Origin: Gemmatimonadaceae bacterium
Lineage (GTDB): Bacteria; Gemmatimonadota; Gemmatimonadetes; Gemmatimonadales; Gemmatimonadaceae
Direction: 5' to 3'
NCBI GenBank assembly: GCA_051859245.1
Contig: JBHYGA010000004.1
Span: forward strand, 800,001-864,000
Length of the DNA: 64,000 nt
The translations under genes and the position numbers were made by a program. Shown in pieces: positions 1-64,000 of the stretch (position 1 is the first letter of the stretch; each line of letters starts with the position of its first letter). The notes beneath the pieces were generated by a model. The model made no database searches, was not told the origin of the DNA, and worked only from the letters and a program-made list of their open reading frames with translations.

Positions 1-285
1 TCCGCTACTCGACTGAGGACGCAGCATCTGCTCGAGCCGAGCCGCGGCTCGCCACGCGTCACGCCCCCCGTGTTTGCGCAGGCCATCGGCGACCCACGAG
101 ACGTCCTTGGCGCCGACGACCAGATCGGGCCGAGCCCACCAAAAGCACTGCAGATAGTGGACTCGATAGAGCTTACGCGCCTCCCGCACCGCGACCATCG
201 CGCGAGCGCTCTCGGAACTGAGCGCTCGCCGACTGCGGAGTTCGCCAAGGCGGCCCGCTTCAGCAGTGGTCATGCGTGTGGTCAT
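1..285 (-). CDS. small hypothetical protein, runs off the window edge (3' end missing); possible antitoxin-like partner of a nucleotidyltransferase
   Basis: Not in the ORF track. Manual translation from ATG 285 (or 273): MTTRMTTAEAGRLGELRSRRALSSESARAMVAVREARKLYRVHYLQCFWWARPDLVVGAKDVSWVADGLRKHGGRDAWRAAARLEQ..., with no stop before position 1. Confidence 0.6.
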   Translation of the reverse strand, partial: MTTRMTTAEAGRLGELRSRRALSSESARAMVAVREARKLYRVHYLQCFWWARPDLVVGAKDVSWVADGLRKHGGRDAWRAAARLEQMLRPQSSSG

Positions 286-344
286 ACTCGGTACGTAAGC
301 GCTTATGATCCGACAGACAATGCACCGAGCACCAAGACAATGGC

Positions 345-725
345 TTAGCGCGGCACCGCCTCCGTCTGATAGAACGAAAACGTGTACCCATCCGGATCGG
401 CAAAGTCCGCCGACCACCCGCCCGGCGCATGACTCACCGGCGTCACGATCGTGGTGCCCGCCGCCGCCAGATCGGCCATCACCGCATCAATGCCACCCGA
501 CTCGAGATTGAACACGAGAATCGGTGAGTTGCCCGTGCGCACGTCGCCGTTGAAAAACAGCAGGTCCACATTGCCCTCAATCGACGCAATCAGCCACGGA
601 CGGCCGCCGCCGTCGTCGGGCTGTTTCTGCAGCGAAAGACCAATCACATCGCGGTAAAACGCCTCCGTGCGATCCAGGTCGGAGACATAGAAGAACACGG
701 CGCCAATACGGGGGGACTTGAGCAT
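345..725 (-). CDS. VOC/glyoxalase family protein
   Basis: VSDLDRTEAFYRDVIGL and FADPDGY motifs; 126 aa. Confidence 0.9.
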   Translation of the reverse strand: MLKSPRIGAVFFYVSDLDRTEAFYRDVIGLSLQKQPDDGGGRPWLIASIEGNVDLLFFNGDVRTGNSPILVFNLESGGIDAVMADLAAAGTTIVTPVSHAPGGWSADFADPDGYTFSFYQTEAVPR

Positions 726-730
726 GGTGA

Positions 731-1414
731 CTACTCCGGGTGAGTGCGGTTTGACAAAGGACTCCGTGCCTGTGTGTTGCCGCCGATCGGTAAAACGTGA
801 GCATCCTTTCGCGAAAGCACGAGCAAGTGCCCATCGGGATCGTGCGCGCCGGCCGATTGTGAGGCCACCACCACGGGCAGTAGCGCGCGGCGGATCAGGC
901 CGAGTGGTAGGGCGCGGTCCGCGCTCGGCCCGTGCGCTCCAGGTGTTTCAAGCTGCCGCAACTTGCGTCGCAGCATGGCAATGCGTTGACGCATGGCGGC
1001 CTCGCTCACCTTCAAAAGCCAAGCGATCTCGCGACGGTCATGACCGCTCAACGCCAACAGCGCCACCTGTTGCAGCGAAGGCGGCAACTGTGCGATCTCG
1101 GGTATCTCGCGCCACGGGAGCGGCACACTTTCCAGCGCAGATGCCGGCTCGTGATGGTTCGTGTCTTCCGCCGTCCAGCGCGCTTCGCGCAATCGGCGAC
1201 GTACCGCACCGCGCGCTCGCATGGCGCCGAGGTTTCGAATCGTCCCCGTAATCCAGCGATAGTTTGCCGCCTGCGTGAGATCGGCGCGACCCGCACGCAC
1301 CGCCTCAAGCAACGCGTCCTGCAACAGGTCATCGGCTTCGTCGCTCACCCGACTATGTGCGCGTGCCACGGCGCGCAGCGCGTTGAGTGGTTCGAGAATC
1401 GGATCGGGTGGCAT
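731..1414 (-). CDS. ECF-type RNA polymerase sigma factor with C-terminal extension
   Basis: Region 2 (EADDLLQDALL), region 4 HTH (LPPSLQQVALLALSGHDRREIAWLLKVSEAAMRQRI), C-terminal HDPDGH motif. Confidence 0.8.
   Translation of the reverse strand: MPPDPILEPLNALRAVARAHSRVSDEADDLLQDALLEAVRAGRADLTQAANYRWITGTIRNLGAMRARGAVRRRLREARWTAEDTNHHEPASALESVPLPWREIPEIAQLPPSLQQVALLALSGHDRREIAWLLKVSEAAMRQRIAMLRRKLRQLETPGAHGPSADRALPLGLIRRALLPVVVASQSAGAHDPDGHLLVLSRKDAHVLPIGGNTQARSPLSNRTHPE
776..802 (-). promoter_or_regulatory. candidate ECF promoter (TCAC-N14-CGGCAAC) inside the 3' end of the sigma gene, upstream of the VOC gene
   Basis: Minus strand GCTCACGTTTTACCGATCGGCGGCAAC, about 50 nt before the VOC start; ECF-like bipartite spacing. 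Confidence 0.35.
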
Positions 1415-1548
1415 GCGTGAGACAATGTGCCAACGTCACGAGGCCGGCACTAGTGGACTACGCCCCACGATCGCTCGGCTCATCACGCCGAACAGACGGC
1501 ACGCCACCCGGCACTGGCGTTCGTCCCGAGGAAGCGCGAGCGTCAAGC

Positions 1549-2352
1549 ATGATTGAACGCGTATTGATTGCCGACGATGAGCCGCTCGCCCGGGAGCGGA
1601 TTGAGGCACTGGTTCGGGCCCATGCGCCGAGTGCGCAGATTCGTACGGCTGGCGACGGCACAACCGCCGTGCGCCTCATCAATGAATGGGCGCCGCACGC
1701 AGTGCTGCTCGACATTCAGATGCCCGGCAAAGACGGGTTTGAGGTGGTGGAAGCGGTGGGTGTCACACGCATGCCGCTCACGGTGTTCGCCACCGCGTAT
1801 GACGCACACGCCATGCGTGCCTTCAACGCGGCGGCGGTCGACTACCTGCTCAAGCCGTTCGACGAAGAGCGCTTTGCCGTGGCCTGGCAGCGCGTGGCAC
1901 GCCTGCACGCGGCGTCTGTGCTTGCCCACGAGGCGCAACATCTGGGTGCGCTGCTCAATGCTGTGCGCAGCTCCGATGCGCCAAACACTGTGGTTGAACC
2001 CTCGTCGCGTCCGAGCATCGCGGAACGATTCATGGTGCGCAAAGGCGAACGCACCATTGTGGTGCCGGTCAGCGAGATTCGCTATCTGCAATCCGACGGC
2101 AACTACGTGGAACTGCGCACCGCACAAGGAACACATGTGATGCGTGAAACCATGGCGCATGTGGAAGAGCGACTCGATCCCACCAAGTTCGTGCGTATAC
2201 ACCGGCGCGTGATCGTTGCCATCGAGTTCATCAAGGAACTGCAGCCGTGGTTTGGTGGGGATCAGATTCTCGTGCTGAAAGACGGGTCCAAGTTGCGCGT
2301 GAGTCGCACGCGACGCGAAGCGGTCGCCTCGCGACTCGCGGGACTCGGATGA
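1549..2352 (+). CDS. LytTR family response regulator
   Basis: Receiver (IADDEPLAR, LLDIQMP, DYLLKP) plus LytTR domain (FVRIHRR, LRVSR); start moved to ATG 1549. Confidence 0.95.
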   Translation: MIERVLIADDEPLARERIEALVRAHAPSAQIRTAGDGTTAVRLINEWAPHAVLLDIQMPGKDGFEVVEAVGVTRMPLTVFATAYDAHAMRAFNAAAVDYLLKPFDEERFAVAWQRVARLHAASVLAHEAQHLGALLNAVRSSDAPNTVVEPSSRPSIAERFMVRKGERTIVVPVSEIRYLQSDGNYVELRTAQGTHVMRETMAHVEERLDPTKFVRIHRRVIVAIEFIKELQPWFGGDQILVLKDGSKLRVSRTRREAVASRLAGLG

Positions 2353-3527
2353 ACTCGCCATCGCGCGCGCGAGGGCACATGCCCTGGCGCATGCGCGCAT
2401 TGATGATCGGGTTCTGGGTGATCCCGGCGTTGATTGCAACGTCGGGGTTCACCGTGGTGCCTTCCTTCTACAATCCTGATCTCAGCTTGCCCGCGATCTT
2501 TGTGGCGCAACTGATTATCTGGTTGTCGTGGGGTGGGTGGTCGTTGCTGATTGCTGCGCTCATTCACCGCGTCCCGTTCGAGCGGGAGCGTTGGTGGCGT
2601 GCGGTGCTGGCACATATTCCGCTCTGCGCGCTGGTGGTGAGTGCGCAGATCGTGATCATGTTCATTGTGCTTGATGTGACGGGCATCAGTGGGCGACGCT
2701 CAGTAGTTTCGGCTGCCCTCACCGACTGGGTTGGCATTGCCCCACCACTCCCGCCAGACGCCGCGCCCATCGGCCTCAACAGTGTCTTCGCACTCGGTGT
2801 GCGCGGCTACGGCGACTCGCTGCTCATGGTATACGTGGCAGTCGTTGGTACGCTCACCGCACTGCGCTGGTACGAGGAGTGGCGCACCGCGCAGGTGCAG
2901 GCCGCGCAAATGCGCGAAGATCTCACGCGCGCACAACTGCAGGCGCTACAGGCACAGCTTAATCCGCACTTTTTGTTTAACGCCCTCAATGCCGTGGTCA
3001 CGTTGATCAAACGCGACCCAGTCGCTGCGGAACGCACCACCATTCGACTGGCGGATCTGCTCCGTGCCACGCTCACCGTCGGTGATGAAACGGCCATCGC
3101 GCTGGGGCAGGAGCTCGAGCTCACGAGCCGCTATCTGGAAATTGAGCAAGTGCGATTTCCCGACCGCTTGCGCGTGGAATGGCAGATCCCGGACAATGTG
3201 CGCGAGTTGAGCGTGCCGCCCTTCACGCTGCAACCGCTCGTGGAGAACGCGGTGCGACACGCCGTGAGTCGCAATCCCGAGGGTGGAACGATCACCGTGA
3301 TGGCCTCGCGTACCGCAGATGCGCTGGTGCTCACGGTACGCGATCAAGGTGCCGGCGCCGACAACGCCTCTGCACGCAACAACGGAACGGGTTCTGCCCT
3401 GCGCAATCTGCGCTCACGTTTGCAGCGCGCCTTTGGTGAGCGGGCGTCGCTTGAGCTGCGCGAGCGTAGCGAAGGCGGAACGGACGTGGTGGTGCAACTA
3501 CCGATCACGCCGCAGCGCGGCGCCTGA
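2349..3527 (+). CDS. LytS/YehU-type membrane sensor histidine kinase
   Basis: LQAQLNPHFLFNALN, LQPLVENAVRH, N-terminal TM helices; ATGA overlap with the regulator. Confidence 0.95.
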   Translation: MNSPSRARGHMPWRMRALMIGFWVIPALIATSGFTVVPSFYNPDLSLPAIFVAQLIIWLSWGGWSLLIAALIHRVPFERERWWRAVLAHIPLCALVVSAQIVIMFIVLDVTGISGRRSVVSAALTDWVGIAPPLPPDAAPIGLNSVFALGVRGYGDSLLMVYVAVVGTLTALRWYEEWRTAQVQAAQMREDLTRAQLQALQAQLNPHFLFNALNAVVTLIKRDPVAAERTTIRLADLLRATLTVGDETAIALGQELELTSRYLEIEQVRFPDRLRVEWQIPDNVRELSVPPFTLQPLVENAVRHAVSRNPEGGTITVMASRTADALVLTVRDQGAGADNASARNNGTGSALRNLRSRLQRAFGERASLELRERSEGGTDVVVQLPITPQRGA

Positions 3528-4292
3528 CGACAGCGGCGCCACCGTCTGCGCCGCGGCCGCTTGCAGGGCTCGCACTGCCGACGCCGCAATCGCTGGTGCG
3601 CCGGGAATCGTATCCGGCAATGACTCCGGATTCACGCTTCGCACACTCGCGTAAATCACCAGTGAGGCGAGGTACGCGCCCTGCTTGCTTGCGTGCAGTC
3701 CATCGGACGCGTACAACGGCACGGCGTTGGTCGTAGTCAAATACACGTGCCATGCCGCACCCGCGGGTGCCAACACGCCGCTCACGGCCGCCGCCGCACC
3801 GGCGTACGACTGTCTCACGGCTGGAAAATCCTGCGGACGCGAAATGTGCGGCCACACCTGATACAACACCGGCTTGGCGTTGGCGCTGCGAATCAGTGGA
3901 GTGAACTGCTGCGTCCAGTACGACAGGTGCTGCTGACTGGCCGGCAGCGAAGAGGGCCCTTGCTGCATCACCACGTACTCCCACTTGGACCGCTCAAGTG
4001 CCTGACGCGCTGAGCCTTCATGCCAATGATCTTCGAGCGCGGCATCGGCGAATGCGATCGTGGTGGTGCGGAACGTGGTGTCACCATCCTGGCGTGCGAT
4101 CGCGACCAGCATGCCCGGCACATCTTCCACGTACGTGAACGAGTTGCCAATGAACAACACGCGCGTGAGCCCGTCGGGATACGTGGTAATGCCCGTTGGA
4201 CCACCGGTGGTAAGGCAAGCGCTGACTGCCACTGCGGCAAGGCACACGATCGCCACACGCACACCACTTTGGAAAGCGAAGAGATTTGTCAT
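3498..4292 (-). CDS. SGNH/GDSL hydrolase-like lipoprotein
   Basis: VLFIGNSFT (block I), DGLH (DxxH), lipobox-like AVSAC; start ATG 4292. Confidence 0.8.
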   Translation of the reverse strand: MTNLFAFQSGVRVAIVCLAAVAVSACLTTGGPTGITTYPDGLTRVLFIGNSFTYVEDVPGMLVAIARQDGDTTFRTTTIAFADAALEDHWHEGSARQALERSKWEYVVMQQGPSSLPASQQHLSYWTQQFTPLIRSANAKPVLYQVWPHISRPQDFPAVRQSYAGAAAAVSGVLAPAGAAWHVYLTTTNAVPLYASDGLHASKQGAYLASLVIYASVRSVNPESLPDTIPGAPAIAASAVRALQAAAAQTVAPLSSGAALRRDR

Positions 4293-4484
4293 GTCGCAAG
4301 CTGTCGCGACAAGCGCCACGCCACGTATCGAGGGGGCCACGCGGTAACATCGTGTGGGCCAACTGCTCACGTTGAGTGATCAGTCGCGCAACACGCACTT
4401 CTTCGCGCCATTCGCGCTTTTCGCGCCTTCCTGTGCCCTTCACCTGCACCTGCAGCCCAAGCTGGTGTGGAGCGTATCGCGGAC

Positions 4485-4678
4485 GTGCGCCTAATGCTGA
4501 GGGAACTGCGGCGGGAAGGACACGAAGGCACGAAGAACACAAAGAAGAGCAACTGCAAAGGATTTTGTTAGGAAACAACAACAGCACGGCGGTTGAAACC
4601 CCTCGAATGTTTTGCTGTTTTCGTGTCCTTCGTGCTTTCGTGCCCTTCCCGCCGCAGTTCCCTCAGCATTAGGCGCAC
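4485..4678. repeat. long inverted repeat, MITE/REP-like non-coding element
   Basis: 35-bp perfect terminal inverted repeat GTGCGCCTAATGCTGAGGGAACTGCGGCGGGAAGG, extending to ~58 bp with 4 mismatches; internal ~9-bp CACGAA(G/A) iterations; AT-richer spacer. Confidence 0.85.
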
Positions 4679-4702
4679 CCCGCTGAATGACAAAACTGCC
4701 AC

Positions 4703-5902
4703 TTACCCGCCGTGATACCGCCGCAACCAGTCCGTACTCCACTGCGCAAACGAACCATCAATCACCGCTCGCCGCGCCGCCGCCATCAGCTCGATAACAA
4801 ACGTCACGTTGTGAATCGCCAGCAGCCGCTGCCCCAGCGGTTCATTCGCCGAGAACATGTGACGCAGAAACGCGCGGTCGTACTGCGTGCACGCTTCGCA
4901 CGCGCAATCGGCCACCAGCGGCCGACGATCCGTTCGATACGCCGCCTGCAGAATTTGTGCTTTGCCATCAGGTGTAAACGCTGTACCGTCACGCCCCATG
5001 CGGTTGGGCGCCACGCAGTCGAACATATCAATTCCGCGCCGCACCGCTTCCACGAGATCGTCAGGAAATCCAACGCCCATCAAATAGCGCGGGCGATCCA
5101 CCGGCATGAGTGGTTCGCACACCTCGATCGTGCGGTGCATATCGGTTTTCGCTTCACCCACCGACAAGCCACCGATCGCCACACCAACCCAGTCGCCACT
5201 GGCGAGAATGCCGCGCACGGATGCCCGTCGCAACTCGTCGTGCACACCGCCTTGCACAATCGGAAACAGCGCCTGCGCCGGAGCAACACGCTCGTCATCA
5301 GGATGCGGTTCTTCACGCCCTTCAAGAGGCGGCAACACCAGGCCAGGCTCACGCCCCTCGCGCGTGATGCGATCAAACTCCACTCGGCAGCGGTCGAGCC
5401 AGCGCAAACTGCGCTCCATTGCCGAACGCGCCGCGGCTTCGTCACTGCCGCCGGCAATGAGTTCGTCGAGCTGCATGATCACATCAGCGCCAAGATTGCG
5501 CTCAATCTGCATCACACGCTCAGGCGTGTAATCGTACATCGTACCATCAAGGTGACTGCGAAACTCAACCCCTGATTCACGCACCTTGCGATACTTGGCC
5601 AGCGAAAACACCTGAAACCCGCCCGAATCGGTGAGCATCGGGCCCGTCCAGCGCGTAAACGCGTGCAGTCCGCCCAGTGCGCGCACCATCGGATCACCCG
5701 GGCGCAGGAACAGATGGTACGCATTGGAGAGCATCATGCGGCCGCCCGTAGCGGCCACATCGTGCACCGACAAGCTGCGCACCACGCCGTGCGTGCCCAC
5801 AGGCATGAAGGCCGGCGTTTGCAGGTCGCCATGCGGCGTGGTGAAGACGCCGGCGCGAGCGGAGCCGTGGGTTGCTTCGGTGCGAAATGCGAAGGGCGTC
5901 AT
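4703..5902 (-). CDS. tgt: tRNA-guanine transglycosylase
   Basis: TPAFMPVGT, LTDSGGFQVFSL, GIDMFDCV, Zn site CACEAC...H. Confidence 0.97.
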   Translation of the reverse strand: MTPFAFRTEATHGSARAGVFTTPHGDLQTPAFMPVGTHGVVRSLSVHDVAATGGRMMLSNAYHLFLRPGDPMVRALGGLHAFTRWTGPMLTDSGGFQVFSLAKYRKVRESGVEFRSHLDGTMYDYTPERVMQIERNLGADVIMQLDELIAGGSDEAAARSAMERSLRWLDRCRVEFDRITREGREPGLVLPPLEGREEPHPDDERVAPAQALFPIVQGGVHDELRRASVRGILASGDWVGVAIGGLSVGEAKTDMHRTIEVCEPLMPVDRPRYLMGVGFPDDLVEAVRRGIDMFDCVAPNRMGRDGTAFTPDGKAQILQAAYRTDRRPLVADCACEACTQYDRAFLRHMFSANEPLGQRLLAIHNVTFVIELMAAARRAVIDGSFAQWSTDWLRRYHGG

Positions 5903-5996
5903 TGCGCGCCCTCAGAGAGAAGTGGCATGCGGGAACGTAACCGGCGGTTTGACAGGCTGGGAGCGCCAGCGCTACGATTTGCGTTGAGGACATATC

Positions 5997-7823
5997 ATGT
6001 CTCTGTCTGTGCTGGTACTTAGAACGCAAAAGGCGATCCGGTTTCGCACGCGTCTCCTGTCGATTGCCCGGCTTGGCGCAACGATCGCGCTGACGTTGGC
6101 GAGCCCGCAATTGGCCAGCGCACAGGTGTTGCGCGGACGCGTCCAATCGGTGTTGCCAGAGGGCGGCGCACCCGCTGCTGTCCGTGGCGCGCTGGTTGAA
6201 CTGCTCGACAGCACGCGCTCGGTTGTGGCTCGCCAGATCAGCGCGCCCAATGGCGTCTTCCGGTTTTTGTTGCCAGCCACCGGTCGCTACCAGCTTGATG
6301 TGCGTCGTATTGGATATCGGCGCGCCACGCCCGCGCCACTCACGGTGCGCACTGACACAACCGTCACGGTCACGCTGGACGTTGTCGCGATTGCGCTGCC
6401 GGCCGTCACATCACGCGAAGTCAATCGCTGTAGCAACGACCGCGAGCGCGGATCCGCGACATCGGTGTTGTGGGAATCTGCAGTTACGTCCATGCTCAGC
6501 GCGGCGGCTACCATGTCAGACAGTTCGTATGTGTTTGACCTGATGCCGAGTGTGCGTACGTACACCGTGCCCGATGCGATCATGCTCGACATCTCGCTAC
6601 GCGATGAACGTGTTGCCGACGTACGACCGTGGACCAGTTTGCCCGCGGCGGATCTGGCAGAGTTTGGATACGTGCGACTGGTGGGACGCTCGCTGGAGTA
6701 TGTCGCGCCCGATGTCGAGGCGCTGACGTCGGCCGAGTTTCTGGCCACGCACTGTTTGCGTTTGCGTCAGGATCGATTGAGTGAAGACATCATTGGCGTG
6801 GAGTTTGCGCCAGGCGAGCGCGTCACGCGTGCCGACATTCGCGGCGTGCTCTGGATCGATCGCCTGTCGCAGGAACTGCGTGCGATCGAATACACGTACG
6901 CCGCGGTGCCGTTGGCGGTGGCCGATTCGCTAGCGGGCGGCGTGGTAGAGTTTGCACCGCTCGACGGTGGCGGCTGGATGCCAAGTCGATGGATGGTGCG
7001 GAGTCCGATACCGGAACGGTCATTCGTTGATGCGGTTGCCTATCGCGGCGAAGACTTGCGTCGCGCAGGATTGCCTGTGGCGGTGCGCAACGTTGATCCA
7101 CCGCTGCGTGCTACGCGCATGCAAATGACTGGCGCCGATGTGCAGCGAGTGCGACGTGTTGTTGGACGCGATTCAACAATTATCTGGACGCGCACCACGG
7201 CGACGCTTGAGGTCACGGCCGAGTTCACGCAGAACAACGTGACCATGCCGGCCATGCGAGCGAACGTTCGTCTCTCTGGCTCGGATCGCCGCGGTGAAGC
7301 CGATGTGCTGGGCCGAGTGACGTTCGCCGAGTTGCCAGATGGGGAATATCTCGTTGAAGCGGTGACACCAACGGAATCGGCGCTGCACCTGATGCCCGAT
7401 CGCACGCCGGTCACGGTGCGCGCCGGTGAGTTGCGTAAAATGCAGGTGCCCGTGCTCGCGCCGGCGGCCGCTGTGGAACGCGCGTGCGGGCCGGCAATGC
7501 GCGGCGGCGTGATCTCTGGTCGCGTGTCGCGCGATGGACGCGCTTCATCGAACGCCACCGTCAGTGCGTGGCGGCGCAACATCGCGGCCGGCGACGCCGC
7601 GGCCGGCGACGCCGCGGAGCTCGAATCACTCGGCACCATCACCGCGGATAGCACGGGGCGTTTCCTGCTGTGCGGTGTGCCGCGAGGCGTGGAGCTCACG
7701 ATTATTGCGCGTGGGACAGACAAGTCCATGACGATTGATGAGCTGACTCTGCCGCTGTGGCGCGACGCCATCGGCGAATACGTCCGTACAGTAGAGCTGC
7801 GCTTGCCCTCTGCGGCTCGGTAG
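5997..7823 (+). CDS. secreted multi-domain carboxypeptidase-regulatory-like (CarboxypepD_reg) protein
   Basis: Signal peptide (ASAQ); repeated beta-sandwich motifs (RRIGYR, ADSTGRFLLCGVP); central APDVEALTSAEFLATHC motif. Confidence 0.75.
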   Translation: MSLSVLVLRTQKAIRFRTRLLSIARLGATIALTLASPQLASAQVLRGRVQSVLPEGGAPAAVRGALVELLDSTRSVVARQISAPNGVFRFLLPATGRYQLDVRRIGYRRATPAPLTVRTDTTVTVTLDVVAIALPAVTSREVNRCSNDRERGSATSVLWESAVTSMLSAAATMSDSSYVFDLMPSVRTYTVPDAIMLDISLRDERVADVRPWTSLPAADLAEFGYVRLVGRSLEYVAPDVEALTSAEFLATHCLRLRQDRLSEDIIGVEFAPGERVTRADIRGVLWIDRLSQELRAIEYTYAAVPLAVADSLAGGVVEFAPLDGGGWMPSRWMVRSPIPERSFVDAVAYRGEDLRRAGLPVAVRNVDPPLRATRMQMTGADVQRVRRVVGRDSTIIWTRTTATLEVTAEFTQNNVTMPAMRANVRLSGSDRRGEADVLGRVTFAELPDGEYLVEAVTPTESALHLMPDRTPVTVRAGELRKMQVPVLAPAAAVERACGPAMRGGVISGRVSRDGRASSNATVSAWRRNIAAGDAAAGDAAELESLGTITADSTGRFLLCGVPRGVELTIIARGTDKSMTIDELTLPLWRDAIGEYVRTVELRLPSAAR

Positions 7824-7970
7824 GCGGCTGGCGCGATTGGTCACGGAACTCGTGATACAGGTCACGAGTATGAGCGTCTGGTCCCTGCGTATTCGGCGTG
7901 TGTATTCCCGATGTCAGAGTGACGCCCGCCTGTTCCTGCCGTTGCCTCCCGCCCGCTTTCGGAACCTCGC

Positions 7971-9314
7971 ATGTCTCAGCCTGCCACGCTGTGGAGATCG
8001 CTGTTCGCCGTTGCTGTGGCGCTGACTTCGGCTGCGAATCTCAACGCGCAACCGATGGCCATACCGGATACCGTGCGCGGCGTGGTCTTTGACAGTCTGG
8101 CGAATGAACCCCTGGCCGGCGCCTTCGTGGTCGCCAATGCGGCCGGTGCGTCTGTTGCCACCGATTCCCTTGGACAGTTTGTGCTCGTCAGCAGCGAGAC
8201 GGTCACGCAGCTGACCGCCTATCATCCGGCACTCGATGCCATGGGACTCGGCGCCATCTCCGCCCGACGGCCCGCGCGAACGGATCGCTGGCACTCGGCG
8301 TTGGTGGCCACGCCGTCGCTCAACACACTCTGGCCTAAAGTGTGTGGCTCAGGAAAGCCGGACCCGCAGCGCACCGGAATCATCACCGGCACGGCGCGCC
8401 TCGCGGACAACAGCACGCGCGTGTCCGGGGCAAGGGTGATGGTGCAGTGGGAATCGGTGTTCAGCGATGCGCGGAGTATTCGTGATCTCGATGTGATGAC
8501 CGATTCGGTTGGTGAATACGTGGTGTGCGGAGTGGAAGAGTTTGCGGAGCCGCGAATGGTGGCGCTATCTGATCAGGCACAGTCGGGTGCGATTGCGCTA
8601 CCGTCGCAGGTGCGTCCGCTGCGCCGAGTTGATCTGATCCTGTCGCCGACTGATGCGCCGCGGGTGGCGTTGCGTGGCCGCGTGCGCAACGAGCGGGGCG
8701 TGGGTGTGGAAGGAGTGCGCGTGACGCTCGACGGTGTTGAGGGCGAATGGGTGACATCGCGAGACGGCACGTTCAGTGTGATCGGTGCGCCGCTCGGCAC
8801 CCGCATGCTGTCATTGCGTGCGGTTGGCTATTCTCCCGTCTCGCAAGTGGTCGAAGTGTTGGGTGAATCAATGCCCGTGCTTGAGATTCCGCTGGAACGC
8901 ACGATTGAGCTGGAGGGTGTGCGCGTGACGGAACGAGTGGATCTCAGGCGAATACGCTCTGACTTTGAATCGCGCCGACGCGCCGGATGGGCGCGGTACG
9001 TTGATTCCTCGGCGATCGATAAAGCGCCCTTCGTTCGGGCCGCACTGAACATGGTGCAGGGCATCACGGTGCGACCCCTTCGTAACGCACCAACGACGGA
9101 GTTTGAAATTCTCGGGCGCTCCGGATGCCAGGCGCACATCTACATGGATGGGACCATCTCTGACATTGATGAAGTGAACCGCATTCCGAAGGAGCAGATT
9201 GCCGCAATTGAGATCTATGCGTCGGTCGCGTTCGCTCCCGCAACGCTGGTGCGCGTGAAGGCCGACAACTGCGCGGTTGCGGCCTTCTGGACCAAGTATG
9301 GACTACGCCCGTGA
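7971..9314 (+). CDS. secreted 3x CarboxypepD_reg + TonB-receptor plug-like protein, paralog 1 of 5
   Basis: Signal peptide; VRGVVFDSL..TDSLG; ATPSLxTxWxxVC; LEGVRVT; C-x4-5-DG...IAAIEIY...C; ends FWTKYGLRP. Confidence 0.8.
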   Translation: MSQPATLWRSLFAVAVALTSAANLNAQPMAIPDTVRGVVFDSLANEPLAGAFVVANAAGASVATDSLGQFVLVSSETVTQLTAYHPALDAMGLGAISARRPARTDRWHSALVATPSLNTLWPKVCGSGKPDPQRTGIITGTARLADNSTRVSGARVMVQWESVFSDARSIRDLDVMTDSVGEYVVCGVEEFAEPRMVALSDQAQSGAIALPSQVRPLRRVDLILSPTDAPRVALRGRVRNERGVGVEGVRVTLDGVEGEWVTSRDGTFSVIGAPLGTRMLSLRAVGYSPVSQVVEVLGESMPVLEIPLERTIELEGVRVTERVDLRRIRSDFESRRRAGWARYVDSSAIDKAPFVRAALNMVQGITVRPLRNAPTTEFEILGRSGCQAHIYMDGTISDIDEVNRIPKEQIAAIEIYASVAFAPATLVRVKADNCAVAAFWTKYGLRP

Positions 9315-10725
9315 GCAGACAGACGTGAGGTCACTCGGAAGCGCGCCCCTGGGCACACCTGTGCGTGAAGGCTGGACACCTCTCGCCCATACCGTGTGCA
9401 CCCTTCTGTTGATCTCGCTGAGCGCCGTGCCGCTTCAGGCACAAGAACGCGTCGATCGCGTCAGGGGTGTTGTATTCGACAGTCTCGCGAACGAAGTGCT
9501 GGCGAACGCATTCGTCGTTGCCAGCCCCGGTGGCGCGACCGCAACGTCGGATTCACTCGGCCGGTTTGAGTTGATCAGCGACGTACGCGTCGCGCAGCTC
9601 ACCGTGTATCACGAAGCGTTGGACGGCATGGGACTTGGCGCGATCTCGGTTGAGCGTCCGGTCACGGCGTCGGTATGGCAAGACGTGACCGTGAGCACGC
9701 CGTCACTGAACACGATCTGGCCACGTGTGTGCGAAGGCCCGCCTCCGCGGAATGCGCGTCTCGGTATTGTCACCGGCACCGCGCGTCTTACGGACAATAC
9801 AACGCGCGTATCCGGTGCCAAGGTCATTGTGCAGTGGAAGCCGACCTCAAGTGGACCAGACGAGCTACAGAGCCTGGAAGCCACCACCGATTCGCTCGGC
9901 GACTATGTGCTGTGTGGTATTGAAGCATTCACGGAACCAATCATGGCGGCGCTGTCGGATCGCGCACAGTCCGGCGTGATCGCTATGCCATTGCAGGTGC
10001 GACCGCTCCGGCGCGTTGATCTGATTCTTGCCACGATTGATTCAGCACGCGCGCCAGAGGTCAGCACCGTTCGCGGACGCATGGTCAATGCACAAGGTGC
10101 GCCGGTGAGTGAGGTACGCGTGAGTATTGATGGACGTGAAGGGGAAGTACTGAGCGGTGACGACGGGACGTTCACGCTCACCGACGTGCCGCTGGGTACG
10201 CGCATGCTGGCGGTGCGCGCGGTAGGATACTCTCCTGTGTCGCAACCGGTAAATGTGTTGAGCGCACCGATGACGCCGCTGCGCATCTCACTCGCGCGCG
10301 CGGTTGAACTCGAAGGTGTGCGAATCACGGAGCGCGCCATCGTGCGGCGGGAGCGAAGCGAGTTTGATTTCAGGCGCCGAGCCGGATTCGGTCAGTTCGT
10401 CGACTCAACAGCGATCGCGCGCGCTCCGAATGTTCGCGCGGCGATACAAATGACGCATGGCGTGCGAATCACGGCGTGGGTTCCGGAAGGGAGCAATGTC
10501 CCCACATCCGGCTTTGATATTCGTGGGCGCAATGGTTGTAGAGCGCACATCTGGCTTGATGGTACGCCCTCAACCATCGACGAAGTGAATGCTGTTCCGC
10601 AAGCGAACATTGCCGCCATCGAGTTCTATTCGAGCGTCGCCTTCGCTCCGGTGCGATCTATCAACGTGCGCGCCGATGTGTGCGCTGTCGCGATCGTCTG
10701 GACGAAAAACGGATTGCGTCCGTGA
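9298..10725 (+). CDS. secreted CarboxypepD_reg + plug-like protein, paralog 2 (start uncertain: 9298, 9325 or 9361)
   Basis: Colinear with paralog 1; ends VWTKNGLRP. Confidence 0.8.
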   Translation: MDYAREQTDVRSLGSAPLGTPVREGWTPLAHTVCTLLLISLSAVPLQAQERVDRVRGVVFDSLANEVLANAFVVASPGGATATSDSLGRFELISDVRVAQLTVYHEALDGMGLGAISVERPVTASVWQDVTVSTPSLNTIWPRVCEGPPPRNARLGIVTGTARLTDNTTRVSGAKVIVQWKPTSSGPDELQSLEATTDSLGDYVLCGIEAFTEPIMAALSDRAQSGVIAMPLQVRPLRRVDLILATIDSARAPEVSTVRGRMVNAQGAPVSEVRVSIDGREGEVLSGDDGTFTLTDVPLGTRMLAVRAVGYSPVSQPVNVLSAPMTPLRISLARAVELEGVRITERAIVRRERSEFDFRRRAGFGQFVDSTAIARAPNVRAAIQMTHGVRITAWVPEGSNVPTSGFDIRGRNGCRAHIWLDGTPSTIDEVNAVPQANIAAIEFYSSVAFAPVRSINVRADVCAVAIVWTKNGLRP

Positions 10726-12095
10726 GGAACGTTGTTGCGGCGCTTGCGCTGGCGTGGATGCCACTCGCAGGTGCGCAGGCCCAAAACCCACCGCCCGTGA
10801 TCGACACCGTGCTCATCACCTCCTGCAAAACGGTGTGCGATGTGGTGTCCGGCGTGGTGTACGACAGCCTCGTCCGCGAGCCACTCGCTGGCGCGCTTGT
10901 GGTCGCACGGCCGAGCGGTATCACCGTGACCACCGATTCGGTTGGACGCTTTCTCATCTCCAGCGAAGAGCGCGTGAACGAGCTCACGGTGTATCACGAA
11001 GCGCTCGATAACATGGGTCTCGGTGCGCTCGTGACAACGAGACCGGCGAACGCCGCCACGTGGACGAATGTCACCATTGCCACACCGTCGCTGCTGACCA
11101 TCTGGCCCAAGATCTGTGGCGGTGACAAACGGCCTGTTGGTCTGCGTGCGGTAGTACTCAGCGGTTCGTTACGTCTCGCCGACAACAACACGCGTGTGTC
11201 GGGTGCGAAAGTGCTGGTGCAGTGGCCCAAACCACCGGGCGCCAGCGGCGACGATCTGCGCTCTACAGAAACGGTCAGTGATTCGCTCGGCAACTTTCTC
11301 GTGTGTGGTGTGGAAGAGTTTGCTGAGCCGTCGCTGCTGGCGATCTCCGCCGAAGCGCAATCAGGAATCGTTACCATGCCCGCCGACTCACGTCCGTTGC
11401 GGCGCGTCGACCTGGTGCTTGGTCGCCTTGGTGCAGGCGCAGCGCGGGCCTCACTGCGCGGCATCATCACGAACAACACCGGTATTCCGCTGCGCGATAT
11501 GCGTGTGGGCATTGATGGACGCGAAGGAGAAGTTGTCACCGGGAGCGACGGCACGTTCACGCTCGACAACGTGCCGCTCGGCTCACGCATGCTCTCGGTG
11601 CGTTCGGTTGGCTATTCGCCGCTGTTGCAAGTGGTTGATGTGCTCGAAGCAGACAACGCGCGCATTACGATCCCCATGGAGAAACCGTTTGCGATTGAAG
11701 GTGTGACCGTGACCGCGCGAAGCATCGTGCGACGCGATCGGCAAGAGTTCGAAATGCGGCGGCGCGCCGGATGGGGACGATTTGTGGACTCGACGGCGAT
11801 CAATCGCGTGCCCTTCGTTCGCCAGGCGCTGCAGTCGGTGCCCGGTGTGAACGTGACCACGTCGCCCTATTCAGCAACGGAGTTTGTGATCAGGGGACGC
11901 CGCGGATGCCCGGCGATTTTCTGGGTAGACGGTGTGGAAGATCCCGATGGACTTGTGCAGCGTATTCCCAAGGAGAACATCGCCGCCATCGAGGTATACC
12001 CGAGCTCCGCGCTTGCTCCGGGGCGCTACGTGAAAGTCATGGCCGATGACTGTCCGGTCGTGCTCTTCTGGACCAAGAACGGGCTGCGTCCGTGA
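10722..12095 (+). CDS. secreted CarboxypepD_reg + plug-like protein, paralog 3
   Basis: GTGA start/stop overlap with paralog 2; signal peptide AQAQ; ends FWTKNGLRP. Confidence 0.8.
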   Translation: MRNVVAALALAWMPLAGAQAQNPPPVIDTVLITSCKTVCDVVSGVVYDSLVREPLAGALVVARPSGITVTTDSVGRFLISSEERVNELTVYHEALDNMGLGALVTTRPANAATWTNVTIATPSLLTIWPKICGGDKRPVGLRAVVLSGSLRLADNNTRVSGAKVLVQWPKPPGASGDDLRSTETVSDSLGNFLVCGVEEFAEPSLLAISAEAQSGIVTMPADSRPLRRVDLVLGRLGAGAARASLRGIITNNTGIPLRDMRVGIDGREGEVVTGSDGTFTLDNVPLGSRMLSVRSVGYSPLLQVVDVLEADNARITIPMEKPFAIEGVTVTARSIVRRDRQEFEMRRRAGWGRFVDSTAINRVPFVRQALQSVPGVNVTTSPYSATEFVIRGRRGCPAIFWVDGVEDPDGLVQRIPKENIAAIEVYPSSALAPGRYVKVMADDCPVVLFWTKNGLRP

Positions 12096-13588
12096 GTGCG
12101 ACTGTGCGCCGCTTCGCGATCGCCACGTGTCGATCCGTAATGGCGACGGTATTGACCGTCGCATCAGTCGCATTGACGAGCACAACCGCGAAGGCGCAGG
12201 ACCCACCGCCGCTTCAACTCCCGGACACGCTGCTGGTCATGATCTGCAAGCAGGCCTGCGATGTTGTGAGTGGTGTTGTCTTTGACAGTCTCGCCGACGC
12301 ACCGCTCAGCGGCGCGTTCGTTGTCGCGCAACCAACGGGCGTCACCACCACCACCGATTCACTCGGACGATTCATCATTGCCAGCGACGGTCGTGTGCAG
12401 CAGCTCACGGCGTATCACAGCGCGCTCGACGAGCTCGGACTCGGCGCATTGACGGCGTCACGTCCCGCCGGTGATGGCGAATGGAAACGCGTTCGCATTG
12501 CGACACCGTCGCTGCCCACGATCTGGCCGCGACTGTGTCCCGCGACTCCTTTGCTGCGCTCGCGTGGTGTGATCCTCACCGGAAGCGCACGCTTGAGCGA
12601 TAACACCACGCGACTGGCCGGAGCGAAAATTCTTGCGCAGTGGCCCGCACCTCCAACAGATATCGCCAGTGACGCGCCGACCTCTGCACAAACGCTGACT
12701 GATTCCAGCGGCGGTTTTGTTATCTGTGGCGTCGCGGATTTTGTGGAGCCGGCGATTGTGGCGCTCTCCGCCGAAGCGCAAAGTGGTGTTGTCTTGCTGC
12801 CTGCGGATCCGCGGCCGTTGCGGCGTGTGGATCTCGTGATGGCCCCAACGACTGCGACACCAACGATTGTTCGTGGCCGCGTCGTGAATGAGTGGAACGC
12901 GCCGCTTCCGGATGTGCGCGTGAGTATTGACGGGCGTGACGGGGATGTCATCACCGGCAGCGACGGCGTGTTTCGACTGCCAGACGTGCCGTTGGGCTCG
13001 CGCATGCTCTCAGTACGCCGGATTGGATTTCCTATGGCAATGCAGGTGGTACACGTGGTGGAAGGCGACATGGAGCCGTTGGACGTGTCGATCACGCGCA
13101 CCTACACGCTCGGTACCATCAAACTCTCGCCCACTGAAACCGTACGCCGCGAGCGCGCCGATTTTGAACTGCGCAAACGCACAGGCGTCGGGTTTTTTAT
13201 TGACTCCACCACCCTGCAAAAGGCACCCGATTTACGAACCGCGCTCAAGGCCGCACCAGGAATCTCGATTATTGAGCCCATCGCCCAGGCCGCACGTCAG
13301 CCCACGGCGGCTGATCGTGCGCAGGTCGTCAGCGGTGCCCCCACCTCGTCGCAAGTGGTATTTGAACTGCGCGGCCCGGGCACTTGCCGTCTGAATGTGT
13401 ATCTGGACGGTGTGCTGGACCCCGCCTACACCCCACTTTTCACCAACAAGGGCGAGTTCGCCGCCATCGAGGTGTACGCGCGCGCGGCCGACGTGCCGCG
13501 TGACATCATCGTCTCGCGTCGCCAGACCGTGTACGCCAGTCGCTGCGGGGCGGTCTTTTTCTGGACGCGATTCGGACTCCGACCCTGA
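12092..13588 (+). CDS. secreted CarboxypepD_reg + plug-like protein, paralog 4
   Basis: GTGA overlap with paralog 3; signal peptide AKAQ; ends FWTRFGLRP. Confidence 0.8.
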   Translation: MSATVRRFAIATCRSVMATVLTVASVALTSTTAKAQDPPPLQLPDTLLVMICKQACDVVSGVVFDSLADAPLSGAFVVAQPTGVTTTTDSLGRFIIASDGRVQQLTAYHSALDELGLGALTASRPAGDGEWKRVRIATPSLPTIWPRLCPATPLLRSRGVILTGSARLSDNTTRLAGAKILAQWPAPPTDIASDAPTSAQTLTDSSGGFVICGVADFVEPAIVALSAEAQSGVVLLPADPRPLRRVDLVMAPTTATPTIVRGRVVNEWNAPLPDVRVSIDGRDGDVITGSDGVFRLPDVPLGSRMLSVRRIGFPMAMQVVHVVEGDMEPLDVSITRTYTLGTIKLSPTETVRRERADFELRKRTGVGFFIDSTTLQKAPDLRTALKAAPGISIIEPIAQAARQPTAADRAQVVSGAPTSSQVVFELRGPGTCRLNVYLDGVLDPAYTPLFTNKGEFAAIEVYARAADVPRDIIVSRRQTVYASRCGAVFFWTRFGLRP

Positions 13589-13652
13589 TACTCATCCCAC
13601 CCGTCTTGCCCGCATGGGTGGTCGCGCGCCTCGTGCTCCGTCATTTTGGTGT

Positions 13653-15074
13653 ATGCAGATTCTCACGTCCCCCCGCTCCATCGCCGCCGCGCTCCTGGTT
13701 GGGCTGACCACCGTGTTGGCGTCCGCCGAGTTCACGCACGCGTCGTCGATTCCAGGTGCTCGCACGCCGCACGCGGCACCAGACACGGTGCGCGGCCTCG
13801 TGTACGACAGCCTCACCAACACGCCGCTCGCCGACGCGTTTGTCACCGCCGAGGGCGCGGGTGCGTCCACCACGAGCGATTCACTCGGACGCTTTACGCT
13901 CGTGAGTGAACAGCGCATTACGCGCATCACCGCGTTTCACGAAGCGCTTGACCAAACTGGATTTGGTGGTGTGCAGGCCGAACGTCCGGCCAACACGGAG
14001 CGGTGGACCAACGCAACGCTGGCCACACCGTCGCTCAACACGGTCTGGCGCAACGTGTGCAAACTGGAGCTGCCGGCCGGCGACAAGCGCGGTGTACTGG
14101 TGGGCAGCGCGCGTTTACCCGACAATACCACGCGCATTGCCGGTGCCGCCATTCGTGTGCAATACGAAGTGATTCTGCCGCGTACTGGACTCGCGCAGCT
14201 TGAAGAACTCGAGGCCATTACCGATTCCCTCGGCAGCTTTGTGGTGTGTGGTGCACCCGTGTTTGGCGAAGTGGCGGTGATTGGCTTGTCGTCACAGGTG
14301 CAGTCTGGTGCCGTGCGCGTGGCGTTTGAATCGCGTCCGCTGTTGCGACTTGATCTGGTGCTCGGGCCCGTTGACGGACCGGTGGCCAAGTGGCCCACGA
14401 TTACGGGGCGCGTGGTATCCGACAGCAACACTGCGATTGTGGGTGCGCAGGTATCGATTGACGGACGTGATAGTGCCGTGATCACCGGTGCAGACGGCAG
14501 CTTCACATTGCGCCAGGTACCAACAGGCTCGCGCATGCTCACCGCGTCGGCGACCGGATTTCCCGCGCTGGCCGTGCAGGTGGACGTGCTCAACGAGAAT
14601 ACGCCGGCCGTGACGGTGCAGATGCAGCGCGGCTTTACCATTGCCGGTCTTGAAGGACTCAATGTCACCGAGCGTACGACAATCCGTCGCTCACGGCGCG
14701 ATTTTGAAGAACGGCGCGCCGAAGGACGTGCCTGGTTCGTGGATTCCAGCGAGATCTCGACCGCGGGTTCGTTGCGTGCGGCACTCACCGGGGTGCCTGG
14801 ACTGATGATCGAAACGGCCATTGGCGAGACCGACGAAAAGCTCTTCGACATTTTTTCGTACGGCCGCAACTTCGGTGTGCGCGCCTGCCAGGCGGCCCTG
14901 TTCATTGATGCGGTCCCGGCCAAAATCGCCGATATCCGGGCCCTCGCCGTGGCTGAAATCGCCGCCATCGAAGTGTACCGAAACGAGGCCTACGCCCCGG
15001 AAATCTTCAGCGCCTTCGCCAAGGGCGACTGTGCCGTGGTGGGCTTCTGGACCCGGTTCGGCCTGCGTCCGTAG
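13653..15074 (+). CDS. secreted CarboxypepD_reg + plug-like protein, paralog 5
   Basis: Start ATG 13653 (MQILTSPRS...); same domain order; ends FWTRFGLRP. Confidence 0.8.
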   Translation: MQILTSPRSIAAALLVGLTTVLASAEFTHASSIPGARTPHAAPDTVRGLVYDSLTNTPLADAFVTAEGAGASTTSDSLGRFTLVSEQRITRITAFHEALDQTGFGGVQAERPANTERWTNATLATPSLNTVWRNVCKLELPAGDKRGVLVGSARLPDNTTRIAGAAIRVQYEVILPRTGLAQLEELEAITDSLGSFVVCGAPVFGEVAVIGLSSQVQSGAVRVAFESRPLLRLDLVLGPVDGPVAKWPTITGRVVSDSNTAIVGAQVSIDGRDSAVITGADGSFTLRQVPTGSRMLTASATGFPALAVQVDVLNENTPAVTVQMQRGFTIAGLEGLNVTERTTIRRSRRDFEERRAEGRAWFVDSSEISTAGSLRAALTGVPGLMIETAIGETDEKLFDIFSYGRNFGVRACQAALFIDAVPAKIADIRALAVAEIAAIEVYRNEAYAPEIFSAFAKGDCAVVGFWTRFGLRP

Positions 15075-15152
15075 GGCTCGCTGATGGCCGCCGGGGGCGT
15101 GCCACGGGGTGGAAAGACCCCGAACCGTCCCCGGATTGGTTAGCTTTCATGA

Positions 15153-17051
15153 ATGTCCAATACCGCAACGCACCTTGATCACACGGATTCGTCCGTGGCA
15201 TCAACTATAGATACGACCGAACTGACTGGCTTCGCCTCGCTCGGCATGGATGTTCGCCTTCTCTCTGCGCTCACCGCGCTGGGATACGAAGAGCCAACAC
15301 CGATTCAAATGGCGGCCATTCCGCCACTGCTCGCCGGACGCGACGTGCTCGCGATGGCAGCCACTGGCACTGGCAAGACGGCGGCCTTTGCGCTGCCGCT
15401 GCTACACAAGCTCAATCCCAACGCACGCGCCGCCGAACGCACCGCCGGCCTCGTGCTCGTACCCACGCGCGAACTCGCCATGCAGGTGGCCGAGGCGGTG
15501 CATCGCTACGGCAAGCCGCTCGGCATTACGGCGCTGGCGATTTACGGCGGCGCACCGATGGAGCCGCAGCTCAAGGCGCTCAAGCGCGGCGTCGATGTGG
15601 TGATTGCCACACCGGGACGCGCGCTTGACCATTTGCGTCGCAAGTCGCTGTCACTCGCGCACATCAAAGTGGTGGTGCTCGATGAAGCCGACGAAATGCT
15701 CGACATGGGTTTCGCCGACGATCTCGAAGCGATTCTCGAGAACACACCGCCCGATCGTCAGACGGCGCTGTTTTCGGCGACGTTGCCGCCGCGCATTAAC
15801 TCGATTGCCAACGGTCACCTCACCGATCCAGTGCGCGTTCGCATTGATCGTGAGATCGTGGCCGACGGTGCAACCGCGCGTGTGCGTCAGGTTGCGTATG
15901 TCGTCACGCGCAATCACAAGATGGCCGCGCTTGGTCGTGTACTCGATGTGGAAAGCCCCACGGCGGCGATCGTGTTCTGTCGCACGCGTACGGAAGTTGA
16001 CGAACTCAACGAAACGCTCACTGCACGCGGATTGCGCGCCGAAGCGTTGCACGGTGGACTGTCGCAGGATCAGCGTGATCGTGTGATGAAGCGCTTCCGT
16101 GCCAAGAAAACTGATTTGTTGATTGCGACAGACGTTGCGGCGCGCGGACTCGATGTTGATCACGTGTCACACGTGGTGAACTTTGACGTTCCGTCAGACG
16201 CCGAGGCATATGTGCACCGCATTGGTCGTACGGGTCGCGCGGGTCGCACCGGTATCGCGATTACGCTCGCCGAACCGCGTGAACATCGGTTGCTGCGCAA
16301 CATTGAGCGGCTCACGGGTCAGCCAATCTCGATTGAAGCGGTGCCCACGGTGTCTGATTTGCGCGCGCGTCGTTTGGAGCTCACACGCTCGGCGTTGCGT
16401 GACGCAATCCTTGAGACGGCGAAAACCGGTGGTGATGAAGCGGGTCACGAAGTGATCGCGTCGCTGGCCGAAGAGTTTGACATTTTTGATATCGCCGCCG
16501 CTGCGGTGCGTTTGCTTGACGCCGGTCGACAGGGAACGGAAGAGCCAGAGATTCCCGTGGCGAGTGTGCGTCCTGAGCGCACGTCGTCGTACAGCGGATC
16601 GGCGCCGGGTGGCGCGCGTTCATTCCCGGCGCGCACGTCGCGCAGTGAACGTTCGGAGCGTTCGGAGTCTGGTGGTGGCCGCAGTGATCGTCCGAGCAGC
16701 TCGCGCGGTGAACGTCAGACGGGTGCCGCAGGACGCATTGCTGCGTCAGGCAGCGAAGGTGCGGCGGCCAAGCGTGCGCCAGCCAAGCCGCGTGCGCCGA
16801 GTGCTGGTGGTTCGCTCACCAAGTTGTTCATTGGTGGCGGTCGCAAGGCCAAGATTCGTCCAGGTGATCTTGTGGGTGCGATTGTGAATGAGACCGGTGT
16901 TGCGGCCGCTGACATCGGCGCGATTGTGATCAGCGATCGTCATTCCACGGTCGAAGTGCCGTCAGCGAAAGCAGATCAGATTGTGCAGGCGCTCGGCGCC
17001 GCGCACATCAAGGGCAAGAAGGTGCCGGTGCGTCGGGATCGCGTGGGGTAA
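15153..17051 (+). CDS. deaD: DEAD-box RNA helicase with DbpA-type C-terminal RNA-binding domain (DeaD/CsdA-like)
   Basis: Q motif, ATGTGKT, PTRELA, DEAD, SAT, HRIGRTGRAG, IRPGDLVGAIVNE. Confidence 0.92.
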   Translation: MSNTATHLDHTDSSVASTIDTTELTGFASLGMDVRLLSALTALGYEEPTPIQMAAIPPLLAGRDVLAMAATGTGKTAAFALPLLHKLNPNARAAERTAGLVLVPTRELAMQVAEAVHRYGKPLGITALAIYGGAPMEPQLKALKRGVDVVIATPGRALDHLRRKSLSLAHIKVVVLDEADEMLDMGFADDLEAILENTPPDRQTALFSATLPPRINSIANGHLTDPVRVRIDREIVADGATARVRQVAYVVTRNHKMAALGRVLDVESPTAAIVFCRTRTEVDELNETLTARGLRAEALHGGLSQDQRDRVMKRFRAKKTDLLIATDVAARGLDVDHVSHVVNFDVPSDAEAYVHRIGRTGRAGRTGIAITLAEPREHRLLRNIERLTGQPISIEAVPTVSDLRARRLELTRSALRDAILETAKTGGDEAGHEVIASLAEEFDIFDIAAAAVRLLDAGRQGTEEPEIPVASVRPERTSSYSGSAPGGARSFPARTSRSERSERSESGGGRSDRPSSSRGERQTGAAGRIAASGSEGAAAKRAPAKPRAPSAGGSLTKLFIGGGRKAKIRPGDLVGAIVNETGVAAADIGAIVISDRHSTVEVPSAKADQIVQALGAAHIKGKKVPVRRDRVG

Positions 17052-17058
17052 TGACGCC

Positions 17059-17286
17059 GTGACCGATCGTCGGGAGGCGCGCGCGAACATGCCGGTGCGA
17101 GTGTACCGGCTGGGCGAGGAGCCGTCCGATGATTTGTCGGCGATCACAACGGCTGATCAGCGCCTCGCCATGGTGTGGGAGCTGTCGGCGCGCATGTGGG
17201 CGCTCACGGGAAAACCGTTGGCGAGTTACACGCGAGCAGAGATGCCGGTGCGTGTGATCAGGCGGGGTGTGGATGCAGACGTTTAG
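17059..17286 (+). CDS. small hypothetical protein (75 aa), overlapping the downstream nucleotidyltransferase
   Basis: GTG 17059; TADQRLAMVWELS helix; MPVRV motif near both ends. Confidence 0.65.
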   Translation: MTDRREARANMPVRVYRLGEEPSDDLSAITTADQRLAMVWELSARMWALTGKPLASYTRAEMPVRVIRRGVDADV

Positions 17287-17740
17287 CGACGACTGGATTG
17301 ATTTCCTGAACGCATTGCTCGCCGCCAACGCGCGCTTCCTGATCGTTGGCGCGCACGCGCTGGCTGTGCACGGTGTGCCACGCGGCACGCAGGACCTCGA
17401 TGTGTGGGTTGACCCGGATCCGGAAAACGCAAAGCGTGTCTGGACGGCGTTATGCGCGTTCGGCGCACCGACGGGCGCATTGCGGTTGGGTCCGAATGAC
17501 CTGAAGCAACCGGACGTGGTAATTCAGCTGGGTGTGCCGCCAAATCGCATCGACGTGCTCACGTCACTCAGCGGACTGGAAAGTTTTGAGGTTGCGTGGG
17601 CTGATCGCGTTCAGAGTGTCGTGGGCGAGATGACGGTGCCCGTGCTCGGCAGGGAAGCGCTCCTTGAGACGAAGCGCGCGTCCGCGAGACGCAAAGACCT
17701 CGCGGATATCGAGGCGCTGGGTGAAACGCCGGCGTGCTAG
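17273..17740 (+). CDS. nucleotidyltransferase superfamily protein (DUF6036-like)
   Basis: FLIVGAHALAVHGVPRGTQDLDVWV (G...DxD motif); C-terminal KRASARRKDLADIEAL. Confidence 0.8.
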   Translation: MQTFSDDWIDFLNALLAANARFLIVGAHALAVHGVPRGTQDLDVWVDPDPENAKRVWTALCAFGAPTGALRLGPNDLKQPDVVIQLGVPPNRIDVLTSLSGLESFEVAWADRVQSVVGEMTVPVLGREALLETKRASARRKDLADIEALGETPAC

Positions 17741-17912
17741 TCGCTTCTTTGGGCTCGCGATGCTCGACCTGTACGAGAATTTTAAGAACTCGTCCGGTCC
17801 GTTAAACCAGTCACAGCTCCAAGCGTGTACCACATTCTCGTATCCAAACTTGGCGCTCGAGCCAAATGATGCCATACAGACTGGAAACGCGTGCGCGAAG
17901 TAGCGAACTGCC
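17741..17912 (-). pseudogene. possible deletion-fused remnant of an SF1 helicase with a C-terminal very-short-patch-type nuclease
   Basis: One frame reads AVRYFAHAFPVCMAS..SAKF directly followed by VVHAWSCDWFNGPDE; both resemble motifs of such proteins (recall only). Confidence 0.25.
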
Positions 17913-18380
17913 TTTTTGGATTAGACCCGAGAGTTGGAGCAAGCAGCACTGGCGCGGCGATCGTTTGAGCGCGTTGCGATGGCGGCGGGTCGGCAAAAAA
18001 CGCACGCCACTTTGACGTGAATACAGGTCGACCGTCGCCTTGCGCTCAATGCTTTCATGCGGTGCAGCGCCATTCCTGACAAGTTACATTGTCCGACAAT
18101 CGGGGGAGCGCAATCATTAAGCCAAGCTACAAGCTCGGGACGTCGCTCAAGGTTCTGGGATTCTCGAGGGTGCAGATGTGAATGACGGATCCGTTTCAAG
18201 CGAGCTGATGCAGAACATCTGCCTCTAGACGATCACATACTCAGCCGCTCATCGTCACGAAATGCAGCCGATACTGCAATTCCGTCTGACGTCGCGAAAT
18301 TGGGGTTGCGCGTGGTTGACCCAGAAAGAATATTCGCGATTCGCTGCAGTACAGCTCATATCCAGCGCGAGAACTAAGTA

Positions 18381-19838
18381 ATGCGACTTAAATGGCTCAA
18401 TTTGCTCCGCACACTGACGATCCTTGCTGGAGCGTCAGCGTGCGGCGACGGTCGAATTACTGAAGTCGCTGAAGAACAGCGCTCACCTGCGCTTCAGTGG
18501 CAGCAATCGGCGATGGCGCCGCAGTCAGTCCCGCGGCTGGGATGAGGATCGACGCTTACGTGCTCCATCGTTGCCGAAGGCGTAGCGCCCGGTGTTGCGC
18601 GACGCGTCGTACTGGTTCGCGGCAGCGCGATTCCTTTCGACGTTTCCCGCGCCCGCATTCGCGCGTTGACAGGCGGCATCACGCCGCCGGTGCTGCGTCA
18701 GTCCGCTGCGGGCACTACTTCCAAGGAGCTTTCCGGGACCATGGCACGTGGACAGCGCAACTTGCGAGTAATGTGTCCGCTCGGCGAGTTACTCTCCGCA
18801 ACCCAGCTCCAAGTCCTGATGGAGGAGAGCAGACAAAACGAACGCTGGGCAGCGATCGAGCAAGCGCTCTCCGCGCAAGCGGGAGTCACAAAAATTCTCC
18901 CCTCGGTCACGGTGCGGATCGAACCGGCGAGTTCGATTCCCGAATTCAGCCTAGGAGACTGTGGCGGTGAAGGTGAAAACGTACGAACACTGTCCTCCCG
19001 GAACGATCGTGCTGCGCGCGCGGCGCGTTCACGGTCTGAACCTGGAGCAATGTCGTCGTTAGGTGAATGTTGCGGCCCTTCTGACGTTATGCGGCAGTTG
19101 GCGACACCCGTTGCGCCTATAGCGAGCAGCATGGGTGGCGATTGCGACCCGCCGATGATGGCGACTGTGACTGTCACCGCATCACCTGCCTACGGCTTTC
19201 TCTCGCACGATACGATCATCTGTCTCGTTTTCGGCAAGTGTGCCTCGGAGTGGGGCGCGAACGATCCTTGGTGGGGCGAGTCAGAACTATGGGTTCACTA
19301 CGACGGAATGGGCGGCGGTGGACTATACGGAGCTGGGTCCAGCCCTCCTCCGCCTCCTCCGGTCGACGCGACCACTCCAGTTGCTGCCGATACCATCCCC
19401 GATTGTTCTAATCCGAACAACGATGATGGCCGCAAAGCTTGGTGCAGCCCTGCCTCCTGGACACCCGGGCAAGCTGAGTCTGCGCAAATCGACTCCGCGG
19501 TCACCAGGATGCGCGCCAAAGGTGGGGCATGCACGCAGCTGGCTTCAATCATAGAATCGTTGCTGCTAAAGGGCAGAATCCGCATTTATGCCAGTGGCAG
19601 CTGGCCATTTGGGGGCAAGGCCCCGTTAGTAACCGACGGAACCGGTGCCAATCATTGGATGGTACTGGCCGGCGACTGGTTCACCGTCTTCAACAGTCCC
19701 GCTAACGCCACAGTAAAAGAGCCGGTGCGTCGTTGGCTTGATCAGACGCTCGCTCATGAGGCTGATCATCTTTCCGGCCTGAATCATATTGATCCTCCTG
19801 CCGGGTACTCAACTCCGAATTCCTCTGCCTGCAGTTGA
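18381..19838 (+). pseudogene. Cys-rich lipoprotein with a C-terminal HExxH zincin-like domain, interrupted by one in-frame TGA at 18543-18545
   Basis: ATG 18381 gives MRLKWLNLLRTLTILAGASAC (lipobox); the same frame is open after the TGA into ORF 18666-19838; TLAHEADHLSGLNH; Pro-rich linker. Confidence 0.7.
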
Positions 19839-19900
19839 GTTGGGAAAGAACAACGATGGAAAATGTGCATTCCTTAACGCAGACCACACACTGGTACACG

Positions 19901-20644
19901 ATGGCGCTCGAAATTTCAGCGATAGTCCGCATTCTACGTACTCTCGCTGTACGCTCAGCTCTGTTCGCCAGTCTGTGCGCACCAGTCGTGACGGAAGCTT
20001 GGGCTCAGAGCGCACCCAATCACCGATTATCTATCGAGACCCGCCTGCCCGACTCGCTACACGAGTCCCACGCCGGCGGCAGATACCGCATGATCATCTC
20101 CCGCTCAGCAACATCTCCATTCGAGCGGGAGCTTATACGAATTGCCGAGCTCGTGTTACCGGACAGCAGTGTATACACCGATCTCTCACTCACGCCTGAG
20201 TCGAGACGGGAGTTCGAGCGAGCTGCGTCCGGTGTCGCGCGAGAGGTATCGTTCGCGCGTCCGGCTGAACCTCGAGTAGCTGGCGAATCCGCTGAACGGT
20301 GGTGGTTTCTGGATTTCGATGGAACCTTCACGCCGCTCTCACTTACGTCCGGTGCGGTTAGCTACTACATCGGGCGATTTCGCGACATCGCCCAAGGACT
20401 TGGGCAGTTTCGGCAACCCGGTGAGGACGGCCCGGATCGCTTGGAGTTCAGCTACCGCGCTCGCGTTATGTCGACCACGGAACACAATGCGCACCGTGTC
20501 GTGGAACTGTCGATGAATTGGAACTACTGGTGCAGCACCCTCTGCGGGATGAGCTTTTCCTACAAGCGTCGGGTGTTCTTCGACACTGAGGGCCGTGTAG
20601 TGCACGTCGATGGCGATGGTCCGGCGAAGGTGAGCGTATCATAG
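19901..20644 (+). CDS. secreted hypothetical protein with WCSTLCG motif (start could be 19835 or 19856)
   Basis: Signal-peptide-like N-terminus ending AWAQ; CxxxC near the C-terminus. Confidence 0.6.
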   Translation: MALEISAIVRILRTLAVRSALFASLCAPVVTEAWAQSAPNHRLSIETRLPDSLHESHAGGRYRMIISRSATSPFERELIRIAELVLPDSSVYTDLSLTPESRREFERAASGVAREVSFARPAEPRVAGESAERWWFLDFDGTFTPLSLTSGAVSYYIGRFRDIAQGLGQFRQPGEDGPDRLEFSYRARVMSTTEHNAHRVVELSMNWNYWCSTLCGMSFSYKRRVFFDTEGRVVHVDGDGPAKVSVS

Positions 20645-20699
20645 CGATCCACCCAGAAAGCAAGAAATCAGCACCCCTCCCCTTGCATCGCCCACACGC

Positions 20700-21090
20700 C
20701 GTCGATGAGCGCTGACCATCGTGTCCAAGACCTCGCTGGCAGCATAGCGTTCAAGCATACTGCGCGACGAACGGTGATAGAATCGGAATGCCGCGTCGGC
20801 GATAGTGCAACGAATGGCTTCGTCCGTTTTGGCCTCAACGTTGTGGGATCTCATTGCGCTGGTACTTCCCATCGGCAACCGCGCGCAGGATGCCACGATG
20901 TTTGGACACATCCCGCAGCCCCTCTTCCTGATCGAGCGAGGTCTCTACCAGCAGTCGGACTTCTCCGCGCGGTGCGAGAAAAAGTTCGGACACATTCTGT
21001 GCAAGCGACCGCTTCACGTTGATTGCGGAGAGATACCGTGGCGTGTGGCCGAATATGCCATACGCGAGTGCACGATCCAGTGGGTAGTGG
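20700..21090 (-). pseudogene. decayed fragment of an archaeal-type ATPase (ATPase_2/DUF234-like)
   Basis: ALAYGIFGHTPRYLSAINVKRSLAQNVSELFLAPRGEV...ILRAVADGKYQRNEI, then a frame change to IADAAFRFYH; no Walker A region or start. Confidence 0.6.
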
Positions 21091-21125
21091 TGGGTTCTGG
21101 AGTAAGTCAGCCAATGCTGCGCACC

Positions 21126-21977
21126 CTAGCGGCGTGTCACAGTTTCCGGCGTCCGTAACATCCAGAAACCCCAGACTGCAATTGCAACGCCGATGAGCTG
21201 CGCGATCTGCGCGTAGCCAGGTCGGGCGGCTGTTGGGCCATAAACTGTGGCGATGGATAGGAAGAAAAATCCCCCCACAATCCGCAGCCATGCCAACTGC
21301 CGCCGCGGAAGCCGACGAACCAGAAAGGCCAGCGGCGCAAACGCCACCACGAGCAGGAATGGCAAGACGGCAGTCATAGCAAGTCTCTTGGTGATTCTAG
21401 ATGTGCCTGTGCCAACTCCAGTCGCGTCGAGCAGCGGGATTCGCAACAGAGCGCCATCATCGCCATGCGCCGTCACGAGCTCGGCCCGCAACTTGCCGCG
21501 CGCTCGTCGCAAACGACCCTCGACGGCGCGGTCAGTCACATCCATCGCCTGAGCAAGCGACGCCACGCTCGTGTTTTCATCGTAGAACTTGCTGAGTAGA
21601 TCCCTGTCGGCCAGCGAAAGGCGGGACATCGCCGCCCGAACCGCGGCGGCACGCTCTCCCTGTTCGACGAGTCCGCTCACGTCTGCTTGAAGCGAAGTGT
21701 CGGGAAGTAGGTCGAGAGCTTCTGCCGATTCTTGGCCGCTCCGGCGCCGATAACGAAGGCGGTTCAGCATCAAATGACGCGCAACTGTGGCTAGCCACGC
21801 TGCGGGTCGATCCGGAACTCCTCTTTCTCGCCAGACCCATACGGCCTGCAGCCAGGTGTCCTGAAGAATGTCGTCCACCAAATCACGATCCCCACCCACA
21901 GTGCGTAAGAGCTGCATCCGCAGCGGGTCGTGCACGCGTGAGTGAACCGATTCGATTACTTCGTCCCAATTGTTCAC
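21126..21977 (-). CDS. ECF sigma factor with a C-terminal transmembrane extension
   Basis: VDDILQDTWL, AAWLATVARH, AVEGRLRRAR, followed by ~3 hydrophobic helices; probable GTG start 21977. Confidence 0.8.
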   Translation of the reverse strand: MNNWDEVIESVHSRVHDPLRMQLLRTVGGDRDLVDDILQDTWLQAVWVWRERGVPDRPAAWLATVARHLMLNRLRYRRRSGQESAEALDLLPDTSLQADVSGLVEQGERAAAVRAAMSRLSLADRDLLSKFYDENTSVASLAQAMDVTDRAVEGRLRRARGKLRAELVTAHGDDGALLRIPLLDATGVGTGTSRITKRLAMTAVLPFLLVVAFAPLAFLVRRLPRRQLAWLRIVGGFFFLSIATVYGPTAARPGYAQIAQLIGVAIAVWGFWMLRTPETVTRR

Positions 21978-22237
21978 GGTATTATCTGGCGATGGCTCCG
22001 AATAAGTGCTCCACAAAGAAAGACACCGGAGCGAGCAAAAACCCATGAAATCGGCCGCATGTAACCATAGTTGCATGTAATCATGGTTACAGGCACACAG
22101 GAAGGTGGGCGTCGCGCCGCCTTGCGGCCCGCTCTACAATTATTGATTGCCCGCCGTCCCCAGGATCCGCGAGGCGACCGAGAGCGTTCCTCCCGCCGTA
22201 CGTGCAGTCCGAACACACCCATTTCACAGACCATTCA

Positions 22238-23203
22238 ATGACACCGCTTTCCTCGCCGCGCTCAGCGGTCATGCCCCGTTCGCTCCTCTCCGCCACCGCT
22301 TTTCTGCTCGCTGCCTGCGGCGGTGGCGCCGGTGACACACCGTCCGCCGACTCCGCCAGCGTCGTCCTCACGCCAACCGCACCAGCCAAGATCGGCGAAG
22401 TGACCGGCCTCGCCACGCCAGAAGGTGCGCTGTACGATGTGGCGCGCGACGTGTGGTACATCTCGAACATCAACGGCAACCCGAACGAACTCGACAACAA
22501 CGGCTACATCACCAAGGTGAGCGGTGATTTTGCCATGGTCGACACACTGTTCATTGCCGGCGGCTCGGCGGGTACCACGCTGAATGCACCCAAAGGCATG
22601 GCGCTCGTGGGCGATACGCTCTGGGTGGCCGATATCAACGCGGTGCGCGGTTACGATGTCGTGAGTGGCTTTGAAGTGGCGTCAGTTCCGGTTGAGGGCG
22701 CCGTTTTCCTGAACGACATCGCCGCCAGCACCGATGGCTCGCTGTACATCAGCGACACGGGCATCGCGTTTGGCGCGGGTGGCATGACGCACCCGGGCCC
22801 GGATCGCATTTTCAGACTCGCTGGGCGCACGGTGACGGAAGCGCTGCGTTTCGAAGGTCAGCCGGGCCCCAACGGCCTGCTCTTTGGCACCGATGGCAAG
22901 CTCATCGTGGTGCCCTTCGCGACAAGCACGATTTCCGCGTGGACTGCCGGCGCGGCGACGGCCGATTCACTGGCGACAGGCCCCGGCGGCTATGACGGCG
23001 CGGTGCTGCTCGCCGATGGACGCGTGCTCATCAGCAGCTGGACGGACTCCACCGTGCACGTGCTGCAGAATGGCGCGCTCACACCGTTCATTCGCAACGT
23101 GCCGGCACCGGCCGATATGGGCGTGAACCAGGCGCGGAATCAAATCGCGATTCCGCTCTTTGAATCGGGACGCGTGGAGTTCTGGAGCGCTGGTACTAAC
23201 TGA
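22238..23203 (+). CDS. SMP-30/gluconolactonase-like beta-propeller lipoprotein
   Basis: Lipobox LLAAC; PEGA, YISNING, LNAPKGM, FLNDIA, PNGL, DG and PAD blade motifs. Confidence 0.8.
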   Translation: MTPLSSPRSAVMPRSLLSATAFLLAACGGGAGDTPSADSASVVLTPTAPAKIGEVTGLATPEGALYDVARDVWYISNINGNPNELDNNGYITKVSGDFAMVDTLFIAGGSAGTTLNAPKGMALVGDTLWVADINAVRGYDVVSGFEVASVPVEGAVFLNDIAASTDGSLYISDTGIAFGAGGMTHPGPDRIFRLAGRTVTEALRFEGQPGPNGLLFGTDGKLIVVPFATSTISAWTAGAATADSLATGPGGYDGAVLLADGRVLISSWTDSTVHVLQNGALTPFIRNVPAPADMGVNQARNQIAIPLFESGRVEFWSAGTN

Positions 23204-23221
23204 TTCCAGGGAATCAGAACG

Positions 23222-23259
23222 CGCCGGGTGTGACGGTAACGTCACGCCCGGCGTTTTTT
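23222..23259 (+). terminator. intrinsic terminator
   Basis: CGCCGGGTGTGACG-GTAA-CGTCACGCCCGGCG followed by T6. Confidence 0.85.
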
Positions 23260-23278
23260 GTCGCGCTATATTTCACAG

Positions 23279-23926
23279 ATGATGTCCGACGCTGATCACA
23301 CGCCGTTCTATTCACGCGAAGAAGAAATCGCGAACGCGCTCACGCATGGCGCTGGACTACTGGCGAGCCTGATCGGTGTGCCGCTCCTCATTGCCACCTA
23401 CCTCGCGCGCGGCGACGCGCTCATGGTGATCGGAGTGAGCGTTTTTGCGGCATCGCTGGTAGCGGTGTACACCACGTCCACGTTGTATCACGCGGTCCCG
23501 CACCCGCGCGCCAAACGTGTGCTGCGCGTGGCCGATCACGTGGCCATCTACCTGCTGATCGCCGGCACCTACACGCCCTTCACACTCGGTGTGTTGCGCG
23601 GCGCGTGGGGCTGGAGCATGCTGGCGGCGGTGTGGACGCTCGCCGCGCTGGGCATTTTCTTCAAAGTGGTCTTTCACAAGCGCTTCAAGCGACTGAGCAC
23701 GGCCTTCTACATCATGATGGGCTGGGTGATCGTAATCGCCCTGCGCCCGATGGCCCTGGCCATGCCGAGTGCGGGGCTCATGCTGCTCGCAGCCGGCGGA
23801 CTGTTGTACACCGGCGGGGTGTTCTTCTACGTGCGCAAAGCGCGTTACACGCACGCGATCTGGCACTGCTTTGTGCTGGGTGGAAGCGCCTGCCACTTCT
23901 TCGCGGTGCTTCGATACGCGGCATAG
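23279..23926 (+). CDS. hemolysin III / PAQR family membrane protein (TrhA-like)
   Basis: EEIANALTH, STLYH, DHVAIYLLIAGTYTP, HAIWHCFVLGGS. Confidence 0.93.
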   Translation: MMSDADHTPFYSREEEIANALTHGAGLLASLIGVPLLIATYLARGDALMVIGVSVFAASLVAVYTTSTLYHAVPHPRAKRVLRVADHVAIYLLIAGTYTPFTLGVLRGAWGWSMLAAVWTLAALGIFFKVVFHKRFKRLSTAFYIMMGWVIVIALRPMALAMPSAGLMLLAAGGLLYTGGVFFYVRKARYTHAIWHCFVLGGSACHFFAVLRYAA

Positions 23927-23974
23927 ACTGGGCCAGCCAGTCCGATAGCACGCGCGCTGTGACGCCCTGATGCG

Positions 23975-24030
23975 CAGGTGATGCCCGGGTGATCGCAGGT
24001 GATCCGCACGAGAGTCCCGATGCGATAGTT
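23975..24030 (+). promoter_or_regulatory. three phased GGTGAT direct repeats followed by N19-CGATA
   Basis: GGTGAT at 23977, 23988 and 23998; the same arrangement recurs on the minus strand at 27711-27761. Confidence 0.6.
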
Positions 24031-24082
24031 AGCCGCAGCAACATGCTCGGCTGGTCATCACATTTTGAGGCGTCGTACGCTC

Positions 24083-25423
24083 ATGCCCTCTGCGCTCACA
24101 TTCCTGCGAGCCAATCCGGTGTTCTCGGTCACGCTCGGCGTGTTCGTCGGGTGCACCATCATCTTCAGCGTGCTCATCGCGCTGATGACGCGATCCGGCG
24201 TTTCGCCGCGTCCGATCATATTCTTCGCGGGCTATCTCGGCATCATCGTTGCGCCGATGCTGCTCTTCCACGGCGCGCAAGCGTTTGGGCTGATCCCCCG
24301 CCGCGACCTGACGTGGACGTCTGACGGGTCCTCCGGAAGCGCGAGCACTGCACCACTGCGTGTGCGCGGCGAACTGCTCACGGCGCAGAACGGCCAGTTC
24401 ACGCAGCCCAGCCTGGTATTTGGCAACGGGTATCACAAAGACCTGATCAGTGATCTCCGCGAGCGCCTGCCGGACGTCTTTCGAAACGCCATCGCTGCCA
24501 ACATGGCGATCATGTCCGATGGGTCGAGCGTGGTGGTGGCCACGTTCGCCAACGCTGTCGAGGCCGAGACGGCAACCGAACAGTATCTGCAGCGGATGAT
24601 CGGCGAAGTACCCACCGTTGGTGCCGACGGCACGCGCACGGTGAACCGGGCCACGGACGTCGTGAAGGTGCTGGTGCGTGACGCCACCATGATTGCGTGG
24701 TCAGGCGCCAACGCGGAGCGCGTTGAAGCGGCGTTTGTGGCGGCGCCGTTGTTGGAGCGCACGTCGGTAAACGAACGCACCGCCGATGAGGGCAGAGACT
24801 TTTGGCTCTACCGCCCCTACGTGTTGGCGTCGCTGCTGATTCTGCTGCTGATCATCGCCGCGATGTGGTTCTTCCGAATGTCCACATGGGCGAGTGAGTC
24901 TGCTGCCGTCGCGAACACGACTCCAGTCTCCTTGAACGAACTACGCAATCGCCTGCTCAGTGTAAACTCGCTCGACGTGCCGTTCACCGTGGAACCGGTG
25001 CCCGGCAGTGACTCCCGTTTGCAGGTGACGTGGCGCTACGCCGACGCCAAATGGCTCGACCTTGCTCGCGCGCGAGGAATGCGACGTACACATCGCATTC
25101 TGCTGGACTTTGACACCAGCAATCACATGGTGCGTCCTCTCGAGCAACAGGCTCAAATCGATTGGTCCGCGGGTGTTGGTGGAGCGGATTTGCAATGGAA
25201 GATGGAGCTTGGCGTGGTGTTCTTTCAGCGGGAACGCTCCACGGTGTACGGCCTGCAACTCGATCCGTCGGGGCGACTGACGCGGAATCTTTCGTACACC
25301 TACACCTTCGATCTACAGGAAATGAAGCAGCCGCTCATTCAAGCGGTGACGCACGCTGGCTGGAGCTGGCGACCCACACTTCTGCGCGGTCCATCGTGGT
25401 TGCGCTGGCTTACCGGAGCCTGA
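24083..25423 (+). CDS. hypothetical membrane protein
   Basis: Two N-terminal and one central hydrophobic helix; long ORF. Confidence 0.75.
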   Translation: MPSALTFLRANPVFSVTLGVFVGCTIIFSVLIALMTRSGVSPRPIIFFAGYLGIIVAPMLLFHGAQAFGLIPRRDLTWTSDGSSGSASTAPLRVRGELLTAQNGQFTQPSLVFGNGYHKDLISDLRERLPDVFRNAIAANMAIMSDGSSVVVATFANAVEAETATEQYLQRMIGEVPTVGADGTRTVNRATDVVKVLVRDATMIAWSGANAERVEAAFVAAPLLERTSVNERTADEGRDFWLYRPYVLASLLILLLIIAAMWFFRMSTWASESAAVANTTPVSLNELRNRLLSVNSLDVPFTVEPVPGSDSRLQVTWRYADAKWLDLARARGMRRTHRILLDFDTSNHMVRPLEQQAQIDWSAGVGGADLQWKMELGVVFFQRERSTVYGLQLDPSGRLTRNLSYTYTFDLQEMKQPLIQAVTHAGWSWRPTLLRGPSWLRWLTGA

Positions 25424-25424
25424 C

Positions 25425-25751
25425 ATGAGTGATTCACAACGTACGGGACCCGGGCTCTGGGAAACGGCGCTGCTGCTCGAACGCGCCGATCGTTTACCAG
25501 AGGCGGAAGAAACACTTCGAAATGGCATACCGCACATTGCCTTCGCTGCACAAATCGCTGAGTTGTACGCACATCGCATGCACCGCCTGCGCGCGCTGGG
25601 CGACCACGCGCGAGCCAACGACGCACGCGAAGCGGCGCGGCGATGGATTCACAACTATGCCAGCATGGCGACCAGCGGCAGCGAGGGCGGAGCGCTTTCG
25701 TATGAGCGCGATCGCTTTTTAGCCGAACTCGGAGACGATCCGAATGCGTAA
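25425..25751 (+). CDS. hypothetical helical protein
   Basis: Operonic spacing (1 nt gap upstream, 8 nt overlap downstream); ATSGSEG motif. Confidence 0.65.
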   Translation: MSDSQRTGPGLWETALLLERADRLPEAEETLRNGIPHIAFAAQIAELYAHRMHRLRALGDHARANDAREAARRWIHNYASMATSGSEGGALSYERDRFLAELGDDPNA

Positions 25752-26841
25752 CAACGCGAAGCGACGCACATTCCTGCTGCTCATTATCACTCTCATTGCC
25801 GGGTGCGCCAACATGTTCAGTCTTTCGGGCAACAAAAAATACTCGCCCGATGATATTGCGTCGTACGAACTTCCTGATAACTGGACGCCGCGTGAGCCCA
25901 CGCGCGAATCAGACTACGCGCTGCATGAGTATCGACGGTCGCAGCGCTGGTGGTTCAAAGCGGGTGATCCGCTCGAAGTGCACGCGTGGGTGGTGATTAC
26001 GTCTCCGAGGGCAGACTCCGCAGCCTTTGAGCGTGGCGTTGAAGACGCCATGAAACGCGTGCGTACAAGCACCGAATTTCCATCGTTTGGCAGCTTCAAG
26101 GACGGCGATCGCGAAACCTGGGTGTACGAAGGCAACTATCAGATCAACACGCTGCACAAGCCGGAGCAGGTACTCTTCGTAAAATCGGTGGACCGAGCGC
26201 GCAAGGTGGCGTTCGTTGCGCGCGTGTACAAACGCAAGATCGATCATGAAGCGCTGCAAAAAATCACACGAACCTTTTTTACATCATTCACGTTTGGCGC
26301 ACGTCGAGAGGCGTTCTTTGCAGAAGTCGCGGACTGGCCAACCGTGCGTGCGGAACGTGTGCGGAGTGAGCGCGCCTACATCGACTCGATGCTGCTGTCG
26401 CAGGGTCTTCCAGCGGCGCGGCTCGACGAAACGGTTGCGCGCGATGGATGGATCTACACGCTGCGCGAGACATCGTTTTCGATCGGGCGACTGCTTGGTT
26501 CGAAAAGAATGCAGACGCCAGGCTATGGCGCGCGCGTTGAACTGGCGTGGCTGCGCTACACCGGATCGGAATGGAAATCGTGGAGGCCATCGAGTGCCGC
26601 ATTCCCTAAACGCGGGCAGCCGTATCAGGCGAGCGAGTACGCAATGACGCGATGGGGCGACGAAATGCAGCCGCCGCTCGATCGCTCGCTCGCGTGGTTC
26701 TTCCATGTGAAGGATTGTCGACTGACCGGAAGCAGCTGGGAAGATGCGCGGACCGTCGCCCCATGCGTTCTGGACGATTGGTTCGACTACGCGCGCGGCG
26801 TGGAGAAGGCGTTCACGGCGGGTGAACTGTTCGTTGAGTAG
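25744..26841 (+). CDS. hypothetical lipoprotein
   Basis: MRNNAKRRTFLLLIITLIAGC lipobox. Confidence 0.75.
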   Translation: MRNNAKRRTFLLLIITLIAGCANMFSLSGNKKYSPDDIASYELPDNWTPREPTRESDYALHEYRRSQRWWFKAGDPLEVHAWVVITSPRADSAAFERGVEDAMKRVRTSTEFPSFGSFKDGDRETWVYEGNYQINTLHKPEQVLFVKSVDRARKVAFVARVYKRKIDHEALQKITRTFFTSFTFGARREAFFAEVADWPTVRAERVRSERAYIDSMLLSQGLPAARLDETVARDGWIYTLRETSFSIGRLLGSKRMQTPGYGARVELAWLRYTGSEWKSWRPSSAAFPKRGQPYQASEYAMTRWGDEMQPPLDRSLAWFFHVKDCRLTGSSWEDARTVAPCVLDDWFDYARGVEKAFTAGELFVE

Positions 26842-26915
26842 CACGTTGGCTGGCACCCTGACCGATGGCCGTCCGCGAGCGCCGCGCCGTTGAGTGAACG
26901 AGCCCGCGGGGTGCG

Positions 26916-27644
26916 CTATCTCGGCACCATCACCACGCGGTAGCGCGCACTCGTGCCGCTTGGATCCATTGAACCATCGGCCAGAATGCCCTTGCGCATG
27001 GGTACTGGTTCCGTCCAGGCGGTGTCGTCTGCGAACGGGATCGAGCGTAGTCGCATGTCGAGCGTAAAGCCCACATGATCGTACGGCGTGAAGGTGAGCA
27101 TGCGACGCGTGGATTTCGTGTTGAGTCGCCCGCGCATCGGCACCACCCATTCGCCGTTGCGCAGCGCAATCTGATCGCGATGGACCACGAGGTATTCGTT
27201 GTCAGTGTCGCCCGCGTAGAGCGACGCGCGCGAGTTCTCGTTGCGCAGCGCCTGTTCGCTGACGAGCCCCTGCGGAATGAACACTTCTGCTTCGAGTTCA
27301 AGCGCCATTCCATCAATCGTTGGCGCCGTCGGGCGGGTGATCAGCTTCAGGGCGAAGAACAGCACCACGACGGCGTTCGGAAGGAACTGCGCGAGGGCAA
27401 ATGCACGTCCGAACTGCGACCACGTGGAGGCACCGGCAATGCCAGTGGCGACAACTCCCCACACGAGCCCCGCCAGGGCCATCACGGGACCATAGACAAG
27501 AAGGATGCCCATGCTTCCGCCGCCTTCACGATCGTGGATGTTCAGCAGACTCATGAGCGAGAAGCCAACAGCCGCGGTAACAACGAACGCGGCAACGGCG
27601 TTTGCCAACCCAACGGCGACGGCAATGCTCCAGGACATTTTCAT
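26916..27644 (-). CDS. hypothetical membrane protein (3 TM + soluble beta domain)
   Basis: ATG 27644 (MKMSWSIAV); REGG loop between TM helices. Confidence 0.7.
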   Translation of the reverse strand: MKMSWSIAVAVGLANAVAAFVVTAAVGFSLMSLLNIHDREGGGSMGILLVYGPVMALAGLVWGVVATGIAGASTWSQFGRAFALAQFLPNAVVVLFFALKLITRPTAPTIDGMALELEAEVFIPQGLVSEQALRNENSRASLYAGDTDNEYLVVHRDQIALRNGEWVVPMRGRLNTKSTRRMLTFTPYDHVGFTLDMRLRSIPFADDTAWTEPVPMRKGILADGSMDPSGTSARYRVVMVPR

Positions 27645-27707
27645 GGTGGGTGAGATGAGTGTACGTACAGCGTCGAAGCTCAGGCAGGTGCTGTCAGGTA
27701 GTGGTGG

Positions 27708-27763
27708 ATATATCGTCGGGGGCGTCGCGCACGAATCACCTGCGATCACCTGCGGATCACCGT
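27708..27763 (-). promoter_or_regulatory. three phased GGTGAT direct repeats followed by N19-CGATA (second copy)
   Basis: ATCACC at 27735, 27745 and 27756 on the + strand; upstream of the 27644 gene. Confidence 0.6.
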
Positions 27764-27830
27764 GTCCAGGCCAGGGCAGTGGCGATGCGTCTCGGAGGGT
27801 AGATTGCGCTATGAACCCTCGGGCCGCACG

Positions 27831-28214
27831 ATGATGGTGTCCTGGAGTATTCGCGTGCTGGCGCTGATTCTCGGTCTGGCCGGCGTGATGCACTTTGTGA
27901 CGTCTCGGATCTTTGAGTCGATCGTGCCGCTGTGGCTGCCATCGTGGATGCCAAGTGCTCGCACGCTCGTGTATCTCAGCGGCGTGGCAGAAATCGCGGG
28001 CGCGATCGGTCTGCTGGTGCCCGCAACGCGTGTCGCCGCCGCGTGGTGTTTGATCGTGCTGCTGATCGCGGTGTTTCCGGCGAACGTGCAAATGCTCATG
28101 GACGCGCGAGCACGCGATGCCGCCGCGTGGTGGGTGTTCGCGTTGTGGATACGGCTACCGCTGCAGCCGGCGCTGATCTGGTTTGTATGGCGGAGCGCGA
28201 TTCGGGCGGCGTAG
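27831..28214 (+). CDS. DoxX-like membrane protein
   Basis: AGVMHF, IVP, SGVAEI, AVFPANV, RLPLQ motifs. Confidence 0.85.
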   Translation: MMVSWSIRVLALILGLAGVMHFVTSRIFESIVPLWLPSWMPSARTLVYLSGVAEIAGAIGLLVPATRVAAAWCLIVLLIAVFPANVQMLMDARARDAAAWWVFALWIRLPLQPALIWFVWRSAIRAA

Positions 28215-28329
28215 CGGAACACCGGTATGGGTTCTGCGGTTAATGGAACGTTGCAGAAGGTGCTCCAACGCCATCGCCAGGCGAGCCGCGTGGCTCGCTT
28301 GCTCCCCCCTCGCGTGAGATTGCCCACCC

Positions 28330-29376
28330 ATGCATGCTGGTCGCTACTTCTCGCTGATTACGACCCTCAAGTGGACTCGGCGCGAGATCGTGCTGTTCAC
28401 GATCGCCGCCACGCTGCCGGCCGCCTTGCATCTCGGGCTGGGGTGGAAGTGGCTCGCGCTGCCCTGGGTGCCGGTGGCCCTCATTGGTACGGCGCTCGCG
28501 TTCATCACAGGCTTCAAGAACAACGCGTCGTATGATCGGCTGTGGGAAGCTCGCAAGATCTGGGGCGCGATTGTCAACGTCAGCCGGCAATGGGCGAGTG
28601 CGGTGCTCACCTTTCCCACAGCGGGTACCGAGCCATCTGCAGAGCAATGGCGAAGCAGTGAACCACCCGGCGTTCCCGCATCGGTCAGTGATATTCAACG
28701 TGTGCTCGTAATGCGACACATCGCCTGGCTCACCGCACTGCGTTACCAGCTGCGCACGCCGCGTGAGTGGGAAATGTTGTCAGCCGCACGTGATGACCAG
28801 GGTCCGCTCAGCTTTCCCATTGAGGAGTGGGACAACAAGCTTGAGCAACGACTGCTGGCGCTGTTGCCGCCAGACGATGCGCTGTATGTACTAAGCAAGC
28901 AGAACCGGGCGACTCATTTGCTGGCACTGCAAGCGCGGTCGCTGGAGCAGCTTGCAAATCGCGGCGCGCTGAGTGACTACAAGCGCGTTGACATGCAGCG
29001 ACTCATCAACCAGATGTACGACAATCAGGGTATGTGCGAACGGATCAAGAATTTTCCGTATCCAAGACAGTTCGCCACGCTCAATCGAACGTTCATGTGG
29101 CTCTTTATTGCCATGGTGCCGCTCGGACTGCTCAACGAGTTCGGTCAGGACGACAATCTCATCGCCGCGTTCATGGTACCGGCGTCAGTGATTGTGGGCT
29201 GGGTGTTCTACGTAATGGAGAAGATCGGCGCGGCGAGCGAAAATCCGTTCGAAGGCAGCGCGAACGATGTGCCGATTACGGCGCTCAGTCGCACAATTGA
29301 AATCGATCTTCGGGAGATGCTTGATGACACCAGTATTCCGCCTGCGCTGAAGGCGGCCGACGAAATCCTGATGTAG
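28330..29376 (+). CDS. bestrophin-family ion channel (YneE-like)
   Basis: FKNNASYDRLWEARKIWG, ERIKNFPYP, ENPF...NDVP. Confidence 0.9.
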   Translation: MHAGRYFSLITTLKWTRREIVLFTIAATLPAALHLGLGWKWLALPWVPVALIGTALAFITGFKNNASYDRLWEARKIWGAIVNVSRQWASAVLTFPTAGTEPSAEQWRSSEPPGVPASVSDIQRVLVMRHIAWLTALRYQLRTPREWEMLSAARDDQGPLSFPIEEWDNKLEQRLLALLPPDDALYVLSKQNRATHLLALQARSLEQLANRGALSDYKRVDMQRLINQMYDNQGMCERIKNFPYPRQFATLNRTFMWLFIAMVPLGLLNEFGQDDNLIAAFMVPASVIVGWVFYVMEKIGAASENPFEGSANDVPITALSRTIEIDLREMLDDTSIPPALKAADEILM

Positions 29377-29378
29377 AC

Positions 29379-30449
29379 CTATTGGGCGAGCTCGTCGACC
29401 GGTATCTCGTGCCGCGCACGCACCGCGTCGAGTGTCTCGGCACTTCCCACCACATACAGATACTCGGTGTTCCGCAAATGACTCACGGCGCCAACCTTGT
29501 GTCCCGCCTGATTATGTATGCCGATCTGCGCGCCCACGTAGCGCTTGTAATCATGTTCAAGCACCAGCACCTCGCCGCGCGCGCTCAGCATTTCTGTCAG
29601 GTCGTCGCGTGAGAGATACCCTTCGTCGCTGAATGATACGATCAGCGTTCCAACGTCAAGCGAGCTGATAATCTCCCGGAATGCGTCTGCATGCCGTGGT
29701 CTGCTGTTGAAGTCACTGGGTCGTGTACGCGTGTCAATTCGTTTTCTCGCCACGCCGTACGCCTCGGGTTCGTCGCATCGCACAAGCGTTTCCCAGATGT
29801 GGTAGTTACCGAGATACGAGTGCTGATTGTAGGGCGGGTCGAGATAACCGATGTCGCCCGTATGCATGCGCGCTGCATCACGTGCGTCGAGATGTGTGGC
29901 CGTACCCTTGCCCGCAGGCGCTTGCGCCAGCAACGCCGGCACGCGGAGTTCCAGCGCGTGCGACGCGCGAGGTGCCCACTGTTTGAGATATGCCATCTGC
30001 ACGCCAGTGGTGGAGTCCACGCGATCCGCGGCTTCCATGAGCGATACCAGCGCGATGGCTTCGAGCTCAGCGGGCAGTGCTCGGGCAGCGATCTCGGCGC
30101 GAATCGCGTCGATGCGTGCGCCATTCTCGGGCGTGAAGTATCGCGCGTCTTCGCAGAACGTTCGCGTAAAGTATCCGGCGCGTGGAGCGGTCTGTTGCAA
30201 CTCGTGCAGCAACGAGGCGGCGGTGTCGTGCCACTGTTCAGCGTCGGCCTGCACGTAGCAGGTAGCGAGTGCGTGGGCGTACGCCGCATAGTCATTGGCC
30301 ATGACCCGGAAGCCGGCGCGCTTGAGGGCGTGACCCACCCGCGCAGTACCGGAGAACAGGTCGACCGCCGACGTCGCGCCAGGAATGGCCGTCGCGATGG
30401 CCGAGATCCGGTCGAGCAGCAGACGCTTGGAGCCGAGGTACTTGATCAT
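29379..30449 (-). CDS. orphan N6-adenine DNA methyltransferase (D12 class)
   Basis: YLGSKR, DLFSGT (motif I), YLDPPYN (motif IV). Confidence 0.9.
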   Translation of the reverse strand: MIKYLGSKRLLLDRISAIATAIPGATSAVDLFSGTARVGHALKRAGFRVMANDYAAYAHALATCYVQADAEQWHDTAASLLHELQQTAPRAGYFTRTFCEDARYFTPENGARIDAIRAEIAARALPAELEAIALVSLMEAADRVDSTTGVQMAYLKQWAPRASHALELRVPALLAQAPAGKGTATHLDARDAARMHTGDIGYLDPPYNQHSYLGNYHIWETLVRCDEPEAYGVARKRIDTRTRPSDFNSRPRHADAFREIISSLDVGTLIVSFSDEGYLSRDDLTEMLSARGEVLVLEHDYKRYVGAQIGIHNQAGHKVGAVSHLRNTEYLYVVGSAETLDAVRARHEIPVDELAQ

Positions 30450-30476
30450 CGTTGGAACCTACGGCGCAGTCACGTG

Positions 30477-30506
30477 TTGACATAGGGCACGGGAGCTGTG
30501 TAGGCT
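30477..30506 (+). promoter_or_regulatory. candidate sigma70 promoter TTGACA-N18-TAGGCT
   Basis: Perfect -35 and a TAnnnT -10 just upstream of the riboswitch-like leader. Confidence 0.5.
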
Positions 30507-30520
30507 CCAAGACAACTGAA

Positions 30521-30571
30521 GCCGTGGTCTTTTGCCGCCTATTGCCGCCACGTAAAACAAAGAGCTAAAAC
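30521..30571 (+). ncRNA. SAM-II-like riboswitch aptamer
   Basis: CGTGG/CCACG P1 stem; TCTTTTG loop able to pair with CAAAGA (pseudoknot); TTGC and GCTAAA conserved blocks typical of SAM-II. Confidence 0.75.
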
Positions 30572-30577
30572 GCGAAT

Positions 30578-30608
30578 GCCCGGCGGCCGCAGTTCCGTCG
30601 GGCTTTTT
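30578..30608 (+). terminator. leader terminator (riboswitch expression platform)
   Basis: GCCCGGCGG...CCGTCGGGC-TTTTT between the aptamer and ATG 30648. Confidence 0.7.
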
Positions 30609-30647
30609 CGTGTTCGGACGGCGCACACTTTGCGTCGAGGGTTTGTT

Positions 30648-31622
30648 ATGTCGTTACGTCCCATTGCTGTTCTGCACGAACATCCGGACTGGTTTCGGCC
30701 GCTGTTCGCCGAGCTTGATGCGCGCGGCCTGCCCTACGAGCGGCTCGATGCCGCCGCGCACAGCTACGATCCGTCGCAGGAGAACGTGCCTTACTCGGCG
30801 GTGTTCAACCGGGCGAGTCCGAGCGCCTATTTGCGTGGGAACGGCTCCAGCATTTTTGCCACGCTGCACTGGTTGCGGCACCTCGAACGATTCGATGTGC
30901 CAGTGGTGAACAACGCCAAGGCGTACGCGCTGGAGTTGTCGAAGGCAAACCAGCTGGATTTGTTGGCCAGCCTTGGTCTGCCTTTCCCCAGGAGCCGTGT
31001 AATCAACAATCCCTCGTTGGCGGCAAAGGCCGCTGAGGGGCTGCGATACCCGGTGTTGGTGAAGGCGAATATCGGTGGTAGTGGCGCGGGGATCGTGCGC
31101 TACGATTCCGCCGACGCGCTCGCTGGAGCTGTGGCACGCGGCGAAGTAGAAGTGGGCATTGACGGTACGGCGCTGGTGCAGGAATCCGCCCCGCTTCGCA
31201 ACGGTCACATCACGCGCGTGGAAACACTCGGCGGAAAGTATCTCTACGCCATCAATGTGTTTCCACCGCAGGACTCGTTCGATCTGTGCCCGGCCGATGC
31301 GTGTCAGACCACGTCTGGCGTTGAGCTTGTACGCGGCGCGTGCGCGATCGACGCGCCGAAAACCGGCATGCGCGTGGAAGGCACGCGTCCTTCTGATGCG
31401 ATCATTGCGCAGGTGGAGCTGATCTCCCAGACGGCTGGCATTGATGTGGGTGGCATTGAGTTGCTGGTGGATGATCGTGATGGTCAGCACTACTTCTACG
31501 ACATCAACGCGCTCTCAAACTTCGTGGCCGACGCACCCAATGTGATCGGATTTGATCCATTTGCGCGGCTTGTTGATTACCTCGAAGTGCGAGCTGGCTA
31601 CTCAACCGTCACGGTGCCGTGA
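30648..31622 (+). CDS. RimK-like ATP-grasp ligase
   Basis: YPVLVKANIGGSGAGI, LVQE, FYDINALSNF. Confidence 0.85.
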   Translation: MSLRPIAVLHEHPDWFRPLFAELDARGLPYERLDAAAHSYDPSQENVPYSAVFNRASPSAYLRGNGSSIFATLHWLRHLERFDVPVVNNAKAYALELSKANQLDLLASLGLPFPRSRVINNPSLAAKAAEGLRYPVLVKANIGGSGAGIVRYDSADALAGAVARGEVEVGIDGTALVQESAPLRNGHITRVETLGGKYLYAINVFPPQDSFDLCPADACQTTSGVELVRGACAIDAPKTGMRVEGTRPSDAIIAQVELISQTAGIDVGGIELLVDDRDGQHYFYDINALSNFVADAPNVIGFDPFARLVDYLEVRAGYSTVTVP

Positions 31623-32677
31623 TGCGATACGGCTACTGGCTTCCGGTGTTCGGTGGTTGGCTGCGCAACGTGGAAGACGAAGGCATGCAGGCGTCATGGG
31701 CGTATGTGCAGCGTCTCGCGCGTCGCAGCGAAGAACTGGGATATGATCTCACGTTGATTGCCGAACTGTTCTTGAACGACATCAAGGGTGTACAGGCGCC
31801 AGCCCTTGACGCGTGGTCAACCGCGGCGGCGCTCGCCGCAGTCACGCAGCGACTGGAGTTGATGGTGGCGGTGCGCCCCACGTTTCATCATCCGGCCACG
31901 CTTGCCAAGCAGGCGGCAACGATTGACCAGATCAGCAACGGCCGCTTGTCGCTCAACGTGGTGTCATCGTGGTGGAAAGACGAGGCGCGACGTTATGGCT
32001 CACAGTTCGACGAGCATGATGATCGCTACGCACGCACAGCGGAGTGGTTGCATGTCTTGCAGAGTGCGTGGCGAGAGCCGAGCACCACGTTTCATGGCAA
32101 GTACTATCAGGTTGACGATTTGATTGTGCAGCCGCCGCCCGTGTCGAGCCGACTGCGCCCGTATCCGCCGCTCTACGCCGGTGGAGAATCCGAGACGGCC
32201 AAGGAATTGATCTCGTCCAAGTGCGACGCCTACGTGATGCACGGCGATTCGCCGGAACGTGTGGCGCCAAAGATTCTGGATATGCAAGTCCGCCGCGACA
32301 AAGCCGGGCTTGCGCCAATGCAGTACGGGCTGGCCGCCTATGTGATTGTGCGCGACACGCCGGCGGAAGCGCAGCGCGAGCTGGAGCGCATTACGCAAGT
32401 GCAACCCGGTTCGCCCGGGTACGGAAACTTTCAGGACTGGATCGCGAATACCAAGCTCGAGCAGCAGCTCTCGGTGCAGGATTATTCGGTATCCAATCGA
32501 GGGCTACGCTCGGGCCTGGTTGGTACGCCCGAGCAGGTCGCCGAGCGCGTGCGAGAGCTGCAAGCGGTGGGCGTCGATCTATTGCTGCTGCAGTGCAGTC
32601 CGCAGCTGGAAGAAATGGAGCGATTCTCCGAGCAAGTGATGCCGTTGGTGGAGCGGAAGGCGCGGATTGCGGCGTAG
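31622..32677 (+). CDS. LLM-class flavin-dependent monooxygenase (SsuD/SfnG-like)
   Basis: YWLPVFGGW, AVRP, IDQISNGRLSLNVV, YAGGES, GLVGTPEQVAER; coupled to the ATP-grasp gene. Confidence 0.9.
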   Translation: MRYGYWLPVFGGWLRNVEDEGMQASWAYVQRLARRSEELGYDLTLIAELFLNDIKGVQAPALDAWSTAAALAAVTQRLELMVAVRPTFHHPATLAKQAATIDQISNGRLSLNVVSSWWKDEARRYGSQFDEHDDRYARTAEWLHVLQSAWREPSTTFHGKYYQVDDLIVQPPPVSSRLRPYPPLYAGGESETAKELISSKCDAYVMHGDSPERVAPKILDMQVRRDKAGLAPMQYGLAAYVIVRDTPAEAQRELERITQVQPGSPGYGNFQDWIANTKLEQQLSVQDYSVSNRGLRSGLVGTPEQVAERVRELQAVGVDLLLLQCSPQLEEMERFSEQVMPLVERKARIAA

Positions 32678-32703
32678 GGTTGTTGCAGTTTGTGATGCGA
32701 CTA

Positions 32704-32738
32704 TTCGGCCGCGCTGGGCTCCTTCCAGCGCGGCCGAA
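32704..32738. terminator. 14-bp perfect hairpin between convergent genes, probable terminator
   Basis: TTCGGCCGCGCTGG-N7-CCAGCGCGGCCGAA; no clear U-tract. Confidence 0.5.
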
Positions 32739-32761
32739 AACGTATCGGCACCACAGCGGCA

Positions 32762-34444
32762 TTACGAGAGTCCGCTCACTCGCCCGTCGGAGTCCATGGT
32801 CATGCGGGCGGCGGCCGGCGTCTTGGAGAGCCCGGGCATGGTCATGATATCCCCGCAGCGTGCCACCACAAAGCCAGCACCGGCGCTTCCGGTCACGTCG
32901 GCCACGCTGATTCGAAACCCGCTCGGGCGGCCGAGTCTGGACGCGTCGTCGGTGAGCGAATACTGCGTTTTGGCCATGCACACCGGCGTGTCGGCCATGC
33001 CGTTCGCTTCCAGCCACGCCATGCTGCGCTCCGCGGTGGGCGAAAAGTCCACGCCATCTCCGCCGTATACGCGCTGCACAATCGTCTCGATTTTCTCGCG
33101 GATCGGGCGTGATGTGTCGTACAGTGGACGGAACGACGCCTCACCACCGTCGAGCAGCTTCACCACTTCGCGCGCGAGCAGAATGCCGCCCTTGCCGCCG
33201 TTGGCGAACACGTCGGTGAGTGCCACCGCCACGCCCTGCGCTGCGCAGAATGCCATGACGCGATCAAGTTCGGCTTGCGTGTCTGTTGCGCGGCGATTCA
33301 CAGCGACCACAACAGGCACACCAAACTGCTGTACGTTGGCCACGTGATGCGCCAGATGTGGCAATCCGAGTTCGAGTGCGGACAGGTTTTCTGTATCGAG
33401 CTCGGTTTTCGCCGCGCCCCCCTGCATCTTCAGCGAACGAACCGTGGCCACGAGCACTGCGGCCTGCGGCGAGAGATCGCCCGCTCGGCAGACAATATCG
33501 AAAAACTTTTCGGCGCCAAGATCCGAGCCGAATCCAGCTTCGGTGACGACAATGTCACCAAGGGCGAGTGCCGTGCGCGTGGCGACCAGACTGTTGCAAC
33601 CCGTGGCGATGTTGCCGAACGGGCCGGCGTGCACAATGGCCGGTCCACCTTCGAGCGTTTGGACCAGGTTGGGGCGCATGGCGTGTTTGAGCAGAATGCT
33701 CATGGCCTGCTCCGCACCCAGATCACCCGCACGCACTGGTTCGCGTGCGGCACCAACGCGCGTTCCCACGATGATGCGCGCGAGACGCTCCTGCAAATCC
33801 TTGTAGCCACTGGCGAGTGAAACAATAGCCATGATTTCACTGGCCGGCACAATGACCCAACGCTCTTCACGCGGCACGCCGTGAGACGCGCCACCAAGAC
33901 CGATCACCGCGTGTCGCAGCGCACGATCATTCATGTCGATGGTGCGCGGCCACAGAATGCGACGCGTATCGATACCGAGTGCGTTGCCTTGCGCGAGGTG
34001 ATTGTCGATCAGCGCACTCAACAGATTGTGCGCCGCTGCAATCGCGTGAAAGTCACCGGTGAAGTGCAGGTTGATGTCTTCCATTGGCAGCACCTGACTG
34101 TATCCGCCGCCCGCAGCGCCGCCCTTCACGCCGAACACAGGCCCAAGACTTGGCTCGCGTAATGCGAGGACGGCGTTACCCGCCAGCAGTTGCAGTGCCT
34201 GCGTGAGACCAACACTAACCGTGCTTTTCCCTTCGCCCGCAGGCGTCGGGCTGATGGCCGTGACGAGCACCAGTCGGCCGCGCGGTTTCTGCTGCGCGAT
34301 CTCGAGCGGAAGTTTGGCCATGTAGCGACCGTACGGATCCAGCTCGTCTGGGATCAACCCGAGATCGGCGGCCACGTCAACGATCGGCCGCAAACGCGCC
34401 TGTTGCGCAATCTCAATATCGGACGGCATGCCGGACGTCGTCAT
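32762..34444 (-). CDS. fhs: formate--tetrahydrofolate ligase
   Basis: TPAGEGKST, GVKGGAAGGGY, HFTGDFH, VTEAGFGSDLGAEKF, CMAKTQYS, IMTMPGL. Confidence 0.97.
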   Translation of the reverse strand: MTTSGMPSDIEIAQQARLRPIVDVAADLGLIPDELDPYGRYMAKLPLEIAQQKPRGRLVLVTAISPTPAGEGKSTVSVGLTQALQLLAGNAVLALREPSLGPVFGVKGGAAGGGYSQVLPMEDINLHFTGDFHAIAAAHNLLSALIDNHLAQGNALGIDTRRILWPRTIDMNDRALRHAVIGLGGASHGVPREERWVIVPASEIMAIVSLASGYKDLQERLARIIVGTRVGAAREPVRAGDLGAEQAMSILLKHAMRPNLVQTLEGGPAIVHAGPFGNIATGCNSLVATRTALALGDIVVTEAGFGSDLGAEKFFDIVCRAGDLSPQAAVLVATVRSLKMQGGAAKTELDTENLSALELGLPHLAHHVANVQQFGVPVVVAVNRRATDTQAELDRVMAFCAAQGVAVALTDVFANGGKGGILLAREVVKLLDGGEASFRPLYDTSRPIREKIETIVQRVYGGDGVDFSPTAERSMAWLEANGMADTPVCMAKTQYSLTDDASRLGRPSGFRISVADVTGSAGAGFVVARCGDIMTMPGLSKTPAAARMTMDSDGRVSGLS

Positions 34445-34475
34445 GGGCGAGGAGTTCGAGTGGTGTAGGGTGGCG

Positions 34476-35147
34476 TTACTGCGGAACCGGTACGATCACG
34501 TCGTCAACAATGGCGAACGCCAGATCACCAGACGCTGGTGCCCACGCACCGCCGCCGGTAAGGCTGGAGAACGCGGGGAGAATGCACAGCTGCGCGCTGC
34601 GCACAAAACAGGGCAGGCGCACGCGGTCGCGTCCTTTGCCTCTGAGTGTCACATGTGGGTGCAGGTGCCCGCACAACGTCAATCGTTCAGGCGTCATGCG
34701 TGGGGGCTCATGTGCGCATTGCAGGGTGCCAAGAAGAAACGGCGCGTCAACGCAGGCAATGCCCAGTGACGACGGTGGATCTCCAGCGTGGGCATCATGA
34801 TTGCCGCGCACCAGCGTGATACGAAGGTTCGGCCACTGGTCGCGCCAGCGATACACCGGTTGCAATGCGCGCTCGTCCCAACCGAGTCGCGAGTGCGCAA
34901 GGTCGCCGAGTACAACCAGCGTGGTCGCCTGCGTGCGGGTGAGCACCGTGTCGAGCCGACGCAGGTCGGCGGAAGTTCCGCCAGCGGGCACCGGGGCGCC
35001 GAAGGCGCGGAGCGTGGTGGCTTTGCCCCAGTGCACGTCGGCAATGACGAGCGTGTTGAGCTCCGGAACGCTCAGCGCGCGCTCCGGGTGGAGCACCACG
35101 TCCTGCGTTCCGAGGGTGATTGACGCAGATACGCATTCCTCGAGCAT
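34476..35147 (-). CDS. pdeM: ligase-associated metallophosphoesterase/endonuclease
   Basis: ADVHWGK, LGDLAH, GNHD, HEP, GHLHP, LPAF. Confidence 0.9.
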   Translation of the reverse strand: MLEECVSASITLGTQDVVLHPERALSVPELNTLVIADVHWGKATTLRAFGAPVPAGGTSADLRRLDTVLTRTQATTLVVLGDLAHSRLGWDERALQPVYRWRDQWPNLRITLVRGNHDAHAGDPPSSLGIACVDAPFLLGTLQCAHEPPRMTPERLTLCGHLHPHVTLRGKGRDRVRLPCFVRSAQLCILPAFSSLTGGGAWAPASGDLAFAIVDDVIVPVPQ

Positions 35148-35210
35148 GCCGCAATTTAGCGTGCGGGGCAGTCGCGAGCCTGGCAGGTTTTCACGCCTCG
35201 TTGGTGGACA

Positions 35211-37730
35211 TTACGCGCGGTTCGCGGGGTTGGGTGACCACACCGTCTCTCTGCCCGCGGGCGTACGCTGCTCCATCTGCGCAGTCATGCGCTTCACGCG
35301 ATCGGCCAGTTTCTCGGTAGTCAATTTTTCTCTGGTTCGGTCAACCAGCAACGGAAACGCCAGAGGCGTAGGACGATCGACCTCAACAAGTCGAACCTGG
35401 CCAGCGCTCAGACGTGTGAGCACACGTCCGATTCGGCTCGCTTCAAGTTGGCGTTCAAGCACTTCACGCTGCGCCTGATAGAGCAACAGATTTTCGGGAT
35501 CGTAGCGGGTGAAGACATCAAATAGCAGTCCGCTCGACGCCTGTACCTGCTTCATGGTTTTCTGCTGTCCGGGGAAGCCACTGAAAATGAGTCCGGCAAC
35601 ACGTGCAATCTCACGAAACTGTCGGCGCGCGAGATCGGCGGCGTTGAGACTCTGCGTAATGTCGTGCAGCAAATGCTCAGGCGAGAGCAATGAGGCGTCG
35701 AGCGCTTCCTCAAGCGGCGCGCGCTCGGGTGACAGCAAGTCAAATCCGTAGTCGTTGCACGCAAAGCTGAACGTGATAGGACTGAGCTGCGCAATGCGAT
35801 AGGCGAAAAGCGCCGACAGCCCCTCATGTACCAGACGACCTTCAAACGGATAGACAAATAAGTGGTGACCGTCACGCGTTTCGCAGCGTTCAATCAACAG
35901 TTCATCTGGTCGTGGAATAGCCGATCGTTGCGCCTGCAGCTCGAGCAACGGCTGCACCGCTTTCAGTTCGGCGGTATTGAAGTTCCCCTGCCGCGCGCTC
36001 ACAAGTGTGTTCCGAACTGCGGCCGCCAACTCCGTTGATAGCGGCATACGCGCGCCGGCCCAGCGCGGAATGGCGCCAGCACTCGATTTGGCTTTGCGTA
36101 CCCACGCAATCAGATCGCGTACGCGCACGAACTCCAGCGCGCGGCCGGAGAAGTGAAAGACGTCCCCCGGTTTAAGCCGAGCCACAAAGCTCTCTTCCAC
36201 CGTGCCGATGCGTCCACCGGTAAGAAAGCGCACGGCAATGGACGCGTCACTGACAATCGTACCAATGTTGAGCACGTGCCGACGCGCCACCTGTGCATCG
36301 CGAACAAAGAATTGTTCGTCGCGCTCAACGAGTCGCGCGTATTCCGGATACGCTTGCAGCGTATTCCCGCCACGCGTGGCAAAGTCGATTGCCCACGCCA
36401 GCTCAGCTTCGGTAAGCTGCGCGTAGGCGCGTGTTGTGCGGAGTTCGGCGAGCGCTCCCTTAGCAGCAAAGCCGCCTCCAAGCGCGAGCGTCACGAGATG
36501 TTGCACCAGCAAATCGAGCGGCCGGTCAAGCGGATCTCGCGATTCAATGGACATGGCGCGCATGGCATCGCGTGCGGCCGAGACTTCGACGAGTTCAAGC
36601 GCGTTGGTCGGCACACACACAATGCGCGACACACGGCCCGGAGAATGTCCGGATCGACCGGCGCGCTGCAACAGTCGCGCCACGCCCTTGGGGCTGCCAA
36701 TCTGCAGGACGACATCAACCGGCGAAAAATCCACGCCGAGGTCGAGTGACGAGGTGGAGACCACAATGCGATAGCGGCCGCTTCGCAAACCATCTTCCAC
36801 ACTGCGACGCTGCGCAACATCCAGCGATCCATGGTGCAGCGCGGTGAACTCAAACCAATCCGGCCGCGCGGTACAAATGGACTGAAACCAGATTTCACAT
36901 TGTGATCGCGTGTTCGTGAATACAATTGCGCTTTCCGCGCGTTCCAGACGCTCGAGTACTTGTGGTAGCAGTTTGACATTCAGATGGCCCGCCCACGGAA
37001 AACGATCCATGGAGTCTGGTACCAGCGATTCAACTTCGATTTCCTTGGGGACAAGTCCGCGCACGAGGCGTCCCGCATTGGGCTGTCCCGATGCATTCAC
37101 GCCAACGAGCGTGTCACAGGCGACTTGCAGATTGCCGAGCGTGGCGGACAATCCCCACGTGCGAAGTGCGGGCACAATTGCACGCAGTCGCGCCAGCGCC
37201 AGTTCCGTTTGCGCACCACGCTTTGACGCCAGCAGCTCATGCCATTCGTCCACAATGACGCACCGAAGATTGCGGAAGAGCGTGGCGTGATCATCGCGGC
37301 AAAGCAGCAGCGTCAGCGACTCCGGTGTGGTCACCAAAGCCGTGGGCAGCCGGTCGCGCTGTTTGCGCCGCACCGACGCTTTGGTGTCGCCGGTACGAGA
37401 CTCAATCGTCCACGGCAGTCCGAGTGCGTCGACTGGTTCACGCAGCGCGCGTTCCGTATCGGCGGCCAGTGCTCGGAGCGGGGTAATCCACAGCACGCGC
37501 AACTCAGCGCTCGCGTGTGGTGATTCGCCTAGTGCTTCAAGCACTGGCCCCATCCAGGCCGCGTAGGTTTTGCCGGTACCGGTGGCGGCGTGAATCAGTC
37601 CTGATTCGCCATTCTCGTACGCTTGCCAAACTTCGCGCTGGAATTCGAATGGCTCCCAACCGTTCGATGCGAACCAGCTGCTGATCAGCGATTCCGGCGT
37701 GCCCGAAGTAGCGACGCGCTTGTTTTTCAC
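35211..37730 (-). CDS. lhr: ligase-associated DEXH helicase (Lhr-core)
   Basis: ATGTGKT, PLRALA, DEWHE, SAT, HHGSL, QRAGRSGH. Confidence 0.93.
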   Translation of the reverse strand: MKNKRVATSGTPESLISSWFASNGWEPFEFQREVWQAYENGESGLIHAATGTGKTYAAWMGPVLEALGESPHASAELRVLWITPLRALAADTERALREPVDALGLPWTIESRTGDTKASVRRKQRDRLPTALVTTPESLTLLLCRDDHATLFRNLRCVIVDEWHELLASKRGAQTELALARLRAIVPALRTWGLSATLGNLQVACDTLVGVNASGQPNAGRLVRGLVPKEIEVESLVPDSMDRFPWAGHLNVKLLPQVLERLERAESAIVFTNTRSQCEIWFQSICTARPDWFEFTALHHGSLDVAQRRSVEDGLRSGRYRIVVSTSSLDLGVDFSPVDVVLQIGSPKGVARLLQRAGRSGHSPGRVSRIVCVPTNALELVEVSAARDAMRAMSIESRDPLDRPLDLLVQHLVTLALGGGFAAKGALAELRTTRAYAQLTEAELAWAIDFATRGGNTLQAYPEYARLVERDEQFFVRDAQVARRHVLNIGTIVSDASIAVRFLTGGRIGTVEESFVARLKPGDVFHFSGRALEFVRVRDLIAWVRKAKSSAGAIPRWAGARMPLSTELAAAVRNTLVSARQGNFNTAELKAVQPLLELQAQRSAIPRPDELLIERCETRDGHHLFVYPFEGRLVHEGLSALFAYRIAQLSPITFSFACNDYGFDLLSPERAPLEEALDASLLSPEHLLHDITQSLNAADLARRQFREIARVAGLIFSGFPGQQKTMKQVQASSGLLFDVFTRYDPENLLLYQAQREVLERQLEASRIGRVLTRLSAGQVRLVEVDRPTPLAFPLLVDRTREKLTTEKLADRVKRMTAQMEQRTPAGRETVWSPNPANRA

Positions 37731-39367
37731 GCGTGATTACGCTGCGCACGCAGCATGGCGCGCACGGTCTCGAGGGTGTCAGCGTCGGCGGCTGTTTTGT
37801 CGCGCCGCCAACGCGCAATGCGCGGAAAGCGAACGGCCAGACCACTTTTGTGGCGCGTGCTTTCCTGAATGCCTTCAAACGCGAGCTCAAACACGAGGCG
37901 CGGTTCTACGGTACGCACCGGTCCAAACTTCTCTTTGGTGTGTGCGCGCACAAAGCGATCCACTTCGCGAATCTCGGCATCGGTGAGCCCGGAGTACGCT
38001 TTGGCAAACGGAACGAGCGTGTTGTCCAGCCATACGGCAAAGGTGTAGTCGGTGTACAAACCGGATCGACGGCCATGTCCGGTCTGCGCGTACACGAGCA
38101 CGGCGTCTACACTCAACGGCGAAACTTTCCACTTCCACCACTCGCCCGCGCGACGCCCAACACCATAGGGCGAGTCCGCGCGCTTGAGCATCAGTCCCTC
38201 TGCTTCCTGTGCGCGTGCGTCGCTACGTAGACGACTCACATCATCCCAACTCTCAACCGCGATGACTGGTGAAAGACTGACCGCAAGCGGCGTCGCACCG
38301 ATTGCCTCATGTCGGTCGGTTAACAGAGAATGCACCCGCTCCAATGCCTCTCGTCTCACATGCATCGGTTCGCTGCGAATATCTCGTCCGTCAACTTCGA
38401 GACAGTCGTAGGCGACCAGATGCACGGGCACATCACTCAAGAGCTTTTTGCCCACCGTTTTGCGATTGAGCCGGCGCTGCAGCGCCGTGAACGGCATGGG
38501 GCGCTTGTCTTGCCACGCCAGCAGCTCGCCATCCAGCACCGTGCCGTCCGGTAGCAGTGAGAGCGACGCTTCTACTTCCGGGAATCGCCCGTTGAGCAAC
38601 TCCTCACCGCGACTCCACAAAAACACCTGGCCCCGACGCACAATAAGCTGCGCACGAATGCCGTCCCACTTGTACTCAATCTGCCACGCGTTCGGCGCAC
38701 CGAGCGTTTCCGGTTCCGCTTCAAGCGGATACGCAAGAAAGAACGGATAGGGGCGACTCCAGTCCGCGTCGCTGGTGGCGGTACTTACGAGCGTGCGGAA
38801 CCACTCGCCTGAGGGTTCCCACTGCCCCATGAGACGATGGGCAATCACGTCCGGTTCAACACCGCTGGTGCGGGCGAGTGCGCGAACCACAAGGCCATCG
38901 GATACGCCAACTCTGAACGCGCCGGTGAGCAGTTTGTTGTACACGAACCGGGCTGTTCCACGCAAGGTGCTCCACGCCTCGAACAGCTGCGTGCGCTGCG
39001 CGTCTGGTGTCAGTGTGCGCAGCGGCAACAATCGCTGCTCTACCCATGCGGCGAGACTGAGATCCACGGCACCCGCACCCTGCTCGACGCTCTCCGGAAT
39101 GAGTAGCGCAATCGTTTCCGCCAGGTCACCAACTTGCGCGTAGGATTCTTCGAACAGCCAATCCGGAATGTTCGCCAGCTCGGCCGCCCACAGTCGCAAA
39201 TCCGGGGCGCGCACGAGTCGTTTGGGTCTGCGTCCGGTAAGAAACGCAACGGCCCACGCCGCGTCGGCCGCGGGTGCATTCGCAAAATACTCCGCCAGCG
39301 CATCTGTCTTCGCCTGCGTACCGGTTGACGAATCGATAGCGTCATAGAGCGCCGCAAAACGGATCAT
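37727..39367 (-). CDS. ATP-dependent DNA ligase
   Basis: EYKWDGIR (KxDG), LDGEL, EGLMLK, WWKWK, VRFPRI. Confidence 0.95.
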   Translation of the reverse strand: MIRFAALYDAIDSSTGTQAKTDALAEYFANAPAADAAWAVAFLTGRRPKRLVRAPDLRLWAAELANIPDWLFEESYAQVGDLAETIALLIPESVEQGAGAVDLSLAAWVEQRLLPLRTLTPDAQRTQLFEAWSTLRGTARFVYNKLLTGAFRVGVSDGLVVRALARTSGVEPDVIAHRLMGQWEPSGEWFRTLVSTATSDADWSRPYPFFLAYPLEAEPETLGAPNAWQIEYKWDGIRAQLIVRRGQVFLWSRGEELLNGRFPEVEASLSLLPDGTVLDGELLAWQDKRPMPFTALQRRLNRKTVGKKLLSDVPVHLVAYDCLEVDGRDIRSEPMHVRREALERVHSLLTDRHEAIGATPLAVSLSPVIAVESWDDVSRLRSDARAQEAEGLMLKRADSPYGVGRRAGEWWKWKVSPLSVDAVLVYAQTGHGRRSGLYTDYTFAVWLDNTLVPFAKAYSGLTDAEIREVDRFVRAHTKEKFGPVRTVEPRLVFELAFEGIQESTRHKSGLAVRFPRIARWRRDKTAADADTLETVRAMLRAQRNHA

Positions 39368-40416
39368 GACGTAACTCCGTTCGCATCTGCGCTCGCGTTG
39401 GTGCTGTCGGTTTCGTCAACCGCGGCGTCATCACGTTCGCCCTCAAATCGTGTGGCGATCGCGCTCGCTTCGTAGCCATGTTCTGTGAGCCAACGCACCA
39501 CCGGGCCGGTAAATCCGTGTGTGACCCACACGCGTTCAGCGCCGGTGGCGGAGATGGCGCTCAATAGCTGGGGCCAGTCGACGTGGTCTGACAACGTGAA
39601 TCCTCGATCAACGCCGCGCCGTCGACGGGCTCCGCGCACCTGCATCCAGCCGCTTGCAAACGCGGCGGTGTGTTTGCCAAAGCGGCGTACCCAGGTGCTG
39701 CCATCAACGCTTGGTGGAGCCACAATAATGGCGCGTGCCCATGCCGGATCGCGCTGATCAACCGTAGCATAGGTGGTAGGCGGCATCGTGATGCCGGCCT
39801 CGCGATACAGCGCGGTCATGCTCTCGACGGCGCCATGCGTGAGAATTGGGCCAATGTCTGGATCGAGTCCGGACAGTAGACGCTGTGCTTTGCCGAGTGC
39901 GTAGCCGTAAAGCAGCGAGGCGCGGCCAGCGTTTGCGTTCTCGCGCCACCACTGGTTGATCTCGCCAAACACCTCGGTTTGCGCCGGCCAGCGATAGATG
40001 GGCAGGCCAAACGTGCTCTCGGTGATGAAGGTGTGGCACCGCACCGGTTCCCACGGCGCGCACGTGGTGTCAGCGTCCGTTTTGTAGTCACCGGATACCA
40101 CCCACACCTCACCCTTGTATTCCACGCGAATCTGTGCCGATCCGAGAATGTGGCCGGCGGGGTGCAGCGAGATCCGTACGCCGTTGATGGTCGTCGTTTC
40201 GCCATACGGTACCGCGCGCACACGATCCGCCTGCGCCCCCAGTCGATGACGCGAAACGCCGAGTCCCGCTTCGGAGACGAGATAGTGCCGGTGTCCCCAA
40301 CGCAGGTGATCGGCATGCGCGTGCGTGACTACGGCGCGGTCAACGGGCGCCCATGGGTCGATGAAGATGTCCGCCGCCTCGCACCAGAGGCCGCGATCCG
40401 TCAGGCGTAACAGCAT
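39364..40416 (-). CDS. ligase-associated MBL-fold exonuclease
   Basis: THAHADH, AGHILGS, SGDYK, ESTFGLP, LSDHVDW; start ATG 40416. Confidence 0.92.
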   Translation of the reverse strand: MLLRLTDRGLWCEAADIFIDPWAPVDRAVVTHAHADHLRWGHRHYLVSEAGLGVSRHRLGAQADRVRAVPYGETTTINGVRISLHPAGHILGSAQIRVEYKGEVWVVSGDYKTDADTTCAPWEPVRCHTFITESTFGLPIYRWPAQTEVFGEINQWWRENANAGRASLLYGYALGKAQRLLSGLDPDIGPILTHGAVESMTALYREAGITMPPTTYATVDQRDPAWARAIIVAPPSVDGSTWVRRFGKHTAAFASGWMQVRGARRRRGVDRGFTLSDHVDWPQLLSAISATGAERVWVTHGFTGPVVRWLTEHGYEASAIATRFEGERDDAAVDETDSTNASADANGVTS

Positions 40417-40468
40417 GGTAGTGAGTGTCTTGCGGCGCGTGTTCGTTCCGTCCCGTAATATGAGTGGC

Positions 40469-43027
40469 ATGACGCACAAACTCTTGCTACTGACCGTAGG
40501 GCTACTCTTGTTCGGCGCCGCGGCATGCAACCAGGACGACGTCCCTGCGCCGGACGCTGGCGTGTCGCGGGCGCTCGCTGAACATCGCGGGTCGAGCATT
40601 TCGGACCTGCGCTACGAGCTCGCGCTACGCGTTCCTGCTAGCCGGACGGAGGCCGTGACCGGCACCGTACACGTGCGATTCAGTTTGTCCGATGTGTCGC
40701 AGCCGCTCGTGCTCGATTTTCGCGCACCGTCCGATCATGTACTCGCTGTTCAGTTGAACGGCGATTCGGTCCAGTACGAGGTGCCACCCGATCACATTGT
40801 GATCCCTTCGCGCGCACTCACGGTAGGAGCGCAGACGGTTACGGTGTCGTTCCGCAGTACCGATGCCGCGCTGAACAGACAGGATGATCTGCTGTACGCC
40901 TTGTTTGTTCCGGATCGAGCGTCCACCGCCTTCCCGGTCTTTGAGCAGCCCAATCTGAAGGCGCGCTTCACGCTTGCCATGACGATCCCATCAGCGTGGC
41001 GAGCGATTTCGAATGGCGCCAAGCAACGAGAAGATGGTGTGGACGACCTGACGACCACGCTGCACTTCGCCGAAACCAAACCCATCAGCACGTATCTGTT
41101 CACGTTTGCGGCTGGTGTGTTTTCAACGGAGACCGCGGTGCGCAACGGTCGCACGCTCACCATGTACCATCGAGAAACGGATTCACTCAAGTTGCAGCGC
41201 AATCGCGAGGCAATTTTTGATCTGCATGCAGCGTCGCTCTCATGGCTGGAAGAGTACACCCAAATTCCATATCCGTTTGACGAGTTCGCATTTCTTGCGG
41301 TCCCAGCCTTTCAGTTTGGCGGCATGGAGCACCCCGGCGCGATCTGGTACCGCGCGGAGTCACTGTTTCTCGATCCAACCGCGTCGCGTACTCAGGAGCT
41401 TGGTCGTGCGAGTCTGATCGCGCACGAAACAGCGCACATGTGGTTTGGCGATCTGGTCACCATGCGATGGTTCGACGATGTGTGGATGAAAGAAGTCTTT
41501 GCAAATTTCATGGCCGCAAAGATTGCGGGTCCGTCGTTCCCCGAGCTGAATCTTCGCCTGCGATTTTTTCAGGCACATCATCCCACGGCGTACGCAGTGG
41601 ATCGGACGGCCGGCGCCAACGCGATTCGCCAGCCTCTGGAGAACCTGCGCGATGCGGGATCACTCTACGGTGCCATCATTTATCAGAAAGCGCCCGTGGT
41701 GATGCAGCAGCTCGAAGAGCTGATTGGCGCAGACGTCATGCGCGACGGGTTGCGGGAATACCTGAACCGCTTTCGCTACGGCAATGCCACATGGCCTGAT
41801 CTGATCGCCATCCTCGACGAGCGAAGCACGGAAGATCTGGCCACGTGGAGCCAGGTGTGGGTGAATGAGCCCGGCCGTCCTCGCATCACGGTCGAGCGGC
41901 GTGACTCCGGCCTCGTGCTCACGCAGTCTGACGATATGCCCAATCGCGCGTTGCGTTGGACGCAGCCGATCGTGATTGCCGTCGGAACCGGCGACCGTGA
42001 GGTGGAGCATCGGGTGTCGCTGCGTGAAGCATCCGCATTTCTTCCGCTCAAGGCGCAAGACACCACTACGTTCGTGCTGGCGGGTGCAGACGGCGTTGGC
42101 TACGCGCGATTTGTTCTCGACGCGGCGAGTCGTGATCACCTGCTGGAGAATGTCAACGCGCTCGACAACCCCATCCATCGTGCCGCCGCGTGGCAATCGT
42201 TGTGGGAAGAGGTACTCGACGATTCCATGGCGGCGCTCGACTTTGTTCGAGCGACAACGCGCGCGGTCGAACAGGAACAGGATGAACTCGTAGCGCAGCA
42301 AGTGCTCGGACTGTTGCGTGGTGCGTATTGGCGATTCCTTTCCGACTCATTGCGAACCGCCGTTGCGCCAAGTGTCGAACGTGCGCTTTGGAATGCACTG
42401 GATCGCGCACCCACACCGGGGCGCAAGGGAGCGTATTTCAGTACCATTGTCAGCGTTTCACTCTCTGCCGATGGCGTCAACAGACTGGAACGTATCTGGC
42501 GACGCGACGAAACGCCGCGCGGACTTCCGTTGGTTGAGCAACAGTACATTTCGCTGGCAGAAGCACTCGCGCTGCGCGGCGTACCCAACGCCGACTCCAT
42601 TCTTGACGCGCAGTCAACACGCATTACCAACCCGGATCGGCGCGCGCGTTTTGCCTTCGTTCGTCCCGCGTTCAGCCGCAACTTCCGTGTTCGTGACTCG
42701 TTGTTTCAGACGTTCACAAACGTAGAGAACCGACGCCGCGAATCGTGGGTGCTCGATGCCATGAGTGCCATGCATCATCCACTGCGGGCGAAAGAGGCAA
42801 TCGCACAGGTTGCGCCCAGTCTTGAACTCACCGAAGAAATCCAACGTACGGGCGATATTTTCTTCCCACTCCGATGGCTGAACGCCACGCTCGATGGACA
42901 TCGATCCAAAGAGGCCGCGGATCTGGTGCGCGCGTATCTGGCGAAGCATCCAGACCTTCCGCCGCGACTGCGCGGCAAGGTGTTACAAGCCGCGGACGAC
43001 CTCTATCGTGCGTCTACGAGGGAGTAA
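40469..43027 (+). CDS. pepN: M1 family aminopeptidase (lipoprotein)
   Basis: GGMEH, HETAHMWFGDLV...KE, YQK; lipobox AAAC. Confidence 0.9.
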   Translation: MTHKLLLLTVGLLLFGAAACNQDDVPAPDAGVSRALAEHRGSSISDLRYELALRVPASRTEAVTGTVHVRFSLSDVSQPLVLDFRAPSDHVLAVQLNGDSVQYEVPPDHIVIPSRALTVGAQTVTVSFRSTDAALNRQDDLLYALFVPDRASTAFPVFEQPNLKARFTLAMTIPSAWRAISNGAKQREDGVDDLTTTLHFAETKPISTYLFTFAAGVFSTETAVRNGRTLTMYHRETDSLKLQRNREAIFDLHAASLSWLEEYTQIPYPFDEFAFLAVPAFQFGGMEHPGAIWYRAESLFLDPTASRTQELGRASLIAHETAHMWFGDLVTMRWFDDVWMKEVFANFMAAKIAGPSFPELNLRLRFFQAHHPTAYAVDRTAGANAIRQPLENLRDAGSLYGAIIYQKAPVVMQQLEELIGADVMRDGLREYLNRFRYGNATWPDLIAILDERSTEDLATWSQVWVNEPGRPRITVERRDSGLVLTQSDDMPNRALRWTQPIVIAVGTGDREVEHRVSLREASAFLPLKAQDTTTFVLAGADGVGYARFVLDAASRDHLLENVNALDNPIHRAAAWQSLWEEVLDDSMAALDFVRATTRAVEQEQDELVAQQVLGLLRGAYWRFLSDSLRTAVAPSVERALWNALDRAPTPGRKGAYFSTIVSVSLSADGVNRLERIWRRDETPRGLPLVEQQYISLAEALALRGVPNADSILDAQSTRITNPDRRARFAFVRPAFSRNFRVRDSLFQTFTNVENRRRESWVLDAMSAMHHPLRAKEAIAQVAPSLELTEEIQRTGDIFFPLRWLNATLDGHRSKEAADLVRAYLAKHPDLPPRLRGKVLQAADDLYRASTRE

Positions 43028-44057
43028 TAATGGTGACACCAGCACGTGGTTCGGAGACCATGGTTGCGAGTGCACGCGGTGCATCCTCAAGCGCGATGTG
43101 GCGAGTGATCAGCTGATCAGGTTTGAGTTGACCCTGCGCCACCATCCGGAGCATTCGCGGATACGCGTGCGCCGCCATGCCGTGGCTGCCGACGAGCTCC
43201 AACTCGCGAGCAATAAGTAAATGCAGTGGCAGCCGCGGCTCGCTGTCGTCTCCCGCGAGCAAACCGATTTGCACGTGTCTGCCGTTCTTGCGCAGTGAGC
43301 ACAACGCTTGTGTCGCCGTCACTGCGGAGCCAAGTGCATCATACGCGCTGTCAACGCCGCCGTTCGTATGCGCACGAATCAGCTCGGCGACATCATTGTG
43401 CGCTCGCGCATTAAGTACGAACTCAGCGCCGGCCGCACTCGCGAGTGACAGCGCTTCGGCGGACACATCAACGGCAATGACGCGCGCACCAAGCGCACGG
43501 GCAATCATCACCGCGGAAAGCCCAACGCCGCCGCACCCAAACACGGCCACCCACTCGCCCTCGCGCACTCGACCCTGATCGACCACAGCGCGAAACGCGG
43601 TCGCGAAGCGGCAGCCGAGTGAGGCCGCGGTGCTGTACGGCATCGCGTCTGGAAGCGCCACCAGATTCACGTCGGCGTGATGGATCGCCACATACTCTGC
43701 GTACGAACCCCAGTGGGTGAATCCCGGTTGCGTTTGCACGTCGCACACTTGTCCGTCACCGCGCCTGCATGGCACACACGATCCGCAGGCGCAGACAAAG
43801 GGCACGGTCACACGATCTCCCACACGCCAGTTGGTCACGTGTGATCCAACCGCGGCCACTTCGCCGGCGAGCTCGTGTCCTGGTACATGCGGGAACGCCC
43901 GAATATCGGGGTCGTGCCCCTGCCAGCCGTGCCAGTCACTGCGGCACAGCCCAGTGGCGTGGACACGGATCACCACGCCGGACGACGACGGTGATGGGTC
44001 GGGCAGGGTCTCGCAGCGGAGCGGACCAGCAAAGGCATCAAAGAGAACAGCGCGCAT
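43014..44057 (-). CDS. zinc-dependent alcohol dehydrogenase (MDR family)
   Basis: CRSD, GHE, CGSCVPC...C, GCGGVG. Confidence 0.93.
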   Translation of the reverse strand: MRAVLFDAFAGPLRCETLPDPSPSSSGVVIRVHATGLCRSDWHGWQGHDPDIRAFPHVPGHELAGEVAAVGSHVTNWRVGDRVTVPFVCACGSCVPCRRGDGQVCDVQTQPGFTHWGSYAEYVAIHHADVNLVALPDAMPYSTAASLGCRFATAFRAVVDQGRVREGEWVAVFGCGGVGLSAVMIARALGARVIAVDVSAEALSLASAAGAEFVLNARAHNDVAELIRAHTNGGVDSAYDALGSAVTATQALCSLRKNGRHVQIGLLAGDDSEPRLPLHLLIARELELVGSHGMAAHAYPRMLRMVAQGQLKPDQLITRHIALEDAPRALATMVSEPRAGVTIITPS

Positions 44058-44121
44058 GCGCTATTTTACACAGAGATCATGCGCCGTGCATGATCCTTGC
44101 CCCAGCCCAACGAGTTCGCGC

Positions 44122-44994
44122 ATGACCACGCCGCTCGACGATCTGCTCACGCTGCTCGATCTGGAACCCCTTGAGGTCAACATCTACCGCGGTTTGAACC
44201 GCGACATCGGATCGTCGCGTGTCTTTGGTGGGCAGGTGTTTGCGCAGGCCCTCGTCGCGGCACGGCGCACGGTGGACGAAGCCCGGGAGGCGCACTCGGT
44301 GCACGGCTACTTCATTCTGCCAGGTGATCTTGAAGCGCCGATCGTGTACTTCGTGGATCGGTTGCGCGATGGATCAAGCTTTGCCACGCGGCGCGTGACG
44401 GCGATTCAGCATGGGCAGGCGATCTTCAACCTGTCGGCGTCCTTCCATCGGAGTGAAAACGGACTCTCGCACCAGGCGCCGATGCCCGATGTGCCGCCGC
44501 CAGAATCACTGCCCAGCGAACTCACGCTGCTCCGTGACATGGCGGAACGGATTCCTGAGAGTTATCGCGCCACGTGGACGCAGGATCGCCCGATCGATTT
44601 TCGCCCGGTCGATCCTGTTGATCCGTTTCAGGCCGACGTGCGGCCGCCGGTTCGGCAGCTGTGGTTCCGTGCAATCGGCAACATGCCCGACGAGCTGTTG
44701 TTACATCAGTCGGTGCTTGCGTATGCGTCGGACTACGCCCTGCTGACCACCGCGCTCCTACCGCATGGTGTGTCGTACCGGCAACCTGGATTGCAACTCG
44801 CCTCTCTTGATCACTCACTCTGGCTGCACCGCCCGTTTCGCGCCGATGAGTGGATGTTGTATGCAATGGACAGTCCGGTATCGTATGGTGCGCGCGGATT
44901 TTCGCGCGGCTCTATTTACTCGCAAACTGGTGAGTTGATTGCGTCGGTGGCGCAGGAAGGTTTGGTCCGACTGCGTAACACGACCGAGCGTTGA
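44122..44994 (+). CDS. tesB: acyl-CoA thioesterase II
   Basis: VFGGQV, LRDGSSF, AYASD, ASLDH, QEGL; start ATG 44122. Confidence 0.93.
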   Translation: MTTPLDDLLTLLDLEPLEVNIYRGLNRDIGSSRVFGGQVFAQALVAARRTVDEAREAHSVHGYFILPGDLEAPIVYFVDRLRDGSSFATRRVTAIQHGQAIFNLSASFHRSENGLSHQAPMPDVPPPESLPSELTLLRDMAERIPESYRATWTQDRPIDFRPVDPVDPFQADVRPPVRQLWFRAIGNMPDELLLHQSVLAYASDYALLTTALLPHGVSYRQPGLQLASLDHSLWLHRPFRADEWMLYAMDSPVSYGARGFSRGSIYSQTGELIASVAQEGLVRLRNTTER

Positions 44995-46115
44995 CGCCTC
45001 ACCTGCTGCTCGCAGGGTTAGGGCACGCGCATCTGTTCGTGCTCGAAGCACTCATCAAACGGCATATGCCCGCGTGTCGCGTGACCGTGTGCACTGCAGA
45101 GGTGCAGCACGTGTACTCGGGCATGGTTCCGGGCTGGTTGAGCGGTCTTTACTCGGCGGCCGATCTGTCGATTGATGTCGCCGTGCTGTGTTCGCGTGCG
45201 GGAGCGACGTTGTTACCACATCACGTCACGGCGATCAACGCCGCCGAGCGCACGGTCACGCTTGCCAACGGCCAACAGATTGCTTTTGATGTGTGCTCGC
45301 TTGCGGTGGGATCCATGCCAAGCGGTCTGCAGCTGCCAGGCGCAGCGCAGCATGCGATTCCGCTCAAGCCCCTTCAGCATGTTGAGCGTATTATCAGCAG
45401 CTTGGACTCACCGGCCGTTGTGGAGCGCGGCGTGTGTGTCGTTGGCGGTGGACTGGCCGGCGTGGAAATGGCCTTGGCCGCGCGCGCTCGCCTCAGCATG
45501 CGATCAACGCGTGATACTGTTCCGATCACGATTGTCACACGCGAGGCTACGCTATTCGCGAATCGAGGCGAAGGATTGCAGGCGAAGCTCCACGCTGCAT
45601 GCGCGCGTGCTCACGTGCGCGTAGTGACCAACGCCAAACCAGTTGCCGTACGCGAAGACGGCGTCGCGCTCGCCGACGGGACCGATGTGTCCGGGGCGCT
45701 CACCATCTGGGCCACGGGACCGTCGGCACAACCGTGGCTTGCCCAAAGTGATCTGGCCACAGATAGCGCGGGCTATGTACTGGTGAACGAAGCGCTGCAA
45801 TCGGTGTCGGCAAACGCCGTATTCGCGGCGGGAGATTGCGCCACGCTGCAACACGCTCCGGACACATCAAAAGCGGGCGTGTACGCCGTGCGCATGGGGC
45901 CCATGCTGGTGCGCGCGCTAAGTGATGCGTTGCGCGGGCGCGCGCCAGCGGTGCGCTACAGGCCACAGAAACGCTGGCTCGCGCTCGTGAGTACTGCCGA
46001 TGGACGCGCGATTGCGAGTTACGGCTCGCTGAGCGTCTCCGGCGCGTGGGCGATGTGGCTCAAGGACCGCATCGATCGCACGTTTATTGCGAGGTTCAGA
46101 AACGCGGGGGTGTAG
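44991..46115 (+). CDS. pyridine nucleotide-disulfide oxidoreductase resembling the N-terminal domain of SelD fusions
   Basis: GLGHAH, YSGMVPG, VGGGLAGVE, FAAGDCA, KAGVYAVR, WLKDRIDR. Confidence 0.8.
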   Translation: MTPHLLLAGLGHAHLFVLEALIKRHMPACRVTVCTAEVQHVYSGMVPGWLSGLYSAADLSIDVAVLCSRAGATLLPHHVTAINAAERTVTLANGQQIAFDVCSLAVGSMPSGLQLPGAAQHAIPLKPLQHVERIISSLDSPAVVERGVCVVGGGLAGVEMALAARARLSMRSTRDTVPITIVTREATLFANRGEGLQAKLHAACARAHVRVVTNAKPVAVREDGVALADGTDVSGALTIWATGPSAQPWLAQSDLATDSAGYVLVNEALQSVSANAVFAAGDCATLQHAPDTSKAGVYAVRMGPMLVRALSDALRGRAPAVRYRPQKRWLALVSTADGRAIASYGSLSVSGAWAMWLKDRIDRTFIARFRNAGV

Positions 46116-46866
46116 TCGGCTTCCGCTCATCGTCACCACGACGACGTGTGGCAATGAAGATCGCTCCCTGCGGCGCGCGCGGTCCGTAGGCCACCTGCGA
46201 CTGTTGCGCGTTCATGAACGCGATGAAGTACACGTCTTCCGGGTTGATGAACGCGATCGGGCCGAGCACTTGACCGTCAACCACAATGTCGAGGCATCGA
46301 TTGCTTCGCGAACTGGTAAAACATTCACCATCGCGACGCGGCATACGAATGCCGGCAATCGGATTGCGGCGCAGAAGATCCGAGAACTGCACCGCTTTGG
46401 TCCGATCCTGGGCGATGACATGCGGTTCAATCACCCGCCAGCCAAATCGGCGCGCCTCTGCGAGCTGTCCCGTATTGAAGTTCGGCTTCATCGCTACGGC
46501 GGTCACGGTCACGGTAGCGAGCGTTACACCGGTCACGGGCGCGAGCAGTTCCACGCTGAGCGAGTCGGCGTCTTCCGCGATGTCGAAGTAGCCGGAGAGT
46601 GTGGGCGCTACGCCGATTTTTCGTACGGAAAACCGGAGTTTGGGCACGCGCTTGGCATCCAGTGTGAACCTACCGTCTGCGGCGGATCGTGCTTCTGCGA
46701 CGGTGGCGCCGGTTGAGTCCACGAGCGTGATTGTGGCACCGACCACAGGCGATGTTGATGCCGAGTCTTTGAGGCTGCCCAATACGACCTGCGCGCGAAG
46801 CATGGGAGCAAACACCACACTGGTCGCGACGAACAACACCGCCAACTGAAGCACACGTGACAACAT
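46096..46866 (-). CDS. secreted CarboxypepD_reg + plug-like protein (single sandwich domain)
   Basis: Signal peptide LRAQ; RKIG; LATVTVTA; IVVDG..INPEDV..YG..GAIFIAT. Confidence 0.7.
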   Translation of the reverse strand: MLSRVLQLAVLFVATSVVFAPMLRAQVVLGSLKDSASTSPVVGATITLVDSTGATVAEARSAADGRFTLDAKRVPKLRFSVRKIGVAPTLSGYFDIAEDADSLSVELLAPVTGVTLATVTVTAVAMKPNFNTGQLAEARRFGWRVIEPHVIAQDRTKAVQFSDLLRRNPIAGIRMPRRDGECFTSSRSNRCLDIVVDGQVLGPIAFINPEDVYFIAFMNAQQSQVAYGPRAPQGAIFIATRRRGDDERKPTTPPRF

Positions 46867-46920
46867 GATCAGTCCCTCCGCACCACTCGAATAATCACGC
46901 GTGCACGCGTGACAGATGAA

Positions 46921-48060
46921 TTAGCCCGCGTTCGCGTCTGCGAAACTTTCCGCAAACGTTGGGGCCATGAGTCCCTCGAGGGACCGACCGTGTGGATCCT
47001 GATGTGAACGGATGTTGTTGACCATCTCGAGTGCGGTCTGCGTGAGCGGCGGCAGCGTCATAGACGATGTTCCAAGCGGCGTCACACGCTGTCCCCATTT
47101 GACCAGCAACGAGCAGTACGTCAGCCCTCCACCAAACGCCGGCAGCAGCAAGGTAGCGCCCGGTTTGACCCGTCCCGCTTCAAGGGCCTCCACCAGCGCA
47201 ACGGGAACAGTGGCCGCGCTCATGTTGCCATATTTCTCCACCGTCACAACCACGCGCTCCATCGGAATACCGGCGTATTTGGCGACGGCTTCGATGATGC
47301 GCAGGTTCGCCTGATGCGGCACCACGAGATCGACCTGATCTGCCGTGAGCCCCTGCTGTTCCAATACGCGCTTTGATGCATCAGACATGGCGTGAACGGC
47401 GCGCTTGAAAATTGCCTGTCCGTCAAAATCCCACAGCGTATCGCCGAAGGTGACGTCATGCAGCGCGTAGGTGCAGCCAAACCCTCGCACGCGCAGCGTG
47501 TGCCGGCCCTCTGCGTCACAGCCGAGAATGCTGCCGAGTACACCTTCTTCGTTGTCAGACGCTTGCAGTACAACCGCAGCGGCGCCGTCGCCAAAGAGCA
47601 CGGCGACATTACGATTCGACCAATCCATGTAGCGGCTGATCAGCTCCACGCCGATCACGATTGCATTGCGCACGACGCCCGTACGAATCATGGCCGTGGC
47701 GGTGGTAAGGCCATAACAGAAACTGGTGCACGCCGTATTCAGATCGATGCTCGCCGCCCGTGTCGCGCCCAGTGCCATTTGTACACCCGACGCACTGTTC
47801 GGTACGAGTTCGTCGTTGCTGACGCCGCCGTAAATGATCAAATCAACATCGGCGGCATCGAGCCCGGCGCAGGCCAGCGCTCGCGACGCGGCCACCGTGG
47901 ACAGCTCGATCGCACCCACGTGCGACACGCGACGCTCTTTCATACCGGTGCGCGACGAGATCCACTCGTCGGACGTGTCGAGAAAGGTGCTGAGGTCGTT
48001 GTTCGTGAGAATGGCCGGCGGCATGCAAGCGCCCCAGCCCGTGATCGCGGCGTAGGTCAT
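46921..48060 (-). CDS. fabH: 3-oxoacyl-ACP synthase III family protein
   Basis: DTSDEWI, ACTSF (catalytic Cys), LFGDGA, PHQAN, GNMSAA. Confidence 0.9.
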   Translation of the reverse strand: MTYAAITGWGACMPPAILTNNDLSTFLDTSDEWISSRTGMKERRVSHVGAIELSTVAASRALACAGLDAADVDLIIYGGVSNDELVPNSASGVQMALGATRAASIDLNTACTSFCYGLTTATAMIRTGVVRNAIVIGVELISRYMDWSNRNVAVLFGDGAAAVVLQASDNEEGVLGSILGCDAEGRHTLRVRGFGCTYALHDVTFGDTLWDFDGQAIFKRAVHAMSDASKRVLEQQGLTADQVDLVVPHQANLRIIEAVAKYAGIPMERVVVTVEKYGNMSAATVPVALVEALEAGRVKPGATLLLPAFGGGLTYCSLLVKWGQRVTPLGTSSMTLPPLTQTALEMVNNIRSHQDPHGRSLEGLMAPTFAESFADANAG

Positions 48061-48144
48061 CAGGATCGCGGTAAGGGATCAGGAGGGACCTGAAACATGC
48101 GCGCGAGAGGGTGTCGAGCGCGAGGGGGGCCGGCGCCCCACCCG

Positions 48145-49212
48145 CTAACGACAGGCCGCGCGCGTGGGCAGCACCACCCAGTAGTCGAACTCCAGCACAA
48201 CGTTTGGCAGATACGCGCCGGTCTCATCCCGAAGTGGAAAGCCGGCGGCGGAGTGGTCCTTGAGCGCAACAGTGCGCAGGCGAAGGGCGCCCACATCGGT
48301 GCGTTCCGCCAACGGCTGTTTGTCCACCACTTCCGACCACGCATAGATCGTGTCACCGGCAAACGCCGGGTTCACGTGTCGACCGGCGTTGATACCGAGC
48401 AGCGCAAAGGCGTTGCCGAGTCCGTTAAATGACAGCGCACGCGCCAGACTGATGATGTGCCCACCGTACACAATGCGGCGGCCAAAACGGCCTTCACGTT
48501 CGACATGCTGGTTGAAGTGCACGCGCGCACTGTTCTGATAGAGTCGCGCCGCCATCATGTGTTCCGCTTCTTCAATCGTCATGCCGTCGACATGATCAAT
48601 GCGCTCACCCACTGCGTAATCGTCCCACGCATTGGGGTCGCCGGACAGTCGTGTGTCGTACGCCTGCTGCGCAATTCGGAACGGCACCGACAGTGAGTCA
48701 GCGGCCACAGACTCCGGTAACGACGGCACCACGGTTTCCGGTGGAGCAGACGACGCATCTCGCTTTCGCACCATGGCCCAACGGGTGTACTCCACGACCA
48801 TCTCGCCACGCTGATTTGCACCACGTGAACGCACGTACACCACACCGGTGGTGCCGTCTTTGTTGGCCTTGACGCCCAACACCGTACTAACCGTTGAGAC
48901 GGTGTCGCCCGGAAACACCGGCACACCGAAGCGACCGTCGGCATAGCCCAGGTTGGCGATCGCGTTGAGCGAGATGTCGGGCACGGACTTGCCGAACACC
49001 ATATGAAAGACGAGCACCGAATCAACGGGCGACTCGGAAACGCCCACGCACGTTGCGAACGGCGATGAGCTGGTCACCGCAAAGCGCGAGCCAAAGAGCG
49101 ACGTGTAGAGCGCCACGTCACCCGTGGTGATCGTACGCGGTGTGGCGTGCACCAACTCCTGGCCCACGAAAAAATCTTCGAAATAGTTTCCGTGCTGTGT
49201 TTTGCCGGTCAT
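48145..49212 (-). CDS. mch: mesaconyl-C1-CoA hydratase (double-hotdog MaoC)
   Basis: GNYFEDF, VPDISLNAIANLGYA, YQNSARVHFN, YGGHIIS; cluster context. Confidence 0.88.
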   Translation of the reverse strand: MTGKTQHGNYFEDFFVGQELVHATPRTITTGDVALYTSLFGSRFAVTSSSPFATCVGVSESPVDSVLVFHMVFGKSVPDISLNAIANLGYADGRFGVPVFPGDTVSTVSTVLGVKANKDGTTGVVYVRSRGANQRGEMVVEYTRWAMVRKRDASSAPPETVVPSLPESVAADSLSVPFRIAQQAYDTRLSGDPNAWDDYAVGERIDHVDGMTIEEAEHMMAARLYQNSARVHFNQHVEREGRFGRRIVYGGHIISLARALSFNGLGNAFALLGINAGRHVNPAFAGDTIYAWSEVVDKQPLAERTDVGALRLRTVALKDHSAAGFPLRDETGAYLPNVVLEFDYWVVLPTRAACR

Positions 49213-49216
49213 GCGA

Positions 49217-50260
49217 TCAGAATCCATACGCAGCGGCGAGTTCGGGATCGTTGCTTGCGACAAGACGCGCGAGATCAACGATCACCTTGGCCTGCTTCCA
49301 GGTGGCATCGTCCTGCATCTTGCCATCAATCATGGCCACCCCGCTGCCATCGGGCATGGCGTCGAGAATCCGACGGGCGAACAACACTTCCCTGGCGTCC
49401 GGACTGAACACTCGGCGCGCAATCGCAATCTGATTAGGCGCCAGTGACCACGCGCCAGTGCAACCCATCACGAACGCATTGCGGAACTGCGCTTCACAGC
49501 CCGCCTCGTCACGAATATCGCCGAAGGGGCCATAGAACGCACGAATACCATGTGACACACACGCATCCACCATGCGAGCCACCGTGTAGTGCCACAGGTC
49601 CTGCTGTACAAAGGTGCGCGGTGCGTTCGATTCGTCGGGATCAGACAGCACGCCGTAGAACGGATGCCCACCGCCCACACGCGTTGTTTTCATGCCACGC
49701 GACGCCGCGAGATCGGCCGGGCCCAGACTCATGCCGTGCATGCGCGGACTGGCGCCGGCAATCTGCTCCACATTCTTCACGCCTTCGGCCGTTTCGAGCA
49801 GTGCGTGAATAAGAATCGGCTTGCGAATATTGTAGCGCGCTTCGAGCAGCGCGAGGTACTGATCCACAAAGTGAATGTCCCAGGGGCCCTCCACTTTCGG
49901 AATCATGAACACATCAAGCTTGTTGCCGGCGTCGCGTACAATCTGATCAAGATCATCAAGAAACCATGGTGAGTTCAGACAGTTCACGCGCACCCACAGC
50001 GCCGTGGTGCCGAAATCATTGGCGTTTGCAACCTCAATGAAGCCGGCGCGCGCCGCCGCTTTGTCTTCTACCGGAATGGCATCTTCCAGATTGCCGCACA
50101 GCACATCGACCTGACGCACCATTTCCGGCACGCGTGCCCGGATCTTTTCTATGTGTGGCGGAAAAAAATGAATCATGCGCTCCGGTCGCACGGGCAATGC
50201 ACGCAGCGGTTCGGGGGCGCCAATGGCTAACGGCTTGTAAAAATTGAACGGAAGCTTCAC
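49217..50260 (-). CDS. mcl: malyl-CoA/beta-methylmalyl-CoA/citramalyl-CoA lyase (Chloroflexus type)
   Basis: [63 protein letters not shown], closely matching the C. aurantiacus enzyme as I recall it. Confidence 0.9.
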
Positions 50261-50301
50261 GTGCAGATGCTCCTGAGGAATGTCAGATCGAACGATCGGA
50301 G

Positions 50302-51537
50302 TTACGCGACTGGTCCGGCAACAATGCCATCATCGTGCAGTTGCCCAAGCTCGGCTTCGCTGACGCCAGCGAGCTCGAGCAGAATTTCATCCGTGTGCTG
50401 ACCAAGCAGCGGGGCGGGCGCCGACGGAAGTCGGTGCATCGCCCCAAAATGCAGCGGCGTTCCGGCCGCCAGCACGTTACCAACTCCGGGCTGCGAGAGC
50501 TGAGAGAACATTGGATTCGCGACTGAACAATCCGCGTCTTGCGCGAGCGTTTCTCGCACGGTGCGGTATGGCGCCCACGTGACACGATGCGCAGCAAATG
50601 ATTCAGCGACTGCCGAAAGCGTGCGCGCCGCAAACCACGGTTCCAGCTCGCGCGCAATTGCCTCGCGGGCGCGAAAGCGGTTGCCTTCTTCCTTGAGATC
50701 AAGACCGAGCTGTGCACCCAACGCCGTCATCGCACTGCCGCTGCCTGTGGCGGAGCAGAGTGTCATCCACTGCGCATCCGTCAGACCAATCACCATGACG
50801 CGCGCCCCGTCCTGCGTGACAAAATCGCGGCCAAACGCACCGTACAAGTAGTTGCCGTAACGCGGACGATCGATGTTCGTGAGCTCAACTTCAGCAATGA
50901 AGCCGAGCGCGCCGAGCATCGCGAGGCCGACGTCTTTAAGCGCGAGCGAAATGAACTGTCCCTGTTTGGTACGCGTGCGGTGTCGCTCAGCAGCCAGAAT
51001 GGCAATGGCGATCTGGTGTCCGGCAATCGCATCCCACGCCGGGAAGACATGGTTCACCGGATCCGGACTGTCTGCCGGCCCCGTGATGTTCGGAAAACCA
51101 AGCTGTGGATTCACCGTGTAGTCCACCTCCGATCCACCATCTCGGCGACCGGTGAGGTTGACCATGATGAGATCATCGCGATGCGCGCGCAGTGCATCGT
51201 AAGCGAGCCAGCCACGCGCGGGAAAGTTGGTGGAGAAGATTCCCGCGTCCGCACCTGGCGCACAGATCACACGCGTGAGCAGCTCCTGCGCACGTGGCGA
51301 ACGCAGGTCTACCGCGATGGATCGCTTGCCCTTGTTGAGTCCGGTCCAGAACAGACTCGCCGAGCCATCCGCTGTGAGCGGCCAACGGCGGGCGTCGAGG
51401 CCACCACCGATGGGATCGAAGCGAATGACATCGGCGCCAAGCTGTGCCAACGTCATACCACCGAGCGGCGCGGCAACGAATGCCGATCCCTCAACCACAC
51501 GCATGCCGCTCAACACAGGCTTCGCCGAGTGTGTCAC
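50302..51537 (-). CDS. mct: mesaconyl-CoA C1-C4 CoA transferase (family III)
   Basis: [56 protein letters not shown]. Confidence 0.88.
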
Positions 51538-51540
51538 GCG

Positions 51541-52767
51541 CTAGATCACCCGTTGGGCGCGAAGTGAGGCGATTTCTGACTCGGATTTTCCGAGCACATC
51601 ACGCAGCACTTCTTCGGTATGCTGACCGAGTGTTGGGCCGAGACTGCGAATCGTGCCTGGCGTTTCGGAGAGAAGCGGCACGGGAGACGGAATCACCATG
51701 GACTCGCCCGTAAGTGGATCATCGATGGCCACAAGATTGCGGCGTGCGTGAAACTGCCGGTCGCCAAAAATATCGGCAATGTTGTTGAGCGGACCGGCTG
51801 GCGTGTCTGTCGCGTAACAACGCGTGAGCACCTCTTCCCGGGTCAGTGACCCGCACCAATCGCGTACGATTTCGTTGACGGCGTGGCAGTGGGAGAGTCG
51901 CACCTTCTGCTCACCGTACGTGCTTGTTGAGGCCAGCTCTGGCCGCCCCATGGCTGCCGCCAGTCGGGCAAACAGTTTGTCGGTGGCGCATGAGATGGCC
52001 ACCCACTTGCCGTCGCGTGTGGCGAAGTGTCCGTGCGGGCACGCAAAGTCATTGTGCGACGATCCCATGCGTTCGCGCACCATACCGTACATGCTGTACG
52101 CCGGTGCCAGCTCGTCGGTGCAGCGAAACACCGATTCATACAGCGCCGCGTCCACGTACTGGCCTTCGCCTGTCTGATCACGATGACGCAGCGCCATGAG
52201 CACGCCGAGACATCCGTACAAACCGGTCATGTAGTCGCCGAGTGTGGTGGACCCCGGCGTCACCGGCGTGCCTTTTGGCATGCCGGCCAGGTAGGCAATG
52301 CCACCAACGGCATGGGCAACACGCGCAAATCCGGGCCGATCCTTGTACGGGCCGGTTTGTCCGTACCCCGTGACGCGAAGCATGACGAGTCGCGGATTGA
52401 TAGCGTGCAGCACATCCCAGCCCAGTCCCCATTTTTCGAGCGTGCCCGTGCGAAAGTTCTCACACAGCACATCCGTTTTGGCGATGATTTCCTTGAACAG
52501 CGCTACACCTTCAGGCAAGCGCAGATCGAGTGTGACGGATCGCTTGTTGCGCGCTTCGCTCACCCAGGTGAGTGTGTCGCCGCGCTGCGATGGTGTGCCA
52601 AAGCGGCGCAGACCATCACCACCGAGCGGGTGCTCGATCTTGAGCACGTCCGCACCGAACTCGCCGAGCAGCGTGGCGCAGAACGGTGCCGCAATAATGG
52701 TGGCGATATCAACCACGCGAATGCCGTGCAACGGCAGCGCGCTCGTATCAGGCGTCTTCTGATGCAT
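51541..52767 (-). CDS. smtB: family III CoA transferase, probable succinyl-CoA:L-malate CoA transferase subunit B
   Basis: CaiB/BaiF motifs ([24 protein letters not shown]); tandem paralog in the mcl cluster; subunit naming by synteny. Confidence 0.75.
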
Positions 52768-52778
52768 GCGATGGCGGC

Positions 52779-54008
52779 TCAGATGATGTGCTGCGAACGC
52801 AGACGTTCGATCTCTGCGGCGGCAAGGCCGAGCAGATCGCGCATGACTTCATCGGTGGCGTTGCCGAGTGTTGGACCGAGGTTGGTGATGCGCCCTGGCG
52901 TTTTGGAGAGTCGTGGCACAACGCCCGGAATCACGATGTCCTCAATGCCGGGCTCCGACATATGCACCAGATCCTCGCGCGCCTGAAACTGCTCGTCGGC
53001 AAAGATGTCGGCGATTGAGTTCACTTTTCCTACCGGGACTTCTTCGGCGAGACATTTGGCGAGCACTTCATCGCGCGTGAGTGATCCCACCCAGTCAATC
53101 ACAATCGCGTTCACGCGATCGCGATCGGCGAGTCGCTTGCGCTGATCACCGTACAGATTGCTCGACGAGAGATGCGGTTGTCCCATGGCGACCGACAATC
53201 GTTCAAACATTTTGTCGGTCGTGCACGCGATCGCGATCCACTTGTCGTCTGAGGTACGAAAATGTCCGTGCGGCACCGCCACAAAACTGCCGGACCCTTC
53301 GCGTTCGCGGATTTTGCCAGATGTCCCGTAGGCCGTGGCAATTTCTTCGAGCACACGAAACACCGACTCGTAAATGCCGACGTCGACCATTTGTCCGCGT
53401 CCCGTCTGCTCCTGATGACGCAGCGCGATCAGCGTGCCGATGGCACCAAACAAACTGGCGATGTAGTCACCAAGCGGCACGGTGCCAGGCAGCACCGGCG
53501 TTTCACCCGGGAAGCCCGACAAATAGTTCAGGCCACCGAACGCTTGCGCGATGTGTGCGAAGCCAGAGCGCCGGCGATACGGTCCCGTTTGTCCGTAGCC
53601 CGACACGCGCAGCATGACGAGACGTGGATTCGCGGCGTGAATTTCCGACCAACCCAGTCCCCATTCTTCCATGGTGCCGGGTCGAAAGTTTTCGACCAGC
53701 ACGTGCGACTTGCGCACCAGTGCCAGAAACAGCTCAACGCCTTCGGGCTTTCGCAAGTCGAGTGTGACGGATTTGCGATTGCGTCCTTCGCTCAGCCACT
53801 TGAGTGTGGCATCGGCGCGTGGCGACGGTGTGCCGAATCGTCGCATGGGATCGCCTGCAATCGGATGCTCGATCTTGAGCACTTCCGCACCAAACTCTCC
53901 AAGAATCGACGCGGCGTAGGGACCGGCGAGAAAGTTGCCAACATCAAGCACCCGGATTCCCGTCAACGGCAGTTGTTCTGCCGCGGTCTTCTCTTCAGCA
54001 GTACTCAC
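52779..54008 (-). CDS. smtA: family III CoA transferase, probable succinyl-CoA:L-malate CoA transferase subunit A
   Basis: CaiB/BaiF motifs; GTG 54008 with AAGGGG RBS; subunit naming by synteny. Confidence 0.75.
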
Positions 54009-54190
54009 CAACACCCCTTGGCATAGCGCAAAGTCACGTGCTACTCGGACTTCGCAATCATGGCGCACAACGGCGAAATGCGCCACGTTTGTGGCACAGA
54101 TCTGTCAGTGACGCGCGGGGATGGCTGATCATCGCCAAGCCACTCGCGACACCAACGCGACAGAAAGGTTCTCCGTTCCCCGCCACATCG

Positions 54191-55084
54191 ATGACCGACG
54201 ACGTAACTGAACTCACCACCTGGATCGGACGACGCGAAGTGGTGCGCGATGATCTGGCGGTGACGCAGGCGCAGGCCGCCGCCGCGATGTTCGATCTGAA
54301 CGACGAGCCGCACGCGGGTACCGCGCTGCCGCCCCTTTGGCACTGGTTCTACTTCTTGCCGCGAGCGCGCCAGGAGCGACTTGATCGCGACGGACATCCG
54401 GCACGCGGCGGATTTCTGCCACCGATTACGCTACCGCGTCGCATGTTCGCGGGAAGCCGTGTAACGTTTCATGCACCGCTCGTGCTTGGCACGCCCGCCG
54501 AGCGCGAGGCGACCATCAAAAACGTGTCGCTCAAAAGCGGACGCACCGGCGCGCTCGCGTTCGTCACGGTTGGCTATCGGTTTACGCAGCAGGCGCAGCT
54601 GTGCGTGGAAGAAGAGCAGGATATCGTGTATCGCGAGGTCGGCGATGCGGTTGACGCGCCTGATGTGCGCGAATGGCCCGCGCCTCCCGCCGGCGCGCGA
54701 ACCCGTGATGTCCACGCCGATTCCCGTCTGCTCTTTCGTTTTTCCGCACTCACCTTTAACGCGCATCGCATTCACTACGATCGCGCGTACGCGACGCAGG
54801 ACGAGGGCTACCCAGGACTTGTCGTACACGGGCCGCTCACGGCGATGCTGCTCGCGGAGCTTGCCCAGTCTGTTGAAAGCGCGCACGCAGAACGCGAGCA
54901 CCGCGCACCACGCGACATGCGTACGTTCAGCTTTCGTGGCCTGTCACCGCTCTTTGACACGGCGCCGTTCCGACTGCAGGCGCTCGCCGGGGACCATGCC
55001 ACAACACTTGAGGCGATTCGCTCCGACAGTGCGACGGCCATCAAGGCCGACGCGACCTTTTCGGTCAAGCCGCCGGAAGAATGA
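54191..55084 (+). CDS. meh: mesaconyl-C4-CoA hydratase (HTD2-like hotdog)
   Basis: LPPLWHWFYF, DGHP.RGGFLPP, RRMFAG, FSALTFNAHRIHYD, LVVHGPL; divergent from smtA. Confidence 0.85.
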   Translation: MTDDVTELTTWIGRREVVRDDLAVTQAQAAAAMFDLNDEPHAGTALPPLWHWFYFLPRARQERLDRDGHPARGGFLPPITLPRRMFAGSRVTFHAPLVLGTPAEREATIKNVSLKSGRTGALAFVTVGYRFTQQAQLCVEEEQDIVYREVGDAVDAPDVREWPAPPAGARTRDVHADSRLLFRFSALTFNAHRIHYDRAYATQDEGYPGLVVHGPLTAMLLAELAQSVESAHAEREHRAPRDMRTFSFRGLSPLFDTAPFRLQALAGDHATTLEAIRSDSATAIKADATFSVKPPEE

Positions 55085-56387
55085 GCCGAACCGCCGTGCC
55101 TTCGCCCAGCTTGCTCTCGACTTCAATACTGCCGCCGAGATCCTGCACAATGCGCGAGACCACGGTGAGTCCGACACCAGACCCGCGATTGTTCTCCTTG
55201 CTGCTGAAGAACGGTTCGAAAATGCGTTGACGTGTTTCTTCCGACATGCCAACGCCGGAGTCACGCACTTCAAGCACAACGCTGAGCCCTGACGTAGCCG
55301 TGGGTGCACGATCAGACGCGCTGATCACGAGTGTGCCGCCACCCGGCATCGCGTCTCGTGCATTGAATGCAAGATTCAGAATCGCCTGTTCAAGTCGGCT
55401 GGCGACGCCCATGATGGGCCGTGACGCGCGGTGGTCGAACGATATGAGAATGCGACGCGTGAGAATAGGCGGCAACAACGCTTCGAGATGTGCGAAGAAC
55501 GCGCGCACGTCAACGGCGGAGGGCGTCGCGCTGGTTCCGCGTCCAACCGAGAGCAGACTACGCACGAGCGTGCCTGCCTGCGTTCCCACTTCCTTCATGT
55601 CTTGCAACGCATCAGCGGCATCCGGATGATCGCTCGTTCCTTCGAGCAACTCGGCGCTGGCGGTCATCACTTGCACCATATTTGCAAGGTCGTGCGCCAC
55701 ACCGGTTGCGAGCGTAGCCACCAACTCTCGACGCTGCATGGATTCTGCTTCGGCTTGCATCGCGAGCAACGCTTCTTGTTGCTCTTCAAGCTCTGCGGCG
55801 GCGCGTCGATAGATCTCGGTGGTTTTCACAACGATTGAACCGGCAAACCACAAACCGCCAAACACAAAGAACAATTCAAGAACGCGATAGCCTGTTGTTT
55901 GCGCTTCCGAAACCGCCGCCGGTTGCACCGCGCCGCTGTACGCGAAGTAAAAGCCGGCAACAGACGCCGCGGTCGCGAGTACGAGACCGGTAATCAGCGC
56001 GCGCGGTCCGAAAAAAAGCACCGCCACCAACAATGTTACGGCCAACGCCGACACATTCACGGAGCGCGGTCCATTCATCACGAGCGACAGGGCGATCGCG
56101 ATTGTCACACACACGAGATACGCGGCGGCTCGCACACGCGGCGATCGCAGCGGCCATTCCCGAAGCATGAGTGCACCGAGTACCGACAGTGGCACGATCG
56201 GCCACATGAGCGGCTGCGTGATGTACTCGTCCCACCGCAAATAGAACGAGGTGGCAAGCACCGGCGTCCATACCCACAGCGTCAACTGAAACAGCTGACG
56301 CAGCGACGCCTCCCGGGATTCGTCGAGAGGCGAGCTGCGGCGTACGGTGATCAGATTGGCGCGACGGGGAGTCAGGGGAGTTGTCAC
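55065..56387 (-). CDS. membrane sensor histidine kinase (HisKA/HATPase); start uncertain
   Basis: GVAHDLAN, NLAFNARDAM, DSGVGM, FEPFF, GSGVGL; several TM helices. Confidence 0.9.
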   Translation of the reverse strand: MTTPLTPRRANLITVRRSSPLDESREASLRQLFQLTLWVWTPVLATSFYLRWDEYITQPLMWPIVPLSVLGALMLREWPLRSPRVRAAAYLVCVTIAIALSLVMNGPRSVNVSALAVTLLVAVLFFGPRALITGLVLATAASVAGFYFAYSGAVQPAAVSEAQTTGYRVLELFFVFGGLWFAGSIVVKTTEIYRRAAAELEEQQEALLAMQAEAESMQRRELVATLATGVAHDLANMVQVMTASAELLEGTSDHPDAADALQDMKEVGTQAGTLVRSLLSVGRGTSATPSAVDVRAFFAHLEALLPPILTRRILISFDHRASRPIMGVASRLEQAILNLAFNARDAMPGGGTLVISASDRAPTATSGLSVVLEVRDSGVGMSEETRQRIFEPFFSSKENNRGSGVGLTVVSRIVQDLGGSIEVESKLGEGTAVRLILPAA

Positions 56388-56423
56388 AGAGGAGAATCTC
56401 TCCCGCTCCCGCGCGCCGCGCAA

Positions 56424-56888
56424 TCAATCGCTTTTGATTCGCGTTCCGGTAATCGGCTGTGCGCCCATGCTCGGCATGCTCACGCCTTCGATTTCCCGCT
56501 CAAGCGAGCCCGACAATACATCGCCATTTGCATCAAGCACGAACGTGCTGATCGCGGTGCGCACGGATTCTTCGCCATTCATGTTCAGTCGTGCCTCGCT
56601 GCGCAGTACGAACGTGACCTTGCCGTCAACGCGTTTAGCCGCCAGTCGTGACGGCGGTCGCGAGGGCCGACCTTCCATCGGCTCGGTGCTCAGTGTTGCG
56701 ATGAGCGAGTCGCCTTCCGCGACCACCTTGAGCGTGCCCTTCTGCATGATGGGGGTGGGCTCTCCGTTCTCCACGCGCATACCACCGGGCAGTGAAACGG
56801 TCCAGTCTCCGGCGAGTGGGTGCGATTGAGCCGTGAGCGTGACGGGCAACGCGAACAACGCGAGCGACAGCAAGCTGATGCGTAACAT
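56424..56888 (-). CDS. secreted hypothetical protein
   Basis: MLRISLLSLALFALPVTLTAQ signal peptide; GDW..., beta-rich. Confidence 0.7.
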   Translation of the reverse strand: MLRISLLSLALFALPVTLTAQSHPLAGDWTVSLPGGMRVENGEPTPIMQKGTLKVVAEGDSLIATLSTEPMEGRPSRPPSRLAAKRVDGKVTFVLRSEARLNMNGEESVRTAISTFVLDANGDVLSGSLEREIEGVSMPSMGAQPITGTRIKSD

Positions 56889-56959
56889 GGGAGGAGATTC
56901 CTGATCGGGAGTGAAGGTGCGACGCGTACGGCAGTGGTGGCCGGCGCGAATACGACACC

Positions 56960-57628
56960 TCAACCGTTCGAAGGGATCACTCTCGGCTCCGGCGCTCGCC
57001 GTGCGGCCTGTATCCAGCCGACGAGCACCAACAAGGCGGCGAACACGCCCACAAAAAACATGATTTCGGCAACGCTGCGACTGACGAAGCCTCTGGTGGA
57101 GAACACGACCACCATGGCCGCCGCGCCGCCAATACCGTAGCCCAACCGCTCGAGTAGCGGCATGGGCGGACCGACCGGGCGCGGCGCGCGCTGCTCCGGC
57201 GCGAAGAGGATACCGCGCCAGCGATCGTAGTCCCAGCAGAGCAGAAACGTGTTCGCCAGCAGCATCAGCGCAGTCACGTAGACGGTGCCCTGGAACTGAA
57301 TGGCCCAGGTGAGTACGGTGATGTTCAGAATGATCGGAAAGAACATCACGGCGCCAAGCGTGGACGTGACGGGAATCAGAATGAGAATTCCGGACAGTAC
57401 CTGACCCCAGCCGAGAAAATTCCAGTACGGCCCCGTCTGGTACATCGCTTCAAAAAACGCGCCCACGGGGTGTTCGGTGCTAATGGACGTGAAGCGCTGT
57501 CCCAGCACCTTCACCATGCCGGTCGGAATGAACGCGAGCGCGAGCAGCAGGCGCGAAATCACCGCCAGTCGGTACAGCGGGGCAATACGTCTCGCTGCGG
57601 CGTGGAGACGATCGAAAAAATCTTGCAT
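56960..57628 (-). CDS. DoxX family membrane protein
   Basis: RLLLALAFIPTGMVK, FFEAMYQTGPYWNFLG, FFPIILNI, LLCWDY. Confidence 0.8.
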   Translation of the reverse strand: MQDFFDRLHAAARRIAPLYRLAVISRLLLALAFIPTGMVKVLGQRFTSISTEHPVGAFFEAMYQTGPYWNFLGWGQVLSGILILIPVTSTLGAVMFFPIILNITVLTWAIQFQGTVYVTALMLLANTFLLCWDYDRWRGILFAPEQRAPRPVGPPMPLLERLGYGIGGAAAMVVVFSTRGFVSRSVAEIMFFVGVFAALLVLVGWIQAARRAPEPRVIPSNG

Positions 57629-57795
57629 GGGCAATGCGTGGGGTGGGCCAGGGGAGTGGCGATGTTGGCCGTACGACACCGATAGGCGCGAGGTTTCTTG
57701 CCCGCCGGTGCGTACCGCCGCCGGCAACTGCCACCATCAAGTAAAGAATGAACAGCAACGACGTTCTACGCAGAGTGAGGGTATAGCTTCCGGAT

Positions 57796-58509
57796 ATGCC
57801 AACACGTGAAGACCACATCGCCACGCGACACACGACATTCAGCGCCGAGCTTGACGCGTCAACGACACAGCGCGTGGCCCAAGCGTACGATCGCTGGGCT
57901 GAGACGTACGATTCGCAGGACAACCGCACGCGTGATCTTGACGCGGTCGTACTTCGCACGCATGGTCCGGGCATTCGCGGTCGCGCGGTGCTTGAGCTCG
58001 GATGCGGCACCGGGAAAAACACCGAGTGGTTGGCGGCCAATTGCCGCACCGTGACGGCACTCGACTTGTCGGAAGGCATGTTGACGGCGGCGAGAGCTCG
58101 CGTGTCGGCCTCGCATGTTTCGTTCGTGCAGCACGATCTGTTGACGCCGTGGCCGGTTGCGGATGGCACCATGGATCTTGTGGTCGGCAATCTCGTGCTG
58201 GAGCACATTCGTGATCTCTCGCCGGTCTTTCGCGAGTGCGCCCGTGTGCTGCGGCGCGGTGGCAAGCTGTATCTCAGTGAGCTGCATCCCGCCCGACAAC
58301 TGCGCGGCGCGCAGGCGCATTTTACCGACGTGAGCAGCGGTGACGTGGTGCATGTGCCGGCGTTCACGCACACCATCAGCGAGTATGTGAACACCGCCAT
58401 CAGCGCCGGGTTTACGCTGCGAAAGATGGGCGAGTGGCTGGAAGACGAGCCCCCGCCGCAACACGTGCCCCCGCGTTTGCTGACCCTTCAGTTTGTACGC
58501 ACGACCTGA
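57796..58509 (+). CDS. class I SAM-dependent methyltransferase
   Basis: AYDRWAETYD, VLELGCGTG, DLSEGM, LVLEH, RVLRRGG. Confidence 0.92.
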   Translation: MPTREDHIATRHTTFSAELDASTTQRVAQAYDRWAETYDSQDNRTRDLDAVVLRTHGPGIRGRAVLELGCGTGKNTEWLAANCRTVTALDLSEGMLTAARARVSASHVSFVQHDLLTPWPVADGTMDLVVGNLVLEHIRDLSPVFRECARVLRRGGKLYLSELHPARQLRGAQAHFTDVSSGDVVHVPAFTHTISEYVNTAISAGFTLRKMGEWLEDEPPPQHVPPRLLTLQFVRTT

Positions 58510-58551
58510 CCGGCTCTGGCGCAAACCGGGACCCGGGGTCCAGAATAAACG

Positions 58552-61500
58552 ATGACCCCTTCACTGATCGTCCCGCGTGGCGGCTTCGCCGCCCTCTCTG
58601 TTGTCGCGCTGCTCGGCGTATCATCGCTGCACGCGCAGGCACCGGCCGCCAAGCCGGTCACACTCCCGCTCAAGGCGGAGCGCAGTCACACGTTCACCAC
58701 GACCAAGGGTACGTGGCTGTCGCTTGATGTGTCGCCGGATGGCACGAAAATCGTCTTCGACCTGCTTGGCGATTTGTACACGCTGCCGATGGCCGGCGGA
58801 AAAGCCACGCGCATCACGAGCGGCATGGCGTACGATGTGCAGCCGCGTTTCTCGCCCGATGGATCGCGCATTGTGTTTGTGAGCGATCGATCGGGTGGAG
58901 ACAACGTGTGGCACATGAAAGCCGACGGCACCGACACCGTGCAACTCACCACGGGCAACAACAACCTGTATGTGTCACCGGAGTTCACCCCCGATGGCAA
59001 ATACATTGTGGCATCTAAGTCCGGCGGACTCGGCGGCGTTGGTAAACTGTGGATGTATCACGTGGATGGCGGCAGCGGACTCCCCGTCACGACCGAACCG
59101 GCCGCACCGCCAACGCTCAAAATGATGGGTGCCGCGTTTGGTAAAGATCCGCGCTTCATGTGGTTTGCGGCGCGAACCGGCGACTGGCAGTACAACGCGC
59201 TCGGCCCACAGTATCAGTTGCATGTGTGGGACAAGGAAACGGGACGCACATCGCAGATGAGTACGCGCTTCGGTTCGGGTTTCCGTCCGGCGCTCTCTCC
59301 GGATGGTACCTATCTCGTGTACGGAACGCGTTTTGAAACGAAAACGGGATTGCGCATTCGCAATCTCGACACGCAGGCCGAAGAGTGGCTCGCGTTTCCC
59401 GTGCAGCGTGATGACATGGAATCGCGCGCCCCACTGGATGCGTATCCGGGCTATTCCTTCACTCCCGATTCCCGCGCTGTTGTCGTGTCATACGGCGGTG
59501 AAATCTGGCGTGTACCGGTCGACAAGTCGGCGCCCGTCAAGATTCCGTTTGAAGCGGAAGTCAAGCTTGAAATGGGTCCCGAAGTGAACTTCAAGTATGC
59601 GATCGATACGTCGGCAACATTCACATCGCGCCAGATCCGCGACATCGCGCCGTCTCCCGATGGCAAACAGCTCGCGTTCGTCTCGCTCGATCGTGTGTAT
59701 GTGGTGGACCTTCCGAGCGGCACACCAACGCGCGTCTCGCGCGATACCGTTGGTGAGTTCAATCCATCGTGGTCGCCCGACGGTCAGAGCATCGCGTACG
59801 TGACATGGCACGACGCAACGGGTGGTTCAATTCGCAAAGCGGCGCGTAACGCGCGCTCGAATGCGTGGTCGGTGACCACGTTGACGTCTGGCGCGTTGTT
59901 CAATGACGTGGCGTGGTCCCCCAAAGGTGATCGGATTGCGGCCGTGCGCGCGGCTGCACGCGAAATGCAGGAAGCCGGCGGCGCATTCTTTGGTCCGGCG
60001 GCAGCGGAGTTCGTGTGGGTGCCTGCGGCCGGTGGCAGTGTCACGCGCATCATGCCTACGGGTGGTCTCGGCAATCCGCACTTCACGAAAGATGCTGAGC
60101 GAATTTTTGCGTACGGCGACGGCTTGCAGTCGTTCCGCTGGGACGGCACCGATCTCAAAGTGCATTTGCGTGTGACGGGTCCGTTGCCGCCAGGCGCAGG
60201 CGGCGCGATCGGACTTGATGCGGATCTGGTGGCGCGTGCGGCGCAGCAGTGGATTGGTGGACGTGGTGCACGTCCGATTGATTTCGAAGGCACACGCAGC
60301 TTTGGCATGTTCGCGCCAACACATCTGGATGACAACGAACCGGCACCACCGCGTCCGCGTCCGGCAGGATTGGTAATGATGGCGCCAGATGGGGATCAGG
60401 CGCTGGCCATGGTGGGCATGGATTTGTACACCGTGACGGTGCCCGTTGCAGGAAGCACGCCGCCAACGGTGTCCGTGATTTCACCCGCGACCGCCGCCGT
60501 GCCGGTGCGCAAGTTGAATACGGTGGGTGGCGAGTTTCCCGCGTGGAGTGCCGACGGCAAGAAGGTGATGTGGTCGCTTGGCAATGCGATGTGGACGTAC
60601 GATCTCGATCGCGCGAAGGTTGTTGACGATTCGCTCAAGGTTGACGCGCGTCGTGTTGCCATGCTGCGCGCTGACTCCACCAAGAAGGACAGCATCGCGC
60701 GCTCTGATTCCATCGCCAAGGCGGACACCACGAAGAAGGACAAGCCGGGATACAAGCCGGAAGAGCGGCGCATTGCGGTAACCGCCACGCGCGATCAACC
60801 GCGCGGCGTGCTGGTGTTGCGCGGCGCAAAGACGATCACCATGAAGGGCAATGAGATCATCAACAACGCCGACATTGTGATTCGTGATCGACACATTGTG
60901 GCCGTGGGTGCTCGCGGCACGGTGGCGATACCTGATGGCGCGGAGATCATGGACGTGTCCGGCAAAGTGATCATGCCCGGACTGGTTGATACGCATTACC
61001 ACCCGCAGTGGCTCACGCCGCAGATTCACAACACACAAACGTGGCAGTATCTCGCGACACTCGCGTACGGCACGACAACTACACGCGATCCGCAAACGGC
61101 AACGACTGACTTTTTGAGCTACAGCGATCAGGTGGAGTCAGGCGCAATGATCGGACCGCGCATTTACACCACGGGCCCTGGTGTCTTCAGTGCCGAACCG
61201 GTGCGTGATCTTGATCATGCGCGCGAAATCATGTCGCGCTACGCCAAGTACTACGACACCAAAACGCTCAAGATGTACATGAGTGGCAATCGTCAACAGC
61301 GGCAGTGGATCATCATGGCCGCGAAAGAGCTTGGCATCATGCCTACCACCGAGGGCGGTCTTGATCACAAGCTCAATCTCACGCACGGCATTGACGGGTA
61401 TCCGGGCATTGAACACACGCTGCCAATCACACCCAAGTTCGACGATGTGTATGCGTGGTACACGGCAACAAAAACGGTAAACTCACCTACGCTCGTGGTC

Positions 61501-62085
61501 GAATACGGCGGGCCATTTGGCGAAGGCTGGTTCTATCAGACCGAAGATCTGCTGAGCGACACCAAACTGCGTCGTTTCACACATCCTGTGGATTTTGACG
61601 GCAAAGTGCGGCGTCGCGGCACGGGCAACGCCCCTGGCCCGGCGGGCTTCGCTGTGAAAGAGGAATACGCCATGTGGCAGCACGCCGAAGATCTCGCCAA
61701 GACGGTCGCGGCAGGTGGCAAGATTGGCGTGGGCAGTCATGGCCAGCTGCAGGGGCTCGGCATGCACTGGGAACTGTGGTTGGTGCAGAGCGGCGGTATG
61801 CCGGAGCACGACGCGCTGAAGGCCGCCACGATTGTTGGTGCCGAAGCGATCGGTCTTGGTGCCAGCGTTGGCTCGCTGGAGCCCGGCAAGTTTGCGGACT
61901 TGCTCGTGCTTGATCGCGACCCGCTCACCAACATTCGCAATACGAATTCAATTCGTATGGTGATGGTGAACGGCCGGTTGTACGATGGCGATTCGCTCGA
62001 CGAGCTCTACCCGCGCAAGCGGTCACTTGTGCGCCAGCCGTGGGCGTACGAAGTACCGAAGGCCGCTGCCGGCATGCGGCAGTAG
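58552..62085 (+). CDS. secreted amidohydrolase with TolB-like (PD40) beta-propellers
   Basis: Repeated FSPDG/WSPDG; PGLVDTHYH; GSHGQLQG; GSLEPGKFADL. Confidence 0.9.
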   Translation: MTPSLIVPRGGFAALSVVALLGVSSLHAQAPAAKPVTLPLKAERSHTFTTTKGTWLSLDVSPDGTKIVFDLLGDLYTLPMAGGKATRITSGMAYDVQPRFSPDGSRIVFVSDRSGGDNVWHMKADGTDTVQLTTGNNNLYVSPEFTPDGKYIVASKSGGLGGVGKLWMYHVDGGSGLPVTTEPAAPPTLKMMGAAFGKDPRFMWFAARTGDWQYNALGPQYQLHVWDKETGRTSQMSTRFGSGFRPALSPDGTYLVYGTRFETKTGLRIRNLDTQAEEWLAFPVQRDDMESRAPLDAYPGYSFTPDSRAVVVSYGGEIWRVPVDKSAPVKIPFEAEVKLEMGPEVNFKYAIDTSATFTSRQIRDIAPSPDGKQLAFVSLDRVYVVDLPSGTPTRVSRDTVGEFNPSWSPDGQSIAYVTWHDATGGSIRKAARNARSNAWSVTTLTSGALFNDVAWSPKGDRIAAVRAAAREMQEAGGAFFGPAAAEFVWVPAAGGSVTRIMPTGGLGNPHFTKDAERIFAYGDGLQSFRWDGTDLKVHLRVTGPLPPGAGGAIGLDADLVARAAQQWIGGRGARPIDFEGTRSFGMFAPTHLDDNEPAPPRPRPAGLVMMAPDGDQALAMVGMDLYTVTVPVAGSTPPTVSVISPATAAVPVRKLNTVGGEFPAWSADGKKVMWSLGNAMWTYDLDRAKVVDDSLKVDARRVAMLRADSTKKDSIARSDSIAKADTTKKDKPGYKPEERRIAVTATRDQPRGVLVLRGAKTITMKGNEIINNADIVIRDRHIVAVGARGTVAIPDGAEIMDVSGKVIMPGLVDTHYHPQWLTPQIHNTQTWQYLATLAYGTTTTRDPQTATTDFLSYSDQVESGAMIGPRIYTTGPGVFSAEPVRDLDHAREIMSRYAKYYDTKTLKMYMSGNRQQRQWIIMAAKELGIMPTTEGGLDHKLNLTHGIDGYPGIEHTLPITPKFDDVYAWYTATKTVNSPTLVVEYGGPFGEGWFYQTEDLLSDTKLRRFTHPVDFDGKVRRRGTGNAPGPAGFAVKEEYAMWQHAEDLAKTVAAGGKIGVGSHGQLQGLGMHWELWLVQSGGMPEHDALKAATIVGAEAIGLGASVGSLEPGKFADLLVLDRDPLTNIRNTNSIRMVMVNGRLYDGDSLDELYPRKRSLVRQPWAYEVPKAAAGMRQ

Positions 62086-62098
62086 CGGCGGTGATCGG

Positions 62099-62335
62099 TT
62101 ATGTCGCTGCAGGTGGTTCGGAGTTCCGAATCGCCTGCAGCGCGCCCGACGGACACTGGCGCACCTGTTCGATGATGGCGTCGGCTGATGCGGCATCGGG
62201 ATCGATCCAGCGTTTGCGCGACACGTCAAACACGGCGGGCAGTCCACGAACGCACCGCGCCGAATGGGTGCACACCGTTGGATCAAAGGTGACGGTCACT
62301 CCCTCTGACGAATAACGCTGCAGTCGATCAGTCAC
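62099..62335 (-). CDS. YjdI-like divergent 4Fe-4S binding protein
   Basis: CTHSARCVRGLPAVF, QCPSGAL; GTG 62335 with GGAGG RBS. Confidence 0.85.
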   Translation of the reverse strand: MTDRLQRYSSEGVTVTFDPTVCTHSARCVRGLPAVFDVSRKRWIDPDAASADAIIEQVRQCPSGALQAIRNSEPPAAT

Positions 62336-62356
62336 GTCGCCTCCCAAATACACGTG

Positions 62357-62674
62357 TTAGCGTTGCACGAGCAGTTCGCGAATCTCTCTATTTCCCGGAC
62401 GTACCAGCCGGCCCAGCTCTTTCCCATCGCGCAGCAGCACGAACGTGGGCCACAGCTTCACGCCAAACGTTCGGCCCAGCGGCCGTCCGCTGCCATCTTC
62501 CACCTTGATGTGCGCGATCGGGTCTGTCGTGTCGAGCGCCGCAGCGAGGGCCGGTTGCACAGCCGCGCAAAACCCGCAGTCTGGCGCACCAAACTCCAGC
62601 AACGTCACGCCTGACGATGCATCGATCTCGGCGCGCGTTGGTTCCTGGGTCAGATACTCTTTGACGTAGTTCAT
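62357..62674 (-). CDS. thioredoxin family protein
   Basis: CGFC; GRPLGRTFGVKLWPT. Confidence 0.85.
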   Translation of the reverse strand: MNYVKEYLTQEPTRAEIDASSGVTLLEFGAPDCGFCAAVQPALAAALDTTDPIAHIKVEDGSGRPLGRTFGVKLWPTFVLLRDGKELGRLVRPGNREIRELLVQR

Positions 62675-62724
62675 CTCTGGAATTTAACCCGGGGACAGCG
62701 GTGCGTCGGCCAATCGCGTCAGGT

Positions 62725-63951
62725 TTAGTACGCGAGAAAGTAGCGCTGCAACTCTCTGGGATCGCGGGTTTTTGTAAGCGCCAGCATGAGCAGAATCCGC
62801 GCCTTTTGCGGTGTAAGATGTTGCGACACGACGTTCGGCGGACCCGCTCGTTCGGCGCGCGCGGCAGCGGCTGCGGCAGCGGCAGCAGCCGATGTGTCGG
62901 CACGGGCGGTATCCGCCACCAGCGAATCCGGTGGCGGGGCGTTCGGACGCGGCGCGCCATTGACATTGTCTCCTGAGGGGAATGCTGTCACCACCACGAC
63001 GCCTTTCTGCCGCAGATTTCGAAATGGCACACCTTCGTCGGGCGCAAAGCCGGTGGTGGCCACCACGACACCCGCTGGCAGGGTGTCAAATCGTGGTCCC
63101 GTGCCGCCGGGATACGAGAACAGCAGTTCTACGCGTGGTAGCGAGTCCACATTGGTGATATCGAACTCGCTGCGTGCACCGTGGCGACGCGCCGGCGTGT
63201 AGAAAAACTCCGGACCATTCGAGGCGACCACACCGAGCATTCCCATTTCACCCACCGTGAACCCGCCGACGCGCTGATATTGCTTGCGCACCTCACGGGC
63301 GGAGAGAATGCGGTCATCCATCACCACCATCACGCCTTTTCCAACCGCGTCCGGAGCGGCGGCGGTGCGCACAGCGGCAAGCAGGTTGATCGGTCCATCG
63401 GGACTGATCCCCGTTGCAGGGCGCTGCGATCCAACCACGACCACCGGTTTATCCGAACGCACCGCGAGATACAGAAAAAACGCCGTCTCTTCCAGACGAT
63501 CGGTGCCGTGCGTAACGACCACGCCAGAGATGTCTGGGCGCTCGCGAAACACGGTTTCGATACGACGCGCGAGGGCCAGCCACTGCGTGGGCGTGATGCG
63601 AGTGCTGGCGACGTTGGAAAACTGCTCCGCTTCGACACGCGCGTGTCGTGTGAGCTCGGGCACCGATGCGATCACTTGTTCAGCGGTCAGCGTGCCCGCG
63701 CGATATCCGCCCATGGTGCCGGGTGCACTTTGTACGCCCGCGATGGTGCCGCCGGTTGCGATCACGAGGACAGTGGGCCGAACGACGGAATCCTGCGTTA
63801 CGACTGTGCTCGTCGGTTCGTTCGATCGCGCGCTGGTCTGTGCGCCGAGCGTCGCGTGTGAGCCGAGCGATGCGGTCAGCCCCGCGAACAGCCCCATGTA
63901 CAGCACGATTGCTCCATTCGTCCCACGCACGCAGCAACTCCACCGGTTCAA
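62725..63951 (-). CDS. secreted L-asparaginase family protein (start uncertain, 63897-63951)
   Basis: ATGGTIAG, THGTD, SPDGPINL, PQKARILLMLAL. Confidence 0.88.
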   Translation of the reverse strand: MNRWSCCVRGTNGAIVLYMGLFAGLTASLGSHATLGAQTSARSNEPTSTVVTQDSVVRPTVLVIATGGTIAGVQSAPGTMGGYRAGTLTAEQVIASVPELTRHARVEAEQFSNVASTRITPTQWLALARRIETVFRERPDISGVVVTHGTDRLEETAFFLYLAVRSDKPVVVVGSQRPATGISPDGPINLLAAVRTAAAPDAVGKGVMVVMDDRILSAREVRKQYQRVGGFTVGEMGMLGVVASNGPEFFYTPARRHGARSEFDITNVDSLPRVELLFSYPGGTGPRFDTLPAGVVVATTGFAPDEGVPFRNLRQKGVVVVTAFPSGDNVNGAPRPNAPPPDSLVADTARADTSAAAAAAAAAARAERAGPPNVVSQHLTPQKARILLMLALTKTRDPRELQRYFLAY

Positions 63952-64000
63952 GGAAATGATTACCCGAGACGCTGCAACCTACTGCGAGCGACGCCAGCCC

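Follow-up and report, generated by a model that had tools for sequence, protein, structure and literature searches.

A Chloroflexus-type glyoxylate-assimilation gene cluster in a phototrophic Gemmatimonadaceae genome with a predicted complete 3-hydroxypropionate bi-cycle

Layout of the cluster

The window is a 64,000-nucleotide stretch of DNA from a Gemmatimonadaceae genome. The assembly has 11 contigs and is 99.87% complete, and all absences reported for this genome rest on it. A preliminary description had placed a six-gene bi-cycle cluster in the window and inferred a Gemmatimonadota host. The host does belong to that phylum, and all six open reading frames are intact at the positions and in the families then assigned. 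Five genes lie on the minus strand. The paralogues smtA (52779..54014) and smtB (51541..52767) encode the predicted subunits A and B of succinyl-CoA:(S)-malate CoA-transferase, both of CoA-transferase family III (PF02515). They are followed by mct (50302..51537), for a family III mesaconyl-CoA C1-C4 intramolecular CoA-transferase; mcl (49217..50260), for a malyl-/methylmalyl-/citramalyl-CoA lyase of the HpcH/CitE family and Chloroflexus type; and mch (48145..49212), for mesaconyl-C1-CoA hydratase (beta-methylmalyl-CoA dehydratase), a double MaoC hydratase (PF19315). The sixth gene, meh (54191..55084, plus strand), is divergent and encodes an HTD2-like mesaconyl-C4-CoA hydratase. The minus-strand genes are separated by 11 bp (smtB/smtA), 3 bp (mct/smtB), 41 bp (mcl/mct) and 4 bp (mch/mcl). 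For smtA, mch and meh the probable start lies inside the longest reading frame, giving shorter proteins; the longest frame extends to 54086 for smtA and to 49278 for mch.

The 176 bp between smtA and meh (54015..54190) presumably hold the promoters of both divergent units, judging only by position. A promoter scan found no sigma-70-like site in this interval, and counts from the promoter and terminator scans were equal to or under shuffled-sequence levels. The GC content of the cluster is 0.609, compared with 0.62 for the contig, and mct occurs in 12 of the 15 genomes of the host genus. A recent arrival in the host genome was therefore rejected.

We examined the best 80 of 176 loci found in a search with Mct, only six of which are from Chloroflexota. 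Fifty-three of these 80 have the exact order, with meh divergent from smtA-smtB-mct-mcl-mch. The other 27 are mostly broken by contig ends, and a few lack smtAB. Because the exact order recurs so often in this set, the layout is not a product of chance. The same six genes stand in the same order in Chloroflexus aurantiacus (accessible text of PMC3150298), as the preliminary description had stated, and in the Chloroflexota loci.

A co-oriented gene for a FabH2-like beta-ketoacyl-ACP synthase III (46921..48060, minus strand) begins 84 bp past mch. Its top PDB match is 4WZU (397 bits). It occupies the same position, at 85-96% identity, in 8 of the best 80 of 176 loci, all from near relatives. In the nearest kin of the host this gene is possibly a seventh member of the operon, and any tie to the pathway is conjectural.

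Identities of the six enzymes

Sequence comparison bore out the earlier enzyme calls: the six genes are orthologous to smtA, smtB, mct, mcl, mch and the divergent meh of Chloroflexus. SmtA is 76-77% identical to the first copy in all six Chloroflexota loci, and SmtB is 78-81% identical to its counterparts there. The two proteins are 58.6% identical to each other and fall in separate clades of the tree; the A label was given by position, as in C. aurantiacus. SmtB has no near solved structure (best match 221 bits).

Mct matches 8APQ with 650 bits, and the next family scores 88 bits. The intramolecular type is marked by Asp165, Arg47, Tyr136 and the gate residue Leu43 (PMC9813914). All four are present in Mct and invariant in 81 of 81 sequences, the loci being the best 80 of 176. 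Phe101 is also retained, and Ile74 is replaced by Leu. Against TIGR04253, Mct scores 682.7 bits over its full length, under the curated cut-off of 725, with the next model at 108 bits. That cut-off is a scoring threshold and no catalytic feature; in predicting the function, the structure match and the residues outweigh the miss.

Mcl scores 662-664 bits to 4L7Z and 6KIN, the Chloroflexus/Roseiflexus enzymes, versus 208 bits to 4L9Y, the Rhodobacter enzyme. Its earlier designation as a lyase of the Chloroflexus type, not the Rhodobacter type, therefore holds. Mcl is 81-82% identical to the proteins of the Chloroflexota loci, and Arg92, Glu157, Asp184 and Asp318 are all present. Mch matches 4E3E (533 bits) and 8HGN (438 bits). 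Meh is 57-59% identical to the same-position gene product in five Chloroflexota loci, and its close homologues (348-535 bits) are in many cases annotated as 3-methylfumaryl-CoA hydratase; in a different search, itaconyl-CoA hydratase (Ich) 8KHG reached only 201 bits. By these identities and bit scores, Meh is predicted to be closer to the bi-cycle enzyme than to Ich.

The rest of the bi-cycle and the physiology of the host

The preliminary description had pointed to mcr, pcs, the acetyl- and propionyl-CoA carboxylases and photosynthesis genes as the partners to look for elsewhere in the genome, and all of them were found. On a contig separate from that of the six-gene cluster, pcs and mcr (C1:1547566-1556747) overlap by ATGA. 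The trifunctional Pcs has 6EQO as its nearest PDB match (2420 bits), and the bifunctional Mcr matches 8HI4 over its full length (1187 bits). The autotrophy option, which had been said to fall if both genes were absent, thus keeps this part of its basis. Also present are AccABCD, PccB with biotin carboxylase and carrier (Pcc identified from its family and neighbouring genes rather than by a PccB-specific model), Mce (over cut-off), the large and small subunits of Mcm, MeaB, SdhABC and class I fumarase. Together with the cluster and pcs-mcr, these genes make the bi-cycle genetically complete.

The genome carries pufLMC, bchLNBXYZC, acsF and bchE-hemN. With pufLM(C) and the bacteriochlorophyll genes present, the host is predicted to be an anoxygenic phototroph with a type II reaction centre. 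It also has an operon for SbtA, SbtB and a beta-carbonic anhydrase (sbtA-sbtB-betaCA), and an intact glcDEF, each subunit of which scores under its NCBIfam cut-off.

Other routes of carbon assimilation were sought. Isocitrate lyase and malate synthase were found in 0 of 15 genomes of the host genus, and gcl, aceA and aceB gave no tblastn match in the host genome. The ethylmalonyl-CoA pathway was rejected because no Ccr scored over the cut-off. The Calvin cycle was rejected as well, since no true RuBisCO was found in the host and the sole candidate is a RuBisCO-like protein under every cut-off. A search of the host genome for inorganic electron donor systems returned no [NiFe] hydrogenase, SoxY or form I CoxL motif and, by motif search only, no SQR and no Fe or As system. 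Its molybdopterin matches resemble ACIII and NuoG by context, and its one sulfite-oxidase-family gene is well under the SorA/SoxC cut-offs. There was no tblastn match in the host genome for ilvI, ilvH, ilvC, ilvD, leuA or leuD, nor for cysC, cysD, cysH, cysI or cysJ; his, trp and arg genes were detected as controls in the same tblastn. Genes for making branched-chain amino acids and for reducing sulfate thus went undetected, and the host appears to be auxotrophic.

In C. aurantiacus, malate is activated by SmtAB. Mcl cleaves malyl-CoA, releasing glyoxylate and acetyl-CoA, and also condenses glyoxylate with propionyl-CoA; the product is carried on to (S)-citramalyl-CoA by Mch, Mct and Meh, and Mcl cleaves this to pyruvate and acetyl-CoA. 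We consider it probable that the cluster makes up the glyoxylate-assimilating half of a bi-cycle that is genetically complete and that the host runs mixotrophically, on bicarbonate and organic carbon with light-made ATP. SmtAB, Mcl, then Mch, Mct and Meh, and again Mcl would act in that order and yield pyruvate; Acc, Mcr and Pcs would regenerate propionyl-CoA; and Pcc, Mce, Mcm, Sdh and fumarase would complete the first loop. Electrons would come from partial oxidation of an organic substrate, through the TCA cycle, GlcDEF and a transhydrogenase to NADPH, and not from H2 or sulfur. No other route was found by which the host could assimilate acetate with net gain or use glycolate, so both tasks would fall to the bi-cycle: acetyl-CoA + 2 HCO3- to succinyl-CoA for acetate, and glyoxylate + HCO3- + 3 NADPH to pyruvate for glycolate. 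With reduced substrates, fatty acids for example, it would double as a sink for electrons.

The preliminary description had offered co-assimilation of organic acids or a full CO2-fixing bi-cycle. The complete gene set bears out part of the second option. Of the two, co-assimilation is preferred, and the donor and biosynthesis genes not found speak against growth on CO2 alone. Strict autotrophy of this host is unlikely because no genes for an inorganic donor, branched-chain amino-acid synthesis or sulfate reduction were found. The gene content is best read as joint assimilation, helped by light, of bicarbonate and of acetate, propionate and glycolate.

Distribution, alternative readings and novelty

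We surveyed 401 Gemmatimonadaceae genomes, 35 of which encode mct, mcr and pcs. These carriers include 32 of the 69 genomes with pufLM reaction-centre genes versus 3 of the 332 without. The association with phototrophy is confounded by kinship, since 27 of the 35 carriers fall in two genera. Of 37 genomes with mct, 35 also have mcr, and pcs is present in all 35. One family genome, G297, has pcs, mcr and the six-gene cluster intact as a single eight-gene cassette, and the same eight genes form one cassette at two Burkholderiaceae loci (L015 and L022).

These counts bear on the strongest alternative, in which the two halves are used apart with little net gain of CO2. The cluster would dispose of glyoxylate and propionyl-CoA, or of C5 acids (mesaconate and citramalate, for example), pcs-mcr would assimilate acetate or 3-hydroxypropionate, and the link to phototrophy would reflect shared ancestry. 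The separate contigs in this genome agree with such a division, as do partial sets in the family (mcr without mct in 8 of 401 genomes and mct without mcr in 2, some of them fragmented MAGs), and partial sets are interpreted as co-assimilation modules in the accessible part of PMC9802188. By our own stoichiometry, acetate alone would give a small net carbon gain, about 0.5 CO2 per succinate. However, the near-constant pairing of mct with mcr and pcs, the eight-gene cassettes and the retention of SmtAB, which links both loops, argue against this alternative, and we regard it as unlikely, though deserving some weight.

True photo(litho)autotrophy is considerably less likely. In this reading the whole bi-cycle would, as it does in Chloroflexus, provide most of the carbon of the cell, and the host would use an unrecognised inorganic donor and only small organic supplements. 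It would fit the complete gene set, the bicarbonate transporter and anhydrases, and bchE-hemN, which would permit oxygen-free pigment synthesis. The sulfite-oxidase-family gene is a conceivable donor enzyme, far under its cut-offs. Nine of the 35 carriers have a [NiFe]-hydrogenase large-subunit match, which makes an inorganic donor conceivable for some relatives, and the accessible part of PMC9802188 proposes such donors for two MAGs. Set against this are the lack of hydrogenase, SoxY, SQR and form I CoxL motif matches in a nearly complete genome, molybdopterin proteins that look like ACIII and NuoG, the apparent auxotrophies, and SoxY in 0 of 35 carriers. Finally, it is very improbable that these are itaconate or methylsuccinate degradation genes merely resembling bi-cycle enzymes, a grouping that the preliminary description had named as contrary evidence: the sole solved relative of Meh is an itaconyl-CoA hydratase and there are weak RipC and RipB matches for Mcl and Mch, but these reach only 131 bits against a cut-off of 375 and 112 against 340, all six proteins share 57-82% identity with their positional counterparts in Chloroflexota loci, and Mct has the intramolecular-type residues.

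The missing glyoxylate shunt is a weak point in the case for mixotrophic use of the bi-cycle, our preferred reading. Malate synthase occurs in 6 of 35 carriers versus 9 of 29 phototrophic non-carriers, which shows no clear mutual exclusion with the cycle and was rejected as support, and because 20 phototrophic non-carriers have neither the bi-cycle set nor malate synthase, the missing shunt is not specific to carriers.

This genome resembles C. aurantiacus in its Mct residues, in having all 13 enzymes and in being a phototroph with glcDEF. It differs in belonging to another phylum, in having pcs and mcr as a coupled pair (they are far apart in C. aurantiacus), and in its apparent auxotrophy without a detected inorganic donor. 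The accessible text on C. aurantiacus also records icl, malate synthase and cox genes there, none of which was found here. The Accumulibacter loci have the same six-gene layout. Ca. Accumulibacter and its relatives are known for the cluster half only, and aerobic phototrophs such as Erythrobacter NAP1 (6EQO) for the pcs-mcr half only, whereas this genome holds both.

The cluster itself is ordinary, and it is already known, with the full gene set, from Gemmatimonadales. Garritano et al. 2022 (PMC9802188), in the parts accessible, report all bi-cycle genes in the same cluster arrangement in two Gemmatimonadaceae MAGs, with pigment-synthesis pathways for both in the supplement, and also cover Burkholderiales MAGs with the bi-cycle. 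Those parts tie the bi-cycle to inorganic donors, with hydrogen and sulfur pathways scored present, whereas none was found in this genome; they deal with two MAGs and contain no family-wide count, reaction-centre link or auxotrophy check. The accessible text of a preprint (bioRxiv 10.64898/2026.09.02.748891) reports mcr and mcl in Gemmatimonadota and Pseudomonadota from fresh water, notes that these groups count as obligate photoheterotrophs, and asks for validation; it describes no photoautotrophy enrichment in them, in contrast to the reaction-centre genes in 32 of 35 carriers here. Freshwater phototrophic Gemmatimonadota have been described as lacking carbon-fixation genes (PMC8547001), and the words "hydroxypropionate" and "malonyl" are absent from the main text of a survey of more than 400 genomes of the phylum (PMC10581226). 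New here are the family-wide count, the reaction-centre association and the eight-gene cassette in G297.

A broader proposal is tentative, if plausible. Phototrophic Gemmatimonadaceae have been described as obligate photoheterotrophs that fix no carbon, but nearly half of their species (32 of the 69 sampled) may be photomixotrophs. They would power the whole bi-cycle with ATP from light and electrons from organic matter, feed it through their own bicarbonate uptake, and owe a considerable part of their carbon to CO2. The pathway would have entered the family once, as the pcs-mcr-meh-smtAB-mct-mcl-mch cassette that is intact in G297. If the bi-cycle is active in the light in these species, aerobic anoxygenic phototrophs would add a CO2 sink so far left out of account and linked with glycolate from algae and with short fatty acids, and the oxygen-tolerant bi-cycle would acquire mesophilic hosts beyond Chloroflexota.

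All Gemmatimonadota (22 rows and the window) lie on one side of a branch (SH-like 98) in a six-protein tree of the 52 of 81 rows with all six genes. A second tree of 20 hand-chosen rows gives the same division (8 rows and the window, SH-aLRT 95). Reciprocal rooting of SmtA and SmtB over 28 loci places Chloroflexota plus Accumulibacter as sister for A (91) and other Proteobacteria as sister for B (99); because the two sisters differ, we claim no donor lineage. Genera g46 and g47 contain both carriers and non-carriers and thus represent natural controls.

The six-gene cluster and its enzymes

The cluster (smtA, smtB, mct, mcl and mch on the minus strand and divergent meh on the plus strand; window 48145..55084) is real, correctly read and part of a genetically complete 3-hydroxypropionate (3HP) bi-cycle. 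All six ORFs are intact and belong to the families named in the preliminary description. Genes in the minus-strand run are spaced by 3-41 bp, and a divergent gap of 176 bp separates smtA from meh. Among the 3974 called genes of the genome (4.70 Mb, 11 contigs, 99.87% completeness, 2.2% contamination), no second copy of any cluster gene was detected. Within this genome (G000), the window spans C4:800001-864000.

When protein sequences were compared to solved structures, Mcl scored 662-664 bits to 4L7Z/6KIN and 208 bits to 4L9Y, confirming the proposed Chloroflexus-type lyase. Mct scored 650 bits to 8APQ, with the next family at 88 bits, and Mch scored 533 bits to 4E3E. Counting against the identity of Mct, its score to the Mct profile TIGR04253 was 682.7 bits, under the cut-off of 725. 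According to Pfister et al. (PMC9813914), the catalytic residue is Asp165, Arg47 and Tyr136 bind mesaconate, and Leu43 forms the gate in transferases of the intramolecular type; Mct has all four residues, which are invariant in 81 of 81 sequences. SmtA and SmtB were named from gene position and from 76-81% identity to Chloroflexota loci, and a structure search run with SmtB returned no close solved structure for them.

Directly 3' of mch lies a FabH2-like KAS III gene (window 46921-48060, minus strand; best PDB match 4WZU). It occupies the same site, at 85-96% identity, in 8 of the best 80 of 176 Mct relatives, all of them close relatives. FabH2 can have a role in re-use of medium-chain acyl-CoA, and this is possibly its function after mch. 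The window also encodes formate-tetrahydrofolate ligase (32762-34444, minus strand; over its profile cut-off) and a ligase-associated DNA damage response exonuclease with ligase genes (35211-40599, minus strand).

Bi-cycle, light and inorganic carbon genes

The genome contains a gene for each of the 13 enzymes listed for the C. aurantiacus bi-cycle (PMC3150298), since pcs-mcr, Acc, Pcc, Mcm, Mce, Sdh and fumarase were found besides the cluster. On contig C1, pcs (propionyl-CoA synthase) is an ORF of 1828 codons that encodes ligase, hydratase and reductase domains and scored 2420 bits to 6EQO. It overlaps by ATGA with mcr (malonyl-CoA reductase), a 1240-codon SDR ORF that scored 1187 bits to 8HI4 over its full length. 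We also found genes for AccA, AccB, AccC and AccD, a PccB-biotin carboxylase-carrier set, two large subunits and one small subunit of Mcm, MeaB, SdhABC and class I fumarase. Mce was over its profile cut-off, and PPDK, PEP carboxykinase and PntAB were found by motif. Thus, mcr, pcs and both carboxylases, which the preliminary description had left to a genome search, are all present, as are photosynthesis genes.

The latter comprise pufLMC, bchLNB, bchXYZC and acsF, and a bchE-hemN pair lies outside the photosynthesis cluster (G000:C1:1057709-1060803; locus L158:1709-4803). Cyclases of both kinds, oxygen-independent (bchE) and oxygen-dependent (acsF), are therefore encoded. The photosynthesis genes form two blocks ~60 kb apart (G000:C5:440-473 kb, L003-L004, and 530-540 kb, L137), and four unrelated genes separate the puh and puf parts.

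A run of sbtA, sbtB (PII), beta-carbonic anhydrase and an NhaR-like LysR gene (G000:C1:972900-975848; L156:7900-10848) forms a unit for bicarbonate uptake, and the genome has no Calvin cycle. True RuBisCO was not found in the genome; a RuBisCO-like protein 10 kb from sbtA (G000:C1:982836-984068; L135:837-2069) is under all cut-offs. There is a bestrophin-LCIB carbonic anhydrase pair on contig C7 (L157:3995-5773), and the window carries another bestrophin gene (28330-29376, plus strand). The glcDEF genes are intact, with scores under profile cut-offs.

Probable mixotrophic use of the bi-cycle and its alternatives

[NiFe] hydrogenase was not found in the genome, and SoxY, isocitrate lyase and malate synthase were each found in 0 of 15 genus genomes. 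Motif searches for SQR and form I CoxL found neither, and Ccr had no match over cut-off. When 39 E. coli K-12 proteins were compared to the whole genome by tblastn, there was no match for ilvI, ilvH, ilvC, ilvD, leuA or leuD (branched-chain), for cysC, cysD, cysH, cysI, cysJ or metA (sulfur/methionine), or for gcl, aceA or aceB. LeuC and CysN matched at 26-30% only. Matches were obtained for 7/7 his, 5/5 trp and 4/4 arg queries and for MetH. Because the ilv/leu and cys genes gave no match, the host appears to require branched-chain amino acids and reduced sulfur, although assembly gaps are possible.

The reactions predicted for the cluster and cycle are those of C. aurantiacus. Given that no inorganic donor was found and that the host is apparently auxotrophic, we favor a bi-cycle that probably works mixotrophically. 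Light would provide ATP, organic substrates would provide NADPH, and the carboxylases would add bicarbonate. Acetate would be converted to succinyl-CoA with no need for a glyoxylate shunt, and glycolate would pass through GlcDEF and the cluster to pyruvate with a gain of one carbon. By our own stoichiometry, growth on acetate would bring a small net carbon gain, and growth on propionate or fatty acids a larger one.

It is conceivable, if rather unlikely, that the halves of the bi-cycle are used uncoupled. Autotrophy with an unrecognised donor is improbable, as the lack of a recognised donor and the apparent auxotrophy both stand against it. Itaconate-type catabolism is very improbable: itaconyl-CoA hydratase is the sole solved relative of Meh but scored 201 bits, whereas Meh shares 57-59% identity with the gene at the corresponding position in five Chloroflexota loci and 3-methylfumaryl-CoA hydratase is the name given to many of its 120 best homologues, in agreement with its initial assignment to the bi-cycle.

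Distribution, link with phototrophy and origin

We surveyed 401 evenly drawn family genomes of at least 80% completeness, including the host. These encode mct in 37 cases, mcr in 43 and pufLM in 69. Both mct and mcr occur in 35/401, and pcs, searched for in 76 chosen genomes, is present in 35/35 of these. Such carriers make up 32 of the 69 genomes with reaction-centre genes versus 3 of the 332 without, the three being MAGs of 240-600 contigs. As the carriers belong to six genera (with 17, 10, 3, 2, 2 and 1 genomes), the counts are not independent and no P value is given. The family-wide link of bi-cycle genes with phototrophy is strong. Among the 35 carriers, 9 have a hydrogenase match, 0 have SoxY and 6 have malate synthase; among 29 phototrophs lacking mct, mcr and pcs, 8 have a hydrogenase match and 9 malate synthase. 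In a phylum sample, mct was present in 7/94 Gemmatimonadaceae genomes and 0/306 genomes of 11 other families.

The full bi-cycle set in Gemmatimonadaceae is already known from two MAGs with the same cluster arrangement as the host genome (PMC9802188). Bi-cycle markers have been described in freshwater Gemmatimonadota, with photoheterotroph status noted and validation called for (bioRxiv 10.64898/2026.09.02.748891). The phototrophic MAGs of PMC8547001 are stated to be without carbon-fixation genes. PMC10581226 mentions glcDEF and patchy sulfate reduction, and a term search of its main text found neither 'hydroxypropionate' nor 'malonyl'. The literature searches, with subscription journals outside their scope, turned up no family-wide count or physiological test of the bi-cycle.

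An Mct-seeded scan returned 176 relatives, of which the best 80 were kept as loci. The exact order meh< smtA> smtB> mct> mcl> mch> occurs in 53 of these 80, across Gemmatimonadota, Chloroflexota and Proteobacteria, so the Chloroflexus-type clustering first proposed holds. Moreover, pcs abuts mcr in 29/30 loci, the exception being a 2.4-kb contig inside mcr. In G297, another family genome, pcs> mcr> meh< smtA> smtB> mct> mcl> mch> form one run (contig C14; L148:6502-20000 and L149:1-2537), and two Burkholderiaceae loci (L015, L022) share this eight-gene order, which suggests an ancestral cassette. In 11 other proteobacterial loci, pcs instead follows mch.

Among the best 80 of 176, the closest named records to the window Mct are from Gemmatimonadaceae, and the same set of matches came up again among same-genus and same-family genomes. 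This points to Gemmatimonadaceae as the family of the host. In trees, every Gemmatimonadota row falls on one side of one branch. Rooted SmtA and SmtB subtrees have different sister groups; due to this conflict no donor is assigned, and the cluster may still have entered Gemmatimonadaceae once. Variants in which meh adjoins mct, with no intervening smtAB (L013, L054, L064, L071, L073, L077), were seen at one locus from Gemmatimonadaceae and at several from Rhodocyclales. Lastly, smtA-smtB-mct-mcl-mch is present on an 11-kb contig (L068) from a record titled Chthoniobacterales (Verrucomicrobiota), which may be mis-binned.
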